NCBI GenBank assembly: GCA_020725105.1
Contig: DYFQ01000004.1
Span: 3,127 to 67,126, forward strand
Source of the DNA: Symbiobacterium thermophilum
GTDB lineage: Bacteria; Bacillota; Sulfobacillia; DYFQ01
Reading direction: 5' to 3'
DNA length: 64,000 nt
Shown: one piece after another, positions 1-64,000 of the stretch
Layout of the letters: every line of letters starts with the position of its first letter
How positions within the stretch are numbered: the stretch's first letter is position 1
Notes under the pieces: model-generated
Told to the model about the DNA's origin: nothing
The model's input: the letters and a program-made list of their open reading frames with translations, nothing else
The model's database searches: none
Position numbers and translations under genes: made by a program

Positions 1-85
1 CCACGGTCCTCGCTGTCCTCCCGCCCCTCCTGCTGGCGGCCCTCCTCGGACACCTGACGCACCCCCTTCGCAAGCCGCCGGCGGA

Positions 86-2191
86 TCACGTCCGGCCGTG
101 CCGTGTGTCTTCTACTTCTTGCCCGGAAGGTCCTCCAAGCAGGGAATCTCCGGCCGCCCGCACCAGCGCGTAGGCCAGAAAGCCCGCGCAGGTGGCAAAG
201 GCGGCGCCGGTGCGCACCCGCCCGGTCTCCCGGTCGAAGGCCTCGCAGGCCAGGCCGCCGTCGAGCCCGCCGGCCCGGCCCAGGTCCCGCAGGGTGGCCA
301 GCGCGGCCTGGCGCCGCTCGGGGACGCCGCAGAGCAAGCTGTTGAACAGGCCCATGACGAACGGGTGCGTTGAGTGGGGGCAGCCCACCTCCGGAAAGCG
401 CCCCTGGTAAGCATACGGGTTGTGCTCGGAATGGACCCAGCGCACGGTGTTGAGAAACGTGGGGTCGTCGGGAGAACAGAAGCCGTAGTACGCCAGCAAC
501 TGCAGGCTCCCCGGCGGCTCGTCGTAGACCTTGTGGGCGCCCTCGAGGTCCGTGGACCAGGCAAACATGGGGCCGAACGGACCCTCGACCACCAGGTGCT
601 CCCGGACGGCGGCCCGCACCGCCTCGGCCAGGCGTCTGGCCTGGCTGGCCGCCTCCTCCGCGGGGCCCGCCAGCCGCGGCTGGCCCTCGGACCTCAGCCG
701 CTCCGCCAGGCCCGCTTTGACCCGGGCGTAGATCTCGAGCGCCCGGCACACGAGGGCGTTGTCGTAGGTCAGGTACGGGTAGGTGGCCGGGTCGTCGGAC
801 GGGTAGAGGAAGGTGTCAAAGAGCGGCACCGACGGGTGCCGGTGGGCCAGCAGCTCGGTCCAGAACCGGTCCAACCCCTCCCGGACGGCCGGCACGTCAA
901 GCACGCTCTGGTCGCCCGTCGCGTCGAGGTAGCGGCCGAGGGCCACGGGATAGGCGCAGAGTTCGTCGAGCTCGAAGCCGGGATAGAGCACGCTCCCGTC
1001 CACGTACAGGCTGTGGATGCCCGGGTTGCGCCCGTAGCGGGAAAAGGCCGTCACCAGCGCCTCCCGGGCCAGCGCCCGGTCCACCAGGAGCAGGGCCGGG
1101 AAGCTCCATAGCAGGGCGTCGCGGGCCCAGAAGGCGGCGCTCACGTAATACCGCGGGCTCCGGGAGGTGACCAGCACCAGGTCCTCGGTGTCGATGGCGC
1201 GGCCGGTCGCGTAGAAGTGGTTGAAGTACAGGTTGCGCCGGGCCAGGCTGGCCAGGGTGGCGTCCCGGAGCGGCACCGGGCGGGCGGAAAGCCAGCCCAG
1301 CGCCTGCTCGGCCAGGACGTCCGCCCCGCGCCGGAGGAGGTCCACGGCGGTGGTGCGCGCCCCGTCGCCCTCCCGGTTGACCCCGCCGTAAACGGCGACC
1401 TGGGCCTCCCCGCCGCGCGCGAGGCGGAATTCCCGCCCGATCCGGTAGTACAGGGCCCGCCCTACCCCCCACCACTGAAGCTCGGGCGTGTCCTCGGCCG
1501 GCCGTCGTTCGCCGGGCTCCGCCAGGTCCCAGCCGGTCGTTCCGCCGGGCAGCGCCAGAGCCAGGGCCAGCAGCGCCACCCCCGGCCGCGCCTCCAGCAC
1601 CGGCCCGCTGCACCAGCGGTCGAACCGGACGGCGTGGTGCCCCGGCACCGGGCGAGAGGTATACACCGTCTGGTGCGAGCGGTACCACCAGCCCTCGACG
1701 CCCAGAGAAACCGTGGCCTCGCCCCCGCCGCCCGAGCGGGCGACCCTGAGGTCCACCACGAACCCCTTGTGCCCGGGCGGCGTCACCAGCCGGCCTGCCA
1801 GGCGGAGGCCGCGCTCCGGGAGGTCGGCGGTGAAAGCGGGGATCCACTCCTCAAGCAGCCGCCACCGGAGGCGGCCGGCCAGTTCCACCCGGTCGCCCTC
1901 CAGGCTCAACCAGGGGCGGAGCAGGGGCGCCTCGGGCGTGCCCGCCAGTTCCACGAGGCTCACCGTGCCCAGGTGCAGGGCGCCCAGGCGTTCCACGCCC
2001 GCGTCGGCCGGCCGGATGACCGGCAGGCTGACCCACTCGTTGCCGGTGCACAGCACCCCGGCGTCGTCGTCCCCCACATCGTCGGGGACCGTCAGCCAGC
2101 GGCCCTCGTCCTCCCTGACCTCGCCCGCGGCGCCCACCGGCCCGGGACGTGCCGCCTGGTCCGACGAACGAAGCACGGCGTCTTTTCTCAT
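86..2191 (-). CDS. Six-hairpin glycoside hydrolase (GDE_C / GH63 / GH15-like amylo-alpha-1,6-glucosidase-type catalytic domain with N-terminal beta-sandwich)
   Basis: 701-aa ORF. The C-terminal half has (alpha/alpha)6-type motifs (NHFYATGRAIDTEDL, SPRYYVSAAFWARDALLW, YDNALVCRALEIY). Its start overlaps the ldcA stop in ATGA fashion (2188-2191). GH family assignment is tentative. Confidence 0.6.
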   Translation of the reverse strand: MRKDAVLRSSDQAARPGPVGAAGEVREDEGRWLTVPDDVGDDDAGVLCTGNEWVSLPVIRPADAGVERLGALHLGTVSLVELAGTPEAPLLRPWLSLEGDRVELAGRLRWRLLEEWIPAFTADLPERGLRLAGRLVTPPGHKGFVVDLRVARSGGGGEATVSLGVEGWWYRSHQTVYTSRPVPGHHAVRFDRWCSGPVLEARPGVALLALALALPGGTTGWDLAEPGERRPAEDTPELQWWGVGRALYYRIGREFRLARGGEAQVAVYGGVNREGDGARTTAVDLLRRGADVLAEQALGWLSARPVPLRDATLASLARRNLYFNHFYATGRAIDTEDLVLVTSRSPRYYVSAAFWARDALLWSFPALLLVDRALAREALVTAFSRYGRNPGIHSLYVDGSVLYPGFELDELCAYPVALGRYLDATGDQSVLDVPAVREGLDRFWTELLAHRHPSVPLFDTFLYPSDDPATYPYLTYDNALVCRALEIYARVKAGLAERLRSEGQPRLAGPAEEAASQARRLAEAVRAAVREHLVVEGPFGPMFAWSTDLEGAHKVYDEPPGSLQLLAYYGFCSPDDPTFLNTVRWVHSEHNPYAYQGRFPEVGCPHSTHPFVMGLFNSLLCGVPERRQAALATLRDLGRAGGLDGGLACEAFDRETGRVRTGAAFATCAGFLAYALVRAAGDSLLGGPSGQEVEDTRHGRT

Positions 2192-3153
2192 CGGGTAGCG
2201 GTCTCCTCGATTACCAGGCGGCCGGCGCCGGCGTCAAGACTCGCCATGACGCCGATGGGCAGGGTGGCGATGTGCTTGCCGTGGCCGATGGTGAGGCCCA
2301 TGAGCGTCGGGATGCCGAGCGGCCTGATCAGTTCGTCGACGACGTCCTCCAGTGACAGATTACTGAAGAAGGCCGGGTGATGGGGCCTGGGCACGCAGTC
2401 GACACACTCGCCGATGATGATGCCCGCCGCCCGTTGCAGTTTCCCGGCCAGCAAGAGGTGGGTCAGCATGGCGTCCATCCGGTAGGGCTCCTCGCCCACG
2501 TCCTCGATGAACAGGAGCCTGCCGTCGGTCTCGACCTCGTAGGGCGTGCCCAGAGTCTGAACGATCAGGCTCAGGCAGCCGCCGGTGAGCCGGCCGTGGG
2601 CCTGACCCGGGACCACCGTCTCCAGCCACGGGCCGTCCGGCGCCTGGCGCACCTCGCCCACCGGGGCGTCCCCGGCGATGGCCCGCAGCAGGTATTCGCG
2701 CTTGTATTCGGTCAGGTCCCGCTCGTTGTAGCCAGCCACGCCGGGGCCGTAGAAGGTCACGAGCCCCGTCTGACGGTGGATGGCCAGGTGCAACGAGGTG
2801 ATGTCGGAGAAGCCCACCAGGAGCTTGGGATCGGCGCGAAGGGCGTCGTAATCCAGGTGCGGCAAGAGCCTGCCGGAACCGTAGCCGCCCCGGGTGACGA
2901 AGACGGCCCTGACTTCCGGGTCGCGGAACATGGCGTTCAGGTCCGCGGCCCGCGCCGCGTCCTCCCCGGCCAGGTAACCGTGACGGGAAAAGGCGTGCTG
3001 GCCCACGCGAACCCGGTAGCCCCAGGACTCCAGGGTCCGGATGCCCCGGCGGACGTCGGAGCGGTTGTAGACCGGGCTGGCGGGCGCCACGACCCCCACC
3101 ACGTCGCCCGGCGCCAGGCGCGGCGGCTTGACCACCGGCTGAGTGACCGGCAT
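2188..3153 (-). CDS. ldcA: LD-carboxypeptidase (peptidase S66, muramoyltetrapeptide carboxypeptidase)
   Basis: The S66 domain starts at MPVTQPVVKPPRLAPGDVVGVVAPAS and the GFSDITSLH nucleophile motif is present. ATG at 3153 is preceded by GGAGGAGG. The upstream 200 aa of the tracked ORF is low-complexity and was excluded. Confidence 0.85.
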   Translation of the reverse strand: MPVTQPVVKPPRLAPGDVVGVVAPASPVYNRSDVRRGIRTLESWGYRVRVGQHAFSRHGYLAGEDAARAADLNAMFRDPEVRAVFVTRGGYGSGRLLPHLDYDALRADPKLLVGFSDITSLHLAIHRQTGLVTFYGPGVAGYNERDLTEYKREYLLRAIAGDAPVGEVRQAPDGPWLETVVPGQAHGRLTGGCLSLIVQTLGTPYEVETDGRLLFIEDVGEEPYRMDAMLTHLLLAGKLQRAAGIIIGECVDCVPRPHHPAFFSNLSLEDVVDELIRPLGIPTLMGLTIGHGKHIATLPIGVMASLDAGAGRLVIEETATR

Positions 3154-3329
3154 GGTCGACCTCCTCCGCTGAAACGTAGGGTGCCGCGTTCGGCCCACGC
3201 TACCGTTCCTCCCGTCCCGGTCAATACCTGCCACCTCCGGCCGCCGCATGAGCTTCCGGCGCCAGGGCATCATCTTCAAGGGAGGGACCCACTCTACGAG
3301 GAACGGAAAGAGGAAGGTGGTGAGCACGC

Positions 3330-3662
3330 GTGCCAGGTGACGCGCCCAAGCAGCCGCGGCCGCCAGCCAGGCGGAGACAGGCCGCCGGTCCCAGCCTTCC
3401 CGCGGAGGCCAGGAATCCCGGCGGCAACATTGAAGGGTGGCGCGGCGACCGGGAAGCCCGCCGCGAGCCGCTGGTCCCCGAGGCAGAGCAAGAGCTTGAC
3501 CGGTTGAAGGAAGAGGTTGCCGAAGATGTGGGACTGGACGACGACATCCGCCGGCGCGGCGGGGAGAACCTGAAGGCCCGCGAGGCGGGAAAGATCGGCG
3601 GGGAGATGGTCCGGCGCATGGTCCGCCGGGCCGAGGAGGACATGGCCGACCGGGACCGGTAG
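3330..3662 (+). CDS. Small acid-soluble spore protein, alpha/beta type
   Basis: The C-terminal 60 aa (LVPEAEQELDRLKEEVAEDVGL...KIGGEMVRRMVRRAEE) matches the two conserved SASP alpha/beta DNA-binding helices (EIAxEfGV and GGeiTKRLV). GTG start with GGAAAGAGGAAGG RBS. The N-terminal extension is unusual, so the start is uncertain. Confidence 0.8.
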   Translation: MPGDAPKQPRPPARRRQAAGPSLPAEARNPGGNIEGWRGDREARREPLVPEAEQELDRLKEEVAEDVGLDDDIRRRGGENLKAREAGKIGGEMVRRMVRRAEEDMADRDR

Positions 3663-3706
3663 CCCCGCCAGAGGCGTCAGGTTCCGGGGTGGCTACAGTG
3701 CGTGGG

Positions 3707-3736
3707 GGGCTCCGGCAGCATACGCAGCCGGAGCCC
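3707..3736. terminator. Putative intrinsic terminator hairpin between convergent SASP and protease genes
   Basis: Perfect 10-bp stem GGGCTCCGGC/GCCGGAGCCC with a 10-nt loop, followed by a weak T-containing tract (CTCTTGCTTC). The U-tract is poor, as is common in high-GC genomes. Confidence 0.35.
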
Positions 3737-3771
3737 GCGCTTGCCGGCCCCCTCTTGCTTCGCGGGCGCAC

Positions 3772-4605
3772 CTACCACCAGGCCCGCCGGAAGTCGGGAA
3801 CCGGAGTTTCCACCGGCACGTACTGGACCGAAGGGCGCCTGCCCGTGGGCTGGGGAAACAGTTCCATCAGTTCATAGACCTGCCGGGGCAGCCCCCCTCT
3901 GGCCGGCAAACCCAGGGCCTGGAGCTGTTCAAGGCCGATGGGGTAGTCGTGGGTCCAGCGCCCGCCGGTGAGTTCCTCGGCCACCCGGTCGGCCTCGGCC
4001 TCGGGGAGCTTGTCGGCCAGGATGTCGCGCACCGTCTCACGCATCTGGTACAGCGCCTTCTCGGCCACGTCGGCCAGGACCAGGGTCTTGTCGTCCACCC
4101 GGTCCTTGTTCTTCCGCTCCACGGCCCGGAGGATGGAGACGGCGGGCAGGCCGCCGATCTGCGGGTCGATGGGGCCCAGCACGGCGTTTTCGTCCATCAG
4201 GATCTCGTCGGCCGCCAGGGCGATGAGGGTCCCGCCGGACATGGCGTAGTGTGGCACGATCACCGTCACCCTGGCCGGGTGCTTGCGGACCGCCCGGGCG
4301 ATCTGGTCAGCCGCCAGCACCAGGCCGCCGGGCGTGTGGAGGATGAGATCGATGGGCATCTCCGGCGGCGTGAGCCGGATGGCCCGCAAGACCTGTTCGG
4401 AGTCTTCGATATTGATGAAGCGGGCCAGCGGAATGCCGAGAAAACTCAGGGCCTCCTGGCGGTGGATGAGGCTGATGACCCGGGTGCCCCGGCGGGCCTG
4501 CAACCCGACAATGGCCCTCAGGCGGGCCCGTTCTATCTGGCGCATGCGCCAGATGGGCAACACGACGGCCCAGAGGATGAAGGCGATCCAGATCAGCGAC
4601 TGCAC
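3772..4605 (-). CDS. Membrane-anchored ClpP-class serine protease (SDH / S49 family, SppA-like)
   Basis: N-terminal TM helix (IWIAFILWAVVLPIW) followed by a ClpP/crotonase-fold region (ILHTPGGLVLAADQIARAV, SGGTLIALAADEILM). Confidence 0.7.
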   Translation of the reverse strand: MQSLIWIAFILWAVVLPIWRMRQIERARLRAIVGLQARRGTRVISLIHRQEALSFLGIPLARFINIEDSEQVLRAIRLTPPEMPIDLILHTPGGLVLAADQIARAVRKHPARVTVIVPHYAMSGGTLIALAADEILMDENAVLGPIDPQIGGLPAVSILRAVERKNKDRVDDKTLVLADVAEKALYQMRETVRDILADKLPEAEADRVAEELTGGRWTHDYPIGLEQLQALGLPARGGLPRQVYELMELFPQPTGRRPSVQYVPVETPVPDFRRAWW

Positions 4606-4800
4606 CGGCGAGTCTCCCTTCGCCCGCAGCCCTTAGCATGCGGCCGGCGGCACCACTTCATCCGGCGCCGCACCTCGGGCACCTCGGGAACGACCAGGTC
4701 TCGCCAGCAGGGCTCACGGCCGCCCGGGATCAAGGCCGGTCAGAATAGGAGCCTGGGCCGGGTGGCAGCCTATGGAAGCCCGCCGGAAGGAGGCGCTGCC

Positions 4801-5862
4801 TTGGCCCGTCAGCCAACCCATGCCGACCTGGAACCCACCGTGCGACGCCTGGCCGGCCAGGTGTCGGACCGGCTGGAACGCTGGCTTGGCCGGTCTCCGG
4901 GTCTGGCCGGCGGCAAGCGCCTGCGGGGCGTCCTGACGCTCATGGTGGCGGAGGCGCTGGGCGGTGACCCGGAAGCCGCCCTGGAATCCGCCGCGGCGGT
5001 AGAACTGATTCACACCGGGACGCTGCTCCAGGACGACTGGCTCGACGGCGACGTCCTCCGCCGGGGAGGAGTGCCCGTCTACATTCTCGACGGCCCCCGG
5101 CGAGCCGTGCTCACCGCCGACCGTTACTTCGCCGCCGCCGTCCGCCGGGCCGCCGTCCACGGTCCGGCCCACGCCGCGGAACTGGCGGCGGCCCTCGAGG
5201 AGATGGTCCAGGGGGTCCTCCGCGAGGACCTGCCGGGACTGTTGCGCCGCGGCTGGGCGCGGGGCCTCCCGGCCGGCGAGTACCGGGCCATCATCGATGG
5301 CAAGACCGCCCGGCTGTTTGTCAGCGCGGCGAGGCTCGGAGGCATGACCGCCGGCGCCGGCCCGGCCGTGCTGGCCGCCCTGTCCCGCTACGGGCGCCAC
5401 CTGGGGCGGGCCTACCAGCTTACCGACGACCGGCTGGACCTGGAAGCCCTCGACCCGGCCGACCTGCACTGGCCCCGCCTGGCCGGCGCGGCCGCGGCCC
5501 TGCTTTACTTCGCCCCCGACGTACTGCGCCGGGCGCTGGAAGCCTGGTTCGCCGGCGCCGGGCCGGGAGGCCAAAGCGCGGGGGGCGAAACGGAAGGCTG
5601 GTTCACGCTGGAACTCAGCCGCCGGGTAGGCGCGGCCATCGACCGGGAGGTCGAACGGGGGATCCAGGGATGCAGGCGCAGCCTGGCGGGCCTGCCGCTC
5701 TCCGCCCGCGACCGCGCGCTCCTGGCGGCCTTCCCCGCCTACTGCGTGGCGGCCTTGCGGGCCGAAGCGGGCGCGCCCGCGGGTATGGCGCGGAAGGGGT
5801 CCACTCGAACCCGGGGAAGTCGCCGGAAGGACCGCAAGAACCAGGACACCAGCTCGCGGTAG
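4801..5862 (+). CDS. Polyprenyl diphosphate synthase (trans-isoprenyl diphosphate synthase family)
   Basis: First DDxxD-like motif in LIHTGTLLQDDWLD, then GKTARLF, then second DDxxD motif YQLTDDRLD. TTG start at 4801 with GGAAGGAGG RBS. The 5' part of tracked ORF 3949..5862 is antisense to the protease gene and was excluded. Confidence 0.75.
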   Translation: MARQPTHADLEPTVRRLAGQVSDRLERWLGRSPGLAGGKRLRGVLTLMVAEALGGDPEAALESAAAVELIHTGTLLQDDWLDGDVLRRGGVPVYILDGPRRAVLTADRYFAAAVRRAAVHGPAHAAELAAALEEMVQGVLREDLPGLLRRGWARGLPAGEYRAIIDGKTARLFVSAARLGGMTAGAGPAVLAALSRYGRHLGRAYQLTDDRLDLEALDPADLHWPRLAGAAAALLYFAPDVLRRALEAWFAGAGPGGQSAGGETEGWFTLELSRRVGAAIDREVERGIQGCRRSLAGLPLSARDRALLAAFPAYCVAALRAEAGAPAGMARKGSTRTRGSRRKDRKNQDTSSR

Positions 5863-6983
5863 CTCACCTCTCCGGTGAGAATCCCGAGCATCCGGCGAAA
5901 TGGCTCGGGACCCCCGAAGAACCTGGAAAAGAGCGCCTGCGGCGCCACCAGAAAGAGCCCGGCCAGTACGAGCGCCCAGCGCATCTCGCTTTCGAACTCC
6001 GCCGCGCAGCGGCGCCGGTAGGCGGCAAGGCCCCGCGTGTCCGGGACCCGGTCTTCGCCGAGGCAGGCGGCGACGGTCTCCGCGGCCAGGGCGCCCGAGC
6101 GGATGGCGTACCTGATGCCCTCGCCGGTGAAGGGGTCCACGAAGCCGGCGGCGTCGCCGCACAGGAGCAGCCTGTCCCCGGCGACCCGGCGGGGAAAGCC
6201 GCCGAGGGGGATGTGGTGGCCCCGGGGCCGCGGGCCCTCTGATTCCTCCAGCTTGGCGTCGCGAACCAGGCTACGGAAGGCCACCCCGGGTTGCGGGAAA
6301 CGGCACTTCAGCCCACCGACGCCCACCGTCAGGCGGCCGGCCTTCGGGAAGACCCAGCCGTAGCCGAGCCTGACGTGGCCAAAATACAGTTCCACGCCGT
6401 CCGGGAAACGGCCGGCCGCGTCGGGGTGGGGAAAGTCGGCCTCCAGGCAGAAGGCCGTGGTCCACGGCGACCAGCCCGGCCGGAGGCAAGCCGCGGTGAC
6501 GCCGTTGTAGCCGTCGGCGCCCATCACCACCCGCGCCGAAAAGCTCGACTGACGGGTGTGGACCAGAGCGCCACGGGGTTCCGTCTCGATCCTGACAACC
6601 CGCTCGCCCGCCACGACGCGGGCGCCCTCCGCCTCGGCCGCCTGCAACAGCGCCAGGTCGAACCGGGCCCTTGACACCTGGACCATGAACCGCCCGGGCA
6701 GCTTCACCCGGACCTCACGGTCGCCCAGAACGGCGCGGAGTTCCGAGGCGCCCGCCTCGAAGACCCCGGGCGGCAGGCGGACGGCCAGCCGGTCGAGAAG
6801 CTCCAGGCAGGCCCGGGTCACTCCGCCGCCACAGAGCTTGTCCCGGGGCAGCCCCTTCGCCTCCAGCACCAGGACCTTGAGGCCCAGGCGGGCGGCCGTG
6901 AGGGCCGCCGACGATCCGGCCGGGCCACCCCCGACCACCACCACGTCATACGCGGGCCGCGGGCCGCCCGCCTCCGGACGCAT
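5739..6983 (-). CDS. Geranylgeranyl reductase family FAD-dependent oxidoreductase (MenJ / ChlP-like)
   Basis: YDVVVVGGGPAGSSAALTAARLGLKVLVLE Rossmann motif with CGGG, and GDAAGFVDPFTGEGI. Start chosen at the second ATG (GGGGGG then a 6-nt spacer). Alternatives are 6989 and 7028. Confidence 0.8.
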   Translation of the reverse strand: MRPEAGGPRPAYDVVVVGGGPAGSSAALTAARLGLKVLVLEAKGLPRDKLCGGGVTRACLELLDRLAVRLPPGVFEAGASELRAVLGDREVRVKLPGRFMVQVSRARFDLALLQAAEAEGARVVAGERVVRIETEPRGALVHTRQSSFSARVVMGADGYNGVTAACLRPGWSPWTTAFCLEADFPHPDAAGRFPDGVELYFGHVRLGYGWVFPKAGRLTVGVGGLKCRFPQPGVAFRSLVRDAKLEESEGPRPRGHHIPLGGFPRRVAGDRLLLCGDAAGFVDPFTGEGIRYAIRSGALAAETVAACLGEDRVPDTRGLAAYRRRCAAEFESEMRWALVLAGLFLVAPQALFSRFFGGPEPFRRMLGILTGEVSYRELVSWFLRSFRRLPRVRVDPFRAIPAGAPASARKAATQ

Positions 6984-7145
6984 GGCCATCCCCCCGGCGC
7001 TAGGCTTCCCGCTCCCCTGGTGGCCCATGCCGCGGGTGCTTCCGGTATCACGGTTCGGGTGTCACGCCCCGGGCGGGTCCGCCTTCGGGTCGGGCCTGTC
7101 CGACCACCCCGGCCACAAGGTGGCCGCCCGCCAGGCCGGCGGACC

Positions 7146-8546
7146 TCACGGACGACCTGGCGCAGGCGCTAGCGTGAGTTCCCGGGCGACGCGGTCCACG
7201 TCGCCGGCCCCCACCGTCAGCACCAGGTCGCCGGGGCGGACCTCCCGGCGCAGGAGCGTCACCACGTCGTCCAGGGCGGGAACGTGGCGCGCGGTACTCG
7301 GTGCCCGGGCGTTGATTTCCCGGGCCAGGTCGGCCGAACTGATGTCGCCCGGGTCCTCCTCGCGGGACGGATAGATGTCGGGCAGCACCACCAGGTCGGC
7401 GGCGGCCAGTTCCTCGGCAAACTTGTCCAGCAGGGCCTTGGTCCGGCTGAACAGGTGGGGCTGGAACACGCACCACAGCCGGTCCGGGTTGAACCGGCGG
7501 GCGGCTTCAAGAGTCACCCTGATGGCCGCCGGGTGGTGGGCGTAGTCGTCGTATACCGGCGCGCCGTTCACCGAGCCGACCAGTTCGAACCGGCGACGGA
7601 CGCCCCGGAACTCGCTCACCGCCTCCAGCGCCGCCGGCCCGGAGACACCCAGCCTGGAACAGGCGGCCAGCGCGGCGAGGGCGTTTGACACGTGGTGGCG
7701 GCCGGGGAGCGAAAGTCGGACCCGGCCAGCCTGGGCGCCGTCCACCTCCAGCGTGAACTCGGGGTAAGGGGCATGCTCCACGTAGCGGACGTCCCGCGCC
7801 CGCCAGCGGGCCCCCCCGGCGAGTCCGTAGGTGATGACCTCGGCCCGGACGTCGCCCGCGCCGATCACCTCCCGGACCCGGGGGTCGTCGGCGTTCGCCA
7901 CCAGCGCCCCTTCGGGTGGCACCAGGCAGGCGAACCGGTGGAACGCCCGGACCACGTTGTCCATGGAGTGGAAGTAGTCCAGGTGGTCGTCGTCGATGTT
8001 CAGGATGACGCCCAGGTAGGGTTTGAACCTGAGGAAGGTCTCCGAGTACTCGCAGGCCTCGGTGACCAGCACGTTGCCGCTGCCCAGCCTGACGTTGCCC
8101 CCCAGCGGCTCGACCTCGCCCCCGACGAGGGCGGTGGGGTCCAGCCCCGCCCGGACCAGGGCCAGGGCGATGAGGGCGGTGGTGGTGGTCTTGCCGTGGG
8201 TGCCGGCGACCGCCACGCCGAAACGGGCCTGTTCCATCAGGGTGCCGATCAGCTCGGCCCGGGTCATCACCGGGATCCCCGCGCGGCGGGCGGCGGCCAG
8301 TTCGGGGTTGCTCTCCTTGACGGCGGCGGTGTAGACCACGAGGTCGGCGCCGTTGACGTGCTCCGCGGCGTGGCCCCGGTAAAAGGCCAGCCCCTGGTCG
8401 ACCAGGCGGCGGACAAGGGGCGAGTCCTTCAGGTCCGACCCCGACACCCGGTAGCCGCGGGCCAGCAGGTAAGCGGCCAGGCCGCTCATGCTGATGCCGC
8501 CCACGCCCACGAAGTGCACGTGCTTTACCTTCGGGTGAAGGGTCAT
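7146..8546 (-). CDS. murC: UDP-N-acetylmuramate--L-alanine ligase
   Basis: Mur ligase motifs VHFVGVGGISMSGLA and GTHGKTTTT. Full-length similarity pattern to MurC. Confidence 0.9.
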   Translation of the reverse strand: MTLHPKVKHVHFVGVGGISMSGLAAYLLARGYRVSGSDLKDSPLVRRLVDQGLAFYRGHAAEHVNGADLVVYTAAVKESNPELAAARRAGIPVMTRAELIGTLMEQARFGVAVAGTHGKTTTTALIALALVRAGLDPTALVGGEVEPLGGNVRLGSGNVLVTEACEYSETFLRFKPYLGVILNIDDDHLDYFHSMDNVVRAFHRFACLVPPEGALVANADDPRVREVIGAGDVRAEVITYGLAGGARWRARDVRYVEHAPYPEFTLEVDGAQAGRVRLSLPGRHHVSNALAALAACSRLGVSGPAALEAVSEFRGVRRRFELVGSVNGAPVYDDYAHHPAAIRVTLEAARRFNPDRLWCVFQPHLFSRTKALLDKFAEELAAADLVVLPDIYPSREEDPGDISSADLAREINARAPSTARHVPALDDVVTLLRREVRPGDLVLTVGAGDVDRVARELTLAPAPGRP

Positions 8547-8849
8547 CGCCGCCCTTGACACCTCAGGCCTTCTTCTCATGCGGTATGCGCCCGGCCACGA
8601 CGCCGTGTACGGCGACCCGTTGACGGCATTCGACGCCGGGCAACGGGATCATTCGCCCTGGTTATCATATCACGCCTGGCTGGAAATCATCCCCTCCCCC
8701 TCCGGGGGCAGCCGTTACCCGGCCGGGCGGTAAAGCCCGTCTCCGCCTGGGCCGATATAGACGGCGGAGGCGTTTCGCGGGACGGTGCATCCCGGACCCG
8801 GCGAGCCGTGTATCCTAACGACGCCCCCAGTTCTGGAGGAGGGGTTGGC

Positions 8850-9227
8850 GTGAAGGCGGAGAACCTGCGGTTCGACCGGGAAGGCTGGGTGGAGTACTGG
8901 GACGCCTCGGGCCGGATCTACCGGTTCCCCCTGGACCGCATGGTGGAGATCATCGTCCGGTTCGGCGAGTACGCGGGCACCGCCAGGCAGCGGCGCGATC
9001 CCGGTGTGCCGGACGACTGCGACCTGCCCGCCGACCCCCACGCCGACAAGATCGGCGCCGACGACATCATCGACGGCCACTTCGCCTGTCAGAGTATCCA
9101 ATCGGTGAACGACTTCGTCGAACAGGTGCTGGAGGCCCGCCGGCTGAACAAGGGCCGGGGGGCGTCCCGGCCCTCAGGCGGTCCGCCGCGGCAGCAGCGT
9201 GGCCAGGAGGACCGGAACTTCTCGTAG
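8850..9227 (+). CDS. Hypothetical protein
   Basis: GTG start with GGAGGAGGGG RBS. The peptide is non-repetitive and protein-like (ENLRFDREGWVEYWDASGRIYRF...). No family recognised. Its 3' end overlaps the convergent HAD gene. Confidence 0.35.
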   Translation: MKAENLRFDREGWVEYWDASGRIYRFPLDRMVEIIVRFGEYAGTARQRRDPGVPDDCDLPADPHADKIGADDIIDGHFACQSIQSVNDFVEQVLEARRLNKGRGASRPSGGPPRQQRGQEDRNFS

Positions 9228-9890
9228 CGACCCGGCCTGCCGGTACAGGGGATGCGCCACGTTGACCGGGGCGTGGTCGTACTCCCACGTGTCCGCGGGA
9301 ACGTGCACCGCCCAGACGCCGTTGGCCAGGGCCGGCTGAACGTCGGAAGAGAGTGAGTTCCCCACCACCACCGTCAGGTGGGACGGCCGCCCGTCCAGGT
9401 GCTCCCGAAGGGTCGCCGGCGTCTTGCGGGACACGGTGTAGACGGCATCCACCAGCCGCGCCAGGCCTGACCGGACCACTTTGGCCCGCTGGACCTCGGG
9501 ATCGCCGGCCGTCCAGATGACCACCTCGAACCCTTCCTGACGGCACCAGCGCAGCAGCGGCTCCGCGCCGTCCAGCAGGCGCTGGGGCTGTTCGTAGGCC
9601 CAGTCGGCGTGGGCCCGTACCTGGCGGAGGACCCCGGGGTCGGGTTCCCGGCCCACCCGGTGGCAGAGTTCCCGGTAGCAGGCGGACCAGGCGGTGGGAA
9701 AGCTCTGGCGGGTCAAGCCCATGGTCCTGGCGATCTCCAGGTCGAGCCGGTTGCCCGTCTCCGCCACCACATGGGGCTCCAGCCCGAGTTCGCGGCTGAT
9801 GAGATCCACCATGGCCTCGATGGCCTGCCTGAAGAAGCCGATGTTCTCGGCCAGCGTGTCGTCCCAGTCGATGAACGCGTGAGCGCGCAC
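9174..9890 (-). CDS. HAD-superfamily hydrolase
   Basis: DxD motif FIDWDDTL sits at residues 7-13 when the GTG at 9890 is used (RBS GGGTGGGGGG). The longer tracked ORF has 140 aa of low-complexity leader that overlaps pheA. Confidence 0.6.
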   Translation of the reverse strand: MRAHAFIDWDDTLAENIGFFRQAIEAMVDLISRELGLEPHVVAETGNRLDLEIARTMGLTRQSFPTAWSACYRELCHRVGREPDPGVLRQVRAHADWAYEQPQRLLDGAEPLLRWCRQEGFEVVIWTAGDPEVQRAKVVRSGLARLVDAVYTVSRKTPATLREHLDGRPSHLTVVVGNSLSSDVQPALANGVWAVHVPADTWEYDHAPVNVAHPLYRQAGSLREVPVLLATLLPRRTA

Positions 9891-10160
9891 CAGGGTCCCC
9901 CCACCCGCGTCCGGGTCACCGGCGGACCAGCCCCGGCGGCCGGTTCCCCCGCGCGCTGACCCTTCTTGACCGGCGGTCCGCTTCCCTCCCTGACCGGCCG
10001 CCGGCAGGCCGCGCCCGTTGGCGGGGGCCTGGGCGGGGGAAGGGGAATGTGCTACCATGGTGGCGTTATCCTCCGGGTGCATCCGGCGGGAGTATCTCGC
10101 GGCCAGGCGTCCCGGCCGTGCTCCCGGCCACCGGCAGCACGTGGCAGGAGGGATGAGCTC

Positions 10161-11003
10161 GTGGCGACGACGGCCCCGGCCGGGGGGCCGGTGGCCTTCC
10201 AGGGCGAGCGGGGCGCCTACGGCGAAGAGGCGGTCCGCCGGTTCTTCGGACCGGTCGAGGTCCTCCCCTGCCGCACCCTGCCCGAGGCCTTTGCCGCCGT
10301 GGCCACCGGACGGGCGGGCCACGCGGTGGTACCCGTAGAGAACTCCCAGGCCGGGAGCATCAACCAGACCTACGACCTGCTGCTGGACGGCAACCTCACC
10401 ATCGTCGGGGAGGTGGAGCTACCCGTCCGCCACTGCCTGCTGGCCCTGCCGGGCCAGCGCGTGGCCGACATCCGCCAGGTCTGGTCCCACCCCCAGGCCC
10501 TGGCCCAGTGCGAGCGCTTCCTGGCCGGCCTCCAGGCGGAACTGCTGGCGACGTACGACACGGCGGGGAGCGCCAGGCTCATTGCCGAGCAGGGGCTCCG
10601 GGGTATTGCCGCGGTGGCCAGCCGCACCGCGGCGGAGCGGTACGGCCTTGAAGTCCTGGCCGCGGACATCCACACCAGCCCCCACAACCTGACCCGTTTC
10701 CTGGTACTGGGTACCGGACCGGCGCCCCGGACAGCCAGGGCCAAGACATCCCTCGTCCTGGTCACCCGGCACGAGCCCGGGGCGCTCCATCACTGTCTGG
10801 GTGCCCTGGCCGGCCGCGGGATCAACCTGGAGAAGCTGGAGTCACGGCCCACCCGCAACCGCCCGTGGGAATATCTCTTCTACCTCGACCTGGACGGCCA
10901 CGCGGAGGATCCCAACGTCCGGGAAGCCCTGGCCGACCTGGCCTCCCGGGCCGCCTCCATCAGGATCCTGGGGTCGTATCCCCGAGCCACGAGCCCCGCT
11001 TGA
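10161..11003 (+). CDS. pheA: Prephenate dehydratase
   Basis: PDT domain (VAFQGERGAYGEEA, ENSQAGSINQTYDLL) plus a C-terminal ACT domain (TSLVLVTRHEPGALHHCLGALAGRGINL, ESRPTRNRPWEYLFYLD). GTG start with GGAGGG RBS and a 9-nt spacer. Confidence 0.85.
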   Translation: MATTAPAGGPVAFQGERGAYGEEAVRRFFGPVEVLPCRTLPEAFAAVATGRAGHAVVPVENSQAGSINQTYDLLLDGNLTIVGEVELPVRHCLLALPGQRVADIRQVWSHPQALAQCERFLAGLQAELLATYDTAGSARLIAEQGLRGIAAVASRTAAERYGLEVLAADIHTSPHNLTRFLVLGTGPAPRTARAKTSLVLVTRHEPGALHHCLGALAGRGINLEKLESRPTRNRPWEYLFYLDLDGHAEDPNVREALADLASRAASIRILGSYPRATSPA

Positions 11004-11234
11004 GGCTTCGCTCCTCCTGCCCGGCCCGGCAAGTGACCGGCGGACCCTGTTGCATGCAAACGCTTGCGCGCTCGCGGCCGGCCTCTCGCCGGCTTGAAGT
11101 CCGTCAACTGCCGGCAAAACCCTCCACCCCTGTCAGAGCAGGCGCCAAAGGGCACGGGCTCGGCAGGCGCTGGTCTTCTGGGCGAAGGGTTACCGACCCC
11201 GGTCTGCAACCGGTTGCGCATACCGGGCCGTCCT

Positions 11235-11576
11235 TCACTCCTCGCCTCCGGCCGAGGTCTCCTCCGCCACCCAGCTCAGGTAGTCGGGATTGCCCTGGAG
11301 GACCGGCAGGGCGTTGACGGCCGGCACGGAGTAGCTGTGGAGTTCTTTCACGGCGGCGATCAGCCGGTCGAAGCAGGCCCGCCTCGTCTTCAGCAACAGC
11401 AGGGCCTCCCGGTCCTCGGTCAACTGGCCCTGCCAGTGGTAGTAGGAAGCGATAGCGGGAACGATGTTGGCGCAGGCGGCCAGGCGCCTGGCGACGACCT
11501 CGCGCCCGATGCGGCGCGCCTCTTCCTCGTCACTCGCGGTGATGTAGACGACGATGAACTCGCCATTCGCCGCCAT
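11235..11576 (-). CDS. cutA: Divalent-cation tolerance protein CutA
   Basis: 113 aa with CutA1 signature (FIVVYITASDEEEARRIGREVVARRLAACANI, KTRRACFDRLIAAVKELHSYSVPA). Confidence 0.85.
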   Translation of the reverse strand: MAANGEFIVVYITASDEEEARRIGREVVARRLAACANIVPAIASYYHWQGQLTEDREALLLLKTRRACFDRLIAAVKELHSYSVPAVNALPVLQGNPDYLSWVAEETSAGGEE

Positions 11577-11580
11577 GGTG

Positions 11581-12171
11581 TCACACCTTCCCCTCGCGCC
11601 CGGCCGGGGCGTCGGCCAGCCGCATGGCCAGAAAACGCTGAAGGTCTTCCATTCCCGGCGGCAACTGGCTGGTCCGCAGCCGCGACTCGGCCTCCCTCAC
11701 GGCCGCCCAGGCGGCCGTGACCACCTCGGCGGAGTAGTTGTAACGCCGCCTGGCGGTTTCGAATTCATCCCGGCCGGCGACGGTGACCGGACCGCCCGGG
11801 GTGCCCACCACTTCCAGTTCCAGGTCAACCCAGGCCAGGGTGCCCGACCGGTAGACAAACCCTGGCAGGCAGACGTGAAAGTAGACCCGGTCAAGCCGGC
11901 CGTCGGGCCGGTAGTCGCCAAAGCAGTTGTACCAGTGCCGGGCACGGAAAACGCCCACGCAGGGGCGGTCCTGTTTGAGGACGAGACCCCTCCCCCGGTG
12001 GTCGAGGGAAGTGCCGGGGGCGATGTACAGCGCCAGGTCCTTCCCCGGCCGGTAGGCAACCTGACGGGCGGGGTACTGCACGTGCAGTTCCCCCCGGTAC
12101 TTGCGTACGGCGACGGTCACGGCGGGGCCGGCACGGGCCACCTCCAACCACTGCTCGAGCGACCGCTCCAT
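11581..12171 (-). CDS. DUF402-family protein (possible nucleoside tri/diphosphatase)
   Basis: 196 aa sitting 4 nt upstream of cutA. GGAAGGAGAGGGAGA RBS. The DUF402 assignment rests on a weak motif-level resemblance. Confidence 0.5.
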   Translation of the reverse strand: MERSLEQWLEVARAGPAVTVAVRKYRGELHVQYPARQVAYRPGKDLALYIAPGTSLDHRGRGLVLKQDRPCVGVFRARHWYNCFGDYRPDGRLDRVYFHVCLPGFVYRSGTLAWVDLELEVVGTPGGPVTVAGRDEFETARRRYNYSAEVVTAAWAAVREAESRLRTSQLPPGMEDLQRFLAMRLADAPAGREGKV

Positions 12172-12486
12172 TCTCCCTCTCCTTCCCCGCCGCTACCCTG
12201 CCGGGGCGCCACCCGGTGGTTCGTGGGGTGGCCGGGGCAACCCTGCCGGAGCAGCCCCGAGACGGGCAGGTCGGGACGGAGCAAGAGGCGGTTTTCCCGG
12301 ACCGATATTTCCCTGGAAAATTCGACGAGCAGCAGATGCCGAGACAGAGCAGCGGCCGGGCCGCTAGGGATCGCCGATCATGCCCCGGCCGAAGCTTCCC
12401 TGCCAACACGGCACGCTGGCCGCACGGCCTCCTGACCTCGTGAGGCCCCGCCCGCCACGGCCGGGAGCGACCGGCGGCGGGTAGCG

Positions 12487-12840
12487 TCACTCCGCCTGGG
12501 GGTGCCGAACCGGCGATACGTCCGCCTGTTGTCGGCGGGCGGCGGGCAGGCGCTCTTGCACCGCCTCGACCATGGTTTCCATGTCCACCGGGCGGTCGCG
12601 GCGCTCGTCGATGGTTATCTCGGTAACCACCCGGGGCGCCCCCCGGTCGAGCACGGTGCCGTGGACTTTCTGGGCCACGGCGAACAGGTCGGCCCGGTTG
12701 CCCTCCACCACCGTCCCCGTGGCCGTCAGGTCGTACTTCAGCCCGGCCGCCTCGATCGCGCGGCACGCTTCCGTAACGTAACTGGAAAAGCTGGCCGACT
12801 CGGTCCCGACCGGCGTGACTCGGATCTCCATGACCGGCAT
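12487..12840 (-). CDS. MTH1187/YkoF-family (DUF77) small ligand-binding protein
   Basis: The MPVMEIRVTPVGT...AGLKYDLTATGTVVEG pattern is typical of MTH1187/YqgV. ATG at 12840 with GGAAAGAGGAGGG RBS. A 177-nt GC-rich leader lies upstream. Confidence 0.7.
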   Translation of the reverse strand: MPVMEIRVTPVGTESASFSSYVTEACRAIEAAGLKYDLTATGTVVEGNRADLFAVAQKVHGTVLDRGAPRVVTEITIDERRDRPVDMETMVEAVQERLPAARRQQADVSPVRHPQAE

Positions 12841-13017
12841 CCACTGGCCCTCCTCTTTCCGCATGAACCTCCGGCCTCGCGCGAGACCTATTGTGCCCGG
12901 GGCGGCCGGCCACGCCACCAGCCGGCGCCGTCCGGCCGGGAACCGGAGCGGGGCACCCCGCCCTCCTCGCCCCGCCGCCGGGGCTGCGGTTCTCGGGAGT
13001 GCCCCGGTTTTCCCCTC

Positions 13018-13875
13018 CTAGCTGGCCGAGACTTCCTGGAAGGCGGGAGGGAAGTAGTTCCCGCCGTGGACGGACCGGATCCCGGCAACGAGCTCGGAGC
13101 TTGCGGCCCGCTTGGGGATGAACCCCACCGCGCCGGCCTTCCTGGCGACGACCATGTTCTCTTCCTCGTCGTACTGGGTCAGGATCAGCACCCGGATGTC
13201 GGGATACTGCTGCACTATCCGCCTGGTCGCTTCCAGACCGTTCAGCCCCGGCATCAGTATGTCCATCAGCACCACGTGGGGCCTCAAGACGGGCACCTTC
13301 TCGATGGCGTCGCGGCCGTCAACGGCTTCTCCCACCACCTCCATGCCCCTCTGCAGCCTCACCACGGCGCAGATGCCGTCCCTGACAATGGCGTGGTCGT
13401 CCGCTATCAAGACCTTGATCGTGCGCGGGGCAGCCTCGAGTAGTTCCCGAATTCGTGGCACCAGTGAGGCGGGCTCCACGGGCTTGGTGACGTAGTCCTC
13501 GGCCTCGAGCTGCATGCCCTCCGACCGCGTCCATCCCCGGATGGAACGTTCCTCGGACCGGGCATCAACCACCACCAGGGGCACCTGACGCCACCTGGGG
13601 TGCCGCTTCACCCACTGGTGCAAGGAGAAAGCCTGTCCTGCCGGGGCGAGCGTGCCCAGCACCACCAGGTCTGGCTCCACGGCGGCCATCAGTTCCCGGG
13701 CCTGGGCACTGTCAGAGGCGGTGAAGACCCGGTACGACCTGGCCTCCAGGGTCCGGCAAAAGGCCTGCACAAAAGCGGGCTCGTCGTCGACGATCATGAT
13801 GCGGCCCCCACCCCCGGGACCGGCCGCCCGTGCCGGTCCGGAATGGAGCAGTCTCCCGCGCTCCGCGTCTGTCAT
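13018..13875 (-). CDS. Response regulator with two tandem receiver (REC) domains and no output domain
   Basis: REC1 (RIMIVDDEP...LVVLGT...) and REC2 (KVLIADDHAIVRDG...VVLMDILMPGLNGLEATRRI...LILTQYDEEENMVVARKAGAVGFIPK), then the ORF ends. M1 carries the strongest RBS (AAAGGAGGGA). An alternative start is 13797. Confidence 0.75.
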   Translation of the reverse strand: MTDAERGRLLHSGPARAAGPGGGGRIMIVDDEPAFVQAFCRTLEARSYRVFTASDSAQARELMAAVEPDLVVLGTLAPAGQAFSLHQWVKRHPRWRQVPLVVVDARSEERSIRGWTRSEGMQLEAEDYVTKPVEPASLVPRIRELLEAAPRTIKVLIADDHAIVRDGICAVVRLQRGMEVVGEAVDGRDAIEKVPVLRPHVVLMDILMPGLNGLEATRRIVQQYPDIRVLILTQYDEEENMVVARKAGAVGFIPKRAASSELVAGIRSVHGGNYFPPAFQEVSAS

Positions 13876-13949
13876 CCTGGCCGTCCCTCCTTTACCGCGG
13901 TGTTCGACCGGGCCGCCCGGCGCGCTCGAGCCGCGCCTCGCCGGGCCGA

Positions 13950-14861
13950 TCAGTGACGCAGTACCTCGAGCTCCGCTGCCTCCAGGATGTCAGGCACCGC
14001 CTTCTCGTTGCCAACGGCCATGATGTGGACACCGTGGCATAGACGCTCCTCCCGGATGGCCCTCACGAACCGGGCGGCGATCTCTATGCCCTTGTCGCGC
14101 CCCTTCCCTTTCCCCGCCGAGGTCAACTCCTCGATGATGGCCCCGGGAACGGTGATCCCGGGGACGTTGTCGTTCATGAACCTGGCCATCCTGACCGAGG
14201 TGAGGACGATGATGCCGGCCAGGACGTACACATCGAACTGCGAGGCATACTGCATGAACCGGCGAAGGCTGGCCAGGTCGAAGATCCCCTGGGTCTGAAA
14301 GAACCGGGCCCCTGCGGCCACCTTCTTCTCGAACTTGATGAGCTGGGGCTCAATGAAGTCCGCCTCGGGGTGCACGGTCGCTCCGGCAAAGAACCGCGGG
14401 GCGCCCCGCAACGGGTTTCCGGAGAGATCCTGGCCGGACTCCAAGGTCCCCACCAGCCGCAGGAGCTGGACCGAGTCAAGGTCAAATACCGGCTTGGCCT
14501 CCTTGTGGTCTCCCACGTCCACCGAGTCGCCGGTCAGGCAGAGAACGTTGGTGATCCCCCGGGAATAGGCCAGGAGGAGGTCTGCCTGCAGGGCCAGGCG
14601 GTTGCGGTCCCGGCAGGTCACCTGCAGGATGGGTTCACCCCCGCGCTCCTTCACCAGGAGGCAGCCTCCCAGCGAGGGGAAACGCATCACCGAGCTCTGG
14701 TTGTCGGTGACGTTGATCGCGTCCACTCTGGTCTTGAGCAGGTCGATGAGGTGAACCAGCTCCGAGGCGTCCGCGCCCTTGGGCGGGCCGACCTCCGCGG
14801 TCACCACGAACTCGCCGGAGTTCAGTTTCTCCTCAAGCAGGCTGTGGGCCATCTGTCTCAC
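13950..14861 (-). CDS. metF: Methylenetetrahydrofolate reductase, catalytic subunit
   Basis: Full-length MTHFR TIM barrel (FVVTAEVGPPKGAD, QVTCRDRNRLALQADLL, YVLAGIIVLTS). Confidence 0.9.
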   Translation of the reverse strand: MRQMAHSLLEEKLNSGEFVVTAEVGPPKGADASELVHLIDLLKTRVDAINVTDNQSSVMRFPSLGGCLLVKERGGEPILQVTCRDRNRLALQADLLLAYSRGITNVLCLTGDSVDVGDHKEAKPVFDLDSVQLLRLVGTLESGQDLSGNPLRGAPRFFAGATVHPEADFIEPQLIKFEKKVAAGARFFQTQGIFDLASLRRFMQYASQFDVYVLAGIIVLTSVRMARFMNDNVPGITVPGAIIEELTSAGKGKGRDKGIEIAARFVRAIREERLCHGVHIMAVGNEKAVPDILEAAELEVLRH

Positions 14862-15525
14862 CCGGGCCGCCGGCCCTGCTGGTGATCCTCCGCGGACGGG
14901 GAATCGTCCGGAAGTTCCTGGGCGGATAGTACCGGCGCATCTTCTCCAGCTGGTTCAGGGTTTCCAGCCGGCGGTAGATCAGCACCCAGCCGCAGTCCAT
15001 TTCCGGGCTGGCCTCGCACTTGCCGTTCTTGGTACCGGCGCACGGACCGTTGAGCATCCCCTTGGTGCAGCGGGTGATCGGACAGATGCCACCGGTATCG
15101 GCCAGCCGGCAGTCGCCGCAGGCGGCGCACCGCTCGTCCCAGACCCCCCACTCGTCCGCCATGCCCACGAAGGAGGTATTGACTCCGGGCAGCACCGGCA
15201 GGTCGGGGAAATGCTCGGCTATGGCCTGGACTCCCACGCCACAGCCAAGGGACAGCACGGCGTCCACCTCCGCGACCCTGTCCTTGAGCAGGTCCAAGAA
15301 CTCGAGGTCGCACTGCCGCTTCAGGGTGTGCTCGAGGAAGATCCGCGGCTCTCCCCCAGCCCGCGCCCGCGCCACCCTGAGGGCATGGTGCAGATAGGAG
15401 ACCTCGCGCTCGCCCCCGGCACCGCACACGGTCATGCAGGTGCCGCAGCCCACGATGAGGACCCTGGAGTAGGGGGCGAGCATCCTTGCCATCTCGTCCA
15501 GGGGCTTTTGCTCCGCGATGATCAA
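14833..15525 (-). CDS. metV: Methylene-THF reductase small subunit (MTHFR_C, Cys-rich)
   Basis: Cys motifs CGTCMTVCG and CAACGDC...CPITRCTKGMLNGPCAGTKNGKCE are characteristic of MetV in acetogens. Its ATG overlaps the stop of the upstream oxidoreductase (ATGA). Confidence 0.8.
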   Translation of the reverse strand: MIIAEQKPLDEMARMLAPYSRVLIVGCGTCMTVCGAGGEREVSYLHHALRVARARAGGEPRIFLEHTLKRQCDLEFLDLLKDRVAEVDAVLSLGCGVGVQAIAEHFPDLPVLPGVNTSFVGMADEWGVWDERCAACGDCRLADTGGICPITRCTKGMLNGPCAGTKNGKCEASPEMDCGWVLIYRRLETLNQLEKMRRYYPPRNFRTIPRPRRITSRAGGPGETDGPQPA

Positions 15526-17657
15526 CGGCCTGCCTCCCGCCTCATGACCTCGGCCAGGTAGAGCCCGCCGACCCGCTCCACGAACCGGTCAAGCTCGACG
15601 GCCAGGTTCTCCGCGCCGCCCGCCAGCACGAACGCCTGAAGCCGCCCGGGCTCCACTCCGACCTGGGCCAGAGTCTTGCGCACCCTTTCCACTCGCTGGC
15701 GAAGCCAGAGATCGGTGTTTTCGCGGGCGCACTGCTCGCCGCACCCGGCCACGAAGACTGCCTCGCCGCCGAGCTCGAAGGCCTTCAGAAGGTGCTCTGC
15801 CTCGACCTTGGCCGCACACAGCACCGGCACGATCCAGACTCCCGCCCTCGCCCGCCGCCAGACTCCCGCCAGCGAGTGGGTGCCAAACAGCCCGTACTGG
15901 CAGCAAAAGCCAAGGATCAGGGGCCTGACCTTGGCCTCCGCGGCGGCATTCAAAGCGTGTTCAAGCTCCTCGTCGACCTGGCGTCGATCGTGTGGCTTGC
16001 GCAGGGCAATGGCGCGGGCAGGGCACTCTCCGACGCAGACGCCGCAGGCCTGGCATTGCTCCGGCGGTATCCGCACGTTGCCAGCCTCGTCAAGCCGGGG
16101 AACGTGGTATGGGCAGACCCTGAGGCAGGTGAGGCAGGCGGCGCACTTATCCTGGAAGAGGATCTCGGCACCCATCCCGCAGCGCAGGCACCGCCTGGCC
16201 TCGCTGACCGCGGCCTCCCAGTCGTACACCGCCTCGACCGGCTCGAAGCCCTTGCGCCTCGCCTCGGGCGCCAGCACGGGGGGCTCCATCCGCCCCGTCC
16301 GCCTGATCACCTCGACCGTGCGGGGTTCCAGGTCGCCTTCCAGCCTGGGCCCCGGGTCGCGGGGCTTGGGGTAACGGTGCTGCAAGTAGTCGTCAATGCG
16401 GTGGGCGGCCAGCCTGCCCTGGGCGAGGGCCCGCACGGCGGTGGCGGGACCGCTCACGGCGTCTCCACCCGCGAACACGCCCGGCCGGTTGGTGGCGAGA
16501 GTGACCGGGTCGACCTGTATGGTACTGCCTCTGCCGGTGCGGAGGCGGAAGTCCTCGGGAACCTGGGGCACCTGGCCGATGGCCGTGATCAGGGTGTCAC
16601 AGGACAGGTGGGTCGTCGTGCTCTCATCGTAGGTGGGGCTGAACCTTCCGTCCGCATCGAACACGCTAACGCACCGTATGCACTGCACGCCGGTGACGTG
16701 GCTATCCCCGCTGATCGCCCCGGGGCCCCAGCCGCAGTTGAGCGCAACGCCTTCCTCCACGGCCGCCTCTACGTCCTCGGCGGACCCCGGCATCTCCTCC
16801 CGCTTTTCCAGGCACACGACGTGCACCTCTCGCGAGCCCAGCCGCAGCGCCGTGCGGGCTGCGTCCATGGCCACGTTTCCGCCGCCTATGACAACCACCC
16901 GGTCGCCCAGGGAGGGCTTGAGGCCGAGGTTCACCTCCCTGAGGAAGGTGATGGCGTCCACCACTCCGGGGAGGTCCTCCCCCGGAACCCCGAGGCGGCG
17001 GCTCTGCTGGGCTCCGACGGTGACGAAGATCGCCCGGTAACCTAGCTGGAACAGCAGGTCCAGCGAGACCACGCGGGTGTTGGTCCGGATCTCCACCCCC
17101 ATGCGGGTCAGTCGCTCGACCTCAGCGTCCAGCACCGCCCGCGGCAGCCGGTACTGGGGAACCCCGCCCCGGAGCATCCCCCCCACCTCCGGGTGGGCCT
17201 CGAAGATGGTGACGGGATACCCTAGCTTGCGGAGGTAGTAAGCGCAGGCCATGCCGGCCGGACCTGAGCCAACGATGGCTACCCGCTCACTGTGGATCGT
17301 CTCCGCCTCCGTTTGCACCAGCCTGTCCCCGCCGAACTCGACCGCGAACCGCTTGAGCGCCCGGATGGCCACCGCGTTGTCCACCTGGGCCCGCCTGCAC
17401 TGGTCCTCACAGGGATGGCTGCACACGTACGCGCAGATCGAGGGAAAGGGGTTGCCGCTCCTGATCACCCGCAGCGCCTCGAGGATCCGACCCTGGGCCA
17501 CCAGGTCAACATATTCCCTTATGTCCTGGTACAATGGGCAGGCCGCCTGGCAGGGCGGGACCAGGCTCCGGTCGGCGAGCTGCCCCGTACCGGCCCTGGG
17601 GACTGGTGGCGCCGGGCTTGCCGGCGTGAAGCGCACGGCCTGTTCTCCTGCTATCAT
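15522..17657 (-). CDS. Fusion oxidoreductase: GltD/NfnB-like NAD(P)H-binding FAD/FeS module + 2x[4Fe-4S] ferredoxin domain + C-terminal MvhD-like domain
   Basis: N-terminus has GltD/DPD-type FeS (CQAACPLYQDIREYV...ICAYVCSHPCEDQC), then two dinucleotide-binding folds (VAIVGSGPAGMACA; VVVIGGGNVAMDAA). The ferredoxin domain reads CLRCGMGAEILFQDKCAACLTCLRVCP...CQACGVCVGECP. The MvhD-like domain is LILGFCCQYG...VPVLCAAKVEAEHLLKAFELGGEAVFVAGCGEQC. ATG at 17657 overlaps the kinase stop in ATGA fashion, and the stop overlaps the metV start. Confidence 0.8.
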   Translation of the reverse strand: MIAGEQAVRFTPASPAPPVPRAGTGQLADRSLVPPCQAACPLYQDIREYVDLVAQGRILEALRVIRSGNPFPSICAYVCSHPCEDQCRRAQVDNAVAIRALKRFAVEFGGDRLVQTEAETIHSERVAIVGSGPAGMACAYYLRKLGYPVTIFEAHPEVGGMLRGGVPQYRLPRAVLDAEVERLTRMGVEIRTNTRVVSLDLLFQLGYRAIFVTVGAQQSRRLGVPGEDLPGVVDAITFLREVNLGLKPSLGDRVVVIGGGNVAMDAARTALRLGSREVHVVCLEKREEMPGSAEDVEAAVEEGVALNCGWGPGAISGDSHVTGVQCIRCVSVFDADGRFSPTYDESTTTHLSCDTLITAIGQVPQVPEDFRLRTGRGSTIQVDPVTLATNRPGVFAGGDAVSGPATAVRALAQGRLAAHRIDDYLQHRYPKPRDPGPRLEGDLEPRTVEVIRRTGRMEPPVLAPEARRKGFEPVEAVYDWEAAVSEARRCLRCGMGAEILFQDKCAACLTCLRVCPYHVPRLDEAGNVRIPPEQCQACGVCVGECPARAIALRKPHDRRQVDEELEHALNAAAEAKVRPLILGFCCQYGLFGTHSLAGVWRRARAGVWIVPVLCAAKVEAEHLLKAFELGGEAVFVAGCGEQCARENTDLWLRQRVERVRKTLAQVGVEPGRLQAFVLAGGAENLAVELDRFVERVGGLYLAEVMRREAGR

Positions 17658-19312
17658 CTCCGGTCGTCTCCACCTTCGCGTCCCGTCCCGCCCGGCAGCG
17701 GTACTGTCACAGTGATCCGGGTTCCGCGCCCTGGTTCCGACTCGACCTGACAAGTTCCCCCGACCAGCTTGGCCCGTTCCTTCATGGTGAAAAGCCCTGC
17801 GCCCCGGCCGCCTGGCTCCACCCGCGTCAGCCGGCCAACCTCAAACCCCCGGCCGTCGTCTTCCACCCGGAGCACGCACTCGTTCTCGTCGCACTCCAGC
17901 CGAATGGAGGCATGCCTGGCGCCGGAGTGCTCCAGGATGTTGCCGATCAGCCCCTGCGCCACGCGGAAAAAGGTCATCTCCACCTCGGAGGGGAGGCGCT
18001 TGTCCATGCCCTTGAACTCCGTGGTTACGGCAATCCCCCGGGACTGCAGCATGTCCTTGGCGTAGCGCTGGATGGCGGCCGGCAGCCCGAGCTCATCCAG
18101 CAGGGTCGGCCGGAGCGCCTTCATCAGCTTGACGATCTCATTTCCCATGTGCACCGCCTGGGAGTAGGTCTTGTCCAGCATCTCGACCAGCTCGGGGTCG
18201 TTCACGCCCGTCAGCCCGACCATCTCGATGATCGCCTTGAGGTTCAGGGTGAGGCTCGTCAGGGCCTGACTGGTCCCGTCGTGGAGCTCCCTGGCGATGC
18301 GCTTTCGCTCCTCCTCCTGGGCGCTCAGGGCGCGCTGCAACAGGGCCTGGTAGCGTTGCCGCGCTTCCGCCAGCCGCGCGTAGAGCCTGGCCTGCTCGAC
18401 GGCGGCCCCCAGGTAGTCGCCGATCGACTTGAGCAAGGAGACGTCGTCGGGACTGAAGCGACCGACCACAAGGCTGGCCACGTTCATCACGCCCACCACT
18501 TCGCCCCGGCTCCTCAGCGGTATGCTGGCGAAACCCTTGAGCCCCTCGGCGCTGACCAGGTCGGGCCGGACCGTTCGAGGATCGGTGGAAAGATCCTCAA
18601 GCAGCATGGCCTCACCGGTCGCCGCCACCCGGCCCGCTATTCCCTCTCCCAGGGGTATCCGCATCTCCCGTACGTACTTGGGCGACAGGCCGCGGTGCAC
18701 GCGGTAGTGGAGGGTGTCCGTCTCCCGATCCACGAGCAGGATGCCCCCGCTCGAGCCGTTCACCAGCTCCAGGACGTTGTCCAGGGCGATGGTCAGGATG
18801 GAATCCAGGTCGTGAATGCCGCTCACCGCGCTCGAGACGTGATTGAGGGCGAGCAGCCTATGGTGCTGGCGAAGAATCTGGGTCTCCAGCTGGCGCTCGG
18901 CCGTAACGTCTCGTCTGAGCTCGAGGACGGCCCTCACCTTGCCCTGGCGGTCGCGGACCGGATAGGCACTGATCTTGAGGTATGTCTCTGCCCACGGGAT
19001 GCGGGCCGGATGGATGACGGTGGTCATGCGCCCGGACCGGAGCACGCTGCGCAGGGGACAATCCCAGAGGGGGGCCCCGCACGGTCGGTCACGATCATAG
19101 AAGACCTGGTAGCAAAGCTTCCCGACCGGTGATTCAACGCCCCTTCGCAGCCTGCTGCTGGCAGCCCGGTTGGCAAAGCGGATCCGGAACTCGCCGTCGA
19201 TGACCAGGAGGTCATCTTCCATGCTGTCCGCGATGTCCTGGAGCGTGATGTCGAAACCCGCCTGGCCGGAGGACTCCTGGATGACTATGTCCCGCGTGCC
19301 CACGTCTACCAC
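17654..19312 (-). CDS. Sensor histidine kinase, PAS-GAF-HisKA_3-HATPase
   Basis: Cys-containing PAS (CYQVFYDRDRPCGAPLWDCPL), a GAF domain, an H-box ELHDGTSQ (HisKA_3 / NarX-DegS type) and an ATPase G-box (GRGAGLFTMKERAKLVGG). Start is GTG at 19312 or 19303. Confidence 0.8.
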   Translation of the reverse strand: MVDVGTRDIVIQESSGQAGFDITLQDIADSMEDDLLVIDGEFRIRFANRAASSRLRRGVESPVGKLCYQVFYDRDRPCGAPLWDCPLRSVLRSGRMTTVIHPARIPWAETYLKISAYPVRDRQGKVRAVLELRRDVTAERQLETQILRQHHRLLALNHVSSAVSGIHDLDSILTIALDNVLELVNGSSGGILLVDRETDTLHYRVHRGLSPKYVREMRIPLGEGIAGRVAATGEAMLLEDLSTDPRTVRPDLVSAEGLKGFASIPLRSRGEVVGVMNVASLVVGRFSPDDVSLLKSIGDYLGAAVEQARLYARLAEARQRYQALLQRALSAQEEERKRIARELHDGTSQALTSLTLNLKAIIEMVGLTGVNDPELVEMLDKTYSQAVHMGNEIVKLMKALRPTLLDELGLPAAIQRYAKDMLQSRGIAVTTEFKGMDKRLPSEVEMTFFRVAQGLIGNILEHSGARHASIRLECDENECVLRVEDDGRGFEVGRLTRVEPGGRGAGLFTMKERAKLVGGTCQVESEPGRGTRITVTVPLPGGTGREGGDDRR

Positions 19313-19569
19313 CCCTGAGTGGACAATCCGGGCTGGCCACGTGTTGCCGCCGGGAAGTGGAGATGCTGCAGGGGATGGGCCAGGGCTTTCACGCCTCGGC
19401 CGCCAGCACGTTCAGTGCGTCGAACGGTGGCTGAAACTGCCGCGTCAGCGCGCACCTGGAAGGTACTTTAATCTTGAGCCACAGGCGCTTGGGCTGTCAA
19501 GCGTTCAGCGCCCTGAGGTTTTTGCGTCCGGTCCTTATGGCAACACCTCATTAATAAAACTACGAGAAT

Positions 19570-19599
19570 TTGACCCGTTTTCGGGATTAAGAGTAGAAT
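19570..19599 (+). promoter_or_regulatory. sigmaA-type promoter candidate for the downstream Cys-rich wHTH regulator
   Basis: TTGACC (19570-75), 18-nt spacer, TAGAAT (19594-99), inside an AT-rich island in an otherwise ~70% GC region. RBS AGGGAG lies before ATG at 19626/19632. Confidence 0.4.
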
Positions 19600-19625
19600 T
19601 TCTGTGAGGGTCCAACAGGGAGCGG

Positions 19626-20273
19626 ATGCCAATGATTCCCCAGGGCACCCGGGGAGAGATTCTTCAGTTGCTGAAACGCCACCGGGGGCTGACCATCGCC
19701 CAGCTGGCCAGGGAATTGGGGATCAGTCCCATGGCCGTCCGGCAGCACCTGATGCTGCTGGAGGGCGAGGGGCTGGTGGAAGGCGAGAAAATCCGGGGCC
19801 GCGTCGGCCGGCCGGGCCTCGCCTACCGGCTCACCCGCGACGGCGACGAGATCTTTCCCCGGCGCTACGACGTGCTGGCCGAAACCTTGCTGGACGCCGT
19901 GGCCGAACTGCACGGGCCCGAGACGGTAGACGCCCTGTTCCGGAAGCGGATGGAACGTCAGCTGGCCCGCTACTCCGAGCGCCTGGGCCACCTCGACCTG
20001 CCAGAACGGGTGCGGGAACTGGCCCGCATTCAGGCGGACGGCGGCTACATGGCGGAACCCTGGCGATCAAATGGCAATGCCCGGGGAGAGCATGGCTTTG
20101 TCCAGTACAACTGCCCCATCGCCCTGATCGCCAGGCGGTACCCCGTGGCCTGCCACTACGAGCTTGAACTGTACTGCCGGCTGCTGGGCGCGCCAGTGGA
20201 GCGGGTCGAGTGCATCGCCCAGGGCGGCACCTGCTGCCGCTACCGGATCGGGAACGGGCTGCCCGTCTCGTAA
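19626..20273 (+). CDS. ArsR-like winged-helix transcriptional regulator with C-terminal cysteine-rich domain
   Basis: N-terminal wHTH (EILQLLKRHRGLTIAQLARELGISPMAVRQHLMLLEGEGLV). The C-terminus carries CPIALIARRYPVACHYELELYCRLL...CIAQGGTCCRYRI. It is a paralogue of the CDS at 43031-43774. Confidence 0.7.
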   Translation: MPMIPQGTRGEILQLLKRHRGLTIAQLARELGISPMAVRQHLMLLEGEGLVEGEKIRGRVGRPGLAYRLTRDGDEIFPRRYDVLAETLLDAVAELHGPETVDALFRKRMERQLARYSERLGHLDLPERVRELARIQADGGYMAEPWRSNGNARGEHGFVQYNCPIALIARRYPVACHYELELYCRLLGAPVERVECIAQGGTCCRYRIGNGLPVS

Positions 20274-20279
20274 GCCGGG

Positions 20280-21572
20280 CTAGCCGCCGGCCGCCGCCTC
20301 CTTGACCCGGGTACCTTTCAGGAAGTAGACGGTATCCAGGCGGACCTTCCGGGCCACGGCCGTGATCTGACCGGCATCCACGCGCTCCAGGCCGGCAATG
20401 GCTTCGTCGGGAGTGTCAGGCCGGCCGTCCACGATCCCCCGCATGGTCCGCTCCACGTAGCGGCGGGGCTGATCGACCACGGTCCGCAGGGCGGTGGCCG
20501 CCGATTCCCGCGCCGCCAGCACCTCCTCGGGAGTGAAGTCCCCCCGGCCCATCGCCTCGAACTGCGCCTCCATGATCTCCAGGGCCTGCTCGAAGCGCGC
20601 GGGATCGATGCCCGCGAAGGCCAGCAGCAGCCCCTTGGACGGGTTCAGCCGGGCGTTGGCCGCGTAGGCCAGGCTGGCCCGCTCCCGGACGTTCAGGAAC
20701 AGCTTGGAGTTGGTGGTCCCGCCGACGATCCGGTGGTAAAGCATAAGCGCGTGGTAGTCAGGGTCGGCGTGGGCCACGTTGGTCCGGAAGCCCAGAAAGA
20801 GCCACCCCTGCCCCATCTCCTGCTCTTCCACGACCCGGCGGGCCCGGTCCGGCTGGTGGTAAACGGCAGTCGCCGGTAGCTGCCACGCCTCGCCCCGCTC
20901 CCACCTGAAGGTCCTCCGGGCCAGTTCGGCGACGGCGTCAGCGTCCACGTCCCCCACCACGAAGATGTCCACCGGGCTCCGGGCCAGGACCTCCTGGTGC
21001 AGCCGCCACAGGGAGCGCGGCCCCAGGGCCCGCACCCCCTCGACGGTGCCCAGTTCGTACAGGCCGAAGGGCTCGCCGCGGAACATCTCTTCCACGCACC
21101 GCTGGGCGGCGTAGGCCGGCTTGTTGTCGGCCAGGCGGGCAATTCGCTTCTCCTGCAGTGCCTGCTCCTGCGACACGTACTCGGGATCGAAGCCGCCGTT
21201 CCTGGCCAACGGCCGGGCAACCAGTTCGCCCAGGAACTCGAAGCCCCGCTCCAGTAGACCGGCCTCACCCGTGAAGCGGTCGGCGGGCAGTTCCAGGGTG
21301 AAGCCCAGGGTGTGGCGGTCGCCCACCTTGACCACGTCGGTGAAAAGGGTCGCGCCGTAAAGTCCGGCCAGGGCCGCCTCGATGTCCCGGGTCGTGGGGT
21401 GGCTCCGGGTGCCGCGGCGCAACACCGCCGGCAGCAGGGCGTTGCCGCTCACCCGGTCCGCTTCCAGCGGCAGGTGGAAGAACAGGCTCACCGTGGTCCG
21501 CTTGAACTTCCGGGTCGGCTCCACGTAAAAGTTCATCCCCGGGCCCAGCCCGGTCCGGTGAAAGCTCGCCAT
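20280..21572 (-). CDS. M16-family peptidase-like protein (non-catalytic partner; no HxxEH)
   Basis: Insulinase fold without the zinc-binding HxxEH motif. Sits 6 nt downstream of the catalytic M16 gene. Confidence 0.75.
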   Translation of the reverse strand: MASFHRTGLGPGMNFYVEPTRKFKRTTVSLFFHLPLEADRVSGNALLPAVLRRGTRSHPTTRDIEAALAGLYGATLFTDVVKVGDRHTLGFTLELPADRFTGEAGLLERGFEFLGELVARPLARNGGFDPEYVSQEQALQEKRIARLADNKPAYAAQRCVEEMFRGEPFGLYELGTVEGVRALGPRSLWRLHQEVLARSPVDIFVVGDVDADAVAELARRTFRWERGEAWQLPATAVYHQPDRARRVVEEQEMGQGWLFLGFRTNVAHADPDYHALMLYHRIVGGTTNSKLFLNVRERASLAYAANARLNPSKGLLLAFAGIDPARFEQALEIMEAQFEAMGRGDFTPEEVLAARESAATALRTVVDQPRRYVERTMRGIVDGRPDTPDEAIAGLERVDAGQITAVARKVRLDTVYFLKGTRVKEAAAGG

Positions 21573-21578
21573 CGCGCT

Positions 21579-22889
21579 CTACCGTTCCTTTCCGTCCAGC
21601 GGTTCCACCACGGACGCCACCGACCGGTCCTCCCGGATCACCGTCTGGAGCCAGGCCCTGGCCTCGTCGAGGCCGATGGACCGGATGACCTCGGGCACCT
21701 GGAAGAAGTCCATCTCCAGGAACTTGTAGGCGATGTAGCCGTGGGCCTGATTCTCCGGGACGTCCAGGTGGGCCAGGAACTCGCCGTAGGCCTTGCGGCG
21801 GGCCGTCTCGAAGGCCCGCTCGTCGATGGCGCCGTCCCTGGCCGCCTCAAGGGTGGCCCAGATGCGCTCGCGGAACCGGTCGGGATTGGCCGTCTCCCCA
21901 CCCACAGCCACGTAACTCGCCTGGGGGTACCAGTCGTAACTGAACCAGTACTGCTCGGTGACGGTGCCGTCCTGGTACAGGTCGTAGTAGACCGGGGAGG
22001 CCCTGCCGACGAGGGTTTCCAGCACCAGTTCCCCGGTGAGGTGCCGGCGCAGCCGCCCGGCCCGAGAGCGGACTTCCTGTTCAGGAGGGGTGCCCTTGAC
22101 GCCCAGTTGCACGTAGGGCCGGACGACCCTCATGCGGTGGCGCACCTCGGCCCGGGCCGGGCCGGCAGGCTCGTCCGCCCAGACGCACTGGGCCGGATCC
22201 GGGGCCGTATAACCGCGGGGAGCCATGTCCTGGCGCACCTGCTCGACGACGGCGACCGGCTCCACGTCGCCCACCACGCAGATGGTCATCCGCCCCGGGT
22301 GGTACCAGGTGCGGTGGAGCTCGTAGAGCAGGTCCTTGGTGATCTGGCCGATGGACTCCTCGGTACCCAGCACCCAGTCGCGGAGCGGGTGCCGGTGGTA
22401 CATGGCCTGCAGGAAATTGAGCATCACCATGGCCCGGGGGTCATCGTGGTACATCCGGATCTCCTGGCCGATGATGCCCTGTTCCTTGCGGACGTTCTCC
22501 TCGGTGAAGTACGGGTTCTGCACGTAGTCCAGCAGGAGGTCAAAGCACTCGGCGAACCGGTTCACGGTGGAGAAGAGATAGACGGTGTAGGTCTCGCCGG
22601 TGTAGGCGTTGGGGCTGGCCCCCAGTTCCGAGAAGCGCTGCAGCACGTTGAGTTCCGGCTGCTCGAACATCTTGTGTTCGAGAAAGTGAGCCACTCCCGC
22701 CGGCACCCGCACCCGCCGACGGCCGGCGGTCCAGAACTCGCCGTGCACCGCGCCGTACGGCGTGGCGAAGGCGGCGTATTTCTTCTGGTAACCCGGCTTG
22801 GGGAAGACCACGATCTCCAGCCCGAAGTCTAGCCGTTCGGACACCATGGTCTCGCCAAGCTCGGAAAAGGCCGTTTCAGCCAGCTTCAC
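21579..22889 (-). CDS. M16-family zinc metalloprotease (catalytic subunit)
   Basis: HFLEH zinc-binding motif. GTG start with GGAGG RBS. The N-terminal 35 aa of the tracked ORF was excluded. Confidence 0.8.
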   Translation of the reverse strand: MKLAETAFSELGETMVSERLDFGLEIVVFPKPGYQKKYAAFATPYGAVHGEFWTAGRRRVRVPAGVAHFLEHKMFEQPELNVLQRFSELGASPNAYTGETYTVYLFSTVNRFAECFDLLLDYVQNPYFTEENVRKEQGIIGQEIRMYHDDPRAMVMLNFLQAMYHRHPLRDWVLGTEESIGQITKDLLYELHRTWYHPGRMTICVVGDVEPVAVVEQVRQDMAPRGYTAPDPAQCVWADEPAGPARAEVRHRMRVVRPYVQLGVKGTPPEQEVRSRAGRLRRHLTGELVLETLVGRASPVYYDLYQDGTVTEQYWFSYDWYPQASYVAVGGETANPDRFRERIWATLEAARDGAIDERAFETARRKAYGEFLAHLDVPENQAHGYIAYKFLEMDFFQVPEVIRSIGLDEARAWLQTVIREDRSVASVVEPLDGKER

Positions 22890-23040
22890 TGCCAGGTCCT
22901 CCCTTGCTTCGCGGCTCCGGTGCGGCCACCCGGTTGGGTTCGCCTGCCGGGAAACCGTTCCCTGCGCCCGTTGACACCCGGAGGCGGGAGCCATAGAATG
23001 GGCTCAAAGGTCAAACAAGGTCAAGAGGGAAGGGACCCGC

Positions 23041-24030
23041 ATGGTTCACCCCCCCGAGCAAGCGGACGGTCAGGCCGATCTGACCCTCGATACCCTCTCG
23101 CAAAGCATTTCCCGGGCGGCCGACCTGGTCGGCCCCTCGGTCGTCCAGATCACCACCTCGGGCCGTCTCCGCGGGTGGCGCGGCCGTGAGGGGCTGGGCT
23201 CGGGCATCCTGATGGACTCCGGCGGCCACGTGCTCACCAACGCCCACGTGGTGCAAGGCGCCGACGAACTGATGGTCACCCTGCCCGAGGGCCGGCGTTC
23301 CGGCGCGCGGGTCGTCGGCGCCGACGGCCTCTACGACCTGGCGCTGTTGAGCGTGCCCACGAGCCTGGCCAGACACCCCGCCCGGTTCGGCGAGTCCGAC
23401 CGGCTCAGGGTGGGCCAGGTGGTCATCGCCATCGGCAACCCTCACGGCCTGTCCTGGACCGTCACCATGGGGGTGGTGAGCGCGGTGGACCGCACCATCG
23501 CCACTCCGAACGGCGCGGCCCTGGACGGCCTCCTGCAGACGGACGCCGCCATCAACCCGGGCAACTCCGGCGGACCGCTGGCCACCCCCGACGGGCGCGT
23601 GGTGGGCGTCACCACGGCCATGCTCATGGGTGCCCAGGGGATCGGGTTTGCCATCCCCTCCGCCACCGCTCTGCGCGTCGCCGAGCAGCTGCTGGCCACC
23701 GGACGCGCCGTCCACCCGTGGCTGGGTGTCATCGGCACCCCCGAGATCATCGACGAGCGGTGGGTGAAGGCCTTTGACCTGCCGGCCAGCCGGGGGCTGG
23801 TGGTTACCGAGGTCATCCCGGGCAGCCCGGCGCACCGGGCGGGTATCCGGACCTTCGACATGATCGTCCGGCTGGGCGCCCGGCCCGTCAAGAGCCAGGG
23901 AGACATCCGCCAGGAACTGGCTTCCGCCGGGGTCGGGGCGCTGGTGGACACCGTCGTCCTGCGGGGGACCCGGCTGCTGAGCATCCCGGTCCGGGTGGAG
24001 GAATCGCCGCGGACGGCACGCCTGGCCTAG
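23041..24030 (+). CDS. htrA: HtrA/DegP-family serine protease with PDZ domain
   Basis: Trypsin-like triad context (TNAHVV, D, GNSGGPL) plus a C-terminal PDZ. AGAGGGAAGGGA RBS. Confidence 0.85.
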   Translation: MVHPPEQADGQADLTLDTLSQSISRAADLVGPSVVQITTSGRLRGWRGREGLGSGILMDSGGHVLTNAHVVQGADELMVTLPEGRRSGARVVGADGLYDLALLSVPTSLARHPARFGESDRLRVGQVVIAIGNPHGLSWTVTMGVVSAVDRTIATPNGAALDGLLQTDAAINPGNSGGPLATPDGRVVGVTTAMLMGAQGIGFAIPSATALRVAEQLLATGRAVHPWLGVIGTPEIIDERWVKAFDLPASRGLVVTEVIPGSPAHRAGIRTFDMIVRLGARPVKSQGDIRQELASAGVGALVDTVVLRGTRLLSIPVRVEESPRTARLA

Positions 24031-24099
24031 CCGGCGCGTTGGCGGAGGAAAAAACCCCCGGGCAAGCCGGACCCGCCGGGATACCACACTAGCTACGGA

Positions 24100-25137
24100 A
24101 TGCTTCGAGGGTGTTTCCGGATTGGGGGTTCTGACGTGGGCGACTTCGACTGGCGCCGGCGTCTGGAAGACCTGAGTGCCAGCTGGCGGCGGGTAGACTG
24201 GCGGAGCTTCTGGCGGCGCTGGGGCGTGTGGGTCGGGCTGGGCGGCGTGGTGCTCGTGCTGGCCGTGGCCCGGGGCCTGGACCGAGGTCCCGAGCAGCGA
24301 CCCATCGACCGGGTACGTCTGGGGCCGGAACCCCGGGTCACGGTGGAACTGGACGGCGGCAGCCGTACCCTGCCCATGGACGAGTACGTGGCCGGCGTGG
24401 TCGCCGGCGAGATGGACAACACCTGGCCGGTGGACGCCCTGGCGGCGCAGGCCATCGTGGCCAGGACCTTCGCCCTGCGGGAAATCCAGGACACCGGCGG
24501 CATCATCTCGGCTGACTTCGCGACGGCCCAGGCCTACAAGCCCGACCAGATCAACGACCGGGTGCGGGAGGCGGTCCGCAAGAGCCGTGGCGAGGTCATA
24601 ACCTACCGTGGCGAGTTGATCCGCGCCTTCTTTCACAGTTGCGCCGGCGGCAGGACGGCAACGGCCCAGGAAGGCCTGGGCTTCCGCAAGGAGGAGACAC
24701 CCTACCTTCAGGTGGTCACAGATGACGCCGACTGCACCGGCCGCTTCGGCCAGCGCAAGAACTGGCAGGCGACTTTTGAGAGTCAGGCCGTGCGCCGGGC
24801 CGTCCGACAGGTCACCGGCCGGGACCCCGGTCCCGTCCGGAGCTTCCGGATCGCCGGACGGGGACCTTCCGGCCGCGCCACCGTTTTCGCCGTCAACGGC
24901 GTCCAGGTGCCGGCGCCTGCCTTTCGCCTGGCCATCGGCTCCGAGACCATGCGCTCAACCCTGATCGACCGGATCGAGGTTGTTGGCGGCAGGGTCAGGC
25001 TGGCCGGGCGTGGCTTCGGACACGGTGTGGGGATGGCCCAGTTCGGCGCCCTCGCCCGGGTTCAGCAGGGGTGGTCCCCCGAGCGGGTGATCAGGTACTA
25101 CTTCCGGGACGTGGCCATTGAAAAGCGCTGGGAATGA
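24100..25137 (+). CDS. spoIID: SpoIID/LytB-domain protein (stage II sporulation protein D-like)
   Basis: SpoIID domain with FFHSCAGGRTA and GRGFGHGVGMAQFGA motifs. N-terminal TM segment. Start uncertain. Confidence 0.75.
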   Translation: MLRGCFRIGGSDVGDFDWRRRLEDLSASWRRVDWRSFWRRWGVWVGLGGVVLVLAVARGLDRGPEQRPIDRVRLGPEPRVTVELDGGSRTLPMDEYVAGVVAGEMDNTWPVDALAAQAIVARTFALREIQDTGGIISADFATAQAYKPDQINDRVREAVRKSRGEVITYRGELIRAFFHSCAGGRTATAQEGLGFRKEETPYLQVVTDDADCTGRFGQRKNWQATFESQAVRRAVRQVTGRDPGPVRSFRIAGRGPSGRATVFAVNGVQVPAPAFRLAIGSETMRSTLIDRIEVVGGRVRLAGRGFGHGVGMAQFGALARVQQGWSPERVIRYYFRDVAIEKRWE

Positions 25138-25165
25138 GACCCGGCTACCCGAGCCGCGGCAGGCG

Positions 25166-25750
25166 TCAGACCTCGGCCGGCGGTGGCGGCTGGCCCCCCG
25201 GCGACCACTCTTCCTCCGGGCGGCCCAAACGGCGGTTGACTGCCCGGGCCAGGACGAAGAACAGGTCTGACAGGCGGTTCAGGTACTGGATCACGCTGTC
25301 GTTCACCGCCGCGCCGGCCGCCAGGGTCACCGCCCGCCGTTCCGCCCGGCGGGCCACCGTTCTCGCCAGGTGCAATAACGCCCCCGCCTGCCCGCCGCCC
25401 GGCAGGATGAACCGGGTGAGCGGCGGGAGTCCAGCCTGATAGTGGTCGATGGCCGCCTCCAGCGCCGCCACCCGTTCCGGCCCCACCCTGGGTACCCGCC
25501 GCGCCCGGCCGGCCGCCCCGCGCCGTGCTGTGGTGGCCAGTTCGGCGCCCAGGTCCAGCAGTTCTGACTGGATCCGGCGGAGCAGCGAGTCGACCTCAGG
25601 GTCGTCCAGCGTCGCTCTGACCACGCCGATCAGGCTGTTCAACTCGTCCACGGTACCGTAGGCCTCGACCCGCCGGTGATCCTTGCGGACCCGCTCGCCC
25701 GTGAAGAGGCTGGTGTTTCCGGTATCTCCGGTTCGCGTGTAGATGCGCAT
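25166..25750 (-). CDS. PduO-type ATP:cob(I)alamin adenosyltransferase
   Basis: MRIYTRTGDTGNTSLFTGERVRKDHRRVEAYGTVDELN is the canonical N-terminus of the PduO/MMAB-type ATR. Confidence 0.85.
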   Translation of the reverse strand: MRIYTRTGDTGNTSLFTGERVRKDHRRVEAYGTVDELNSLIGVVRATLDDPEVDSLLRRIQSELLDLGAELATTARRGAAGRARRVPRVGPERVAALEAAIDHYQAGLPPLTRFILPGGGQAGALLHLARTVARRAERRAVTLAAGAAVNDSVIQYLNRLSDLFFVLARAVNRRLGRPEEEWSPGGQPPPPAEV

Positions 25751-25865
25751 CCGCCACCCGCCCTCCGTCTCCCGGACTTCGGCGCGTTCAAGGTCCGTCC
25801 TTCACCTGCCGATAACCAGAGTGCGCGGCCCCTGTCCGGGCCGGCGGCCCGGCGACCGGCGTCCG

Positions 25866-25895
25866 ACCCCCTGATGTTGGCCGGCGCCGGCCGAA
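25866..25895 (+). promoter_or_regulatory. Candidate sigma-I-type autoregulatory promoter elements upstream of sigI
   Basis: ACCCCC (25866-71) and CGAA (25892-95) resemble the -35/-10 elements reported for sigmaI promoters. The 20-nt spacer is longer than I recall for the consensus, so this is tentative. Confidence 0.25.
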
Positions 25896-25918
25896 TCCCA
25901 TACCGGGCAGGATCGTTG

Positions 25919-26632
25919 ATGCAAGCAGCTGACCTTGACCTGCTGGTCATGAAGGCCAAGGGTGGTGACGGCACCAGCCGGGAACTGGTGCTGGAGCGCT
26001 GCCGCCCGTTCATCGTCAGGGTGGCAAGCCGCCAGGCCAAGCGCTTCCTCGACTGGGAGAACGACGACGAGTTGAGCGTCGCCCTGGTGGCCCTCAACGA
26101 AGCCATCGACGCCTACCAGCCCCAGACCGGCGCGGGGTTTCTGGGCTTCGCCCAGGTGGTCATCACCCGCCGGCTGGTGGACTACTTCCGCCGCCAGGGA
26201 AGGCACATGGCGGAGACCCTGGACGGCGGCGGCTGGACCGAGGACGGCAGCCTGGTCCGCCTGGCCCGGCTGGAACAGGCCCGGCGGGAAGAGGAGGCGG
26301 CGCGCGCCGAGGAACTGCAGGAACTGAAGGCGGTGCTCAGCACGTTTGGCATCAGCCTGCGCGAACTGGCCCGGGTGGCGCCGCGCCGCGTGGACGCCCG
26401 CCAAGGCCTGGCGCAGGCCGCCCGGGTGCTGGCCAGCGACCCAGTTCTCGTCCAGCAGCTCTACTTCACCCGGCAACTGCCCCTGGCCGCGCTGGCCGGC
26501 CGGGTCCGGGTGTCGCGCAAGACCCTGGAACGGGGCCGCAAGTACCTGATCGCCCTCGCCATCGTCCTGGACCGGGGCCTGGACCACCTGATCGAGTACC
26601 TCAAACCGCTGTTTCGGGAGGGCCGGGCATGA
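25919..26632 (+). CDS. sigI: RNA polymerase sigma factor SigI
   Basis: 237 aa. The region-2 and region-4 pattern is typical of SigI (LLVMKAKGGDGTSRELVLERCRPFIV, FLGFAQVVITRRLVDYFR). An ATGA overlap leads to a downstream RsgI_N-domain gene. Confidence 0.8.
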   Translation: MQAADLDLLVMKAKGGDGTSRELVLERCRPFIVRVASRQAKRFLDWENDDELSVALVALNEAIDAYQPQTGAGFLGFAQVVITRRLVDYFRRQGRHMAETLDGGGWTEDGSLVRLARLEQARREEEAARAEELQELKAVLSTFGISLRELARVAPRRVDARQGLAQAARVLASDPVLVQQLYFTRQLPLAALAGRVRVSRKTLERGRKYLIALAIVLDRGLDHLIEYLKPLFREGRA

Positions 26633-27747
26633 GGCGCGGTATCGTGGTGGACATGGATGGCCGCCGGATCACGGTGGTGACCCCGTCCGGCCAGGTGGAG
26701 AACCTGCCAAGCCACCGCTGGCAGCACCCGCCCCGGTTGGGGCAGGAGATACTGCTCCCCGAACGCCCGGGACTCCGGGCGACCGTCGCCGCGGGCCTGA
26801 GCCGCCTGGGCCAACTGCCGGGGCGAGGCCGCCCGGCCCGGCGGCCACGCTTCCGGCTGCCGGCCCTGGTCCTGCCCAGGCCTGCCGTGTCGCTGCCCGC
26901 GCCGCGCCACATTCTTGGCTGGCTCGCGCAACGCCGGGCGCCCGCGGTCCTGGCGTCCGTCCTGGCCGCCACCGCCGTGGTGGCCGTCGGACTGACCCTG
27001 CCGGCCGTGTGGAACCCTCCCGTGGCCACCGTGGGCCTGGAAATCAACCCCCGGCTGGAACTGGCCGTCACGGCCGATGCCCGCGTGGCGGCGGTCCGCG
27101 CCCTGGACCCGGCCGGCTCGGCCGTACGGGACCTGGCCCGGTCCCGAACGCCGGCCTGGCCGCGGGGCTGGTGGGACTGGCGGAGCCGGCCTGAACTGGC
27201 CTCGGCCGTGACAGACCTGGTGACCGCCGCCCGCGACCTGGGCTATCTCTCCGATGGGGGGGCGGTGGTGGCGGCCGTGGTACCCCTGCGGGCGGCCGTC
27301 GACCCTGGCCTGATGTGGGAAGCCGTCCAGGAGGCCGTCACCCGGCTCGTGGCCACCGAGACCGGGACGATCCTCGTCGCCGTCCGCGCCACTCCCGAGA
27401 CCCTGGGCGCCGCCCGCGAGGCCGGCATGTCAATAGGTCTGTACCTGATGAGCCGGGCAGCCGAGATCGCCGGGGCTCCCCGGCCGGCGGAGCCCGGGGC
27501 CGGCCTGGGCCGGTGGGTCGGCGCTATCGGCGGGCCGAAGCGGGCGGCCGTCCTCCAGGCGGCGCTGGAGCAGGTGACCGAGGTGGTCGTGGTGGAGGTG
27601 CGGTCCACGGGCCGCGACGTCGACTCACAGCCCTCATCGGTCACCGGCGCCGACACCGACACCCCGGCTCCCCCTCCCGCCGAGCGGGAGCCCCGGCGCC
27701 GGCCCCGCGAGCCGCAGCCCGGACGCGGGCCGGTACCCCAGCCCTGA
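26629..27747 (+). CDS. rsgI: Anti-sigma-I factor RsgI-like protein
   Basis: RsgI_N domain (MRRGIVVDMDGRRITVVTPSGQVENLP), a single TM helix (VLASVLAATAVVAVGLTLPAV), then an Ala/Arg/Pro-rich extracytoplasmic region with no recognisable CBM. Confidence 0.7.
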   Translation: MRRGIVVDMDGRRITVVTPSGQVENLPSHRWQHPPRLGQEILLPERPGLRATVAAGLSRLGQLPGRGRPARRPRFRLPALVLPRPAVSLPAPRHILGWLAQRRAPAVLASVLAATAVVAVGLTLPAVWNPPVATVGLEINPRLELAVTADARVAAVRALDPAGSAVRDLARSRTPAWPRGWWDWRSRPELASAVTDLVTAARDLGYLSDGGAVVAAVVPLRAAVDPGLMWEAVQEAVTRLVATETGTILVAVRATPETLGAAREAGMSIGLYLMSRAAEIAGAPRPAEPGAGLGRWVGAIGGPKRAAVLQAALEQVTEVVVVEVRSTGRDVDSQPSSVTGADTDTPAPPPAEREPRRRPREPQPGRGPVPQP

Positions 27748-27788
27748 CCCGGGGCTCAGCGCCGGCGGCCCCGCTACCCCGGCCGGCC

Positions 27789-29279
27789 CTACCGACCCGG
27801 AATGCCTGGCTCGGTCATGGGTCCGGGGTCGAGAACGCGTTCCAGTTCTTCCTCGGAGAAGATGCCCCGCTCCCGCACCACGTCTCTGACCCGGCGCCGC
27901 GACCGGTGGGCCTCCTGGGCGATTCTGGCCGCCTCGGCGTAGCCGATGTAGGGCGTCAGCGCGGTGGCCAACATGAGACTGTCCTCCACCAGTTCCCGGC
28001 AGCGCTCCGGGTCGGCGGTGATGCCGGCCACGCACCGCTCGGTGAGGACCCGGGCGGTGTTCTTCAGGATCTCCAGGGAGAACAGCAGGTTGTGGCAGAT
28101 GACCGGCATCATCACGTTGAGCTCCAGTTGCCCGGCCTCGGCCGCCAGCGCCACGGTGAGGTCGTTGCCCATCACCTGGAAGCAGACCATGTTGGTCATC
28201 TCGGCGATGACGGGATTCACCTTGCCCGGCATGATGGAGGACCCGGGCTGGACCGGCGGCAGGACGATCTCGGCCAGGCCCGCACGCGGTCCGGACGACA
28301 GTAGCCGGAGGTCGTTGGCCAGCTTGGACAGGTCGACCGCCAGGGCCCGCAGAGCGCCCGAGAACTCCGCCAGGTCAGCCATGGACTGCATGGAGGCTAC
28401 CCGGTCCGGGGCCGGGCGAAAGTCGACGCCGGTGAGGCTGGATATGTGCTGGACCACGGTGGCGATGTACTCGGGCTCGGCGTTGACGCCGGTGCCCACG
28501 GCGGTGCCGCCGAGGCCCAGTTCCTTGACGCTTTCGGCGGCCCGGTGGATCCGGGCCACCGCCCGGCGCATGTTCTCGCCGTAGCCCCGGAACTCCTGGC
28601 CCAGCCTGATGGGGGTGGCGTCCTGCAGGTGGGTCCGCCCCGCCTTGACGATGGGATCGAACTCCCGCGCCCGGGCCAGGAGCGAGTCGGCCAGGGCCAC
28701 CAGCCGGGGCCTGGTCTCCCGCCATAAGACGACCACGGCCACCCGCATGGCGGTGGGGAAGAAGTCGTTGGTGGAATGGGCCATGTTCACGTGGTCGTTG
28801 GGATGGACCAGCGTGTACTCCCCCCGGCGCCCGCCGAGCAACTCGGCGGCGCGGTTGGCCAGCACCTCGTTGACGTTCATGTTGTGGGACGTGCCGGCGC
28901 CGGCCTGGTAGACGTCCACCACGAACTGGCCTCGCCAGCGGCTTGACGGCGACGCCAGGTCCGCCAGGATCTCATCGGCGGCCTGGCAGATGGCCTCGCC
29001 CACGGCGCGGTCCAACCGGCCGGTGGCCATGTTGCTCATGGCCGCCGCCCGCTTCACGAGCAGGCTGGCTCTGAGGAAGACCGGGTGGGCCCGTAGCCCG
29101 GAGATGGGGAAGTTCTCGACGGCGCGCGCTGTCTGGGCCCCGTAGTAGGCGTCGGCGGGGACCCTCACCGGGCCGAGGGAGTCCCTTTCGGTCCTGGTTT
29201 CGGCGGCCTCCTCACCCGTCCTCGCCGGCGGACAGGCATAGGCTGGCAAAGTATCTGACAACGTGGTCACCTTCCTCAA
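27789..29279 (-). CDS. aspA: Aspartate ammonia-lyase (aspartase)
   Basis: Close motif match to AnsB/AspA (ENFPISG, QAADEIL, GAGTSHNMNVNEV, HSTNDFFPT, GSSIMPGKVNP). TTG at 29279. An alternative TTG at 29261 has a better RBS (GAGGAAGGTGA). Confidence 0.85.
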   Translation of the reverse strand: MRKVTTLSDTLPAYACPPARTGEEAAETRTERDSLGPVRVPADAYYGAQTARAVENFPISGLRAHPVFLRASLLVKRAAAMSNMATGRLDRAVGEAICQAADEILADLASPSSRWRGQFVVDVYQAGAGTSHNMNVNEVLANRAAELLGGRRGEYTLVHPNDHVNMAHSTNDFFPTAMRVAVVVLWRETRPRLVALADSLLARAREFDPIVKAGRTHLQDATPIRLGQEFRGYGENMRRAVARIHRAAESVKELGLGGTAVGTGVNAEPEYIATVVQHISSLTGVDFRPAPDRVASMQSMADLAEFSGALRALAVDLSKLANDLRLLSSGPRAGLAEIVLPPVQPGSSIMPGKVNPVIAEMTNMVCFQVMGNDLTVALAAEAGQLELNVMMPVICHNLLFSLEILKNTARVLTERCVAGITADPERCRELVEDSLMLATALTPYIGYAEAARIAQEAHRSRRRVRDVVRERGIFSEEELERVLDPGPMTEPGIPGR

Positions 29280-29328
29280 AGGCGGCGTGGAATGGTATCC
29301 GGCGCTGGCGCCCGCAAGTAGTCTTAGC

Positions 29329-30222
29329 CTAGTTCAAGAGGTCACGCAGGTTTTCCCTGAGCGGGTGCTCGCGAAGCCGGGCCAGGGCCCGGGTCTCGAT
29401 CTGCTTGGTCCGCTGCTTGGAAATACCCAGCCGGCGGCTGATCTCCCGGAAGGTGCACGGTTCTTCCCCGCCAAGGCCCAGCCGGAGGGTGATCACTTCC
29501 CGCTCCCGCTCGGTCAGGCCGGCCAGCATGGCCTCGACGGACTCCCGGGCCAGCCGGCCGCAGGCCAGGTCAAACGGCCCATCGTCGTCCGAAGCGATCA
29601 GGTCCGACACGTGGCCGTCCCCGCTCTCCAGGGGGTAGTCCAGCGAGAGCACGTTGCGGGACCGCTCGTACAGCCGCCGCTTCTCCTCGGCTTCGGGGCT
29701 CAGGTTCTGCCGGGACCCGTCGTCGGCCCCCGTGGCATCCCAGGCGCCGTCCAGGTCCAGCGAGGCCTTGATGTGGTAGTAGGAACTGACGGGGAGGTGG
29801 ATCAGCCCGGACTGCTCGACGACGGCCCGGCCGATGGCCTGCTGGATCCACCACCAGGCGTAGGTGGAGAACCGGAAGCCTTGCCGCCAGTCGTACCGTT
29901 CCACCGCTTTCAGGAGACCCACGTTGCCTTCCTGGATCAGGTCGGCCAGGGGGACGCCGCGGCCCTTGAAGCGGTAGGCCACCTTGACCACCAGCCGCAG
30001 GTTGGCTTCGATCAGCCGCCGGCGGGCTTCGGGGTCCCCCGCCTCGACGCCCTGGGCCAGACGGACTTCCTCGTCAGGCGTCAGTAACGGGACGCGGCCG
30101 ATCTCCTGCAGGTACGGGGTAAGGGCTTCCGGACCCGGCTGCGGTCCGGCTTCCCGGGAGCTGGCCGTTTCGGCGGCGGTAGCGGGTGGTACCCCGCCGG
30201 TGGCCTCGGCGCTGCGGGACAC
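29329..30222 (-). CDS. Sigma-70 family sigma factor, RpoD-like (group 1/2-type region 2.4)
   Basis: Region 2 (LIQEGNVGLLKAVERYD...FRFSTYAWWWIQQAIGRAV) and region 4 (TEREREVITLRLGLGGEEPCTFREISRRLGISKQRTKQIETRALARLR). GTG start at 30222 with GAGGGAGG RBS and a 10-nt spacer. The tracked ORF start (TTG 30270) lies inside the promoter. Confidence 0.8.
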   Translation of the reverse strand: MSRSAEATGGVPPATAAETASSREAGPQPGPEALTPYLQEIGRVPLLTPDEEVRLAQGVEAGDPEARRRLIEANLRLVVKVAYRFKGRGVPLADLIQEGNVGLLKAVERYDWRQGFRFSTYAWWWIQQAIGRAVVEQSGLIHLPVSSYYHIKASLDLDGAWDATGADDGSRQNLSPEAEEKRRLYERSRNVLSLDYPLESGDGHVSDLIASDDDGPFDLACGRLARESVEAMLAGLTEREREVITLRLGLGGEEPCTFREISRRLGISKQRTKQIETRALARLREHPLRENLRDLLN

Positions 30223-30268
30223 GGTCTGCCAACCTCCCTCAGGTACGGCAGGTTGAAGGCGCATTCCC

Positions 30269-30298
30269 AATATATTCGAGATGTTAGCACTATGTCAA
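30269..30298 (-). promoter_or_regulatory. sigmaA-type promoter (TTGACA-17-ATATAT/TATATT) driving the RpoD-like sigma factor gene
   Basis: Minus-strand TTGACA at 30298-30293, a 17-18 nt spacer and a -10 near 30275-30269, in a local AT-rich patch. The predicted TSS is ~40 nt upstream of the GTG at 30222. Confidence 0.45.
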
Positions 30299-30440
30299 TA
30301 GTATTAACTGCGCAAAGCCCTTCCCGCCAGTGCCGTGCCGTCAGGAGGGGAATCGGCTGCCGCGGCCGCGGGGCAGACTCCACTTGGAGCCGCGCGCACG
30401 ACAAGCCACGGCAAGCCACACGAAAGGGGCGAACAGACCG

Positions 30441-30674
30441 GTGCCCGAGGTCAAGTGCGAAGTCGCCAGTTGTTACTACTGGGCGCAGGGGAACCACTGC
30501 GCCGCCGAGTTCATCGAGGTGGCCAACACCCGGACCCACCGTGGGGGCATGGAGGTGGGACGCCTGGGCAACCAGGCCTACGCGACCACGTCGCAGGAGA
30601 CCTGCTGCGCCACCTTCACGCCCAAAGAGCACGGGCCCAAGGAGAACGTTCGCCGCCAGGACGCGCACCGCTAG
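30441..30674 (+). CDS. DUF1540-domain small cysteine-rich protein (spore-associated family)
   Basis: MPEVKCEVASCYYWAQGNHCAAEFIEV...ETCCATFTPK matches the duplicated DUF1540 Cys motif. GTG start with GAAAGGGG RBS. Confidence 0.7.
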   Translation: MPEVKCEVASCYYWAQGNHCAAEFIEVANTRTHRGGMEVGRLGNQAYATTSQETCCATFTPKEHGPKENVRRQDAHR

Positions 30675-30804
30675 CCACTTCATCACGCGGCGCGGCCGCC
30701 CGCCGGCCAGGCCGCGGGCCAGACGAAACCCGGGCCCCAGGAGCATCTGGCTCCCGGCCGGCCCGGGTTCGCTGGCCCACTCACACCGGGTTCGGGCGCA
30801 GTGC

Positions 30805-31263
30805 CTAGCTACGCCACTCGCGTTCCTCGCGGCCGCCCGGGGCGGCAAAGGTGGGCCCACCATACGTCGGGTAAGGCTCGGGCGCGCCCACGTGGCGCCC
30901 CTGGTCACGACCGTACTGGGGCCCGACCCCCGGCATGGCGCCGGGGATCATGCCTGCCGGCGCCTGGGCGTAGGGCTCGGCCCGGACGGTGCCCCGGTAA
31001 TCGTGAACGAACTTGGACACCTTGTGCTGGTCGGCGGCGGACACCTCGTACCAGCCCTTGTGGTGCAGGTACTCGAAGAGTTCGTAGTGCCGCTCCAGGT
31101 GGTCGTTCATGAGCGCCATGAAGCTGTTCCGGACTGGCCGGTTGGCCGCCTCGACGGTGCCCGTGTGATAGAAGGACGACAGGAACTTGCACGCGTCCAG
31201 GCACGCGAAGGCGATGGTCCGGTCGTCCAGCCGGTGGGCATGGGGTTGCGGGTGAACGCTCAC
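30805..31263 (-). CDS. Spore coat protein F-domain (CotF-like) protein
   Basis: Coat_F-like helical region (LDDRTIAFACLDACKFLSSFYHTGTVEAANRPVRNSFMALMNDHLERHYELFEYLHHKGWY). GTG start with GGAGAAAGGAGG RBS. Confidence 0.65.
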   Translation of the reverse strand: MSVHPQPHAHRLDDRTIAFACLDACKFLSSFYHTGTVEAANRPVRNSFMALMNDHLERHYELFEYLHHKGWYEVSAADQHKVSKFVHDYRGTVRAEPYAQAPAGMIPGAMPGVGPQYGRDQGRHVGAPEPYPTYGGPTFAAPGGREEREWRS

Positions 31264-31306
31264 GCGCTGCCTCCTTTCTCCGCTTCTGCGTCGCCATGGC
31301 ACAGGT

Positions 31307-31639
31307 CTAGGTACGGTAGCCTGGCCCGCCCAGTTCCGGCGGGTTGGGACGGTCGAAGGCCCCGGGGCCCCGCTGCTCCGGCCCGGCCACCGGCCGGTAC
31401 CCGGCCTGGACTCCCGCGCCGGCCGTGCCTGTCCAGCCCGGGTTCTGAGCCAGCTGGACGAGGGTCTGCAGCGCCCGCTCCGAACGGCGCCGGTGATCCT
31501 CGACCATGTGGCGCAATTGCGGGTCGTGGCACTGCTCGGCCAGGATGCCCAGCTTGGAGAGATGCACCGCTTCCGACCGGGCCAACTGCTCCATCATGTG
31601 CAGTTCGACCTGGCTCAGCCCGCCGATGTTGTGCGGCAT
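31307..31639 (-). CDS. Small CotF-domain-like spore coat protein
   Basis: LSQVELHMMEQLARSEAVHLSKLGILAEQCHDPQLRHMVEDHRRRSERALQTLVQLAQNPGW follows the same Coat_F pattern. The ATG is at residue 24 of the tracked ORF. The coordinate was derived arithmetically from the ORF table and is good to +/-1. Confidence 0.5.
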   Translation of the reverse strand: MPHNIGGLSQVELHMMEQLARSEAVHLSKLGILAEQCHDPQLRHMVEDHRRRSERALQTLVQLAQNPGWTGTAGAGVQAGYRPVAGPEQRGPGAFDRPNPPELGGPGYRT

Positions 31640-31803
31640 GAGATTGCCCCCCTTCCGCGTTCCCTGTGGTTGCCAAGGGATAGTCTGGGGCGGCGCTTGC
31701 GGCGGCATGAGCGGGAGTTTCTGGTAGGCAAGAGATAACGGGCCGGGCGGCGCTTGCCGCCCGGCCCGTGGTCTTCCGCGGCCCCGCGGCCCGGAGAAGG
31801 CAG

Positions 31804-32682
31804 CTAGGCGAAGTCCTTCAGGATCCTGGCCCAGTCCTGCTCGGGGAAGCTGAGGTCGAACTGGCGAGCCAGCGGTTCTTTGGCCAGCCCGGGCAGTTCC
31901 GCCTCGAAACTGGGCCGCTCCTCCTGGTAGATGAGACCTCGCACCAGACCCTCGTGCTGGAGAACCACGCGGATGGCGCCCGTCCGGTCGTGCGGGTCAT
32001 ACTCCGGTTCGTCGTCCAGGTTCACGCAGTTCTCCCGCCAGAAGTCGTAGGTGTCCTCCCGGTTGAAGGTGACGCAAGGGCTCAAGACGTTCAGATAGGC
32101 AAACCCCCGGTGCTTGATGGCCATTTCCACCAGCCTGGTCAACTGCTTCACGTCACCGGAGAAGCCCTGGGCCACAAAGCTCGCCCCCGCCGCCAGGGCC
32201 GTCTCCAGCGGCCGGACCGGGTATTCGGCCGTGCCGTAGGGGGAGGTCTTGGTCTTCATCCCCTTCCGGGACGTCGGCGAAGCCTGGCCGGTGGTCAGGC
32301 CGTAGATGTGGTTGTCCATCACCATGTAGACCAGGTCGATGTTGCGCCGGACGGTGTGCAGGAAGTGGGACAGGCCGATCCCGTATCCGTCACCGTCGCC
32401 GCCGAAGACGACGACCGTCAGATCACGGTTGGCCAGCTTGATGCCGGTGGCCACCGGGATCGCGCGGCCGTGGACCGAGTGGAACCCGTAGGCCCCGAAG
32501 TACGAGGGCGCCTTGGAGGAGCAGCCGATGCCGCCAACCACCACCACCTGGTCCGGGCTCAGCCCCAGCCCGGCGCAGGCCCGCTGCAGGGCCGCCAGGG
32601 CCGGGAAGTCGCCGCAACCCGGACACCAGGTGGACGGCTCCACGATGGACTGCTTGTAATCCATCACCGTTACCCGGGCCAC
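31804..32682 (-). CDS. korB: 2-oxoacid:ferredoxin oxidoreductase beta subunit (TPP-binding)
   Basis: CPGCGDF...GIGCS TPP/FeS motifs and a GDG Mg-TPP site. Directly abuts korA. Confidence 0.9.
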   Translation of the reverse strand: MARVTVMDYKQSIVEPSTWCPGCGDFPALAALQRACAGLGLSPDQVVVVGGIGCSSKAPSYFGAYGFHSVHGRAIPVATGIKLANRDLTVVVFGGDGDGYGIGLSHFLHTVRRNIDLVYMVMDNHIYGLTTGQASPTSRKGMKTKTSPYGTAEYPVRPLETALAAGASFVAQGFSGDVKQLTRLVEMAIKHRGFAYLNVLSPCVTFNREDTYDFWRENCVNLDDEPEYDPHDRTGAIRVVLQHEGLVRGLIYQEERPSFEAELPGLAKEPLARQFDLSFPEQDWARILKDFA

Positions 32683-34437
32683 CTATACCACCTCCTTTGC
32701 CATCCGGTAGATCTCGTTCGCGGTGAAGGGGTTCCCGTCGAACTTGAGGCAGCTTCGAATGCGGTCCTTGAACCCCAACCTGAGTTTGATCAGGTTAGCC
32801 ACCTGGCCGGAGTAGTTCGATTCCACCACCAGCACGTGCCTGGACGCCTCCAGGTAGCGGGCCAGCCCCGCCTCGGGCAGCGGCCAGAGCGCCTTCAGGT
32901 GCAGCCGGCCCACTCGGGCCCCCTCGTCGGCCAGCTTCCGCCAGACTTCGGCGATGGGCCCGTAGGACGAGCCGTAGCCTACCAGCAGGAGATCGGCCCG
33001 CTCCGGACCGTGGTGCTCCAGAGCCCAGTCCGACAGGTCAAGCCCGTGGAGCTTCTTCATCCGCTTGTGCATCTGGCGGACCCGGTTCTCCGGGCTTTCC
33101 TCCTCCACGCTGATCTCGGAATGCTCGTTGGACAGCGACGTGAACCGCCCGTTGGGCTGGCCGGGCACCGTCCGGGGGGAGATGCCCGATTCGGTCAGCC
33201 GGTAGCGGGCAAAGGTCCCCGGCGTCACGTCCTTCAACTCGTCGTCCGTCACGCGCAGGCCACGGTCCCACGTCCAGGTGCCGGTGGCCAGGTCGGCCAC
33301 GGGGACCGACTGGCGGGACAGGCCCAGCGCCAGGTCGGAGACGACGATCACCGGGCACTGGTAATGCTCGGCCAGGTTGAAGGCCCGGCCCATCACGTGG
33401 AAGCAGTCAGCCACCGTCGAGGGCGCCAGCACGATCCGGGGCGACTCCCCGTGGGAGCCGTAGACGATGGTGTTCAGGTCGCCCTGCTCGGTCTTGGTGG
33501 GCAGCCCGGTGCTGGGCCCCGCCCGCTGGACGTCCACGATCACCAGCGGCACCTCGGCGATGCCGGCCAGGCCCAGGGATTCCATCATCAGCGACAGCCC
33601 GGGACCGGAGGTGGACGTCATGGCCCGGACCCCGGCGAAGCCGGCGCCGATGGCCATGAAGGCGGCCGCCATCTCGTCCTCGCCCTGAACAATGGCGCCA
33701 CCGTACCTGGGGAAGTACTTGAACGCGGTGTACAGGATCTCGGTGGCCGGCGTGATGGGGTAGGCAAACAGGAGCCTGCACCCGGCCACCAGCGCGCCCA
33801 GGGCGATGGCGTCGTTGCCCGACAGGTACGCCGACTCGGGGCGGTCCGTCACCACGTCGGCCAGCACCTGCCTGGGCGTGAAGTGGGTCTTGTAATAGTC
33901 GTAGCCGGCCATGAAGGCCTTGCGGTTGGCCTCCACCACCTGCTCGCCCTTGTCGCCGAACCGGTCGCGGATGGTCGTTTCGAAGTCGGCCAGTTCCAGA
34001 CCCAGCATGGCGGCGGAGACACCGACGGCTACCATGTTCTTCATGATCGACCGACCCTGCTCTTCCGCCAGCCTGGTCATGGGCACGGGCATGAGTTCAA
34101 GCTCCCGGCCTTCAGGAACCCGGGCCACGAAGGCGGCGTCGTGAACGATGGCCGTGCCGTCTCTCAACTGGGGGAGGTTATAGTCGATGGACTCCTGATC
34201 GAAGGCGACCAGCAGGTCGTCCTGGTCGCCGCGGTGCCACACGGGACCCGAGCGGACCCTGATCTTGTAATGGGTGTGTCCGCCCTTGATCCGGGACATG
34301 AAGTGCCGGTAGGCATATACATAAAAGCCCCGGCGGTGCATCGCCTGGGCGAAGATCTCGCCGGTGGAATCGATGCCCTCGCCTTGCTGGCCCCCCACCT
34401 TCCAGGTGAAATCGATAACCCTGGTGACCACACTCAA
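32683..34437 (-). CDS. korA: 2-oxoacid:ferredoxin oxidoreductase alpha subunit (fused alpha/gamma)
   Basis: 584 aa with the POR N-terminal and transketolase-like domains. TTG start with GGAGTGAGGTG RBS. Confidence 0.9.
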   Translation of the reverse strand: MSVVTRVIDFTWKVGGQQGEGIDSTGEIFAQAMHRRGFYVYAYRHFMSRIKGGHTHYKIRVRSGPVWHRGDQDDLLVAFDQESIDYNLPQLRDGTAIVHDAAFVARVPEGRELELMPVPMTRLAEEQGRSIMKNMVAVGVSAAMLGLELADFETTIRDRFGDKGEQVVEANRKAFMAGYDYYKTHFTPRQVLADVVTDRPESAYLSGNDAIALGALVAGCRLLFAYPITPATEILYTAFKYFPRYGGAIVQGEDEMAAAFMAIGAGFAGVRAMTSTSGPGLSLMMESLGLAGIAEVPLVIVDVQRAGPSTGLPTKTEQGDLNTIVYGSHGESPRIVLAPSTVADCFHVMGRAFNLAEHYQCPVIVVSDLALGLSRQSVPVADLATGTWTWDRGLRVTDDELKDVTPGTFARYRLTESGISPRTVPGQPNGRFTSLSNEHSEISVEEESPENRVRQMHKRMKKLHGLDLSDWALEHHGPERADLLLVGYGSSYGPIAEVWRKLADEGARVGRLHLKALWPLPEAGLARYLEASRHVLVVESNYSGQVANLIKLRLGFKDRIRSCLKFDGNPFTANEIYRMAKEVV

Positions 34438-34556
34438 CGTTTCGTCACCTCACTCCAGTGAAACAACCGCAAGACACGGAACCCTCCTCGCGCGGGCCGG
34501 AACGAAATGATCCGGTCGCGGGCCTGGCAAGCTACCGTCGCGCGGCGCGTCGCAAT

Positions 34557-34565
34557 ATTATAACA
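34557..34565 (-). promoter_or_regulatory. Extended -10 promoter element (TGTTATAAT) upstream of korAB
   Basis: Minus-strand TGTTATAAT sits ~105 nt upstream of the korA start in an AT-rich patch. No good -35 was found, but the extended -10 can compensate. Confidence 0.35.
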
Positions 34566-34630
34566 CGACCGCGCAAGCCCACGGCCCGCTCCCGAACGGC
34601 CGGCGGGCACTGCCCGAGCACGCCGCCGGC

Positions 34631-35650
34631 TCAGCCGGACGCGGCCGAGGTCCCGGAGGCGGCGGCCGTCCCGTCCAGGTAGAAGTCGTGCTCGTAGAGT
34701 TCCTGGATTCTGGCCAGGTCTTCCCCGGTCAGGTCGGGAAGGTCCGAAGCCGCGGCGAATTCCCGCAGCTGGTCAGAATGGTAGATGTTGGGCAGCACGG
34801 TGGTTACCGACGGCTGGGCAAGGATGAACTTTAGGGCCGCCTGGCCGATGGTCCGGCCTCGACCCTCGGTGAGGAAGGCCAGGCGCTCCAGCTTCTTCAG
34901 GCCTCTGGTCAGCCATTCCCTGGGCCGGTGCCGGCGGTGGTCCCCCTGGGCAAAACGGGTTCCCTCGGTGTACTTCCCCTCCAGCAGGCCCGAGGAGTGG
35001 GGTACCCGGACCATGATCCCCACCGCCCGGTCCCGGGCCGTAGGGAAGAACCGGCGGCCGGGGTCCTGTTCCAGCAGGTTATAGATGATCTGAAGGCTGG
35101 TGATCTTCCGGCGGGTCATGGCCGCGATACCCTCATCGAGCCAGCCGATGGCGGGTCCGAGGGCAACCCCGTAGTGCCGGATCTTACCCGCCACCTTGAA
35201 AGACTCCAGCTGTTCGAACAGGTCGTCACGGTCAATGGCGTCAAACCGGGCATTGTGCAACTGGTAGAGGTCGATGTAGTCGGTGTTCAACCGCCTGAGG
35301 CTCTGTTCCAGGGCGAACCGGACAAACCGCGGGGACCAGTCCTGCGGCCGCTCCTGCTGCCCGCGGCGCTCGGTATGGGTGTAGAAGTCGTAGCCGAACT
35401 TGGTGCTGATGACCACCCGGTCGCGGGGCTCGCCAGCCAGGGCTTTGGCCAGTACCGTCTCGCCCCGGCCGGCACCGTAGGTGTCGGCGGTATCGAAGAA
35501 GGTCACGCCCAGGTCCAGCGCTTCGCGAAGCAGGGCGACCGCGTCCTCGTCGGTGTAGTCGCCCCACCAGCCCGCGGTCACGGTCCAGACGCCGAACCCG
35601 ATCTCCGAGGCGACCAGGTCGGTGTTGCCAAACCTGCGGTAGCGCATCAA
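34631..35650 (-). CDS. Aldo/keto reductase
   Basis: AKR fold motifs (FDTADTYGAG, LHNARFD, IRHYGVAL). Confidence 0.85.
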   Translation of the reverse strand: MMRYRRFGNTDLVASEIGFGVWTVTAGWWGDYTDEDAVALLREALDLGVTFFDTADTYGAGRGETVLAKALAGEPRDRVVISTKFGYDFYTHTERRGQQERPQDWSPRFVRFALEQSLRRLNTDYIDLYQLHNARFDAIDRDDLFEQLESFKVAGKIRHYGVALGPAIGWLDEGIAAMTRRKITSLQIIYNLLEQDPGRRFFPTARDRAVGIMVRVPHSSGLLEGKYTEGTRFAQGDHRRHRPREWLTRGLKKLERLAFLTEGRGRTIGQAALKFILAQPSVTTVLPNIYHSDQLREFAAASDLPDLTGEDLARIQELYEHDFYLDGTAAASGTSAASG

Positions 35651-35811
35651 CCCATCCCCTCCCCGGCCGTCAGGGCCCGGCGTACGGCCTGCGCGCGGCC
35701 TTCACCGGCTTGCTCGTCGAGGGGTTCCAGGGCGGCGGTCATGGTGGCCACGGCGCTCACTGGCGCTCACTCCCCGCCTGCGTGGCGGCCGGGCGGCCGC
35801 CGTTTCGCCCC

Positions 35812-36270
35812 CTAGTCTACTTCACCGGGGGGCCTGGCGGCAACGTCGGGGACCGTGGCGCCAGCACCGATCAGCGCGAGCGCCAGTTCCATCAGGCCCC
35901 GGCCTAGCCGGGTGTGGGGAATCACGCGGTCGGCGCCGGCGTGGGTGGCCGCCTGGAGTAGATCTGCCTGGACGTGGAGGCCAAAGGCCAGGATGGGTAG
36001 GCCGGGACAGTCTGCCTTGGACCGGCTGATGGCCATGACCGCTCCCGGCGCCGAGAGGTCCACGATGCCCAGACACGAGCCGGGGAGCGCCGCCTTGAAG
36101 GTGGCGGCGCTGTCGACGATGCGGCACCTCAGGCCGGCCTCCGCCAGTTCGGCCTCGAGCCGCGTGGCGAGGAACAGGTTTGGCACCAGCGCGACAACCG
36201 GCCGTGACCTGGAGTCTGGCCGGATCCCCGCCGGGCCAGAGCGGTCCTGGGTACCGCGACGCTCGTTCAT
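35812..36270 (-). CDS. Hypothetical protein with receiver-like (CheY-like fold) beta-alpha pattern; uncertain
   Basis: Alternating hydrophobic beta strands and helices (VVALVPN / RCRIVDS / CLGIVDL / LPILAFG) but no acidic pocket. Other ORFs in this interval look spurious. Confidence 0.3.
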   Translation of the reverse strand: MNERRGTQDRSGPAGIRPDSRSRPVVALVPNLFLATRLEAELAEAGLRCRIVDSAATFKAALPGSCLGIVDLSAPGAVMAISRSKADCPGLPILAFGLHVQADLLQAATHAGADRVIPHTRLGRGLMELALALIGAGATVPDVAARPPGEVD

Positions 36271-36314
36271 GTCCGGTTTGAAGTCTACAGGACGTCCGGC
36301 CGCCGGGGAAGCCG

Positions 36315-37019
36315 TCAGGTAGCCGCGCGTTGCTCCATGGCCAGGCTGACGCCGGCGGAGGTCCCGAGCCGGTCGGCGCCCGCCTCGATGAGCGCCAGCG
36401 CCTGGCGATACTGCCGGATGCCGCCGGAAGCCTTGACCCCGAGCCGGTCGCCCACCGCCGCCCGCAAGAGGGCGACGTTTTCCGGCGTCGCCCCCCCGGG
36501 TCCGAAGCCGGTGGAGGTCTTGACGAAGTCGGCGCCGGCCTCGGCGGCCAACCGGCAGCCGGACCTGATCTCGTCCTCGGTCAGCAACCCGACCTCCAGG
36601 ATGACCTTGACCAGGGCCGAAGGGTTCGCCGCCTTGCTTGCCCGGACCACCGCCGCCAGGTCCGCGGCCACGCCGGCCGCGTCACCGTCTTTAAGCCGCC
36701 CGATGGGGATCACCACGTCAACCTCCCGGGCACCCTCCTCCACGGCGTGCCGGGCCTCGAGAACCCTGGTCTCGGTCAGGCCGGCTCCCAGGGGGAACCC
36801 GCAAACGGTCACGACCCGCACTCCGGTGCCCTCGAGCCTGGCGGCCGCCCGGGCCACCCGGGCCGGATTGACGCAGACGCCAAAAAAACCCCAGGTCACG
36901 GCCTCGCTGCAGAGCCGGTCCACGTCGGCGGCGCTGGCTTCGGGCCGCAGGTTCGTGTGTTCGATCCGTCCGATCACGCCCGGCGCCCCGCCGGGCGGGG
37001 CTGTTGCCCCACCTTTCAT
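36315..37019 (-). CDS. deoC: Deoxyribose-phosphate aldolase
   Basis: IEHTNLRPEA...FFGVCVNP and the Schiff-base region ADFVKTSTGF. GAAGGAAGGCGGG RBS. Confidence 0.85.
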   Translation of the reverse strand: MKGGATAPPGGAPGVIGRIEHTNLRPEASAADVDRLCSEAVTWGFFGVCVNPARVARAAARLEGTGVRVVTVCGFPLGAGLTETRVLEARHAVEEGAREVDVVIPIGRLKDGDAAGVAADLAAVVRASKAANPSALVKVILEVGLLTEDEIRSGCRLAAEAGADFVKTSTGFGPGGATPENVALLRAAVGDRLGVKASGGIRQYRQALALIEAGADRLGTSAGVSLAMEQRAAT

Positions 37020-37049
37020 GGGGGGTACCCGCCTTCCTTCAGGCCCCGC

Positions 37050-38363
37050 CTAGAGCTTGGTGGCGGCCGCGTTCTGCTGGGCCATCAGGATCTCGTTGGC
37101 CCTGGACAGGTGCTCGGCGGCACGGGCGAAATCTCCGCGCTCGTTCAGGAGGCGGCCCAACTCGGTGTAGGCCTGGGCCAGTTCCTTCCGGACCAGCTTG
37201 GCGCCTTCGAAAACGGCGATGGCCTTCTCGAAGAGGGAGACGGCCGCGTCCGCGTCACCCTGAGCCTTCTTGACCCTGGCCAGCGTCAGGGTAGCCACTC
37301 CAACCTGGTCGGCCGGGTCACGCTTTTCCTTTAGCAGCCCGAGGGCCCGCTCACACAGGTTCTGGGCCTGGTCAAGCTTGCCCTGGGCGAGCCAGTGGTT
37401 GGCCATGGCCGTTAGGGTGGCAGCCTGCGCGGGCCGGTTGCCCAGCGACTGGCTCAGGACCAGGCTCTGCTCGTAGTAGCCGCTGGCCCGGTCCCACTGG
37501 TTACGGCCGCCGTATAGCTGGCCCAGGTGGTGATACATCGCCGCCAGCAGGTGCTTGGCGTTGGCCCGGCGGAACAGGGCCAGCGCCTGGAAGGCGTAGC
37601 TCAGGGCCTTGTCGTCCTCGCCGCGGCTGCGACAGAGAATGCCCAGGCCCAGCAACAGGCCGGCCGCCGACCGGTCGTCCCGCACCTTGTCGACGGTGCC
37701 GAGGGCTTCGTTGAAGCAGTCCAGCGCCAGGTCATCGTCCTGCAGGCGCAGGTAGACGTTGCCCTGCTCGACCAGGGCCCGCAGCCGCACCAGGTCGTCC
37801 TTGACCGACGCTTCGTTGTACGCCTGGGCCGCCCGCTTGAAGGCCTCGACGGCCTTGGCGTGCAGGCCCCGCCGGTGATGCAACTGGCCCAGGAGCAGGT
37901 AGCTCTCGGCCACCTGGTCCTTCAGGTCCTCGCCCTCGAAGGCGTCCAGCGCGCGCCGGATGTGGGTCTCCGCCCTGGTGTAGTCTTGCTGGGCCAGGTA
38001 GACCGAGGCCTGGAGCCGTTCGGCGCCGCCCAGGAGTTCCGGGTTCTCCAGAATCTCGGCCACCTGCTGCGCCTCCTGAGCGCACTCCAGGGCCTCGGCG
38101 TGCCGGCTCTGTTCAAGGTGGCCCTCACCCAGCGCCAGCAGGAACATGGCCTGGTGCCGGTTCTGGGGCACGTCGCCAAGGAAATAGGCGAGCGGCTTGC
38201 CCAGCCGGGCAGCCAGGATCTTCAGGGCCTTGAGCGAGGGATTCGCCTTTCCCCGCTCGATCTGGCTGATGTATGATTTGGTAAAAGATTCCCCGGCGAG
38301 TTGCTCCTGGGTCATATGTAGCTCTAACCGGGCCTTTTTCAGCTTGTTGCCCAAAGTCTCCAT
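37050..38363 (-). CDS. XRE-family HTH transcriptional regulator with C-terminal TPR repeats (RNPP/NprR-like architecture)
   Basis: N-terminal HTH_XRE (LKKARLELHMTQEQLAGESFTKSYISQIERGKANPSLKAL) followed by ~370 aa of TPR-like helical repeats. GAGGGAGGA RBS. Confidence 0.8.
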   Translation of the reverse strand: METLGNKLKKARLELHMTQEQLAGESFTKSYISQIERGKANPSLKALKILAARLGKPLAYFLGDVPQNRHQAMFLLALGEGHLEQSRHAEALECAQEAQQVAEILENPELLGGAERLQASVYLAQQDYTRAETHIRRALDAFEGEDLKDQVAESYLLLGQLHHRRGLHAKAVEAFKRAAQAYNEASVKDDLVRLRALVEQGNVYLRLQDDDLALDCFNEALGTVDKVRDDRSAAGLLLGLGILCRSRGEDDKALSYAFQALALFRRANAKHLLAAMYHHLGQLYGGRNQWDRASGYYEQSLVLSQSLGNRPAQAATLTAMANHWLAQGKLDQAQNLCERALGLLKEKRDPADQVGVATLTLARVKKAQGDADAAVSLFEKAIAVFEGAKLVRKELAQAYTELGRLLNERGDFARAAEHLSRANEILMAQQNAAATKL

Positions 38364-38728
38364 GTTTCGTCCTCCCTCACACAGCTGGCCAGCAAAAAGT
38401 TAACCAGTCTGGTTTACGAATGCTTAAGTCTGCCAACATGAGAACTAGTACGGTAACGGACAGCCGATATCCTGCCGCGAGTGACACGATTTTCCCCCAC
38501 TCTGACTGGTACTATAATCAAATGCTGGTATGACCATCGCCTTAACCGGAGCGTTCCAGAAGCCCGGGACAGGGTACGGTAGGCTGGCTGGATTTGACAC
38601 GCAGTTTACCGGAGCCATATCCTTGGTATGGACCCGGCTCAGCTGTCGGACGCCCGCGCGGGTACGGAGCTGAACCCACGCCGGCCGCCGCGGCGGGTCC
38701 AAGTCCACCACCCGCGGAGTGATGAAGC

Positions 38729-39361
38729 TTGAGGATCAAGCAACTCGTGGTGGGACCCCTGGGGACCAACTGCTTCGTTGTCCTCGACGACCCCTCCGGG
38801 CGGGCCGCGGTGGTCGATCCCGGCGCCAACGCTCAGCGGGTCGTGGAAGCGCTTGAGGGCTACACCGCCAGCTACATATTGGTGACCCACGCCCACTTCG
38901 ACCACATCGGCGGTGTAGGAGACGTCAAGGCGGCCACGGGCGCCCCCGTCGCCATCCACCGACTGGAGGCCGAGTGGCTCTCCGACCCGGTGCGCAACGG
39001 TTCCGGGCTGTGGCCCGACGTCTGCCCCGAGCCGGTGGTCGCACCGCCCCCCGACCGGACCCTCGAGGACGGTGACCGCCTGCCTTTCGGCGACCGGGAA
39101 ATCGTCACCCTGTTCACGCCCGGCCACAGCCCGGGCCACGTGGCCTATCTCCTGGGCAACGTGGTCTTTGCTGGCGACACGCTGTTTCAGGGGTCCATCG
39201 GACGCAGTGACATCCCTGGAGGCGACCACGGCGTCCTCTTGCGGTCCATCCGTGAGAAGCTCCTGGTGCTGGGGGACGACACCATCGTGGCTCCGGGCCA
39301 CGGCCCCGCCACCACCATTGGTCGGGAGAAGCTGGCCAACCCTTTCTTGCGGGACAGGTAG
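38729..39361 (+). CDS. MBL-fold metallo-hydrolase (glyoxalase II-like)
   Basis: HxHxDH motif (VTHAHFDHIGG) with downstream His/Asp ligands. TTG start. Confidence 0.8.
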   Translation: MRIKQLVVGPLGTNCFVVLDDPSGRAAVVDPGANAQRVVEALEGYTASYILVTHAHFDHIGGVGDVKAATGAPVAIHRLEAEWLSDPVRNGSGLWPDVCPEPVVAPPPDRTLEDGDRLPFGDREIVTLFTPGHSPGHVAYLLGNVVFAGDTLFQGSIGRSDIPGGDHGVLLRSIREKLLVLGDDTIVAPGHGPATTIGREKLANPFLRDR

Positions 39362-39374
39362 CGGGACTGCCGGG

Positions 39375-40154
39375 TCAGGCGCACCCTTCTTGCGGCCTGG
39401 CCTCCCAGGCCAGGCGGAGCCCTTCCACGGTCAGCCACTCGTCGACGGCCTGGATGGTCGCGCTGTGGGGCGCCACCAGCGAAGCCAGCCCGCCTGTCGC
39501 CACCACCCGCGCGTCGGCCCCGATCTCCGCCCGGATCCGCTGGACCATGACGTCGACCAGGCCCGCCGAACCGTAAATGAGCCCCGACAGCATGGCCTGG
39601 GCCGTGTCCTTCCCGATGACCGGGCCGGGGGAAGCCAGTTCGATGCGGGGGAGGCCGGCGGCTCGCTCGAACAGGGCGTCCGCCGAGATGCCGACGCCGG
39701 GCGCCACGGCACCGCCCCGGTAGACACCGTCACGGGTCACGACGTCCAGCGTGGTGGCGGTTCCGAAGTCCACCAGGATGAGGGGGGTCCCGTACCGGTG
39801 GATGCCGCCTATCGCGTTGACCACCCGGTCGGGACCGACCGCGGTCGGCGGGTGGTAGTCGATGACCAGCCCCAGGTTCCGGCCGGGGCTGGCGACGAAT
39901 GCCTCCTGGCCGAAGTAGGTGCGGGCCATCTCCGCCAGGGCCGGCGTCAAGGGCGGCACCACCGAGCAGACGGCCACCGCGTCGATGGACGACAGGTCCA
40001 CACCCCGCAGGCGGAGGAGGTTCTGGAACAGGACCCCGTAGTCATCGGCCGTCCTGGCGCGGTCCGTCCCCAGCCGCCACGACGTCACGCGCTCGGGGCC
40101 GCTGAACACGGCGGCCACCAGGTTGGTGTTGCCCAGGTCTACCGCCAGGAGCAT
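39375..40154 (-). CDS. coaX: Type III pantothenate kinase
   Basis: MLLAVDLGNTNL start and CoaX/Bvg accessory-factor family fold. Sits 4 nt downstream of coaBC. Confidence 0.85.
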   Translation of the reverse strand: MLLAVDLGNTNLVAAVFSGPERVTSWRLGTDRARTADDYGVLFQNLLRLRGVDLSSIDAVAVCSVVPPLTPALAEMARTYFGQEAFVASPGRNLGLVIDYHPPTAVGPDRVVNAIGGIHRYGTPLILVDFGTATTLDVVTRDGVYRGGAVAPGVGISADALFERAAGLPRIELASPGPVIGKDTAQAMLSGLIYGSAGLVDVMVQRIRAEIGADARVVATGGLASLVAPHSATIQAVDEWLTVEGLRLAWEARPQEGCA

Positions 40155-40158
40155 CCGG

Positions 40159-41370
40159 TCACGCCCCCCTCTTGCCCCGTTCCTGTAGCAGGCGCGCCAC
40201 GTGGTCCCAGACCGCGTGAGCCAGGTTGTCCTTGCTGGTCAGCGGCACTTCGGCCACGACGCCCGAGCCGTCAAGGATGACAGCGGCGTTGTTGTCCGCG
40301 CCAAAGCCGCGGTCGGGCTGGCCGACGTCGTTGGCCACCACCAGGTCGGTTCCCTTGGCCGCCAGCTCTCGCTGGCCCCGGGCCACCAGGTCCCCGATCT
40401 CCCCGGCAAACCCGACCACCACCCGGTCGCCCTTTACCCGCGCCACCTCGGCCAGGATGTCGGGGGTGAGTTCCAGTTCCAGCCCCAGGTCCAGCGACTC
40501 CTTGGCCAGCTTCCCGGTGACCTGTCGGCGTGGCCGGAAGTCGGTGACGGCGGCGGCCATCACCACGGCGTCGGCCTCCGCCAGCCGCTCCAGGACGGCC
40601 GACCGCATCTCGGCGGCGGTCGTCACGCGCGCCACCTCCACCCCACGCGGCTCCGGCAGGACGGAGGGGCCGGTGACCAGCGTCACCCGGGCCCCCCGGT
40701 CTCGAGCCGCCCGGGCCAGGGCAAAGCCCATCTTCCCGCTGGACGGGTTCGCGATGAACCTGACGGCGTCGATGGGCTCGCGGGTTGGTCCACCGGTCAC
40801 CAGCACCGTGCGGCCGCGAAGGTCCTTGGGCGCCAGCAGACCCCGGATGGCGTCCAGAATGGTCTCGGTGGACGGCAGGCGACCCTGGCCGATCCGGCCC
40901 GACGCCAGGCGGCCCTCGTCGGGCTCCAGGATGGTCACTCCCAGGGCCTGCAGGCGGGCCAGGTTGCCCTGGGTCACCGGGTTGGCGTACATGTCGGCGT
41001 CCATGGCCGGGGCCATCAGGCACGGCGCCCGGCAGGCGAGCAGCGTGGCCGTCACAAAGTCGTCGGCCAGACCGTTGGCCACCTTGGCCAGGCAGTTGGC
41101 GGTGGCGGGCGCCACCACGAAGGCGTCCGCGTGGTCGGCCAGCCAGATGTGGTCCACCGGCCCCAGGCGGGCGGGGGCGAAGAGGTCCCAGAAGGCCGGG
41201 CGACCGGAAACGGCCTCGAAGGTGAGCGGCGTGACGAAGCGGGTGGCTGCCGGCGTCATCAGGACGTACACCGCGGCACCGGCCTGGTGCAGCTTGGAGA
41301 CCACGTCCACCGCCTTGTAACAGGAGATTCCGCCGGTCACCCCGTAAAGGATGGTTTTGCCCTCGAACAT
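40159..41370 (-). CDS. coaBC: Bifunctional phosphopantothenoylcysteine decarboxylase / phosphopantothenate-cysteine ligase
   Basis: N-terminal flavoprotein domain (ILYGVTGGISCYKA) plus the C-terminal CoaB ligase domain. Confidence 0.9.
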   Translation of the reverse strand: MFEGKTILYGVTGGISCYKAVDVVSKLHQAGAAVYVLMTPAATRFVTPLTFEAVSGRPAFWDLFAPARLGPVDHIWLADHADAFVVAPATANCLAKVANGLADDFVTATLLACRAPCLMAPAMDADMYANPVTQGNLARLQALGVTILEPDEGRLASGRIGQGRLPSTETILDAIRGLLAPKDLRGRTVLVTGGPTREPIDAVRFIANPSSGKMGFALARAARDRGARVTLVTGPSVLPEPRGVEVARVTTAAEMRSAVLERLAEADAVVMAAAVTDFRPRRQVTGKLAKESLDLGLELELTPDILAEVARVKGDRVVVGFAGEIGDLVARGQRELAAKGTDLVVANDVGQPDRGFGADNNAAVILDGSGVVAEVPLTSKDNLAHAVWDHVARLLQERGKRGA

Positions 41371-41474
41371 GAGCTTCTCCTTTCAGTGCCCCGCCAGGCT
41401 CTTTCGGTCCGGGCGGGCGGCATCCTGCCCGCGCGGGGTCCGCGCCCGGGGATAGCCCCTGAGCGGCCCGTGGC

Positions 41475-42785
41475 CTACCTGACGAAGGCGCGGTACGCTT
41501 CCCAGCCCAGCCGGGCCAGGGAACCCCAGCCCCCGACCTCGCGGCGGACTTCCCCCACCAACCAGGCCTCCTTCTCCTTGATGCTCTTGCCGTCGACGGT
41601 GAACAACTCGGTCACCACGCGGTTCAAGAGCGCCGGATAGGTGGTGAACAGCTCCCGGTGGCGGTTGAGGAACTCGGGGACCCGCCGGTACTTCTTCAGG
41701 TCCTGGAGGATGAAGCTCTCCGCCAGCCGCTCGTGATAGCGGCGCAGGGCGCGGGAGGAGAAATCGCCCCGCTCCTTGGCCTCGACCACCGCCTGGCCGG
41801 CCAGTTCGCCGGATTTCATCGCCAGGTTTGACCCTTCCCGGTGGATGACGTTGACCAGGCCCGCCGTGTCTCCGACCATCAGGTACCCATCGCCGTACAC
41901 CCGGGGCAGCGACTCAAACCCGCCCTCGGGAATCAGGTGGGCCATGTACTCCTTGGGTTCGCCCCCCTGGACGAGCTTGCGGACGGCGGGGTGGGCCTTC
42001 ATGTGCTCCAGGATGTCGTAGGGCTTCAGCTGCAGCTTGACAAAGTCGGCCAGGATCGAGCCGATGCCCAGGGATATGGAGTCGCGGTTGGTGTAGATCC
42101 AGCCCATGCCGAAAGTGCCCCGGGTGGCGTCGCCCACCAGTTCGATGGTGGCGCCCTGGCCGTCTTCCAGGTTGAAGCGGTCCTCGATCTTCTCCCGGGG
42201 GAGGACGATGATCTCCTTCACCGCCAGGGCCACCTTCTCCGGGGGCCATTCGGGCCGCAGGCCGGCCTTGGGCGCCAGGATGGAGTTGACCCCGTCGGCC
42301 AGGATCACCACGTCGGCAAAGACATCGCCGTCGGGCCGGCCGGTCCTGACGCCGACCACCCGGTCGCCTTCCTTGAGCAGGTCCTCCACGACGGTCTCGG
42401 TGACGAGCAGCGCTCCCGCCGCCTCCGCCTGAGCGGCGAACCAGCGGTCGAAGCGCGAGCGGAGCACGGTGTAGGCCATGTGGGGCGGACCCTCGCCCCA
42501 GCGGGCGGACTGGTGGCCGACCCGGAGCGCGGAGCCGCTCTCGTCCAGGAGCCACATCTCCTGGCGGGTCACGGGGCGTTCCACCGGCACGTCCTTGGGC
42601 CAGGCGGGGAACAGGTCCGCAAGCTGGCGGGAATAGAGCACTCCGCCCATCACGTTCTTGGCGCCGGCGAAGTCGCCGCGCTCGATCACCAGGACCTTGA
42701 CCCCGGCCCGGGCCATGGTCAGGGCGGCGGCGGACCCCGCCGGCCCGGCTCCCACCACAATGGCGTCGTAGCGCTCCACAGCCAT
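41475..42785 (-). CDS. fixC: Electron-transfer flavoprotein:quinone oxidoreductase FixC-like FAD-dependent oxidoreductase
   Basis: YDAIVVGAGPAGSAAALTMARAGVKVLVIE plus FixC-type central and C-terminal regions. ATG at 42785 with AGGGGG RBS. No fixA, fixB or fixX is adjacent. Confidence 0.85.
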   Translation of the reverse strand: MAVERYDAIVVGAGPAGSAAALTMARAGVKVLVIERGDFAGAKNVMGGVLYSRQLADLFPAWPKDVPVERPVTRQEMWLLDESGSALRVGHQSARWGEGPPHMAYTVLRSRFDRWFAAQAEAAGALLVTETVVEDLLKEGDRVVGVRTGRPDGDVFADVVILADGVNSILAPKAGLRPEWPPEKVALAVKEIIVLPREKIEDRFNLEDGQGATIELVGDATRGTFGMGWIYTNRDSISLGIGSILADFVKLQLKPYDILEHMKAHPAVRKLVQGGEPKEYMAHLIPEGGFESLPRVYGDGYLMVGDTAGLVNVIHREGSNLAMKSGELAGQAVVEAKERGDFSSRALRRYHERLAESFILQDLKKYRRVPEFLNRHRELFTTYPALLNRVVTELFTVDGKSIKEKEAWLVGEVRREVGGWGSLARLGWEAYRAFVR

Positions 42786-42973
42786 TCTCAGGTACCCCCT
42801 CCGGGCTTCGGCCACCGGGACCCGCGACGTGGATTCGGTCACCGGGGGACAGTTCAGTCCCAGGACCTTGCCACCCATGGCGACCGGCCTGTGGTTGTGA
42901 ATTTCGTCACGTTCCTGTCACGTTCCAAGTATACCATCGGCCACGACCCGGGCGAAGCCCCGGCTCTCTCGCG

Positions 42974-43000
42974 TTTACGCTGCGACGACGCGTCATATAA
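42974..43000 (+). promoter_or_regulatory. Promoter candidate with consensus -10 TATAAT (42995-43000) for the second Cys-rich wHTH regulator
   Basis: Perfect TATAAT with a weak -35 (TTTACG). RBS GGAGGGA and TTG start follow ~30 nt downstream. Confidence 0.35.
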
Positions 43001-43030
43001 TGTGTGGGACGTGGGACGGAGGGACCGGGG

Positions 43031-43774
43031 TTGAAGGCGGAGACGCTGAAGGTCCTGAGCGCGCTCGGGGACCCGACGCGATATGCCATCTACCACTACC
43101 TCGTCGCCAGCGAAAGCCGGGGCGCGACCGCCCAGGAGGTTGGCGACGCCTTCTCCATCCATCCCAACGTTGCCCGGCTGCACCTGACCAAGCTCGAAGA
43201 GGCCGGCGTGGTCGAGTCGTACGTGCAGAAACCGCTGCCCGGCGGCGGCCGCCCGGCCCGGGCCTACGTGGTGGCCGACCGCCCGCCGGAACTCGAGTTT
43301 CCCGCCAGGGAGTGGCGGCTCCTTTCCGAGGTGGCCACTTCAGCCCTGGCCATGCTGATGCCCGACGCCGCCGAGAGCCTCTGTGCGGAAGGGCGCCGGC
43401 ATGGGCTGGCGCTGGGCGAAGCCAGTCTCCGCCGCTCTGAACCGGGACTGGTTCCGGAGACCGGCGGCTCGCCGGCCACCTCCCCGGGGCGCCTGGAAAA
43501 CCTGAGGCAACTGCTTTGCGACTGCCATCCGGGAGCCGAGGTGCGGTGGCAGGACGGGGGGTTTTCGGTGAGCCTGCCTCAGTGCCCGTTCCGGGAGGTG
43601 GCCGCCAGCCAGCCGCAAGTGGTCTGCCAGATGCACCTGGCCCTGCTCCAGGGAATGGTCGAGTCCCACCTCGGCCCGGTCGCCGCGAGCGCGCTGGCGC
43701 TCATGCCCGACGGGTGCGCCACCTGTGACTTTGCCTTCGCCCCGGCCGGCCACGACCGGCCGGCCGCCGGCTAG
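43031..43774 (+). CDS. ArsR-like winged-helix transcriptional regulator with C-terminal cysteine-rich domain (paralogue of 19626-20273)
   Basis: wHTH (LKVLSALGDPTRYAIYHYL...ATAQEVGDAFSIHPNVARLHLTKLEEAGVV). C-terminus carries CDCHPG...CPFREV...VCQMHLALLQG...CATCDF. TTG start with GGAGGGA RBS. Confidence 0.7.
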   Translation: MKAETLKVLSALGDPTRYAIYHYLVASESRGATAQEVGDAFSIHPNVARLHLTKLEEAGVVESYVQKPLPGGGRPARAYVVADRPPELEFPAREWRLLSEVATSALAMLMPDAAESLCAEGRRHGLALGEASLRRSEPGLVPETGGSPATSPGRLENLRQLLCDCHPGAEVRWQDGGFSVSLPQCPFREVAASQPQVVCQMHLALLQGMVESHLGPVAASALALMPDGCATCDFAFAPAGHDRPAAG

Positions 43775-44763
43775 CGCCGCAGCCACCGGAGGGCCTCGAC
43801 CGCCCTCGCCGCCAGCATCTCGGCGCCCGTCTCCCGGAAGCGCTCCCCCATCGCAGCGCCGGACTGGCCCGCCACGAGCCCGCAGAAAAGGACCGGCGTC
43901 CGGCTGGCTTCCGGGGTCTGCCGGTACCGCTGGGCGGCCCGGGCGTCGTCCAGGTTGTCGCCGAAGTACACGGCCACCGACGGCGACAGCACCCGGACCA
44001 GCGCCTGCAGGCCGCCGGGGTCGGGCTTGAGGTGGCCGGAGTCCGCGGTGATGACCGCCTCCGGAGGGACCAGGCCGCTCAGCCCGCACAGTTCCAGCGC
44101 GGGCAGGGCCTCGGACGCGGCCCGGCCGGTGTAGATGCCGAGCCTGCCCGGTGGGAGGTCCCGCGCCGTGACCAGCGCCCGCTCCCGGCGGTACAGCCCC
44201 GGCCCGCGGACGTGGCGGGGGACGATTCCGAAGAGGGCCGGCGCGTCGTCACGGGCATAGTACTCGCAGCACAGGGTCTCGATGAGGCCCGGATCCCAGG
44301 TCTCGAGCGCCCGGGCCATCACGGCCTCACCCACTCGCGCCTGCAGCACAGAACGGGCGGCGACGAGACCTCCGCCGGCCTGCGCCACCTCACGGCAGAA
44401 GGCCTGCAGGTCGGCGGGATCCCGGACCCGGTCCAGGTGCCGGCGGCCGAGGGCTTCTCCCAGGGCCAGAAAGTACAGGGTCGCCGCCCGGGCCAGGTCC
44501 CAGTCGCTGTTGAAGCCGCCCGCCTGCTTGAACCAGGCGGTGTCGCCGGGAACAAGAGGCGGTCCCTCGCCCGGCCAGCCCGAGATCCTGCCGAGATAGT
44601 GGGTCACCGTCCGGACGATGACCTCGGGATAGGAGGCCGAGGTGTCTACCAGCACCCCGTCGATGTCGAACAGGTAGGCGTCTGCACCGGCCAGCCGGGA
44701 AAGGGCGTCCGGCCGGACCCAGACGTCGCCGGCAACGCGCCGGTATCCGTCAGGCTGGACCAT
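43771..44763 (-). CDS. HAD-like hydrolase
   Basis: DIDGVLVDT motif I near the N-terminus and GDNLDD motif IV. Low-complexity, possibly partly mis-framed. Confidence 0.5.
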   Translation of the reverse strand: MVQPDGYRRVAGDVWVRPDALSRLAGADAYLFDIDGVLVDTSASYPEVIVRTVTHYLGRISGWPGEGPPLVPGDTAWFKQAGGFNSDWDLARAATLYFLALGEALGRRHLDRVRDPADLQAFCREVAQAGGGLVAARSVLQARVGEAVMARALETWDPGLIETLCCEYYARDDAPALFGIVPRHVRGPGLYRRERALVTARDLPPGRLGIYTGRAASEALPALELCGLSGLVPPEAVITADSGHLKPDPGGLQALVRVLSPSVAVYFGDNLDDARAAQRYRQTPEASRTPVLFCGLVAGQSGAAMGERFRETGAEMLAARAVEALRWLRR

Positions 44764-45128
44764 GCTCCGACCTCCGTTCCTCCCTTCATTGCGTTTTATC
44801 GCTCTGAGATTCCTGCTTCCACGGGCCCGCCCGGAGCCGGCGGTCTAGCCAGCCCTCCAGGTCCCGCAGGGCGGCAAGCCCGCTTCCGGCCAACGTCCTT
44901 GCCTCAAGCGGCACTGGCCAGAGATACGACCCAAGCTGCTTGGCGACGCGTACCTGCCGCAACCGGTCCGGCGCGTGGAGATCCCCAAGCCGGGCGGCGG
45001 AGTGAGGCCGCTTGGCATAGACCAGAGAGCTAGCACTAACGGGCCGAGTGTCCCGGGTCGATAGAGTATGTGGGTGGTGCCGGTTGAGTTCCACGGTGGG
45101 CGATCAGGAGACTGTCGAGCTACAGAGC

Positions 45129-45758
45129 ATGACCAAGCCGCTCCCGGAGCCCGAGCCGGCGCGGGTGAAACCTTCCGTGTGGCCGGAGGACCGGCTTGTC
45201 GTGCGGCCAGCCCAGCCGGCCGACTACCGCCGCATCGTCTCCATCTGTTTCGAACTCGGGGGCGTCGAGGGCCACCTGTCGCCGCTGCGCGGTCCCACAG
45301 TCAGTGACCTCCGCCACAACAGGCACTCCGTCATCAGGGCCAACCTGGAGCGGCTCAGGGACGTCCCCATGACTGCGGCATTAGTCGCGGAGCTGGGCGG
45401 AGCCGTCGTCGGCTACGTCATCCTCCGGCTGCAGGAGTCCCCGTTAGGCGGACTGGAAGGACAGATCCAGGACCTTGCGGTGACCCAGGAGTGCTGGGGC
45501 AAGGGCGTGGCCCGTCGCCTCATGGAGGCCGCCGAAGCCCACGTAGAGGAACGGGGGGGCGCGGCCATCAGCATTCAGGTGTTCTCGTCGAATGTGCGGG
45601 CGCTGAAGTTTTGCTCGAAAACCGGCTTCCTGGAAGAGCGGAAGCACCTGGTCAAGGTGCTCCGGAAGGGGAACCACCAGCGGCCAGCACAGACCGTGGG
45701 CTCGGCCGAAGACACGGCGGCGGGGCTCGGGCCTGCGGGCGGAGGAGGAGCGGCGTGA
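45129..45758 (+). CDS. GNAT-family N-acetyltransferase
   Basis: Acetyl-CoA binding motif (QDLAVTQECWGKGVARRLMEAAE). The start is uncertain because the RBS is weak. Confidence 0.65.
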   Translation: MTKPLPEPEPARVKPSVWPEDRLVVRPAQPADYRRIVSICFELGGVEGHLSPLRGPTVSDLRHNRHSVIRANLERLRDVPMTAALVAELGGAVVGYVILRLQESPLGGLEGQIQDLAVTQECWGKGVARRLMEAAEAHVEERGGAAISIQVFSSNVRALKFCSKTGFLEERKHLVKVLRKGNHQRPAQTVGSAEDTAAGLGPAGGGGAA

Positions 45759-45823
45759 CCGGACCCGTACCGGAGCCAGGACCAACGGCCGGAGCTCGTC
45801 GCGGCACCTAACAACCCGTCCGA

Positions 45824-45854
45824 ATGACCTGGTGCAATCGGAGGATGTATAATG
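45824..45854 (+). promoter_or_regulatory. Promoter candidate with extended -10 (TGTATAAT) upstream of the iscA-like gene
   Basis: ATGACC (-35-like), 18-19 nt spacer, TGTATAAT at 45847-45854, ~30 nt before the GAGGTG RBS. Confidence 0.4.
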
Positions 45855-45885
45855 GGCGTGACGATCCTCTAGCGAGGTGAACGGC

Positions 45886-46245
45886 GTGATCAGTTTCACG
45901 CCCGAGGCGGCCGAGAAACTGAAGGCCATCATCGCCGCCAGGCAGCGGGACGACCTGGCCCTGCGGGTCGCCGTGGTGCCAGGCGGCTGCCGGGGCTTCA
46001 ACTACCGCATGTTCCTGGAAAACAATCCCCGGGACGGGGACGAGATTTTACAGCATGACGGCTTCAAGGTGGTGGTCGACCCCTTCAGCGCCATGTACCT
46101 CGAGGGGGCCGAGATAGGGTTCGACGACTCCCTGATGGGCGGCGGGTTCACCGTCTCCAACCCCAACGCCAACTCCACCTGCGGTTGCGGCCAGTCGTTC
46201 CGCACCGCCGCCGACCGCGGCGCGCCCAGGTCCTGCACCTCCTGA
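45886..46245 (+). CDS. iscA: HesB/IscA-family iron-sulfur cluster insertion protein
   Basis: A-type carrier motifs (CRGFNY...CGCGQSF). GTG start with GAGGTG RBS. Confidence 0.85.
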   Translation: MISFTPEAAEKLKAIIAARQRDDLALRVAVVPGGCRGFNYRMFLENNPRDGDEILQHDGFKVVVDPFSAMYLEGAEIGFDDSLMGGGFTVSNPNANSTCGCGQSFRTAADRGAPRSCTS

Positions 46246-46335
46246 CGGGCCTTGCGGCCTGGCCGTTCCGACCTCGCCCGCCCGGGCGTCGCCCTGTGGA
46301 ATCCGGTAGAATGAGGCCGGACCGGCGGGACTCGG

Positions 46336-47079
46336 ATGGCAGCCGGCAAGGCGGCCGGGGGGCGGAGGCGCGTAGTTGAGCGAGCCGACTTCTACAAAGG
46401 TTTGATCCAGCTGGCGGTGGCGTACTACCAGTACTACGTCCGGCGCAGGCGGACGGGCGCCGGCCGGCTCTTTGCCCGGGTCAGGCGGCTGTTGGCCCCG
46501 TTCGCTCCGGAGCACCGGGGGGTGGACGTCCGCCGACTCCTGCACGACGTGGAGGTCTGCATCGACGCCGTGGCCGCGGGCGAGGACCCGCCAAAGCTGA
46601 CCCTGCGGGGGCCGGGCATCGACCCCGTCGTCGAGGGCCTGAAGCACCGGAGCAAGCGTGCCGGGTATCCCGAGCATCCCCGGCCGTCGGTCCACGCCGC
46701 CATCGTCCGCGACAACCACGCGCTGCTGGTCCTCCGCAAGGGCGAGCCCTTCGCCGGGCGGTGGGGGCTCCCCGGGGGTGCCCTTGAACTGGGCGAGACC
46801 CTGGAAACGGCCTTGACCCGGGAGGTCCGCGAGGAGACCGGCCTGGAGGTCCGCCCGGTCCGGGTGATCGACGTGCGGGACGCCATTCACCGGGACCCCG
46901 ACGGTCGGATCCGCTTTCACTACCTGGTGCTGTTCATGACGGCGGTGCCCACCGGCGGCCGGCTGCGGGCCGCCGACGATGCCGGCGAAGCCCGCTGGGT
47001 GAGCCCGGAGGAACTGCGCCAGCTACCCCTGGTGCCGGGAGTGACAGCCATCCTGGCCCGGGCCGGTTTTCCCGCCTGA
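46336..47079 (+). CDS. DUF309-NUDIX fusion protein
   Basis: N-terminal DUF309-like helices (FYKGLIQLAVAYYQ). C-terminal Nudix box (GRWGLPGGALELGETLETALTREVREETGL). Confidence 0.7.
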   Translation: MAAGKAAGGRRRVVERADFYKGLIQLAVAYYQYYVRRRRTGAGRLFARVRRLLAPFAPEHRGVDVRRLLHDVEVCIDAVAAGEDPPKLTLRGPGIDPVVEGLKHRSKRAGYPEHPRPSVHAAIVRDNHALLVLRKGEPFAGRWGLPGGALELGETLETALTREVREETGLEVRPVRVIDVRDAIHRDPDGRIRFHYLVLFMTAVPTGGRLRAADDAGEARWVSPEELRQLPLVPGVTAILARAGFPA

Positions 47080-47949
47080 GCCGGCCATGGTCGCCATCGC
47101 CTCGGCGGCGTTGAAGGAACTCCTGACGAAGGGGCCGGCCGCCACGTAGGCGAAGCCCATGACCTTTGCCCAGCCGCGAAAGGTCTCGAACTCGCCGGGG
47201 GTGACGTAACGGTCGACGGGGGCGTGGTCGAAGGTGGGCCTGAGGTACTGGCCGATGGTCACCGCCTGGACCCCGACCTTCCGGAGTTCGCCGAGCAGGT
47301 CCCGGACCTCGTCGTTGGTCTCGCCGAGCCCCACCATGAAGCCGGACTTCACGATGACGTCGGGATCCATGGCTCTGACCCGGCGCAGGAGTTCCAGGGA
47401 CCGGTCGAAGTTCCCCTGGGGCCGGACCCTGGGAAAGACCCGCCGGACGGTCTCGATGTTGTGGTTCAGCACGTCCGGCCGGGCCCCCATCACCTGCCGC
47501 AGGTCTTCCTCCCGGCCCTTGAAGTCGGGAATCAGCACCTCCACCGTGGCGCGGGGCAATTCGCGCCGCAGCGCCAGGATGGTGCGGGCAAAATGCCCCG
47601 CTCCCCCGTCGCGCAGGTCGTCGCGGGCCACGGAGGTGACCACCACGTGCCGGAGGCCCATGTCCCGGGCCGCCTCGGCCACCTTGTCCGGCTCGTCGGG
47701 GTCGGGCGGCAACCCGCGGCCGGTCGGCACGTTGCAGTAGTGGCAACGCCGGGTGCACACCGAGCCCAGCAGGATGAAGGTGGCCGTACCCCGCCCCCAG
47801 CACTCGTTCAGGTTGGGGCAGGCCGCCTCCTCGCACACGGTCGTCAGCTGAAGGCCTCGTAACAGCCGGCGGAGTTCGTTCGCCTCGTGGCCGGGCCGGA
47901 TCTTCTTGTGAAGCCAGGTAGGTTTGCGGGCGTAGGGGCTGACGGCCAA
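47023..47949 (-). CDS. lipA: Lipoyl synthase
   Basis: Radical-SAM CxxxCxxC (CTRRCHYCNV) plus an N-terminal auxiliary-cluster Cys (CEEAACPNLNEC). TTG start with GAGGAGG RBS. Confidence 0.9.
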   Translation of the reverse strand: MAVSPYARKPTWLHKKIRPGHEANELRRLLRGLQLTTVCEEAACPNLNECWGRGTATFILLGSVCTRRCHYCNVPTGRGLPPDPDEPDKVAEAARDMGLRHVVVTSVARDDLRDGGAGHFARTILALRRELPRATVEVLIPDFKGREEDLRQVMGARPDVLNHNIETVRRVFPRVRPQGNFDRSLELLRRVRAMDPDVIVKSGFMVGLGETNDEVRDLLGELRKVGVQAVTIGQYLRPTFDHAPVDRYVTPGEFETFRGWAKVMGFAYVAAGPFVRSSFNAAEAMATMAGSGGKTGPGQDGCHSRHQG

Positions 47950-48217
47950 AGACCCGCCTCCTCGTGACTGCCGCCGCTTCGACGTGGTCTTCCATGCTCA
48001 GTATATCTTGGACGCCCCTCCTCCATCTGGTGCCGGCCCCCGGCCGGGACTCAGGGCCCGTCCGGCCTCCTGGAGCGGTTCGGCCGTCCGGCCCGGCCCG
48101 GTACCGGTACACCCGGGCCATGGCGGAGGCGCGTCCGGAACGCGCTATATTTGGTTGGAAGCAGGTAGTTCTCGGGTCTTTTTCATTCCACACTCCGCTC
48201 CAGGAGATGGGCAGACG

Positions 48218-48796
48218 ATGGCCGGAATGCTGGAGATCCGCTGGCACGCCCGGGGCGGCCAGGGAGCGAAGACGGCGGCGATTCTCCTGGCCGAGGCGGC
48301 GTCGGCGGCGGGCATGTACATCCAGGCCTTTCCCGAGTATGGCCCGGAGCGGATGGGGGCGCCGATCCTGGCCTTCAACCGGATCAGCGACCGGCCCATC
48401 CGGATCCACTGCCACGTGTCCCGACCCCACGTGGTGATGGTCCTGGATCCCACCCTCATCGGCAAGGCCCCCATTACCGACGGGCTGCCCGAGGACGGCC
48501 TGGTGGTCGTGAACACGGCCAGGTCGCCTCAGGAGGTCCGCCAGGTCCTGGACCTGGCCAACGGCAGGGTGTACACCGTGGACGCCAGCGGCATCGCCCT
48601 GGACACCCTGGGCCGGGACATCCCCAACACGCCGATGATCAGCGCGCTGGTCCGTATCACGGGGCTGATTCCCTTCGAGAGGTTCATGGAACTCATCAGG
48701 AGCGAACTGGAGCACAAGTTCCGCGCCAACCGGCGGGTGGTCGAGGGCAACCTCGAGGCCCTTCGCCGGGGCTACCGCGAGGTGAAAGGGGCATGA
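48218..48796 (+). CDS. porG: Pyruvate/2-oxoacid:ferredoxin oxidoreductase gamma subunit
   Basis: POR gamma domain (GGQGAKTAAILLAEAA). AGGAGA RBS with a 10-nt spacer. Confidence 0.85.
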   Translation: MAGMLEIRWHARGGQGAKTAAILLAEAASAAGMYIQAFPEYGPERMGAPILAFNRISDRPIRIHCHVSRPHVVMVLDPTLIGKAPITDGLPEDGLVVVNTARSPQEVRQVLDLANGRVYTVDASGIALDTLGRDIPNTPMISALVRITGLIPFERFMELIRSELEHKFRANRRVVEGNLEALRRGYREVKGA

Positions 48797-49131
48797 AACG
48801 CAAGTTGAACGGGCCGGCCGACCGGCCGGGGACCGCGGGGCCCGCCGTCGTGGGCTGGCAGGAGATGCCCCGGGGCTGCGTCATCCTCAACCCGGGGAAC
48901 GCCCTGGAGTACCAGACCGGGGACTGGCGCAGCTTCCGGCCGGTCTGGGACGAGAACCTCTGCATCCACTGCCTGCGGTGCTGGATCTTCTGTCCCGACG
49001 ACAGCATCGTGGTCCGCGACGGCACGATGGTGGGCATCGACTACGACCACTGCAAGGGTTGCGGCATCTGCGCCCGGGAGTGCCCGCCAAAGGTGGGCGC
49101 CATCGAGATGCAGAAGGAATCGGGGGCCTGA
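48793..49131 (+). CDS. porD: Pyruvate/2-oxoacid:ferredoxin oxidoreductase delta subunit (2x[4Fe-4S] ferredoxin)
   Basis: CIHCLRCWIFCP and CKGCGICARECP motifs. ATGA overlap with porG. Confidence 0.85.
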   Translation: MKRKLNGPADRPGTAGPAVVGWQEMPRGCVILNPGNALEYQTGDWRSFRPVWDENLCIHCLRCWIFCPDDSIVVRDGTMVGIDYDHCKGCGICARECPPKVGAIEMQKESGA

Positions 49132-49134
49132 CCC

Positions 49135-50364
49135 ATGGGACAGAAGGTGGCCTTGACCGGCAACGAGGCCGCGGCGTTCGCCATGCGCCAGATCGACCCC
49201 GACGTGGTGGCGGCCTACCCGATCACCCCGCAGACCGAGATCGTGCAGCATTTCTCGAGCTTCGTCCACGACGGCAGGGTGCGTACCGAATTCGTCACCG
49301 TGGAGAGCGAGCACAGCGCCATGAGCGCCTGCATCGGCTCGGCGGCCGCCGGGGCCAGGACCATGACGGCCACCTGCTCCCAGGGGCTGGCCCTCATGTG
49401 GGAGATGCTCTACATCGCGTCGGCCTTCCGCCTGCCCCTGGTGATGCCGGTGGTCAACCGCGCCCTGTCCGGGCCCATCAACATCCACTGCGACCACTCG
49501 GACGCAATGGGGGCGCGAGACTCGGGCTGGATCCAGCTGTATTCGGAAAGCGCCCAGGAGGTCTACGACAACCTGATCCAGGCGGTGAGGATCGCCGAGC
49601 ATGCCCAGGTTCACCTCCCCGTCATGGTCTGCCAGGACGGCTTTGTGACCAGCCACGGCCTGGAGAACCTGGAAATCGAGCCCGACGAGGCGGTCCGGGC
49701 CTTTGTCGGGGAGTACCGGCCTGAATACCACCTGCTGGACCCGGAACGGCCCATCACCATGGGTCCCCTCGCCCTGCAGAACGCGTACTTCGAGGCCCGC
49801 CGGCAACTGGCCGCCGCCATGCACGAGGCCAAGCCGGTCATCCTGGCCGTCGCGAGGGAGTTCGAGGCCCTGACCGGGCGCTCGTACGGGTTCTTCGAGG
49901 CGTACCGGATGGCCGACGCTGAACTGGTGGCCGTGGCGCTGAACTCCACGGCCGGGACGCTGAAGGAAGCCGTCGACGAACTCAGGCGCCAGGGAACCAG
50001 GGCCGGCCTCTTGAAGCCCCGGGTCTTCCGGCCGTTCCCGTGGGAGGAGATGGCCGACGCCCTCACCCGCCCCGGCATCCGGGCCGTGGCGGTGCTGGAC
50101 CGGGCCGATACCAACTCCACCCTGGGCGGCCCGTTGTTCAACGACGTCCGGGCCGCCCTGTTCGACGCCGGGCGCCGGCCGCCGGTGAAAAATTACATCT
50201 ACGGGCTCGGCGGGCGCGACGTGAGCTTCGCCGAGCTTGTGTCGGTCTTCGGGGATCTCCGGGCGACGGCTCGCGACGGGGGGACCGACACGCCCGTGAC
50301 CTACCTCGGGGTGCAGCCGCGACGGTCGGGCGAACTGGCCGCCGCGGGCACCCGGAGGCGCTGA
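49135..50364 (+). CDS. porA: Pyruvate/2-oxoacid:ferredoxin oxidoreductase alpha subunit
   Basis: 409 aa with the POR alpha N-terminal and domain-II pattern. Confidence 0.9.
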   Translation: MGQKVALTGNEAAAFAMRQIDPDVVAAYPITPQTEIVQHFSSFVHDGRVRTEFVTVESEHSAMSACIGSAAAGARTMTATCSQGLALMWEMLYIASAFRLPLVMPVVNRALSGPINIHCDHSDAMGARDSGWIQLYSESAQEVYDNLIQAVRIAEHAQVHLPVMVCQDGFVTSHGLENLEIEPDEAVRAFVGEYRPEYHLLDPERPITMGPLALQNAYFEARRQLAAAMHEAKPVILAVAREFEALTGRSYGFFEAYRMADAELVAVALNSTAGTLKEAVDELRRQGTRAGLLKPRVFRPFPWEEMADALTRPGIRAVAVLDRADTNSTLGGPLFNDVRAALFDAGRRPPVKNYIYGLGGRDVSFAELVSVFGDLRATARDGGTDTPVTYLGVQPRRSGELAAAGTRRR

Positions 50365-50381
50365 GGGGGCTGGGGGACACA

Positions 50382-51302
50382 ATGCCCGGAACACTGAAGG
50401 ACCTCTCCCGGCGACCGTCGCTGCTCACGGCGGGGCACCGCCTGTGCGCCGGCTGCGGCGCCCCCATCGCCATCCGCCAGCTGCTCCTGGCCGCCGGCAC
50501 CGGCCTGGTGATCTCCAACGCCACCGGCTGCGTCGAGGTGGGGACGACCATCTACCCCCAGACGGCCTGGAACGTGTCGTGGATCCACTCGGCCTTCGAG
50601 AATGCGGCCGCCACCATGAGCGGGGTGGAGACGGCCTACCGGTCCCTCAAGAAGCAGGGCAAGGTCCGGGCGGACTTCAGGTTCGTCGCCCTGGGGGGTG
50701 ACGGCGGCACCTACGACATCGGCTTCCAGGCCCTCTCCGGCGCCGTGGAGCGGGGGCACCGGATGGTCTACGTCTGCTACGACAACGGCGCCTACATGAA
50801 CACGGGCATCCAGCGTTCCAGCGCGACACCACTGGGAGCGGACACCACCACCAGCCCGGCCGGCACCCGGATTCCCGGAAAGCCGGGCCACAGAAAGGAC
50901 CTGACGGCCATCATGGCGGCCCACGACGTACCCTACGTCGCCCAGGCGTCCCCCAGCCACTGGCAGGACCTGGTGGCCAAGATGGAAAAGGCCCTGGCCG
51001 CCGACGGCCCCGCCTTCCTGAACGTCCTGGCGCCCTGCCCCCGGGGCTGGCGGCACGAGAGTTCCGAGACCATCGAGGTGGCCAGGCTGGCGGTGGACAC
51101 CTGCTTCTGGCCGCTCTACGAGGTCGCGAAGGGCGCCTGGCGCCTCACCTACCGGCCCGGCAAGAAGAAACCCCTGGACGAGTGGCTGAAGCTCCAGGGC
51201 CGGTTCGCCCACCTGTTCCGCCCCGGGGGTGAAGCCATCAGGCAGGAGCTCCAGGCCTGGGTGGACCGGAAGTGGGCCGAACTCGTGGCCCGCTGCGCGT
51301 GA
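50382..51302 (+). CDS. porB: Pyruvate/2-oxoacid:ferredoxin oxidoreductase beta subunit (TPP-binding)
   Basis: CAGCG...TGC FeS/TPP motifs and GDGG Mg-TPP. ATG at 50382. Confidence 0.9.
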   Translation: MPGTLKDLSRRPSLLTAGHRLCAGCGAPIAIRQLLLAAGTGLVISNATGCVEVGTTIYPQTAWNVSWIHSAFENAAATMSGVETAYRSLKKQGKVRADFRFVALGGDGGTYDIGFQALSGAVERGHRMVYVCYDNGAYMNTGIQRSSATPLGADTTTSPAGTRIPGKPGHRKDLTAIMAAHDVPYVAQASPSHWQDLVAKMEKALAADGPAFLNVLAPCPRGWRHESSETIEVARLAVDTCFWPLYEVAKGAWRLTYRPGKKKPLDEWLKLQGRFAHLFRPGGEAIRQELQAWVDRKWAELVARCA

Positions 51303-51399
51303 GACCAGCAGAACGGGGGCCCCGGAGGGCCCCCGCGAACCACGGATAGCGCCCCGCGCCCGGGGCCGCCCGGGTAGTGATGGCGAACCCGGCGGCAGG

Positions 51400-52653
51400 T
51401 CACATCTGGAAGCTGGTCGCCTCCAGCCAGCGCTTGAGGTGGGCGAGGAACATGGCACCGGTGGCCCCGTCAATCACCCGGTGGTCGAAGGAGAGGCCCA
51501 GGTTCAGCATGGAACGGACCGCGATGGCGTCGCCGTTGGGTCCCTCCACGACCACCGGCCGCTTCCGGATGGCCTCCACGTCCAGGATGGCCACCTGGGG
51601 CTGGTTGATGATGGGCGTGCTGAAAATGGTGCCGAACACGCCCGGGTTGGTGATGGTAAAGGTCCCCCCCTGGACGTCCTCCGGGGTGAGGGTCTTTTCC
51701 CGGGCCCGCCCGGCCAGGTCGTGGACCTCCCGGGCCAGGCGGGAGAAGCTCTTCTCGTGGGCGTTCTTGATCACCGGAACGATCAGGCCGTCGGGAACGG
51801 CCACGGCCACGCCCACGTTGACGTAGTGCTTGAGGACGACGGCCCCCTCCTCCACCGAGGCGTTGAGCACGGGAAAGGCCCGCAGCCCCGAGACGGCGGC
51901 CTGGACGAAGAAGGGGGTGTAGTTGAGCGGGATGCCCTCGCGGCGCTCGAACGACTCGCGGTTGGCCTCTCTGAAGCGCACCAGGTTGGTCACGTCCACC
52001 TCGACGAAGGTGGTGACGTGGGCCGAGGTCCGCCGGGAAAGCACCATGTGCTCGGCGATGCGGCGGCGCATGGGGGTGAAGGGGACACGCTCCACGGGGC
52101 CCCACACGTCCCGCTCCCGGCGGGCTTCGGCGGGAGCGCGTCCAGCCGCGGCGGGAGGTCTGTCGCCCGCGGGCGCCGGGGCCCGTGCCGCTTCGTCCAC
52201 CCGGAGACGCTCGATAAAGGCTTCCACGTCTCGCCTGGTCACCCGGCCGCCGGCCCCCGTGCCCTTCACCCGGGAAAGGTCGATCCCGTGCTTATCGGCC
52301 AGCCGGCGGACGGCGGGCGAGTAGCTCCCGGCCGGAGCTTCCCCGGCGGGAACGGCCCCGGCCTCGGGCTCCGTGAGCCCTGGCCGCGGCTCAGGCCGGG
52401 CAGCCAGGGGGGCCCCGTCGGCCTTGATGACCGCCAGGACCGTCATGACCGGCACCGTCTCCCCTTCGCGGACCAGGATGTCCCGGACAATCCCGGCCGC
52501 CGGCGAGGGGATCTCCACGTCCACCTTGTCGGTGGAGACGGCGACCAGGGGCTGTTCCTTCTCAACCCGTTCCCCCGCCCTGACCAGCCACTGGACCACG
52601 GTTCCCTCGGCCACCGACTGGCCCAGCTGGGGCATCACCACTTCGGTCGGCAC
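51400..52653 (-). CDS. Dihydrolipoamide acyltransferase (E2) of a 2-oxoacid dehydrogenase complex
   Basis: Lipoyl domain (VSTDKVDVEIPSP), E3-binding domain and a catalytic domain containing DHRVIDGA. Confidence 0.9.
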   Translation of the reverse strand: MPTEVVMPQLGQSVAEGTVVQWLVRAGERVEKEQPLVAVSTDKVDVEIPSPAAGIVRDILVREGETVPVMTVLAVIKADGAPLAARPEPRPGLTEPEAGAVPAGEAPAGSYSPAVRRLADKHGIDLSRVKGTGAGGRVTRRDVEAFIERLRVDEAARAPAPAGDRPPAAAGRAPAEARRERDVWGPVERVPFTPMRRRIAEHMVLSRRTSAHVTTFVEVDVTNLVRFREANRESFERREGIPLNYTPFFVQAAVSGLRAFPVLNASVEEGAVVLKHYVNVGVAVAVPDGLIVPVIKNAHEKSFSRLAREVHDLAGRAREKTLTPEDVQGGTFTITNPGVFGTIFSTPIINQPQVAILDVEAIRKRPVVVEGPNGDAIAVRSMLNLGLSFDHRVIDGATGAMFLAHLKRWLEATSFQM

Positions 52654-52673
52654 CGCCCCGCTCCCCTCCCGCC

Positions 52674-53651
52674 TCAGTAAGCCGCCAGCTTCCGGCAGGC
52701 AGCCAGCACGTCGTCGACCCCGGGCAGGTAGAACCGCTCCAGGGGCGGGGCAAACGGCACCCCCGGGCTGTCCTTTGCCCCTACCCGCATGACGGGCCCG
52801 TCAAGGTATTCAAAGCCGTCCTCGGCGATGACGGACGCCACCTCCGCCCCGGGGCCCATGGTCAGCGGCGGCTCGTACACCACCACTGCCTTGCCCGTCT
52901 TCTCCACCGTGGCCAGGATGGCGGACCGGTCGAGGGGCTTCAGGGTCCGCAGGTCGAGCACCTCGGCGTCCACCCCCTCGGCGGCCAGGGTCTCGGCCGC
53001 CTCGAGACAGGTGTGGAGCGTCGCGCCGTAGGTGATCAGGCTCAGGTCCCCGCCCTCCCTGGCCACGCGGGCCTTGCCGATGGGGACGGTGTAGTCGTCG
53101 TCGGGCACTTCCCCCCGGATCCGGCGGTACAGGAACTTGTGCTCGAAGTAGACCACCGGGTCGTCGTCCCGGATGGCCGCCTTCAACAGACCCTTGGCGT
53201 CGTAGGGCGTGGCCGGGGCCACCACCTTCAGCCCGTTCTGCTGCGCGTACCAGGTCTCCGGGCACTGGGAGTGGAACGGGCCGCCCGAGAAGCCCCCGCC
53301 GTAGGGCATCCTCAGCGTGACCGGGCAGGGAGCCCCCCACCGCCAGTAGCTCTTGGCCATGATGTTGATGATGGCGTCAAACGCCACCGAGGAGAAGTCG
53401 GCGAACTGGAACTCGCACACCGGGCGCAGGCCCATGAAGGCGGCCCCGGCGCAGGCGCCGGTGTACCCGGCCTCGGACAGGGGGCTGTCGATGACCCGCT
53501 CCTCGCCGAACTCCTCGACCAGCCCGGCGGTGACCTTGAAGGCCCCGCCGTAGACCCCGATGTCCTCGCCGATCAGGAAGACCGATGGGTCGCGCCGCAT
53601 CTCCTCCCGGAGCGCCCGGCGGATGGCCTCGAGATAGAGCAACCGGGGCAT
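52674..53651 (-). CDS. 2-oxoacid dehydrogenase E1 component beta subunit
   Basis: Transketolase-like pyrimidine-binding and C-terminal domains. Confidence 0.9.
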   Translation of the reverse strand: MPRLLYLEAIRRALREEMRRDPSVFLIGEDIGVYGGAFKVTAGLVEEFGEERVIDSPLSEAGYTGACAGAAFMGLRPVCEFQFADFSSVAFDAIINIMAKSYWRWGAPCPVTLRMPYGGGFSGGPFHSQCPETWYAQQNGLKVVAPATPYDAKGLLKAAIRDDDPVVYFEHKFLYRRIRGEVPDDDYTVPIGKARVAREGGDLSLITYGATLHTCLEAAETLAAEGVDAEVLDLRTLKPLDRSAILATVEKTGKAVVVYEPPLTMGPGAEVASVIAEDGFEYLDGPVMRVGAKDSPGVPFAPPLERFYLPGVDDVLAACRKLAAY

Positions 53652-53678
53652 GCTGGACCTCCTTCGCTCCCCTGCCCG

Positions 53679-54671
53679 TCAGAGCGGCGTGGCGTAGACA
53701 TCGTCCAGCAGCTCGGGGCCCTGGGGCGCCGGTGCCTGCTCCGCGTGGTCGACGGCGTCGTCCACCACCGCCCTGACCTCGGCGTCCAGTTCCGCCTGGA
53801 CCTTGTCGTCCAGGTGGCCCGCCTCCCGAAGCCGGCCGGCCATCCGGAGGATGGGGTCCTTGCCCTTCCACTCCTCCAGCAGCTCCTTGGGAACATACTC
53901 GGCCCGGTCGGCCTCCGAGTGGCCGTGCATCCGCATGGTCTTGCACTCGATGAGGGAGGGACCTCCCCCTTCCCGCGCCCGCTCGATGGCCTCCCGCGCC
54001 GCCAGGTACACGGCCACCACGTCGTTTCCGTCCACCACCTGGCCCGGGAAGCCGTAGGCGGCCGACCGGTCGGCGATGTCCCGGATGGCCAGTTGCTTGT
54101 GCAGGGGGGTGGAGTAGGCAAACTGGTTGTTGTTGCAGACGAAGACCACCGGCAGCCGCCGGACGGCGGCCAGGTTCATCGACTCGTGGATGTAACCGGT
54201 GTTGGCCGCGCCGTCGCCAAAGCTGGCCACCGCGACGCGGCGTTCACCCCGCAGCTTGAAGGCGAGGGCGGCGCCGACCGCCTGTGGGGTGCTGGCCCCC
54301 ATGTGGCTGACGAAGGCCAGCACCCCGGCCTCCAGCTTGCCGATGTGGACGTTGCCGTCCCGGGCCCGGGTCGGGCTGGTGAGCTTGCCCAGCCACTGGG
54401 ACATGATCTCCCGGGGGGTGATCCCCCGCTGCAGGATGGCTCCCAGGTCGCGGTGGGACGGGGCGATGACGTCCTCGGGGCCCATGGCCGCGCCCACGCC
54501 AACGCTGATGGCCTCCATGCCGTACTCGTTGTACACGCCGCCGACGATGCGGCCCTGGCGGTACAGGCTGATCACCCGGTCCTCGACGGCCCGGGTCAGG
54601 AGCAGGGTGCGGTAAAGGTGCAGCAGCAGCTGGCGGTCGAGTTTCGAGGCGGCCTCAACCTCAGCCTTCAC
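53679..54671 (-). CDS. 2-oxoacid dehydrogenase E1 component alpha subunit (TPP-dependent)
   Basis: TPP motif GDGAANTG...NN. GTG start with GGGAGGTGG RBS. 116 aa of antisense-type N-terminus was excluded. Confidence 0.85.
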   Translation of the reverse strand: MKAEVEAASKLDRQLLLHLYRTLLLTRAVEDRVISLYRQGRIVGGVYNEYGMEAISVGVGAAMGPEDVIAPSHRDLGAILQRGITPREIMSQWLGKLTSPTRARDGNVHIGKLEAGVLAFVSHMGASTPQAVGAALAFKLRGERRVAVASFGDGAANTGYIHESMNLAAVRRLPVVFVCNNNQFAYSTPLHKQLAIRDIADRSAAYGFPGQVVDGNDVVAVYLAAREAIERAREGGGPSLIECKTMRMHGHSEADRAEYVPKELLEEWKGKDPILRMAGRLREAGHLDDKVQAELDAEVRAVVDDAVDHAEQAPAPQGPELLDDVYATPL

Positions 54672-54987
54672 AGAACCACCTCCCGGCGGTCTGGAGGGTG
54701 CCGCGGGCGCCCTCCCGGAAGCCCGGTTGCGGGCTCTACTCGGTGTCTCCGGAACCCACGATACTCCAAGCGCGAGCCGCAACGTCCCCGCGGAAGCCCC
54801 GCGCCCACCTCCAGGCGGGCAAAAGGGGACCCGGGCCCGGGGCCACCGGGTCTGGACCGGCGCGAAAGGGAGTCCGGCGCGGCGCCGCCGGAGAACCTTC
54901 CCTGGTATTGGCTGGCTGCCCAGGAGAGTCCTCCCGGGGCGGCGTAACCCTGCCTGGGGATACTGCACGGAGGGGGCCTGTAGCAAG

Positions 54988-56172
54988 GTGACCGGAGCCG
55001 GAGGGTGGCTGGACCGGGCCATCGCTCACCTGGAGGCCCAGCTGGCCGAGACCATCGAGGATATCGTCAGCATCTGCGAGATCCCCGCGCCCACCTTCCG
55101 GGAGCGGCGGCGGGCCATGGAACTGGCCCGCCGGCTGAACGCCCTCGGGCTTTCAGACGTGCACCTGGACGGGGTCGGCAACGTCATCGGACGTTACCCG
55201 CTCCGGGCCTCCGGGTCGCGAAACGGAGCCCTGGTCGTGTCGGCTCACCTGGACACGGTGTTTCCCGACGAGACCCCCATCAAGGTCCGGCGGACCGGCG
55301 ACCGGCTGGAGGGACCGGGGGTCGGGGACAACTCCACCTCTCTCGCGGTGCTGGTCCGGGTGGTGGCGGCCCTCCTCGCGGCTGGCTGGGAATCCCCCGT
55401 GGACCTGGTGGTCCTGGCCAACGTGGGCGAGGAAGGCCTGGGGGACCTGAGGGGGATGAAGGGTTTCTTCGACGGCTACGCCGCCGAGAACAGGCTCAAC
55501 GTCCGCGGCTGCCTGGTGCTGGACGGGCCGCTGGGTAACCTCTCCAACCGGGGCATCGGCTCCCGCCGGCTGGACGTGACCTTCACGGGCCCGGGTGGGC
55601 ACAGCTGGAAGGACTTCGGCACCCCCAGCGCCATCCACGCGCTCGGCCGGGCCATCGCCGTCGTCGCCGACCTCACGGTGCCCCGACGACCCAAGACCAC
55701 CTACAACGTGGGGCTCGTCAGGGGCGGCACCTCGGTGAACACCATCGCAGCCGAAGCCGGAATGGTGGTCGACCTCAGGTCGGAGCAAGAGGAAGCCCTC
55801 GACCGGCTCGAGGCGCGGGTGAGGCGGGCGGTGAGCGCCGCCGCGGGAGAAGGGACCGGCGTGCGCATCGAGGTGGTGGGCGACCGGCCCATCGGGGCCA
55901 TCCCGGACCAGCACCCCCTGGTCCAGGCGGCCCGGGACGCCGCCCGGGGCCTGGGCCTGGCGCTTCGCTGCGGCTCCTCCAGCACCGACGCTAACGTCCC
56001 GCTCTCGAGAGGCATTCCCGCCTGCGCGCTCGGGGTGTACCGGGGCGGCGGCGCCCATACCCGCCAGGAGTACGTCCTCACCGGCTCGCTGCCGGACGGG
56101 ATGAAGCTGGCCCTGCTGACGTTGGTGGGTTGGGCGGCGTGGGCGGCCGCCGAAAGCGAGCGGTCCGGCTAG
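54988..56172 (+). CDS. M20-family metallopeptidase (peptidase T / ArgE / DapE-like)
   Basis: HLDTVFP metal-binding motif, dimerisation-domain pattern. GTG start with GGAGGGGG RBS. Confidence 0.7.
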   Translation: MTGAGGWLDRAIAHLEAQLAETIEDIVSICEIPAPTFRERRRAMELARRLNALGLSDVHLDGVGNVIGRYPLRASGSRNGALVVSAHLDTVFPDETPIKVRRTGDRLEGPGVGDNSTSLAVLVRVVAALLAAGWESPVDLVVLANVGEEGLGDLRGMKGFFDGYAAENRLNVRGCLVLDGPLGNLSNRGIGSRRLDVTFTGPGGHSWKDFGTPSAIHALGRAIAVVADLTVPRRPKTTYNVGLVRGGTSVNTIAAEAGMVVDLRSEQEEALDRLEARVRRAVSAAAGEGTGVRIEVVGDRPIGAIPDQHPLVQAARDAARGLGLALRCGSSSTDANVPLSRGIPACALGVYRGGGAHTRQEYVLTGSLPDGMKLALLTLVGWAAWAAAESERSG

Positions 56173-56627
56173 GAGCGCTGCCTGGCCGGGGCTTCCTTCT
56201 GGCAGGCCTTGCAGACCCCGAAGAACTTTACCTCGTGGTCGATCACCTGAAACTGGTTTGCCTCGCCGACCGCCTCTTCCAGCGAGCGCAGGAAGGCCTC
56301 GTCAAAGGCCTCAACCGCACCGCACCTGACGCAGATCAGGTGGTTCTGGTACTGGGAGCCGCCGTCGGCCAGCCCGTAGCGGGTCTTGCCGTCGCCGAAA
56401 GACACCCGCTGCAGCATCCCCAGGTCGGTCAGGAGGTCAAGGGTGCGGTAGATCGTTGCCAGGCCGATCTCAGGGTAGTCCTGTTTGATGAGGTTGTAGA
56501 CGTCCTCGGCTGAAAGCTGGCGGTCCTTGTTCAGCACGATCTCCTTGATGATGGCCCACCGCTGCCAGGTGACCCGGTACTCGCTTGAATTCAGCCGCTC
56601 GAGGATGGTGCGGATGTTATGGGGCAC
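56169..56627 (-). CDS. fur: Fur-family transcriptional regulator (Fur/PerR/Zur type)
   Basis: DNA-binding helix (HNIRTILERL...LSAEDVY...ATIYRTLDLL) and a structural-Zn CxxC pair (HLICVRCG...CKAC). GTG start with AGGAGGGGAG RBS. Confidence 0.8.
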   Translation of the reverse strand: MPHNIRTILERLNSSEYRVTWQRWAIIKEIVLNKDRQLSAEDVYNLIKQDYPEIGLATIYRTLDLLTDLGMLQRVSFGDGKTRYGLADGGSQYQNHLICVRCGAVEAFDEAFLRSLEEAVGEANQFQVIDHEVKFFGVCKACQKEAPARQRS

Positions 56628-56907
56628 GCCCGCTCTCCCCTCCTGTCCGCTGAACGGCGCCGGTGGCTTCAGCAACATCTTATCGAAAATGATCATCAGT
56701 GAGAATCCACGAGAACGGGCAGACTGTCCCCCCGGGGAGGCCCGGAGGGCAAGGAGATGGTGGCGTTGACCGGCGGCGCGGGCCCTGGCGGACCGGGTAC
56801 CGCCCCCGCGCCGGGCCCGGCCCACCCGCGCCCTGGCCGACGCCAGCCCGCGCCCCACGGACCCGGTGTATTGAACTCAACCGGCGAAACGCCAGCGGAA
56901 GCGGCCG

Positions 56908-57780
56908 TCAAAGGGAGTCCCGCTTCAGAAACGCCGTCATGCAGTGGAGGGAACCCCAGCCCTTCTGGAGTTCCGACACGTCAATCTCGATCACCTCGAC
57001 CCCAGCCCTCGACAAAGCCTCCGCGGTCCGGGGCGCCCCCTGGGCCACCACCACGCGACCGGGAGCCAGGGCGACGAAGTTGGCGGCGGAGCGCTCCTTG
57101 GCCTCGCGGACGTCGTTCACCTCGATGATGCGGAAACCACGCCGCTTGAAAACCTCGTAGACCACGAAGGGGGTCTGCCACGGGAACAGCACCACCACGT
57201 CCCGATCGGCAATGTTGAAAATGCCGTCCAGGTGCACCCCGCCAAAGCTGTGCTGGACGGTGACGATCTCCTCGACCCCCATCCGGCGAAGTTCCTCGGC
57301 CACCTGCCGGAGGCCCTCGGCGTTGGACCGGTTGCCCAGGCCCAGGAAGGCCGTCTTCCGGTCCAGCCACATGAGATCCGCGCCCTCGAAGGTGCCCGCT
57401 CCGGCCACCGTCCGGATGATGGGCACCCCCAGGCGGGCCAGGGTCTCGGCCACGTACCGTTCCTCGCCCCGGCGGACCTCCAGGGCCGGCCGGGCCAGGA
57501 TGGCGCCTTCGGGCGTCATGGCCACCAGATCGCGCACGAAATACCCGTTGGGCCGGTCTTCTCCCATCCGCTCGACGTAGTGCACGGCCACCCCGTGCTC
57601 CCGGTAAAGACCGCACAGCGCGTCGTGCTGGGCCCGGGCCCGTTCGGGATCTACAGGGGCGCGGAAGCGGGCCCGGGCCGGGTCGACGTTTTCGATCTCC
57701 CGGCCAGGCCGCCGGACCAGCACCGCCCGGAGGGTGCCGATCTCGCTGTCACACCCCCAGTCGCCCCACAGGTCCTTCAT
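56908..57780 (-). CDS. Amidinotransferase-superfamily enzyme (dimethylarginine dimethylaminohydrolase / arginine deiminase-like)
   Basis: C-terminal GSLHCMTAFLKRD, the active-site Cys motif of the DDAH/ADI/amidinotransferase fold. Confidence 0.7.
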   Translation of the reverse strand: MKDLWGDWGCDSEIGTLRAVLVRRPGREIENVDPARARFRAPVDPERARAQHDALCGLYREHGVAVHYVERMGEDRPNGYFVRDLVAMTPEGAILARPALEVRRGEERYVAETLARLGVPIIRTVAGAGTFEGADLMWLDRKTAFLGLGNRSNAEGLRQVAEELRRMGVEEIVTVQHSFGGVHLDGIFNIADRDVVVLFPWQTPFVVYEVFKRRGFRIIEVNDVREAKERSAANFVALAPGRVVVAQGAPRTAEALSRAGVEVIEIDVSELQKGWGSLHCMTAFLKRDSL

Positions 57781-57963
57781 GTCCTCCTCGAAGGTGGTCG
57801 GTTTGGCAAACCAGCGTTCCCCGGTGGCCTCCACTGACGGCACGACTCCTCTCTCGGGCGGTGGCGTGCTCGGGCCGGTACGACTCCAACTCCTGACCCT
57901 GGTAGGACTGTTACGGGTAGCCCCGCGCCTTCCCCTGCGACCGAGGCGAAAGTCCACCGTGGG

Positions 57964-58257
57964 CTAGCGGAAACCGATTAGCAGGCTGAGAAGCAGGATG
58001 CACGACACGGCCAGGCCGGCCGCCAGCCCGGCCACGTCCCGGCGGCGGCTGAACCGCACCATCGCCGCCGCCACCCCGGCCACCGGGGTTGCCACCAGGA
58101 CGTCGAGCCCGGCGGTGAGCACCCGCAGGGCGGGGGAGCCCGGGGCGGTTCCGGTCGCCACCGCCAGCAAGAGGCCGGCGCCAAACAGCGCGGTGCAGAG
58201 ACCCACCCCGGCCAGCAGTACCAGGGCCAGCAGCTGGTCGTCCCGGCGTGAGTTCAT
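57964..58257 (-). CDS. Small integral membrane protein (DUF1634-like), translationally coupled to the TauE/SafE gene
   Basis: 97 aa with three predicted TM helices. Its ATG overlaps the TauE stop (ATGA at 58254-58257). It is the C-terminal part of tracked ORF 57964..58788. Confidence 0.45.
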   Translation of the reverse strand: MNSRRDDQLLALVLLAGVGLCTALFGAGLLLAVATGTAPGSPALRVLTAGLDVLVATPVAGVAAAMVRFSRRRDVAGLAAGLAVSCILLLSLLIGFR

Positions 58258-59093
58258 GGCCCGCCGGCTGCCGCCACCCGGCGGACAAGCTGAACCGCCA
58301 GGACGATCAGAAGCGCTGCCACCAGTCTTTCCAGCAGGCGCTGGTCCGCCCGGCTGGCCAGCCGGGCGCCGGCCAGGGCTCCCCCCAGCACCCCGAGGGC
58401 GGCGGGCGCCGCCAGCATCGGGTCCAGCAGGCCGTGGGTCCGGTAGACGGCACTGGAGGCGACCGCGGTCAGGCCCACCATGTAGGCGCTGGTGGCCGTG
58501 GCCACACGCACGGGGAGCCCCATGCCCAGGTGCAGCAGGGGCACCTGCACGACCCCGCCGCCGATCCCCAGAAACCCTGACGCCGCGCCGGCCACGGCGG
58601 CGGCCAGCAAACCCATGATCCGGCCGCGGAGCCGCCGGGCGGTAACCTCCGGCCCGCGGGACCCGCCGGGCGCCAGCCACAGCCGCAGGGACACCAGGCC
58701 CGCGGTGATCACGAGCACCACCGCCAGGACGGTGGTGATGGCCTGAGGCGGCACGCGAACCGCGACGGCGCTGGCGCCCAGGGCGCACAGGGTGGCCACC
58801 GACTGGAGGGCCAGACCCAGGCGAACCAGGGGCAACCCCTCCCGCAGGTACAACCCGGCAGCCATGCTGGAGGTCGCCAGGACCGCCACCAGGCTCACGC
58901 CCACCGCGGACCGGACGGGCAGCCCCAGGCCCAGGTGCAGGAGGGGCACCAGCACCACGCCACCCCCGATGCCCGCCATGGCTCCCAGCACGCCGGTACC
59001 GAATCCCGTTGCCAGCAGGAGCAGAAAGAACACAGGCCCCACGAGCGCCGCCGGCCTCCCTCGGCTCGGTGCCAGGGTATGCGGGGCCGTCAC
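58254..59093 (-). CDS. TSUP-family (TauE/SafE, DUF81) anion exporter
   Basis: Duplicated 4-TM repeat carrying the GxGGG motif twice (GIGGGVVLVPLLHLGLGLP and GIGGGVVQVPLLHLGMGLP). Confidence 0.8.
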   Translation of the reverse strand: MTAPHTLAPSRGRPAALVGPVFFLLLLATGFGTGVLGAMAGIGGGVVLVPLLHLGLGLPVRSAVGVSLVAVLATSSMAAGLYLREGLPLVRLGLALQSVATLCALGASAVAVRVPPQAITTVLAVVLVITAGLVSLRLWLAPGGSRGPEVTARRLRGRIMGLLAAAVAGAASGFLGIGGGVVQVPLLHLGMGLPVRVATATSAYMVGLTAVASSAVYRTHGLLDPMLAAPAALGVLGGALAGARLASRADQRLLERLVAALLIVLAVQLVRRVAAAGGP

Positions 59094-59336
59094 GCCGGTA
59101 GTCCCGCAGGTTACCAGCCCTTTGGCGGGAGGGTCACCTTCAACCCGCGGCGAACTGTCGTTCCAGGTGAATCAGCACCGGCCGCAGCGCTAAAAAAAAA
59201 GCCAAGAGTGCCGGGTATTACCCTGGGAGGGAGCCCTCCTGGAATCCCTGTTCTACGCTCTCTGCGGCCCGGCCGCCGGCAGGCTCGACCGGGGTGAGGC
59301 GCCCTCCGCGGCAGGCGTAGTCCCGGAGGGATGACC

Positions 59337-60005
59337 GTGCTGGATACAACCTGGTTTCCGGTGCTCCTGTCGCTCCGCGTGGCTTCCCTGGCCACCCTGG
59401 GGGCCCTGGCCGTGGGCGTGCCGCTGGCGGCCGTACTGGCCCGCCGGCGGGGCTGGGGAGCCGACCTGCTGAGCGCCACGGTCACCCTGCCGCTGGTCCT
59501 GCCTCCCACGGTCCTCGGTTACTACCTGCTGGTGGTGATCGGCCGGCGCAGCGTGGTGGGAGCGTTCCTTGAAGAACGGTTTGGCGTCGTGCTGGTCTTC
59601 ACCTGGCAGGCGGCGGTGCTGGCCGCCATGGTGGTGGCCCTGCCCCTGGTAGTCCGGTCGGCGCTGGCCGCCTTCGAGAGCATCGATCCCCGCCTGGAAG
59701 CCGCCGCCCGGACGCTGGGCCGTTCGGAACTGGCCATCTTCTTCACGGTCAGCCTCCCCCTGGCCTGGCGCGGCCTGGTGGCCGGAACCGTGCTGGCCTT
59801 CGCGCGGGCGATGGGAGAGTTCGGCGCCACCCTGATGGTGGCCGGCAACATCCCGGGCAAAACCCAGACGCTGTCCATCGCCATCTACGACGCCGTCCAG
59901 GCCGGCCGCGCGGACCTGGCCAACAGCCTGGTGGTCCTCATCAGTCTGGTCACCATCGGCGCCCTCGTGCTGCTGGCGCGGGTGGCCCGCCTGACCAGGT
60001 GGTGA
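59337..60005 (+). CDS. modB: Molybdate ABC transporter permease
   Basis: ModB/CysTW-family EAA loop region (FARAMGEFGATLMVAGN). GTG start after GGAGGG. Confidence 0.85.
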   Translation: MLDTTWFPVLLSLRVASLATLGALAVGVPLAAVLARRRGWGADLLSATVTLPLVLPPTVLGYYLLVVIGRRSVVGAFLEERFGVVLVFTWQAAVLAAMVVALPLVVRSALAAFESIDPRLEAAARTLGRSELAIFFTVSLPLAWRGLVAGTVLAFARAMGEFGATLMVAGNIPGKTQTLSIAIYDAVQAGRADLANSLVVLISLVTIGALVLLARVARLTRW

Positions 60006-61144
60006 CCATGCTCCGCTGCGACATCTCCAAGCAGCTACCTGGTTTCCGTCTTGAGGTCCGGCTCGAGGCCGGCCGGGGGGTGCAGGCCCTCTTCGGCCCG
60101 TCCGGTTCGGGCAAGAGCCTCACCCTGCAGTGCCTGGCCGGGCTGGTCCGCCCCGACACCGGCCTGATCGAGGTCGGCGGCCGGCCGGTGTTCGCCGCGG
60201 ACCGGGGCGTCGACCTGCCCCCGCAGCGCCGGCAGGTGGGCTACGTGTTCCAGAACTACGCCCTGTTTCCCCACCTGACCGTGAAGGAGAACGTGGCCTA
60301 CGGCCTCCACCGGCTTCCCCGGCCGCAACGGGAGGCCAGGGTGGCCGAGGCTCTGGCCGCGATGCGGCTGGCGGGGCTGCAAAACCGCCGGCCGGCGGAA
60401 CTCTCCGGCGGGCAGCAGCAGCGGGTCGCCCTGGCCCGCGCCCTGGTGACCAGACCCAAGCTCCTGCTCCTGGACGAGCCCTTCGCCGCGCTGGACAGCA
60501 TCATCCGCGGCCGGCTCCACCGGGAACTCCTTGAACTCCTCGACGAGGCCCCCGTGACGACCCTGCTGGTCACTCACAGCCTGGACGAGGCCTATGCCCT
60601 CAGCCGGGAGATCGCCGTGTTCGAGGCCGGCCGGGTGCTGCAGCACGGCCCGCGGGACGAGGTCTTCTACCACCCCAGCTGCAAGAGCGTGGCCCGGTTC
60701 ATGGGGATGAAGAACTTCATCCCCGGCCTGGTAGCCGCGGTGACGGAACAGTATACCCGGGTGGACGGTCCGGGGTTCACCCTGTGGGGCCCTCCGGCGG
60801 CCTGCCGGCCGGGCCAGGCGGTGGAGTGCTGCATCCGGCCCGAGCACGTGCTGCTGGTCCGCAAGGACCGCGCCGGCGAGGGGCCCGGTCCCCTGGAGGC
60901 GCGGCTTGACGGGGTCATCGTCCAGGAGGTCACCTACGGGGGCTACGTGCAGCTTTTGTGGCGGGCAGCCGGGCCGGCCCATCCGGACATGCCCGACCTG
61001 CACGTGACCTTGCCGACCCACGTCTACCGCAGGCTCGGCGTGGCGGGTCAGGCCCGGTGGAGTGTGGCCCTCAAGGCCGACTTCATCCACCTGCTCCCGG
61101 CCGAACCCGACCGGACGGAGTGGACCCGGGCGGGGGCCGACTGA
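59999..61144 (+). CDS. modC: Molybdate ABC transporter ATP-binding protein with C-terminal TOBE/MOP domain
   Basis: Walker A (GPSGSGKS), signature (LSGGQQQRVALARAL), Walker B (LLLLDEPF), C-terminal TOBE. Confidence 0.85.
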   Translation: MVTMLRCDISKQLPGFRLEVRLEAGRGVQALFGPSGSGKSLTLQCLAGLVRPDTGLIEVGGRPVFAADRGVDLPPQRRQVGYVFQNYALFPHLTVKENVAYGLHRLPRPQREARVAEALAAMRLAGLQNRRPAELSGGQQQRVALARALVTRPKLLLLDEPFAALDSIIRGRLHRELLELLDEAPVTTLLVTHSLDEAYALSREIAVFEAGRVLQHGPRDEVFYHPSCKSVARFMGMKNFIPGLVAAVTEQYTRVDGPGFTLWGPPAACRPGQAVECCIRPEHVLLVRKDRAGEGPGPLEARLDGVIVQEVTYGGYVQLLWRAAGPAHPDMPDLHVTLPTHVYRRLGVAGQARWSVALKADFIHLLPAEPDRTEWTRAGAD

Positions 61145-61235
61145 GCCGGCCGCCACGGGGGCAGGAAGCCGCCGGCGGCTACCGCTGGCCGAGGCAACCG
61201 CCAACCGGCCAAGGATTTCTCTCTCGGACCCCGGA

Positions 61236-62207
61236 ATGCTAACGGGCGTGGTCCGCGGTTACGGTCTTGTAGTTCTGGCGGCGCTTCTGTGGGGGTCGAG
61301 CGGGCTCTTCGCGCGGCTCATCTACGGGCTGGGCGTTTCTCCCACGGTCGTCGCTCTCTGGCGAACCGCCTTCGGTTCTTGCCTCACCCTCTTGTGGACG
61401 CGATGGCTGGGCGGCCGGACGGGGCGACCCTCCGGCGGCGCCGGCCGGGCGCCACCAGCCGGCGCGGCGCGGCTCCTGGTGGCCAGCGGCCTGGCCATGG
61501 GTCTCCTGGCGCTGACTTACCTCCACTCGATGGGCCTGAACCGGCTGGCCGTGGCCGCCCTGCTGCTGTACACCGCGCCGGCCTTTGTCGCCGTGGGGGC
61601 CTGGCGCTGGCTGGGCGAGCCATTGACCTTTTCCAAGCTGGCGGCCCTCGGCGGTGCGCTCACCGGCGTCGGGCTCCTGGCTCTCCCCGGCCTGGCTCCG
61701 GCCGGTCTCAGTGGCGCGGGCCTGGCGGTCGGGCTCCTGGCCGGGCTGTCCTACGCGGGCCTGAGCCTGGTCACCAGGGCGGCGGTCCGCCACTACCCGC
61801 CCGCGACGACGGCCCTGTGGACGCAGGCCGTGGCGACGCTCACCGTTGGGCTCGCCCTGTTCCCGGCGGCCCGGGGCGCCCTGGCCCTGCCGGCCAGGGC
61901 CTGGCTTCTACTGGTCGGGGCGGCCATCTGCAACGCCTTCTTGCCGTACCTGCTCTACAGCACCGCCCTGACCCGGGTGCCCGCCTCCAACGCCAGCCTG
62001 GTGGCGCTGGTCGAACCGGTGTCCAGCGCCCTGTGGGGACTCTGGTGGTTCGGAGAGCGGCTCACGCCGGCGGAGGTCGCCGGCGCCACCTTGATCCTGG
62101 GGGCGGCCGCCCTTGTCGCCACGCAGGGTAGAGCCGGGCGGGTCTCCGCCGCTAGTCCTCCTCCACCACCGCCACGGCCCGAATCGGCGAGCCGCTCCCG
62201 TTCTTGA
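61236..62207 (+). CDS. DMT-superfamily (EamA-like) transporter
   Basis: Ten predicted TM helices in two EamA repeats. The start and the 3' end are uncertain; the tail overlaps the convergent cyclase gene. Confidence 0.65.
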   Translation: MLTGVVRGYGLVVLAALLWGSSGLFARLIYGLGVSPTVVALWRTAFGSCLTLLWTRWLGGRTGRPSGGAGRAPPAGAARLLVASGLAMGLLALTYLHSMGLNRLAVAALLLYTAPAFVAVGAWRWLGEPLTFSKLAALGGALTGVGLLALPGLAPAGLSGAGLAVGLLAGLSYAGLSLVTRAAVRHYPPATTALWTQAVATLTVGLALFPAARGALALPARAWLLLVGAAICNAFLPYLLYSTALTRVPASNASLVALVEPVSSALWGLWWFGERLTPAEVAGATLILGAAALVATQGRAGRVSAASPPPPPPRPESASRSRS

Positions 62208-62871
62208 TCTTCAGCGGCAGCCCGATAAACCTGAACACCGGCGTCGGGATCTGGTCCAGGTTGGCCAGGTTCTCGATCATGTACCACTCGTACTTCCGCA
62301 TCAGGTAGTGGGCCGGGTAACGGCGCGGGTCGTTGGGTTCAAGGCCGCTGTCCGGGAAGTGGACGTACCGGTCCAGCTCCATGGTGACCATGTCCATCCC
62401 GATGTTCTTGACTCCCTGCCGCAACAGCCATTCCGTCGCCTCGGGAGTGACGTTCAGGAGATCGGCGTGGTACGCCGGTGTCCCCCAGAGCTTGTAGCGG
62501 TCGGTCCGCAGCATCACGATGCGGAAGTCGGCCACAGACACCCCGGCCTGGCGGGCCGCGGCCTCGAGGTCGGCGATGGTCACGTCCTCCCGCGCCCGCT
62601 TGTGGGAAAGGTCCAGGACGCAGGCGGGACCGCAGAAGGCTTCCAGGGGAACCCGATCGGTGGGCGTCCCCTCGGGATTGAAGTGGATCGGCGCGTCCAT
62701 GTGGGTCCCGCAGTGGTCGCCGATGTAGAGCGCGCACTCGTAAAACCCGTTCGCCTCGTAAGTGGCGAAGGTGCCGATGAGGGTCCGGGCATTCTCGCCC
62801 AGCTGCTGATAGGGGTTGTCGCCGTAGGACTCGATGGGGTGCGTCAGGTCGATGATCCGCTCCCCGGGCAT
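62152..62871 (-). CDS. Cyclase-family protein (kynurenine formamidase-like)
   Basis: HxGTHxDxPxH motif (GDHCGTHMDAPIHF). ATG at 62871 with AGAGGAGGCGG RBS. Confidence 0.75.
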   Translation of the reverse strand: MPGERIIDLTHPIESYGDNPYQQLGENARTLIGTFATYEANGFYECALYIGDHCGTHMDAPIHFNPEGTPTDRVPLEAFCGPACVLDLSHKRAREDVTIADLEAAARQAGVSVADFRIVMLRTDRYKLWGTPAYHADLLNVTPEATEWLLRQGVKNIGMDMVTMELDRYVHFPDSGLEPNDPRRYPAHYLMRKYEWYMIENLANLDQIPTPVFRFIGLPLKIKNGSGSPIRAVAVVEED

Positions 62872-62981
62872 GGCACCGCCTCCTCTGGCGTTCATGGTCG
62901 AACTCCAATTCGACAAGGAGTAGCGTTTTCCGCCCCTGCTGAACCTCCCCACCACCGCTGCTCGGGAGCTGAGAGGGAAAC

Positions 62982-64000
62982 CTACTGGGGTCGCCCTCGC
63001 TCTACCAGGGTTTCCCACCGCCGGTAGCCCGCTTCGAGCTTCACCTCTACCTCCCGGTACTCCCGGACCAGGTCACCGCCGGACCCCGACCGGTAGGTGG
63101 CCGGGTCGGCCAGGACCCGCTCCAGTTCGGTCCGGCGGGCCTCCAGGGCGGCGATCTCCGCCTCCAGTTGCTCCAGTTCGGCCTGGACCCCGGTCGCCCG
63201 GTCCCCGCCAACCGCGGGCCCGGACCTGGCGGGGGCCCGGCGTGACGGCCGGCGGCAGGCCGGGCCGCCGCGCCGCGCCGGCTCCGGTTCTTGCCGGCCG
63301 GCGGGCGGCGCCTTGCCGTCTCGCCAGGCCCGGTAGGCCGAGTAGTTTCCCGGGACGAAGACCGCCGACGCCCGGTCCAGGACCAGTATGTGGCTGCAGA
63401 CGGCGTCCAGCAGGCGCCGGTCGTGGCTCACCAGCAGCACCGTACCGTCGAAAGCGGCAATGGCGTCCTCCAGCGCCCGGCGGGCTGGAAGGTCCAGGTG
63501 GTTGGTGGGCTCGTCCAGCACCAGGAAGTTGGCGCCCGACAGCACCAGCCGCAAGAGGGCCAGCCGGGCCCGCTCGCCGCCGGACAGGCTGCCCACGGTC
63601 TGGAAGACCGTGTCACCGCGGAACAGGAACCGGGCCAGCAGCGAGCGGGCCTCGCCCACCGTCAACTCCCGGCCGGCCTCGTCGGCCGCGTCGAGGCAGG
63701 CCTCCAGGACCGTGGCGCCGTTCTCCGGCGCCTCCCGGGATTGGGGCAGGTAGCCGGGCACGACACCGGCGCCCCAGCGCACGCGACCGGCCGCCGGGGG
63801 CTCGAGCCCCAGCAGCAGCCGGAGCAGCGTCGTCTTGCCCGCGCCGTTGGGACCCACCACGCCGACGCGGGCGCCCCGCTCCACCCGGAAAGACACCTGG
63901 CTGAACAGGACGCGCCCCCCGTACCCCTTGGCCAGACCCTCCGCCTCCACCACCAGCCTGCCTGGCGCCCCCTCGGGCGAAAACGCCAGCGACAGGCCGG
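62982..64000 (-). CDS. ABC-F family ATPase, C-terminal ABC domain and coiled-coil tail (5' end lies beyond the window)
   Basis: Walker A GPNGAGKTTLL, signature LSGGERARL, Walker B LVLDEPTNHLD. The reading frame stays open to the window edge, so the first ABC domain is off-window. Confidence 0.8.
   Translation of the reverse strand, partial: GLSLAFSPEGAPGRLVVEAEGLAKGYGGRVLFSQVSFRVERGARVGVVGPNGAGKTTLLRLLLGLEPPAAGRVRWGAGVVPGYLPQSREAPENGATVLEACLDAADEAGRELTVGEARSLLARFLFRGDTVFQTVGSLSGGERARLALLRLVLSGANFLVLDEPTNHLDLPARRALEDAIAAFDGTVLLVSHDRRLLDAVCSHILVLDRASAVFVPGNYSAYRAWRDGKAPPAGRQEPEPARRGGPACRRPSRRAPARSGPAVGGDRATGVQAELEQLEAEIAALEARRTELERVLADPATYRSGSGGDLVREYREVEVKLEAGYRRWETLVERGRPQ

Follow-up and report, generated by a model that had tools for sequence, protein, structure and literature searches.

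Gene order and domains at the kinase locus

The kinase gene lies at 17654-19312 on the minus strand of the window, the 64-kb stretch of DNA that was analysed, and it codes for a soluble sensor histidine kinase with the architecture PAS(Cys3)-GAF-HisKA_3-HATPase_c. The coordinates of genes, domains and residues given below are on the minus strand unless stated otherwise. Counted from the first GTG the open reading frame encodes 552 aa, and the database copy of the kinase, P0001, starts at the second GTG and has 549 aa. Pfam places a PAS_4 domain at aa 29-141 (18890-19228, E=2.2e-13), a GAF domain (GAF_2) at aa 167-306 (18395-18814, E=3.5e-24), the HisKA_3 dimerisation/phosphoacceptor domain PF07730 at aa 335-403 (18104-18310, E=2.5e-9), and the HATPase_c domain PF02518 at aa 445-540 (17693-17980, E=1.4e-17). 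This order agrees with the sequence-only reading of this DNA, in which the PAS region was followed by a GAF domain and a HisKA_3 transmitter. The phosphoacceptor is H344 in ARELHDGTSQ (18281-18283), and it is retained in the full-length kinase matches, the sole exceptions being two secondary partial segments. The HisKA_3 domain with its phosphoacceptor His, together with HATPase_c, makes this a HisKA_3-class kinase by Pfam. The kinase has no transmembrane segment, since the 19-residue Kyte-Doolittle hydropathy peaks at 1.24. There are no cysteines in its GAF domain, and the HATPase_c domain carries a C474-x4-C479 pair (17876-17893) whose conservation is limited to the orthologue group of the kinase. 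This group comprises 120 orthologues that are 63-74% identical to the kinase, plus one identical database copy.

The stop codon of the kinase gene and the ATG of the next gene overlap (ATGA), and in this respect the earlier description of the kinase as operon-embedded holds. The next gene (15522-17657) codes for a fusion protein that joins an NAD(P)-binding flavoprotein of the GltD/NfnB-like kind to 2x[4Fe-4S] and MvhD (FlpD) domains (Pfam Fer4_20, Pyr_redox_2, Fer4 and FlpD; NCBIfam PRK12771, 498 bits). It is followed by metV, for the methylene-THF reductase C-terminal domain protein (14833-15525, Pfam DUF5981, E=4.4e-35), by metF, for methylene-THF reductase (13950-14861, Pfam MTHFR, E=1.2e-35), and by a gene for a REC-REC protein without an output domain, in which Pfam finds two Response_reg stretches (13018-13875). 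The stop/start overlap and the absence of convincing terminators suggest that the kinase is co-transcribed with the reductase genes. No other Wood-Ljungdahl genes were found within the 64-kb window, and HdrA, HdrB and HdrC were not found beside MetV/MetF by Pfam or NCBIfam.

Right upstream of the kinase a divergent gene on the plus strand (19626-20273) codes for an HTH regulator with a C-terminal Cys cluster (Pfam HTH_5 and HTH_24), which we call SufR-like as its match to TIGR02702 SufR_cyano (E=1.9e-40) reaches 138.8 bits and is below the cut-off of 178.8. The kinase operon and this gene share the intergenic region 19313-19625, in which a plus-strand sigma-70-like site lies at 19570-19599.

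Receivers and the NarL-type partner

In 17 related loci the gene order is kinase, NarL-type regulator, an intergenic gap, the NfnB/MvhD-like gene, MetV, MetF and REC-REC, the regulator directly downstream of the kinase being a REC+GerE protein. In these relatives a conserved repeat element is found in the gap that separates the NarL gene from those of the reductase, and the REC+GerE regulator probably acts on these repeats. The association of the kinase with the reductase genes recurs in many uncultured bacteria. At L024 and L025 a three-gene cassette is made up of kinase, NarL regulator and REC-REC. Judging from gene order, the kinase is part of a signalling cassette that accompanies the genes of the MetF/MetV reductase and of its NfnB/MvhD-like electron-input subunit. 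The NarL gene is absent at three places, namely, the window, L005 and L015. Of these, L005 is an independent relative with a kinase 74% identical to the one studied here, and in it, as in the window, the kinase abuts the reductase genes. A profile built from 83 NarL-type regulators found no receiver or GerE protein besides REC-REC in the 64-kb window.

The REC-REC protein had been taken to be the only nearby regulator and to have two REC domains and no HTH. The two REC domains and the lack of an HTH stand, but it is not the only regulator because the SufR-like HTH protein is encoded close by. Neither Pfam nor the NarL-type profile found a C-terminal GerE/LuxR HTH in REC-REC, which ends about 15 residues past REC2. 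In an alignment of 16 orthologues REC1 (13435-13800) is a pseudo-receiver with G74 in place of the phospho-Asp. REC2 (13066-13419) has a complete set of receiver residues, DD 158-159, D205 (13261-13263), T233 and K255, and these are conserved in the 16 orthologues. What the sequence-only reading had missed is that REC2 is itself a NarL-class receiver: it scores best against NarL-class models such as UvrY, MctR and NarL, it shares about 52% identity with the receiver found in the relatives' NarL-type regulator, and the two have an almost identical alpha-1 helix. Since a REC+GerE gene stands beside the kinase in 17 loci and is missing in the window and in L005, and since the remaining REC-REC carries a NarL-class receiver, gene order and receiver similarity appear to largely explain the puzzle of a HisKA_3 kinase without a NarL partner. 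What is unusual about this otherwise ordinary two-component system is its conserved accessory output. As in NarX/NarL-type and DegS/DegU-type systems, the transmitter is HisKA_3 plus HATPase_c and the relatives of the kinase encode REC+GerE directly downstream. It differs from those systems in that the kinase is soluble with a PAS(Cys3)-GAF input, in that the REC+GerE gene is missing at this locus, and in that the cassette conserves an extra protein made of a pseudo-receiver and a receiver.

It is possible, if somewhat doubtful, that the regulator gene has simply moved, so that an ordinary NarL-type partner is encoded elsewhere in the genome and REC-REC is only a phosphate sink or modulator. 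The 17 loci that keep the REC+GerE gene adjoining the kinase argue for such a partner, and a single sequence in the window, at 12308-12319 between genes and just beyond the downstream end of the operon, resembles TTTCCCTGGAAA, the presumed operator in its palindromic form. However, this lone match is weak because 0.14 matches are expected and at least one was obtained in 14 of 100 shuffles. Also, no REC+GerE gene lies within the 64 kb, and the absence is repeated in the independent L005 and in L015.

The cysteine triad and its PAS subfamily

The PAS domain contains the string CYQVFYDRDRPCGAPLWDCPL, which matches the kinase exactly and places cysteines at residues 67, 78 and 85. The triad (CYQVFYDRDRPCGAPLWDC, 19058-19114) is thus C67-x10-C78-x6-C85; the cysteine string reported earlier is there, but its spacing is not the C-x11-C-x6-C that had been given. 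None of the three cysteines varies among the 120 orthologues or, with the identical copy included, among the 121 aligned sequences, which disposes of the earlier reservation that they might not be conserved in orthologues. They are invariant also in paralogues sharing just 34-36% identity with the kinase. A candidate fourth ligand, proposed from its co-conservation with the triad, is E131 on the last PAS strand (18920-18922). Among triad-bearing PAS copies 76% have Glu and 8% have His at this position, whereas copies without the triad have Gly or Ala. In every kinase homologue Glu at the E131 position goes with the triad; in L033 the first triad position is Tyr, yet the Glu is still present.

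The triad reaches far beyond these kinases. The PAS query alone matched 14,462 representative clusters at E<=1e-3 and 2,049 at E<=1e-10. Among the 150 best representative proteins 144 carry at least one triad copy, and 262 of the 379 PAS copies in these 150 proteins have the triad, a frequency that, as counted in these sequences, is far beyond chance. Within a PAS_4-type domain the subfamily pattern, located in the E-alpha/F-alpha region, is C-[YH]-x(8-10)-C-x(2-8)-C-[P], and the spacing classes have the common consensus C-Y ... P-C-x(2-8)-C-P. The kinase fits it through C67-Y68, P77-C78 and C85-P86, and through E131 it matches the second trait of the subfamily, a Glu (or His) on the last strand. 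Its x10/x6 spacing class makes up 90 of 311 copies; the commonest form of the motif terminates in C-x2-C-P, and single proteins have up to five tandem triad copies. By this signature the triad marks a very large, barely studied PAS subfamily without a curated name, with at most one studied member, OrpR. Since the triad defines so much wider a subfamily, it is a real feature but not one special to this kinase.

In the AlphaFold2 model the PAS core has a mean pLDDT of 74.7 and the Cys loop alone is below 50, which is expected where a cofactor is absent from the model but may also stem from the shallow input alignment (39 sequences, 58-72% identity). The top Foldseek matches of the PAS model are the LOV, NifL and DosP PAS domains, and the triad is absent from every PDB chain among the matches listed. 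The domain has the same fold as LOV domains, and C67 aligns with their photoactive Cys, which suggests that the triad lines the cofactor pocket. E131 would face the same side of the strand as the flavin-contacting Gln of LOV and precede its position by two residues. The PAS domain of the kinase is not itself a LOV domain because GXNCRFLQ is absent (the kinase has GKLCYQVF, with only the Gly and the Cys shared) and Gln is not conserved at the strand position that it occupies in LOV domains.

Two characterised systems have three Cys in a PAS domain. OrpR of Desulfovibrio vulgaris Hildenborough (PAS, sigma-54 AAA+, HTH) carries three Cys, fully conserved, in a cytoplasmic PAS domain at its N-terminus; redox sensing depends on them, and they bind a [4Fe-4S] cluster that is redox-sensitive (PMC8359166). 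It resembles the kinase in its three conserved PAS cysteines, and sigma-54 activators with an N-terminal triad PAS do occur in the subfamily, as in P0265, in which the first Cys is residue 52. The two differ in spacing when compared by the published motif (C52-x8-C61-x3-C65 in OrpR and C-x10-C-x6-C in the kinase) and in output, which in OrpR is a transcription activator. OrpR also has a conserved acidic residue two positions past the first Cys, and the triad subfamily consensus there is C-Y-E, whereas residue 69 of the kinase is Gln. As the two PAS domains were set side by side by motif description, their membership of one family is a lead and not a result. The other system is NreB/NreC of Staphylococcus carnosus and Bacillus licheniformis. 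Like the kinase studied here, NreB is soluble, belongs to the HisKA_3 class and has a PAS domain at the N-terminus; in NreB this domain holds an Fe-S cluster. NreB is paired with a NarL-type regulator, and in B. licheniformis three PAS Cys bind [2Fe-2S] (PMC13478379). However, the NreB motif is C-x2-C-x11-C(-x2-C) (PMC13478379), which differs from the C-x10-C-x6-C of the kinase, and no sequence match was detectable between the NreB and kinase PAS domains. NreB has no GAF domain, the system has no REC-REC protein, and its targets are nitrate or sulfide genes and not the folate reductase genes found at the kinase locus.

Proposed cofactor and signalling route

The pocket position of the triad, the co-conserved Glu, the low-confidence Cys loop and the OrpR and NreB precedents are consistent with a metal or Fe-S cofactor bound in the pocket. 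It is most likely that the triad and E131 hold a metal-thiolate cofactor, and by analogy our best guess is that it would be an oxygen- or redox-labile Fe-S cluster.

A structural zinc is unlikely, but has points in its favour. It would be held by the three Cys and E131 or a nearby residue taking the place of the helices usual in a PAS pocket; the domain would then serve folding or dimerisation only, and the GAF domain would be the real sensor. The zinc site of WalK is made of His, Asp and Glu, with no Cys ligands, which weakens its use as a model here. On the other hand, the commonest motif form, ending in C-x2-C-P, has a knuckle-like spacing, and proteins with up to five tandem copies would need many clusters, so that a structural zinc site, zinc being easier to supply than Fe-S clusters, fits them at least as well. 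In addition, L024 and L025 have PAS-less kinases (GAF-HisKA_3 only) with the same partners, which shows that the GAF core is able to work alone, and zinc binding by a PAS domain has its precedent in WalK, as cited in PMC10468136. Against zinc are the pocket-facing cofactor position that C67 occupies and the fact that both characterised three-Cys PAS domains, those of OrpR and NreB, bind Fe-S clusters. The named relatives at the fetched loci, a biased sample, are largely from anaerobic lineages (such as Dehalococcoidia, Anaerolineae and Thermodesulfobacteriota), which fits an oxygen-labile cofactor. Free thiols that form a reversible disulfide or are otherwise modified, with oxidants switching the kinase directly as in ArcB-type/SrrB-type control, are very improbable in spite of the three invariant Cys inside 19 residues and of the C474-x4-C479 pair in the ATP-binding domain, which could form a disulfide, because an odd number of invariant Cys with a co-conserved Glu points to ligand geometry and because a C2-C3 spacing that varies from x2 to x8 with all three Cys strictly kept is unusual for a disulfide switch.

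With a metal-thiolate or Fe-S cofactor in the pocket, signalling could proceed as follows. In this cytoplasmic kinase C67, C78, C85 and E131 would line the pocket that holds flavin or haem in other PAS domains. A change in the cofactor would be relayed via the GAF domain to the HisKA_3 helices and would set autophosphorylation at H344, from which the phosphoryl group would pass to NarL-class receivers. In most relatives these would be two, the REC+GerE regulator encoded directly after the kinase and the REC2 of REC-REC, whose gene closes the reductase operon. In the locus of the window D205 of REC-REC would be the only visible acceptor and, unless a NarL-type partner is encoded elsewhere, the output without REC+GerE would be by protein-protein contact or as a phosphate sink. 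Taken as a whole, this account, with a metal-thiolate or Fe-S triad pocket, a kinase acting on NarL-class receivers, and a cassette tied to the MetF/MetV reductase, is a tentative one that we place slightly short of an even chance. A bolder version, which we regard as quite improbable, is that the Cys3+Glu pocket is the hallmark of a very large and all but uncharacterised class of Fe-S/metal-binding PAS sensors (thousands of protein clusters, often multi-copy) that here reports redox to methylene-THF reductase without a DNA-binding step, phosphorylated REC-REC acting directly on the MetFV-NfnB/MvhD enzyme or its assembly.

These findings extend known principles and change none of them. Should the triad hold an Fe-S cluster, the kinase would offer a simple and soluble way into a PAS subfamily that occurs extremely often in uncultured anaerobes. 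REC-REC persists in loci that have lost the DNA-binding regulator and is a candidate for a two-component output that does not act through transcription. The methylene-THF reductase genes are a clear candidate output, and the kinase could reveal how redox state adjusts the methyl branch of one-carbon metabolism. Known MetFV systems and the kinase locus have in common that MetV/MetF are encoded with an MvhD-domain flavoprotein/Fe-S partner, which at the kinase locus is a single GltD/NfnB-like protein fused to MvhD, without HdrA/HdrB/HdrC. A two-component system beside metF has been mentioned in passing for a marine Chloroflexi genome (PMC5736913).

The kinase and its cysteine triad

The kinase open reading frame was confirmed at 17654-19312 on the minus strand and encodes 552 amino acids if translation begins at the first GTG; P0001, an identical database entry, takes the second GTG and has 549. 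Pfam models place PAS_4 at residues 29-141, GAF_2 at 167-306, HisKA_3 at 335-403 and HATPase_c at 445-540, and thus the order of a cysteine-bearing PAS domain, a GAF domain and a HisKA_3 transmitter proposed in the sequence-only reading holds. Nowhere in the protein is there a 19-residue stretch hydrophobic enough for a membrane helix and therefore the kinase is cytoplasmic. The segment CYQVFYDRDRPCGAPLWDCPL was found in the kinase and its cysteines are residues 67, 78 and 85, so that the motif is C-x10-C-x6-C and not C-x11-C-x6-C as had been read before.

The sequence-only reading had named a lack of conservation of these cysteines in orthologues as grounds for rejecting its proposal. The 120 orthologues listed from a large protein collection form a tight group, one being identical to the kinase and the others 63-74% identical over the full length, and the few that are named come from Dehalococcoidia or Chloroflexota MAGs. 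C67, C78 and C85 are invariant in 121/121 aligned sequences, that is, the query and its 120 orthologues, and so the proposal survives this check. The triad is also retained in paralogous kinases that are 34-36% identical, from six loci in species-representative genomes (L029, L030, L032, L034, L036 and L052), the sole exception among the paralogues being L033, which has a Tyr at the first position. The triad cysteines are under functional constraint. Three other cysteines are present, at 474, 479 and 521, and the first two form a C-x4-C pair, CDENEC (residues 474-479, window 17876-17893, minus strand), inside the ATP-binding domain. This pair, which could be a further redox-sensitive site, is kept in nearly all orthologues of at least 50% identity and is missing from homologues at greater distance.

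A PAS subfamily and its proposed cofactor

A search of 1.84 billion representative proteins with the PAS region on its own gave 14,462 matching proteins at E≤1e-3 and, at the stricter E≤1e-10, 2,049; many of the matched proteins contain several such stretches. Among the 379 PAS copies in the 150 best proteins 262 have all three cysteines, and 144 of these proteins carry at least one triad copy, with a maximum of five in a single protein. The commonest spacing is C-x10-C-x2-C (118 copies), followed by C-x10-C-x6-C (90), C-x8-C-x4-C (18) and rarer forms, and the triad is flanked by a Tyr after the first Cys, a Pro before the second and a Pro after the third. When triad copies were contrasted with non-triad copies from the same proteins, position 131 was the one further triad-specific residue: 76% of the triad copies have Glu there and 8% have His, against Gly or Ala in the non-triad copies. 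E131 and the triad occur together in all of the kinase homologues examined. These domains have no model of their own in Pfam or NCBIfam, and a profile of 29 diverse triad PAS copies (A3) retrieved from the large protein collection 26 short proteins whose names and taxonomy were uninformative. The triad is therefore the signature of a wider PAS subfamily and not a peculiarity of this kinase. What makes the kinase valuable is mainly that it is a tractable representative of a very large and unstudied subfamily and has a metabolic target that can be identified. In a 2023 survey of PAS families a putative Fe-S motif is mentioned for no more than nine PAS domains, which fall in a single cluster (PMC10468136).

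Two PAS sensors with three cysteines have been characterised, OrpR (PMC8359166) and NreB (PMC13478379). NreB, a HisKA_3 kinase from Bacillus licheniformis, binds a [2Fe-2S] cluster through C-x2-C-x11-C and a labile sulfur ligand (PMC13478379), but its motif and sequence are unlike those of the kinase PAS domain. OrpR of Desulfovibrio vulgaris depends on C52, C61 and C65 and binds a redox-sensitive [4Fe-4S] cluster; its residue 54 is acidic and conserved (PMC8359166). The subfamily consensus C-Y-E agrees with this acidic residue; the OrpR spacing of x8 and x3 occurs once among the PAS copies examined, compared with 18 occurrences of x8 and x4. The subfamily set also holds a sigma-54 activator, P0265, with an N-terminal triad PAS domain whose first Cys is residue 52. 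We take the membership of OrpR in the triad subfamily as no more than a lead.

An AlphaFold2 model of residues 16-156 has a confident PAS core with a mean pLDDT of 74.7, and the values fall below 50 exactly at model residues 52-69, the cysteine loop, which is a weak indication as no more than 39 sequences, 58-72% identical, went into the alignment. A Foldseek search of the PDB with this model returned LOV, NifL and DosP PAS domains, none of them specific. Sequence and A3 profile searches of the PDB gave generic MmoS, LOV and DosP matches, and the triad was absent among the matches listed. In the A3 alignments the first Cys is matched with the photoactive Cys of LOV domains (GRNCRFLQ), the helix region that comes next takes in the second and third, and E131 lies two residues ahead of the flavin-contacting Gln position on the same face of the last PAS strand. 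From this placement, C67, C78, C85 and E131 line the pocket that holds flavin or haem in other PAS domains. The best explanation is a metal-thiolate cofactor at the triad, which would most likely be an Fe-S cluster, with structural zinc as a serious rival. A LOV domain or LOV-like flavin chemistry is ruled out because the flavin-binding signature is absent.

The kinase operon and the missing NarL-type partner

The kinase stop codon overlaps the ATG of the next gene (ATGA), and the genes that follow, all on the minus strand, code for a fusion of a GltD/NfnB-like flavoprotein, a two-cluster ferredoxin domain and MvhD (15522-17657), MetV (14833-15525), MetF (13950-14861) and the REC-REC protein (13018-13875), with no convincing terminator between the kinase and the REC-REC gene. 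The electron-input partner of MetFV in the window is thus a single NAD(P)-binding GltD/NfnB-like protein with two [4Fe-4S] clusters and MvhD, whereas in Moorella it is HdrABC plus MvhD. That the fusion adjoins MetV and MetF in every related locus suggests a methylene-THF reductase complex of a distinct type. An earlier genome paper mentions in passing that metF is flanked by a two-component system in a marine Chloroflexi cell (PMC5736913).

Related loci were collected by fetching exact products and by scanning species-representative genomes, and were annotated by tblastn with the window proteins. In 17 loci, which belong to MAGs of Dehalococcoidia and to others that bear the labels Thermodesulfobacteriota and Syntrophorhabdaceae, the order is kinase, a REC+GerE regulator of the NarL type (217 aa), a gap of about 150-600 nt, the NfnB/MvhD-like gene, MetV, MetF and REC-REC, some of these loci ending early at contig ends. 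The regulator gene is missing, and the kinase lies directly before the reductase genes, in three places: the window and L086, L005, and L015. L086 is the window's own sequence again, from JGI metagenome 3300029892, and is not independent evidence; the L005 kinase, from the same metagenome, is 74% identical and that of L015 51%. Both tblastn with the relatives' regulator on the window and a profile of 83 NarL-type regulators run on its six frames found the REC-REC protein only, other GerE-like matches (a sigma factor and a SufR-like HTH protein) being faint. The idea that a relic of the regulator gene persists behind the kinase was dismissed because the ATGA overlap with the next gene leaves no room and no profile match was seen. 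The puzzle of the missing partner mostly comes down to a regulator gene, kept in the relatives, that was lost or relocated in evolution.

In L024 (9896-12790) and L025 (3856-6693) a kinase with GAF and HisKA_3 but no PAS domain (423 aa in L024) is followed by the NarL regulator and directly by the REC-REC gene; some 5 kb further on comes a flavoprotein-MetV-MetF set of reduced length. This three-gene cassette argues that the REC-REC protein is part of the signalling set. REC2, the second domain of the REC-REC protein, shares about 52% identity with the receiver of the relatives' regulator, its best-scoring models are NarL-class receivers, and its acidic pair, D205, Thr and Lys are all present. 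The alpha-1 helix of a receiver bears most of the specificity for the partner kinase, and this helix, DDH-x-VR-x-G-I-x-A-V/L-L, is nearly the same in both. Because of this resemblance the kinase probably serves NarL-class receivers, two in most relatives and one in the window. In REC1 (13435-13800, minus strand) the phospho-Asp is replaced by Gly (G74) in 16/16 orthologues, and the last strand is preceded by an insertion of some 20 residues (D-A-R-x-E-E-R ... G-W ... E-G-M-Q-L-E) that is the same in these 16; REC1 is a pseudo-receiver.

The REC-REC protein had been described as the only nearby regulator, with two REC domains; the two receivers stand, but a SufR-like neighbour was overlooked. 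This regulator (19626-20273, plus strand), divergent from the kinase operon, has an HTH and a C-terminal cysteine cluster and matches TIGR02702 at E=1.9e-40 with 138.8 bits, under the cut-off of 178.8. Its gene is present in L086, the identical contig, and absent upstream of the L005 kinase. That it took over transcriptional control of the kinase operon is speculation.

Putative operator and neighbouring genes

When the 17 gaps that separate the regulator gene from the reductase genes were put through a Gibbs search, a conserved and repeated element emerged, GG-TTTTCCC ... AAA-AGGGTT, whose distance to the reductase start is similar in most loci, and TTTCC-N-GGAAA palindromes are present in L003, L008, L019 and L021. 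These features fit control of the reductase operon by the NarL regulator through this putative element. In L008 (CP070645, Dehalococcoidales bin896 chromosome, 10001-18723) the perfect palindrome TTTCCCCAGGGGAAA comes after the orthologous kinase and regulator genes and ahead of recG, an FMN reductase gene and other genes; metV and metF are absent within 10 kb. Upstream of the kinase in the window and in L005 the relatives' motif gave no convincing score. The only palindromic operator-like match in the 64 kb is TTTCCCTGGAAA at 12308-12319, between a thiamine-binding-protein gene and a DUF402 gene, with a further TTTTCCC adjoining at 12290-12309; it is not significant alone, the expected number being 0.14 and a match being found in 14 of 100 shuffles.

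The 64-kb window has no other Wood-Ljungdahl pathway genes. It does carry two 2-oxoacid:ferredoxin oxidoreductase sets and a lipoate-dependent 2-oxoacid dehydrogenase complex with E1 alpha, E1 beta and E2 (31804-34437, 47984-50364 and 51400-55022), and a lipoyl synthase gene (47023-47949). Genes with SpoIID, SigI/RsgI-like and CotF domains lie at 24100-25137, 25676-27747 and 30805-31302 in a genome of 70% G+C, while the closest named relatives of the kinase are from Dehalococcoidia. The cassette was also found in MAGs labelled Thermodesulfobacteriota, Syntrophorhabdaceae and Pseudomonadota, a spread that suggests horizontal transfer or mis-binning.

Follow-up and report, generated by a model that had tools for sequence, protein, structure and literature searches.

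A sigI gene and the gene for its RsgI anti-sigma factor lie together in the 64,000-nt (64-kb) stretch of Symbiobacterium thermophilum DNA analysed here, hereafter the window. The locus raises the question of what the extracytoplasmic region of this RsgI is made of, and to which of the described types of SigI-RsgI signalling the pair belongs. An earlier note, made by inspection of the DNA, had treated that region as uncharacterised and the signal it senses as consequently unclear.

The sigI-rsgI gene pair and its putative promoter

The two genes are on the same strand (Table 1), and the ATG of rsgI (26629-26631) overlaps the TGA of sigI (26630-26632) by 4 nt in the sequence ATGA, an overlap found in 38 of the 57 loci compared. 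The coordinates, together with NCBIfam and Pfam matches, bear out the earlier description of sigI overlapping a gene for an RsgI_N-domain protein; the SigI-RsgI assignment is supported by NCBIfam SigI (E 4e-66) and by Pfam RsgI_N and RsgI_M. The gene call for sigI (GC3 0.89) in the Logan assembly of SRR5011277, whose DNA is identical to the window across 25805-30164, likewise gives 237 aa and a start at 25919. Two longer readings were dropped: an ORF from 25676, where the extension (25676-25918) has a GC3 of 0.69 and lies ahead of the called start, and a start at the ATG at 25874, which is 5′ of the -10 element described below.

Table 1 Features of the sigI-rsgI locus, in window coordinates
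Feature	Position	Strand	Details
-35-like element ACCCCC	25866..25871	+	putative sigmaI-dependent (autoregulatory) promoter; exact match
-10-like element CGAA	25892..25895	+	20 nt 3′ of ACCCCC
sigI	25919-26632	+	237 aa; sigma-2-like N domain and SigI-specific C domain
rsgI	26629-27747	+	372 aa
RsgI_N domain	26629..26757	+	rsgI codons 1-43; cytoplasmic, SigI-binding
Cytoplasmic linker	26758..26934	+	rsgI codons 44-102; Arg/Pro/Leu-rich, unusually long
Single transmembrane helix	26935..27009	+	rsgI codons 103-127
SEAL / RsgI periplasmic domain (Pfam RsgI_M)	27016..27576	+	rsgI codons 130-316
N140-P141 codons	27046..27051	+	predicted autoproteolytic (site-1) scissile bond; beta1-beta2 hairpin
Trp-rich insertion TPAWPRGWWDWRS	27148..27186	+	13 aa, codons T174-S186; loop between SEAL helices alpha1 and alpha2
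Disordered Pro/Arg-rich C-terminal tail (IDR)	27577..27747	+	rsgI codons 317-372 and stop; short

SigI matched the NCBIfam SigI models over their full length, with E-values from 4e-66 to 1e-36. All scores are slightly under the curated cut-offs, the best being 222.9 against 319 (NF006174), 215.5 against 244 (NF006175) and 179.9 against 185 (TIGR02895). Judged by its sequence, the protein is a divergent member of the SigI subfamily rather than a non-member, despite these sub-cut-off scores. Its sigma-2-like N domain is recognised by Pfam Sigma70_r2 (E 1.5e-7, 31.5 bits, cut-off 24) and aligns with the N domains of SigI6 and SigI1 of Clostridium (Acetivibrio) thermocellum. A Pfam scan of SigI found no Sigma70_r4; the SigI-specific C-terminal domain stands there instead, with residues 128-228 aligning with the SigI1 C domain (6IVU_B, E 1.3e-10). 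Both domains were covered in phmmer comparisons with the solved SigI6 (8I24_F, residues 12-228, E 1e-33) and SigI1 (E 2e-27), and full-length SigI aligns with 8I24_F and 8I23_F.

The ACCCCC and CGAA elements that had been noticed upstream of sigI are indeed present, on the sigI strand of a 168-bp intergenic region, and their reading as an autoregulatory promoter is supported. By chance, about 0.63 such motifs are expected in the 64-kb window over both strands and about 1e-3 in the sigI intergenic region; the copy at sigI is the sole intergenic, correctly oriented ACCCCC-N19/20-CGAA in the 64 kb. Two other matches, at 15143-15171 (+) and 46779-46750 (-), were rejected as SigI regulon promoters: both are antisense within coding regions, and about 0.6 matches are expected by chance across the window. 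The ACCCCC element precedes sigI in 47 of 80 related loci and also in the two nearest relatives. Its distance to CGAA is 20 nt in 20 of these 47 loci and 19 nt in 26, so that the 20-nt spacer described earlier as atypical proves ordinary on comparison with related sigI/rsgI pairs (19 or 20 nt in 46/47). The Bacillales consensus is ACCCCC--AA-15N-CGAA (PMC4711584). The -35-like element fits it, but the AA (A-tract) that extends the -35 element and the downstream T are missing from the sigI promoter.

ACCCCC-N20-CGAA is a supported candidate for the cognate SigI promoter of the sigI-rsgI operon. In open complexes of SigI the CGWA element covers -14 to -11 (PMC10575876), which would put the transcription start of sigI near 25906; the ATG at 25919 is probably served by AGGA at 25909-25912 as ribosome-binding site. 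SigI6 reads C-14 and G-13 of CGWA with R97, R98, D101 and R104 of helix alpha4; these align with R84, R85, D88 and R91 of the window SigI, the last three being invariant across a five-sequence alignment. A scan of 25500-28000 found neither a sigma-70 promoter nor an intrinsic terminator; rsgI is followed only by a weak inverted repeat of 9 nt. An Rfam scan of the entire 64-kb window gave no match, and the window yielded neither a RasP gene nor a further SigI-type promoter.

Domain architecture of RsgI

RsgI relatives were sought by an exhaustive HMMER search of 1.8 billion representative proteins. None exceeded about 35% identity; 22 distant relatives are all RsgI-like and carry the DINPS motif. 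The comparison set comprised 58 SigI-linked RsgIs, namely that of the window and 57 others. Word-indexed homologue searches with the RsgI protein or an alignment returned almost nothing but the query, the 8000 candidates scored there having probably been picked mostly by words from the low-complexity tail. SigI alone as a query against genome contigs found no relative, whereas an alignment-based scan of contigs did.

The N-terminal domain was recognised by Pfam RsgI_N at residues 1-42/43 with an E-value of 2.3e-5 and 24.6 bits, 0.4 under the cut-off of 25. It was predicted with high confidence (AF2 pLDDT ~95), and Foldseek matched it to 6IVS (rmsd 1.7 Å, E 0.09), the RsgI1-N structure that the family profile also matches. 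The domain lies inside the span of a leave-one-out family profile match. The linker that follows has pLDDT below 50 at residues 62-86, and the segment between RsgI_N and beta1 is 89 aa long, more than in any of the 57 relatives (median 42, maximum 77). The sole hydrophobic segment, residues 103-127, reaches a Kyte-Doolittle 19-aa maximum of 2.34 at residue 106 and coincides with an AF2 helix at residues 97-128. Arg residues lie on its N-terminal side, and we infer a topology with the C-terminus outside.

On the far side of the helix are 245 aa (A 17%, V 12%, R 11%, P 11%), the last 56 of which include 12 Pro and 8 Arg; the earlier account of a C-terminus of about 250 residues, rich in Ala, Arg, Val and Pro and ending in a Pro/Arg-rich stretch, was accurate. 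The larger part of this region matches Pfam RsgI_M (PF23750; 33.3 bits, cut-off 25.3), and the leave-one-out family profile matches residues 1-288 with 155 bits. AlphaFold modelling, which had been suggested as a check, gave a SEAL fold with pLDDT mostly above 90, consisting of a core to about residue 280 and two C-terminal helices, followed by the disordered tail. The best Foldseek match of the model was the SEAL domain of Bacillus subtilis RsgI (8T9N, E 4e-7, TM 0.80), the C. thermocellum RsgI2 periplasmic domain (8HDJ) was matched with a TM of 0.73-0.77, and the ten best matches are all RsgI SEAL or periplasmic domains. The family profile, searched against the PDB, matches 8T9N, 8HDJ, 8U9O and 6IVS. 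A phmmer search of PDB sequences with RsgI alone gave no match even at E <= 10; the link to solved structures could be made only with the family profile and by comparing folds.

The tail is disordered over about 55 aa (mean pLDDT 41-59 for residues 321-372). Measured from the GxSxGxY motif it extends for 99 aa, the third shortest of the 58 (relatives: median 208, range 54-410). As had been stated, Pfam at E <= 0.01 found no CBM, GH or PA14 module in RsgI, and no Pfam domain in the tail. This absence had been presented as an oddity, but it is the rule: none of the 58 SigI-linked RsgIs carries such a module, while RsgI_M is present in 58/58 and RsgI_N in 57/58. Because of the PF23750 match and the 8T9N and 8HDJ fold matches, residues ~130-316 can no longer be called uncharacterised: the extracytoplasmic region of RsgI is the known SEAL/RsgI_M domain followed by a short disordered tail. 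The structure and autoproteolytic role of the SEAL domain were published in 2023 (PMC10328401; bioRxiv 10.1101/2023.06.27.546760), and cell-wall defects are sensed in B. subtilis by the IDR of RsgI (PMC9732909).

The scissile pair and a model of signalling

DSSP analysis of the AF2 model places N140-P141 in a three-residue loop (139-141) between beta1 (133-138) and beta2 (142-147). The Asn-Pro pair, at which cleavage has been shown experimentally in homologues, is invariant in 58/58 RsgIs. Its surroundings are not: the usual DINPS is replaced by EINPR, unique among the 58, as is each of the flanking residues E138 and R142. Chen et al. described seven RsgI2 residues that surround the scissile bond or hold beta1, namely Y91, D95, S99, N117, D119, R206 and R218. 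The corresponding residues here are T134, E138, R142, D160, A162, L259 and L271, so that none of the seven is kept, against 4-7 in each of the 57 other RsgIs, and the contacts D95-R218 and Y91-R206 that hold beta1 in RsgI2 are impossible. Unique, too, is the Trp-rich insertion (low pLDDT at residues 179-182), by which the segment G163-L197 comes to 35 aa compared with 22-24 aa in 57/57 other RsgIs. In the sequence around its autocleavage site, RsgI stands far outside the range of the others.

Mutational studies of homologues bear on what this may mean. Cleavage is abolished only by mutating the Asn or Pro of the scissile pair. Since single mutants of D95, S99, N117, D119 and R218 in RsgI2 leave cleavage unchanged, the shell residues are not strictly defining for an RsgI, and double mutants of shell residues show partly lowered cleavage. 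In B. subtilis RsgI the main driver of cleavage is hairpin strain; replacing single neighbouring residues only slows the reaction.

The best explanation, to which we assign a probability of roughly three in four, is that sigI and rsgI form a bicistronic, probably self-activating operon of the B. subtilis type, in which SEAL autoproteolysis leads to intramembrane proteolysis on envelope stress. It builds on what was observed: the gene structure, the homology of both proteins, the ectodomain fold, where the Asn-Pro pair sits, a disordered tail, and the promoter motif with its spacing. That RsgI cleaves itself, that RasP and Clp take part, what the stimulus is and which genes form the regulon we infer. 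The N-terminal domain of RsgI would keep SigI at the membrane. The SEAL domain would most likely cut itself at N140/P141, a shared beta-sheet keeping the halves together. The short Pro/Arg tail may be the sensor, as the IDR is for cell-wall defects in B. subtilis, and would exert the pull that removes the cleaved ectodomain. An extracytoplasmic stub of ~13 residues would then let a RasP/RseP-type site-2 protease cut inside the membrane, Clp proteases would degrade the N-terminal RsgI fragment, and the freed SigI would transcribe ACCCCC-N20-CGAA promoters, its own included. Several observations count against this explanation: with the conserved shell lost, autoproteolysis of RsgI is not guaranteed; the tail is short and Pro/Arg-rich (~55 aa disordered, ~157 aa in B. 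subtilis); the RsgI_N score and the SigI NCBIfam scores are slightly sub-cut-off; and the promoter lacks the AA and the downstream T, with no RasP gene or other SigI-type promoter in the window.

The same shell replacement could instead mark a degenerate or re-wired SEAL domain that keeps the Asn-Pro pair and autocleaves very slowly or not at all, being controlled by other means such as a regulated site-1 protease, thermal unfolding of the ectodomain or a ligand at the Trp-rich loop. The complete loss of a shell of which every other RsgI keeps at least four residues fits this idea, as do the unique substitutions E138 and R142, the unique insertion, the beta1 contacts that cannot form, the partial defects of RsgI2 double mutants and the natural exception of C. 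thermocellum RsgI8. Yet N140 and P141 are intact, the three-residue hairpin is retained in the model with high confidence, strain in that hairpin is what mainly drives cleavage in B. subtilis, where neighbouring mutations only slow it, and there are no close relatives to show that selection maintains the changes. We consider it unlikely that this RsgI is a natural variant without autocleavage or with another release trigger (heat, ligand); were it so, nature would have provided a test of whether strain in the hairpin is by itself enough for SEAL autoproteolysis.

Polysaccharide sensing as in C. thermocellum, with a C-terminus that binds extracellular carbohydrate, would share the SigI/RsgI family and the SEAL domain, and the Pro-rich tail recalls a wall-crossing linker ahead of a CBM. 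However, Pfam finds no CBM, PA14 or GH, and beyond the SEAL domain RsgI has only ~55 residues, all disordered. Genes for glycoside hydrolases or cellulosome components were not found near sigI-rsgI, and with its ACCCCC element the promoter resembles those of Bacillales, not the A-tract promoters of clostridia; we regard this reading as effectively refuted. The earlier note had also raised the concern that the C-terminal region might be an artefact of a GC-rich frame or conceal a stop or frameshift. The region is 74-78% G+C, the 3′ half of rsgI is rich in Ala, Arg, Pro and Val and the other frames hold many long spurious ORFs, all of which would suit a translation artefact, a pseudogene or a frameshifted read-through. 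Against this, GC3 stays at 0.86-0.92 and GC2 at 0.48-0.72 throughout when the rsgI frame is taken in 150-nt blocks, a pattern that matches neighbouring genes, RsgI_M homology spans residues 130-288, and AF2 pLDDT exceeds 90. Because GC3 is high throughout and the independent Logan assembly is base-identical, the artefact is excluded and the rsgI reading stands.

The main value of the analysis lies in a correction: what had been taken for an unknown sensor is the SEAL domain of RsgI, already well described, followed by an IDR, and the promoter, too, is of the canonical kind. The pair is therefore a divergent new member of the IDR-bearing B. subtilis type, extends the known spread of these SigI/RsgI systems by a high-G+C lineage, and most likely serves envelope-stress signalling. 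Because it is an extreme outlier at the autocleavage site without a relative above about 35% identity, RsgI could serve as a natural mutant for asking which part of the conserved shell is needed for SEAL autoproteolysis and for retention of the ectodomain.

Comparison with known SigI-RsgI systems

B. subtilis SigI-RsgI acts in cell-wall homeostasis and heat, through RasP-dependent intramembrane proteolysis. Like it, the window pair has overlapping genes in one operon and an ACCCCC/CGAA-type promoter. Its RsgI likewise runs from RsgI_N through one transmembrane helix into a SEAL domain next to the membrane and then a disordered tail, without any other domain; the beta1-beta2 hairpin again holds the Asn-Pro scissile pair, and the B. 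subtilis SEAL domain is the best fold match. The disordered C-terminus without a folded sensor (pLDDT 41-59, no Pfam domain) is that of the B. subtilis type. The window RsgI differs in that sequence identity to the solved B. subtilis SEAL domain is only about 18%, the scissile motif is altered, the shell is lost, the Trp-rich insertion is extra and the linker on the cytoplasmic side has about 45 aa more. The tail is Pro/Arg-rich where that of B. subtilis has mixed charged and polar residues, and the promoter is without the extended -35 AA.

The nearest sigI-rsgI relative found, in the MAG 'Clostridiales bacterium MTF170219_bin_3' (JBBIPI010000049.1), is also of high G+C, with a SigI 57-58% identical and an RsgI of equal architecture that likewise ends in a Pro-rich tail. 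ACCCCC-N19-CGAATACC lies 5′ of its sigI, a spacer of 19 nt compared with 20 nt in the window. The RsgIs, however, are only 28-29% identical, and that of the MAG keeps DINPS and 5/7 shell residues, has a shorter linker and is without the Trp insertion.

C. thermocellum SigI1-9/RsgI1-9 are polysaccharide-sensing cellulosome regulators. The window SigI matches their SigI6 and SigI1, and its RsgI has the fold of their periplasmic domains (8HDJ, 8HER, 8HEP, 8U9O) and the Asn-Pro autocleavage site. It differs from these RsgIs in having no C-terminal CBM3, PA14, CBM42 or GH10 sensor, or any other carbohydrate-binding or glycosidase-like module (Pfam, E <= 0.01), and its -35 element is ACCCCC in place of their A-tract motif with 13-14 nt spacing. 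The exception in that family, RsgI8 (Clo1313_0524), resembles the window RsgI in lacking a recognisable sensing module and in its non-canonical cleavage region. In RsgI8, however, the Asn-Pro pair itself is lost (Asp-Ala), whereas the window RsgI keeps the pair and has lost the conserved residues that surround it.

Gene structure, putative promoter and identity of SigI

The gene for the sigma factor SigI is contained in a plus-strand open reading frame at 25676–26632. Independent gene calling on a Logan contig places its start at 25919 (237 amino acids), and GC3 is 0.69 in the 5′ extension (25676–25918) versus 0.89 from this ATG onward. The ATG of rsgI, encoding the membrane anti-sigma factor of the pair, overlaps the sigI TGA (26629–26631 on 26630–26632), confirming the arrangement described in the earlier note; 38 of 57 related loci share this 4-nt overlap. 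Because they are flanked by divergent and convergent minus-strand genes, sigI and rsgI are a two-gene unit.

The 168-bp intergenic region carries the ACCCCC and CGAA elements already noticed from the sequence, 20 nt apart. This spacer had been called atypical, a reading that does not survive comparison. In the Bacillales consensus, ACCCCC--AA-15N-CGAA, the equivalent distance is 19 nt (PMC4711584), and the motif precedes sigI in 47 of 80 related loci with spacings of 19 nt (n = 26), 20 nt (n = 20) and 18 nt (n = 1), so that 20 nt falls in one of two normal classes. In the two nearest relatives the elements read ACCCCCACTT and CGAATACC, with 19 nt in all between them; an A-tract (AA) after ACCCCC and a T downstream of CGAA are absent from these relatives and from the putative promoter here. 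Since CGWA occupies −14 to −11, transcription would start near 25906, giving a leader of 13 nt in which AGGA stands 6 nt ahead of the ATG. Two further ACCCCC-N19/20-CGAA matches, at 15143–15171 (+) and 46779–46750 (−), are antisense within genes (14833–15525, −, and 46336–47079, +) and are therefore probably chance occurrences rather than SigI promoters; by chance alone, about 0.63 matches would be expected per window.

SigI matches all NCBIfam SigI models over their full length (E down to 4e-66), with scores somewhat below every curated cut-off, and aligns over both domains with the solved Clostridium thermocellum SigI6 (8I24_F, E 1e-33) and SigI1 (8I23_F, E 2e-27). In SigI open complexes, C-14 and G-13 of CGWA are read by SigI6 R97, R98, D101 and R104 (PMC10575876), which align with R84, R85, D88 and R91 here.

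Coordinates of the sigI–rsgI locus and of features in RsgI
Feature	Window position (strand)	RsgI residues	Remarks
PduO-type adenosyltransferase gene	25166–25750 (−)		divergent flank
ACCCCC	25866–25871 (sigI strand)		promoter element
CGAA	25892–25895 (sigI strand)		promoter element
rsgI	26629–27747 (+)	1–372	372 aa
RsgI_N		1–43	pLDDT ~95
Cytoplasmic linker, Arg/Pro/Leu-rich	26758–26934	44–102	59 aa; disordered at 62–86, pLDDT <50
TM helix		97–128	AlphaFold2; hydropathy maximum 104–127
β1		133–138	SEAL core to ~280, pLDDT mostly >90
Loop I139-N140-P141		139–141	within SEAL core
β2		142–147	within SEAL core
Trp-rich insertion	27148–27186	T174–S186	13 aa; SEAL α1–α2 loop
Two helices		293–316	pLDDT ~78
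Unstructured tail		~321–372	pLDDT 41–59
Aspartase/fumarase-class lyase gene	27789–29279 (−)		convergent flank

Genomic neighbourhood and sampling

The scan of species-representative genomes, a collection from which the window's genome is absent, returned only two SigI relatives near 57–58% identity (locus L002 and loci L003/L006 of the MAG 'Clostridiales bacterium MTF170219_bin_3'). The nearest locus belongs to a 'Clostridiales bacterium' MAG (58%) and all other matches are at or below 43%; the lineage is very poorly sampled.

Around the locus lie genes for SpoIID (24100–25137, +), a DUF1540 protein (30330–30674, +) and a CotF-domain protein (30805–31302, −), with a strong positive AT skew (0.27) at 30250–30750. 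These sporulation-associated genes and the skew together suggest an endospore-forming member of the Bacillota with ~70% G+C. A second sigma-70 family factor (313 aa, regions 1.2, 2 and 4; 29329–30270, −) is encoded on the opposite strand, two genes past rsgI in the downstream direction. Two sites hint at anaerobic, possibly acetogen-like metabolism: at 14833–17753 (−), a gene whose product has a C-terminal domain like that of the MetV methylene-THF reductase adjoins one for an HdrA-like flavoprotein that includes an MvhD domain, and 31804–34437 (−) encodes a two-subunit 2-oxoacid:ferredoxin oxidoreductase. Upstream of sigI but outside the operon, 23041–24030 (+) encodes an HtrA-like serine protease (trypsin/PDZ) of possible relevance to envelope stress; the genes for SpoIID and the adenosyltransferase, the latter divergent, lie between it and sigI.

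RsgI carries a SEAL domain

RsgI matches Pfam RsgI_N at residues 1–42 (24.6 bits, 0.4 short of the cut-off) and, at a significant score, PF23750 RsgI_M, the 'anti-sigma factor RsgI-like central domain' or SEAL domain (33.3 bits, cut-off 25.3). Searched exhaustively with HMMER, 1.8 billion representative proteins yielded 22 distant relatives, none better than E 6e-9, all RsgI-like and all (22/22) with D-[IVF]-N-P-S directly after the TM helix. Residues 1–288 score 155 bits against a profile of these made without the query, its members having been picked by similarity to the window protein. The family profile matches the B. subtilis RsgI SEAL domain (8T9N, E 1e-32), the periplasmic domains of C. 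thermocellum RsgI2, RsgI9, RsgI6 and RsgI1, and RsgI1-N (6IVS). An AlphaFold2 model built from the 23-sequence alignment (mean pLDDT 76) found only RsgI SEAL or periplasmic domains among its ten best Foldseek matches in the PDB (8T9N, TM 0.80, E 4e-7; 8HDJ, TM 0.73–0.77).

SEAL domains cleave themselves between a conserved Asn and Pro in the β1–β2 hairpin; the fragments remain associated, and self-cleavage substitutes for site-1 proteolysis in a RasP/RseP-dependent pathway, as described in 2023 (PMC10328401; bioRxiv 10.1101/2023.06.27.546760). The extracytoplasmic region is thus not uncharacterised, as the earlier note had it; with the spacer, this is where that note fails, its observations otherwise largely holding. 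The part after the TM helix is indeed rich in Ala (17%), Val (12%), Arg (11%) and Pro (11%), and the final 56 residues contain 12 Pro and 8 Arg.

A substituted shell and the proposed signalling scheme

An adjacent RsgI could be extracted from 57 of the 80 sigI loci, which came from the species-representative scan with a SigI alignment, giving 58 proteins with the window RsgI. N140 and P141 are invariant in all, but the flanks read EINPR here versus DINPS, each change being unique among the 58. Chen et al. described seven conserved residues around the scissile bond or holding the cleaved β1 (Y91, D95, S99, N117, D119, R206 and R218 in RsgI2; PMC10328401). None of the seven is kept here (T134, E138, R142, D160, A162, L259, L271), whereas each of the 57 others keeps at least four. 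The α1–α2 segment is 35 residues versus 22–24 in the others, owing to the insertion TPAWPRGWWDWRS, which has four Trp, low AlphaFold2 confidence and no counterpart in any of the 57. RsgI_N and β1 are 89 residues apart (relatives: median 42, maximum 77), and the tail beyond the GxSxGxY motif (99 residues versus a median of 208) is the third shortest of the 58.

That this RsgI is a cleavage-defective or re-wired SEAL variant is unlikely, if not negligibly so. Shell residues mutated singly leave cleavage in place, double mutants reduce it partially (PMC10328401), and hairpin strain is the main driver in B. subtilis (bioRxiv 10.1101/2023.06.27.546760); on these grounds autoproteolysis remains our expectation, though our confidence in it is moderate and not high. 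A polysaccharide sensor is very improbable, as the protein has no binding module; CBM, GH and PA14 domains occur in none of the 58 (RsgI_M in 58, RsgI_N in 57), and the missing sensor module is not unusual. Least probable of all in this window of ~70% G+C is a frame artefact or pseudogene, for which the earlier note had set checks of its own and which is refuted by GC3 (0.86–0.92 per 150-nt block, as in neighbouring genes), the AlphaFold2 model, the family profile score and a Logan assembly of SRR5011277 that is base-identical over 25805–30164.

The anatomy is that of a SigI–RsgI system, and by analogy with B. subtilis and C. thermocellum we infer its proteolytic steps, stimulus and regulon (probability of the overall scheme about 0.75). 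SigI would be sequestered by RsgI_N, and the SEAL domain would cut itself at N140/P141 with the ectodomain remaining bound. Envelope stress, sensed by the disordered tail, would lead to ectodomain removal, leaving a 13-residue stub that allows a site-2 cut within the TM helix, after which the N-terminal fragment would be degraded and free SigI would switch on its own promoter and a further regulon. In B. subtilis, the RsgI IDR is needed for SigI activation upon cell-wall defects and still functions when scrambled or exchanged between homologues (PMC9732909). The pair adds a new, divergent member to a known system, of modest specialist interest for keeping its Asn-Pro site within a shell that is fully substituted, and the B. 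subtilis architecture, in which a low-complexity tail follows the SEAL domain, is common to the SigI-linked RsgIs compared.

Follow-up and report, generated by a model that had tools for sequence, protein, structure and literature searches.

The gene for a cysteine-rich winged helix-turn-helix (wHTH) regulator stands back to back with fixC in Symbiobacterium thermophilum, within the 64 kb window analysed here (the whole stretch of DNA, 64,000 nucleotides). The initial annotation read this pair as a dedicated redox-responsive switch for a FixC-dependent electron route. The locus thus raises the question of whether the regulator controls fixC at all, and of which partners a FixC without neighbouring electron transfer genes would have.

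The regulator and fixC genes

The regulator (247 aa, positions 43031–43774, plus strand) combines an ArsR-type wHTH (about 43064–43219; HTH_20 match, E = 1.3e-13) with a V4R-fold sensor domain (about 43313–43750), and contains seven Cys residues. Its most likely start is the TTG codon at 43031, which is preceded by the Shine-Dalgarno (SD) sequence GGAGGG at 43018–43023, and the JGI gene call P0001 corresponds to the same protein. The GTG codon at 43004 given in the ORF list was rejected because it lies 3 nt past the -10 element, and also on the SD position and the N-termini of homologues. The promoter TTTACG-16-TATAAT (42974–43001, plus strand; TTTACG at 42974, TATAAT at 42996–43001) is the sole sigma-70-like site between 41300 and 44000, where 0.1 would be expected, and its TATAAT is kept in one close relative, L089. 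The divergent orientation from fixC and the TATAAT -10 element that had been noted were therefore borne out. The regulator had also been counted as the second Cys-rich wHTH protein, and the window's other one was found at 19632–20273 (plus strand). This SufR-like paralogue matched TIGR02702 (SufR_cyano) over the full length of the model at 138.7 bits, against a cut-off of 178.8, and homologues of it carry the name SufR in their source records. The neighbours of the regulator in the window are fixC and a HAD hydrolase gene.

fixC (41475–42785, minus strand) encodes a 436 aa FAD subunit of an ETF:quinone oxidoreductase of the EtfC/FixC type. It was called in the ORF list as 41475–42878 (minus strand). 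The ATG at 42785 is the most likely true start, because an SD sequence, GGAGGGGG, is present at 42795–42802 and both the homologues and T. maritima FixC (7KOE_C) align from residue 4–5; a longer protein from the ATG at 42878 was rejected on the SD position and the homologue N-termini. The protein is alike to EtfC of the bifurcating EtfABCX complex of T. maritima (PDB 7KOE) in both domains and over nearly its full length (residues 5–401, E = 1.7e-114), and it has 6363 homologues at E ≤ 1e-30. Pfam matches to DAO, FAD_binding_3 and ETFQO_UQ-bd mark the N-terminal FAD-binding fold, and ETF-QO_FixC_C (PF26311) is on record for an identical protein. The matches to the NCBIfam models PRK10015 (E = 1.6e-108; 363 bits against 466) and PRK10157 (FixC; E = 6.9e-99; 331 bits against 610) fall below the curated cut-offs, which belong to E. 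coli-type FixC/YdiS subfamilies. By homology, the protein is a genuine EtfC/FixC orthologue.

The immediate 3' neighbour of fixC is not fixX but coaBC (40159–41370, minus strand; Pfam DFP and Flavoprotein), across a gap of 104 nt in which no terminator-like site was found. coaBC is probably co-transcribed with fixC, and the gene order is the same in L089. coaX, for a type III pantothenate kinase (39375–40154, minus strand; Pfam Pan_kinase), begins 4 nt after coaBC and is the last gene of the putative operon. We infer from this arrangement that fixC probably heads a fixC-coaBC-coaX operon. Two back-to-back sigma-A-type promoters in 42786–43030 would serve the two divergent genes, one the regulator and the other fixC.

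The regulator family and its sensor domain

A one-genome-per-species collection has homologues of the regulator at 576 places, mainly in Bacillota, Actinomycetota and related MAGs. Among 116 homologues, C185, C199, H202 and C232 are invariant. The C-terminal half has a V4R fold, and the AF2 model of the protein has a pLDDT of 87. Pfam MetOD1 was matched in 23 of 31 family members and V4R in 11 of the 31, the V4R match being sub-threshold. The regulator also scored below the cut-off of the ArsR/SmtB model NF033788 HTH_metalloreg (28.8 bits against 55), with the wHTH alone in common. Profile-profile comparison with SufR-like proteins gave homology over the full length (hhalign probability 99.8%, E = 1e-27), in which C185, C199 and C232 align with C167, C180 and C208.

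SufR (cyanobacterial sll0088; Rv1460 of M. tuberculosis), a repressor of suf genes, has the same layout of an ArsR/DeoR-type wHTH and a Cys-bearing C-terminal domain; it binds a [4Fe-4S] cluster, regulates its own expression and is encoded divergently from the genes it controls (PMC7058544). One member of the regulator family is placed as SufR is from its target: in the Clostridia MAG L072 it is divergent from sufC-sufBD-sufS, and the family palindrome described below lies on the intergenic promoter. The window regulator nonetheless differs from SufR. It scored 19.4 bits on TIGR02702 (cut-off 178.8), compared with 138.7 for the protein at 19632–20273, it has the invariant H202 where SufR-like proteins have Glu, and it has no suf genes beside it. 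Its family motif, CACyr-N6-yrGTG, is also unlike the SufR box, CAAC-N6-GTTG.

An HTH plus V4R architecture with three conserved Cys residues is also that of MsvR, a V4R redox regulator described as unique to methanogens. MsvR represses both its own gene and the redox-related operon that lies divergent beside it, and its redox state determines whether it binds DNA (PMC3729527). In contrast to the methanogen-specific MsvR, the present family is bacterial and its DNA boxes are unlike those of MsvR; the Pfam V4R match is sub-threshold, and the likeness drawn here is one of architecture and fold.

The genes that surround the regulator vary widely by lineage, and include an ArsC/Spx-like gene, DUF166, Methyltransf_28 and suf; in Thermoleophilia and Actinomycetota, NifU/IscS and ferredoxin genes are nearby. 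Judged by these comparisons, the regulators form a sister family of SufR that is widespread and uncharacterised, with an ArsR-type wHTH joined to a V4R-fold sensor. The full-length SufR-like homology, the three aligned invariant Cys residues and the MsvR-like V4R fold make it very probable that the regulator senses a cofactor or redox state, probably as an Fe-S or redox-sensing DNA-binding protein. It may act as a dimeric repressor in which a Cys-ligated cofactor sets the affinity for DNA, with three invariant Cys and one His of the V4R-fold domain at the positions of the SufR-like conserved Cys. The cofactor would most likely be an Fe-S cluster, and otherwise the protein may work as a thiol or metal switch.

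The family palindrome and the fixC leader

The regulator family travels with a palindrome, CACyr-TGTCAA-yrGTG, which overlaps a promoter -35; the six central nucleotides are mostly TGTCAA, so that the other strand reads as the -35 box TTGACA. The 1.77 Mb of loci retrieved were scanned with a position weight matrix (PWM) of this motif. At a threshold of 15 bits it matched 68 times, in each case no more than about 2.5 kb from a regulator homologue; the matches come from Brevibacillus, Bacillaceae, Thermoleophilia/Actinomycetota and Clostridia. At this threshold, the 82 fixC loci had none. In a stricter pattern scan, a -10-like hexamer followed TTGACA by 16–18 nt in 60 of 60 palindromes, that of the window included, compared with 11% of controls. 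About a quarter of the family loci had no palindrome within 6–7 kb. Where the motif occurs in Bacillaceae, Rfam gave sub-threshold matches only, and a known sRNA there was rejected.

The window contains one PWM match, the near-perfect copy TAGCACTATGTCAATAGTATTA (30285–30306, plus strand), with a score of 25.5 bits; the highest score among 200 shuffles was 16.4. A promoter on the minus strand (30269–30298), TTGACA (30298–30293)-18-TATATT (30274–30269), has its -35 overlapped by this copy, and its predicted target is an RpoD/RpoS-like sigma-70 family gene (29329–30270, minus strand; Pfam Sigma70 r1.2, r2 and r4; likely start GTG 30222). The matches of this gene to the NCBIfam RpoS/RpoD-like models are below cut-off. 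On the other flank of the palindrome is a DUF1540 gene (30441–30674, plus strand; Pfam DUF1540, E = 3.7e-14). The site is 12.7 kb from the regulator gene, while in most other genomes having the palindrome it is within 2.5 kb. The link between regulator and palindrome here therefore rests on motif similarity and on the recognition-helix segment FSIHPNVARxHLxKL, which is invariant in the family and present in the window protein. Bound to CACyr-N6-yrGTG, the regulator would occlude the promoter, the site lying over the -35, and the predicted target in this genome would be the sigma promoter beside the DUF1540 gene and not fixC.

The palindrome is absent from the region between the divergent genes (42786–43030), where the best PWM score was -5.2 bits and no CACYR-N6-YRGTG was found even with one mismatch. 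The regulator was never beside fixC in 80 family loci, and its arrangement with fixC-coaBC-coaX is kept in L089 only. Together with the palindrome 12.7 kb away at the sigma-factor promoter, this indicates that the regulator and fixC probably do not form a dedicated switch. The original proposal is thus supported in part: its redox-responsive side is very probable, on the SufR-like homology and the V4R fold, and the dedicated pairing with fixC finds no support. That the regulator controls another target is a prediction, made from the palindrome on the promoter at 30285–30306. The SufR box was also sought; it is not in the intergenic region, and its single match lies inside an MBL-fold hydrolase gene (38729–39361).

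Control of fixC is more likely to run through a conserved element of its own leader. The putative fixC promoter is an extended -10, TGGTATACT (42928–42936, minus strand), read from the sequence, and its TGnTATACT is kept in L089. Just downstream of this -10, a placement suited to a repressor, the 5' leader carries the box TTGTGAATTTCGTCACG (TGTGA-N6-TCACG; 42895–42911, plus strand), which is present in a single copy in the window and occurs in L089 as TTGTGAAAATCGTCACG. The Rex operator consensus is TTGTGAA-N4-TTCACAA, and that of CRP/FNR-type operators is TGTGA-N6-TCACA. The leader box, taken as 42895–42912, fits 11 of the 14 specified Rex positions (three mismatches; 23 of 100 shuffles gave such a match per window) and 9 of the 10 CRP/FNR-type positions. 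It resembles both, and may be a site for a Rex- or CRP/FNR-like protein, but its right half-site is degenerate and the window yielded no gene identified as rex, crp or fnr. The leader also contains a direct repeat of GTCACGTTCC, two copies spaced 11 nt (42906–42926, plus strand). TCGTCACG is likewise found upstream of the regulator genes in L089 and in a Limnochordales MAG, L063, where it overlaps the TTGACA -35 of the regulator's own gene. TCGTCACG(T/A)(T/A) is common to the upstream regions of three Limnochordia-like regulator genes, the window copy being in the fixC leader, and could be a lineage-specific operator. A riboswitch or structured fixC leader was rejected: Rfam gave no match in the window, and the predicted folds had z = -0.22 for the leader and z = +0.73 for the fixC-coaBC gap.

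Competing readings and implications

Overall, we consider the best explanation to be that the SufR-sister regulator acts at 30285–30306 and that fixC is controlled separately through its leader box, a reading to which we give an even chance. The regulator might instead bind within 42786–43030 and directly switch fixC, and with it coaBC-coaX, according to redox state. The divergent layout, in which a few tens of bp separate the promoters and which is kept in L089, would suit such control, as would the conserved leader elements TTGTGAA-N4-GTCACG and the two GTCACGTTCC copies, and the TCGTCACG over the -35 of the L063 regulator gene. We regard direct control as unlikely, however, since the region has no palindrome by either the PWM or the relaxed pattern while a near-perfect one exists elsewhere in the window, none of the 80 family loci shows the pairing, and L063 has TCGTCACG but no fixC beside its regulator. 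The invariance of the recognition helix further argues against a changed DNA specificity of the window protein. The sensor itself can also be read differently. The V4R sensor domains of DmpR and PoxR carry a Cys/His/Glu zinc site, and the invariant Cys and His residues of the regulator could form a structural zinc site of this kind in a protein that, like DmpR and PoxR, senses a small organic ligand. The wide differences between lineages in neighbouring genes are compatible with this reading, which we nevertheless find rather unlikely: the homology to SufR-like proteins is full length with three Cys residues aligned, and SufR binds a [4Fe-4S] cluster (PMC7058544); L072 has its family member on a suf operon; NifU/IscS and ferredoxin genes accompany the Thermoleophilia and Actinomycetota regulators; and the V4R cysteines of MsvR are redox-active (PMC3729527).

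The status of FixC is a separate matter. It had been described as standing without fixA, fixB or fixX, and this held across the 64 kb window, in which tblastn with EtfA, EtfB and FixX queries from related loci found generic ferredoxin-motif matches only. Hidden fixX, etfA or etfB genes in the window were ruled out, as these matches lie in HdrA-like and PorD genes. This fixC, unlike that of EtfABCX, is placed before coaBC-coaX without fixX or etfAB; in this lineage the EtfC/FixC orthologue has parted from its usual neighbours, fixX and fixAB. An ordinary FixABCX-type complex, with FixAB and FixX encoded elsewhere and the position beside coaBC and the regulator incidental, is in our view a little short of evenly probable. 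The etfAB genes adjoin in 32 of 48 homologue loci and fixCX occurs without adjacent etfAB in the other 16, which indicates that split operons are common. The protein is also highly similar to the structurally characterised EtfC, among the 85 columns with 95% or higher conservation in its homologues it retains 78, and our view takes in 64 kb of the genome. On the other hand, fixX adjoins fixC in 65 of the 73 nearest homologue loci and is missing both here and in L089. The FixC of L089 is 76% identical to that of the window, and in 7 of these 85 columns each of the two departs from the conserved residue; other homologues do so in at most 4 (median 0). Six substitutions are common to both (P40A, A66V, A110S, F229W, A307T and K402I). 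The next-nearest homologues, at 59–60% identity, occur with fixX or fixABCX, and a metagenome scan with FixC found none above 59% identity, which leaves L089 as the sole informative relative for footprinting. Furthermore, the two [4Fe-4S] clusters of EtfX act as a wire that connects EtfAB to the FAD of EtfC (PMC10734219), so that a separately encoded fixX would be unusual.

A more far-reaching model joins both halves of the locus, and we think it improbable as a whole. The regulator would stand for a sister family of SufR/MsvR-type sensors in bacteria, large and as yet unstudied, in which a Cys/His-bound cofactor gates a palindrome on a consensus -35, here that of an alternative RpoD/RpoS-like sigma gene, such that Fe-S or redox status reprogrammes transcription by way of a sigma factor. 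Separately, FixC without FixX would work as a flavoprotein:quinone reductase that needs no ETF and is expressed together with CoA biosynthesis.

The locus illustrates that neighbourhood is a weak guide, in that adjacency alone would assign the regulator to fixC and comparison across loci points to another target. Should the lack of FixX be confirmed for the whole genome, this FixC would put to the test the current EtfABCX model, where EtfX connects EtfAB with the FixC flavin. The comparisons also define an uncharacterised and widespread SufR-sister family with a concrete candidate DNA site, which is directly testable. If true, the sigma-factor link would be a new route by which global transcription in spore-forming Bacillota responds to Fe-S or redox status.

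The fixC-regulator intergenic region

The start of fixC (41475-42785, minus strand) is most likely ATG 42785, since its SD sequence, GGAGGGGG, lies at a fitting position (42795-42802) and alignments of FixC with its homologues and with the solved T. maritima protein begin at residue 4-5. For the Cys-rich wHTH regulator (43031-43774, plus strand) TTG 43031 is the likeliest start. The SD sequence GGAGGG precedes it at 43018-43023, and the resulting 247-aa product is identical to JGI gene call P0001. GTG 43004, the start in the ORF listing, was rejected because it lies only 3 nt past the -10. A promoter scan of 41300-44000 returned TTTACG-16-TATAAT (42974-43001) as the sole sigma-70-like promoter, against 0.1 expected. 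On the opposite strand an extended -10, TGGTATACT (42936-42928), points at fixC and is its putative promoter. Both -10 elements are kept in L089, a Logan contig and the single close relative, whose FixC is 76% identical. The initial annotation had described a divergent pair with a consensus TATAAT -10, and the starts, the promoter scan and the conservation in L089 confirm that description.

On the strand of fixC follow coaBC (40159-41370) and coaX (39375-40154), and then an MBL-fold hydrolase gene on the plus strand (38729-39361). Neither a terminator-like site nor unusual structure was found in the fixC-coaBC gap, so a fixC-coaBC-coaX operon is plausible. The regulator gene is followed by a HAD hydrolase gene (43771-44763, minus strand), beyond which lie GNAT, IscA-like, DUF309-NUDIX and lipA genes and a four-subunit 2-oxoacid:ferredoxin oxidoreductase.

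The putative fixC -10 is closely followed by TTGTGAATTTCGTCACG (42895-42911), which has a counterpart, TTGTGAAAATCGTCACG, in the L089 fixC leader. This box matches the Rex consensus (TTGTGAA-N4-TTCACAA) at 11/14 positions and the CRP/FNR-type TGTGA-N6-TCACA at 9/10. A single match of such quality arose in 23 of 100 shuffles, and the case for the box is therefore carried by its conservation in L089. The window also holds a direct repeat, two copies of GTCACGTTCC 11 nt apart. In the L089 leader the stretch from the -10 to the TTGTGAA box contains a hairpin resembling a terminator, GCCGCGCTGGCGGC plus a T7 tract (~345-375); it could represent lineage-specific attenuation, and the window's fixC leader has no counterpart. 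Many Bacillaceae have boxes of the TGTGAA type, such as TTTGTGAACATTTTCTAAAC, ahead of the regulator promoter (for example at ~6880-6900 of locus L013). They are similar to the left half of the TTGTGAA box in the window, and a Rex/FNR-like input to the regulator family may be widespread.

FixC and its usual partners

FixC matches T. maritima EtfC/FixC (PDB 7KOE chain C) over residues 5-401 with an E value of 1.7e-114. It comprises a FAD-binding N-terminus and an ETF-QO/FixC C-terminal domain, scores under the curated NCBIfam cut-offs for E. coli-type models, and is a member of the known EtfC/FixC flavoprotein kind. Searches of the 64-kb window with the EtfA, EtfB and FixX of related loci found no homologue of any of the three; the statement that fixC stands without fixA, fixB and fixX thus holds at the level of this locus and window. 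Comparison was made with 82 nearest-homologue loci (43-59% identical, plus L089 at 76%). Of the 73 loci whose downstream sequence is long enough, 65 have fixX adjoining fixC, and of the 48 whose upstream sequence is long enough, 32 have etfAB adjoining it. The next-nearest homologues (59-60% identity) are accompanied by fixX or by a complete fixABCX. Among the 82 loci the order regulator/fixC-coaBC-coaX/MBL recurs only in L089, which likewise lacks fixX. The orphan state of this FixC at the locus level is real, and unusual within its family.

Electron flow in EtfABCX runs from EtfAB through two [4Fe-4S] clusters in EtfX to the FAD of EtfC that reduces quinone (PMC10734219), so a FixC without any FixX would need another donor. 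Of 85 columns with at least 95% conservation among 118 homologues, each orphan FixC (window and L089) deviates in 7; for the other homologues the median is 0 and the maximum 4. Six substitutions are common to both orphans (P40A, A66V, A110S, F229W, A307T and K402I). These shared deviations hint at altered constraint, in a test that carries ascertainment bias.

The window encodes a distant relative of FixC, a second FAD-dependent oxidoreductase (5739-7061) that appears to be of the geranylgeranyl-reductase type and has only FAD_binding_3 and Lycopene_cycl matches in Pfam. Clustered at 13950-17840 are a MetF-like gene, a MetV-like gene and a large HdrA/MvhD-like fusion with Pyr_redox_2, Fer4 and FlpD domains, a group resembling the acetogen MTHFR module.

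Kinship of the regulator

Pfam finds only HTH_20 in the regulator. A database search gave 116 homologues, ~25-37% identical, mostly from Brevibacillus and Bacillaceae and also from Thermoleophilia and other MAGs. Invariant across them are the recognition-helix region FSIHPNVARxHLxKL and residues C185, C199, H202 and C232. Sub-threshold Pfam matches to MetOD1 (23/31) and V4R (11/31) occur among family members, and a PDB profile search gave weak matches to Bet3/TRAPPC3.

The other Cys-rich wHTH protein of the window (19632-20273) scores 138.7 bits against TIGR02702 over the full model length (cut-off 178.8), and some of its homologues carry the name SufR at source. By these matches it is SufR-like, more so than the regulator. 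In profile-profile comparison the two families are homologous over their whole length (probability 99.8%, E 1e-27) and their three invariant Cys align. The regulator itself nevertheless falls outside the SufR equivalog, its 19.4 bits ruling out membership. SufR, a [4Fe-4S] repressor, is encoded divergently from its target (PMC7058544), and in MsvR, an HTH-V4R regulator, the V4R cysteines render DNA binding redox-sensitive (PMC3729527). Judged by this profile homology and by the properties of SufR and MsvR, the regulator is a paralogue of a known cofactor/redox sensor class, and likely functions as such a sensor. Both components of the locus, the SufR/MsvR-type sensor and the EtfC/FixC flavoprotein, belong to known kinds. 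The initial interpretation is supported in part: a redox or cofactor sensor is likely, whereas its dedication to FixC found no support in the comparisons that follow.

The SufR-like gene is flanked by a PAS/GAF histidine kinase gene and two M16 peptidase genes, not by suf genes. The longest ORF of a Fur-family gene (56169-56876) adds an N-terminal extension of ~95 aa, and the real start is therefore probably further in.

Neighbours and candidate operator of the regulator family

In a one-genome-per-species scan, relatives of the regulator are encoded at 576 places, and we surveyed the neighbourhoods of the best 80. A DUF2626/YqgY gene lies downstream in 60 of these 80 and an ArsC/Spx-like gene is divergent in 36; an MBL-fold yqgX-like neighbour is also conserved, homologues of the window's MBL protein being detected in 64. 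In Thermoleophilia DUF166 is divergent, and NifU/IscS and ferredoxin genes occur close by. A single Clostridia MAG, L072, has sufC-sufBD-sufS divergent and a Fur-family gene downstream.

A motif, wAmCACyrTGTCAAyrGTGwww, is common to regulator-linked regions of distant lineages. A PWM built from ten sequences and scanned over all fetched loci (1.77 Mb) gave 68 matches of at least 15 bits, all within ~2.5 kb of a regulator homologue and some outside the training set, L083 and Bacillaceae sites among them; the 82 fixC loci had no match. Read on the opposite strand, its TGTCAA centre is TTGACA. A stricter pattern scan gave 60 instances, with the window's own copy counted in, and in all 60 a -10-like hexamer follows 16-18 nt past TTGACA on the same strand, compared with 11% of control positions. 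The hexamer is TATAAT in 27 and matches at least 5/6 positions in 46. The palindrome accordingly reads as a candidate operator overlaying a -35 box. A different centre occurs in two Actinomycetota loci, which retain the arms CACTA and TAGT(A/G). Roughly one in four family loci lacks the motif within 6-7 kb, so the site need not adjoin the regulator gene.

In two Bacillaceae loci (L013 9266-9287, L081 8319-8340) the motif is flanked by the yqgX-like MBL gene on one side and a Methyltransf_28 gene on the other, where TTGACA with TATTGT (TATCTT in L081) would fire a ~90-nt transcript containing CCCCUCCC and ending at the bidirectional MBL terminator. This predicted transcript, for which Rfam gave sub-threshold matches only, may be an anti-SD small RNA.

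The initial annotation had read the regulator as a dedicated switch for FixC. What speaks for this is mainly an element, TCGTCACG(T/A)(T/A), common to the upstream regions of three Limnochordia-like regulator genes (window 42903-42912; L063 519-528; L089 reverse strand, ~390-400), for which we keep the dedicated switch as an unlikely alternative. In L063, a Limnochordales MAG, the element abuts the own TTGACA of a regulator gene that has no fixC beside it. None of the best 80 family loci has fixC within 7 kb, and only the window's own lineage shows the pairing. Nor does 42786-43030 carry the family palindrome: its best PWM score is -5.2 bits, 70th in the window, and CACYR-N6-YRGTG has no match there with one mismatch allowed. 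The comparative evidence does not support a dedicated FixC switch, and predicts a different target.

The window contains one strong PWM match, TAGCACTATGTCAATAGTATTA (30285-30306), at 25.5 bits; in 200 shuffle controls the mean maximum was 7.0 and the largest 16.4. This copy lies within an AT-rich island of the ~70% G+C sequence and overlaps the -35 of a near-consensus sigma-A promoter, TTGACA (30298-30293), 18 nt, TATATT (30274-30269). The promoter reads into an RpoD/RpoS-like sigma gene (29329-30270, minus strand; likely start GTG 30222). On the other side of the palindrome lie a DUF1540 gene (30441-30674, plus strand) and, beyond it, a Coat_F (CotF-like) gene (30805-31302, minus strand) and a second ORF (31307-31708, minus strand), CotF-like by eye and without a Pfam match. 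These neighbours suggest a sporulation-related cluster. Since the recognition helix is invariant, the predicted binding site of the regulator is 30285-30306 rather than the fixC region. The main product is a testable operator hypothesis for a widespread, unstudied regulator family.
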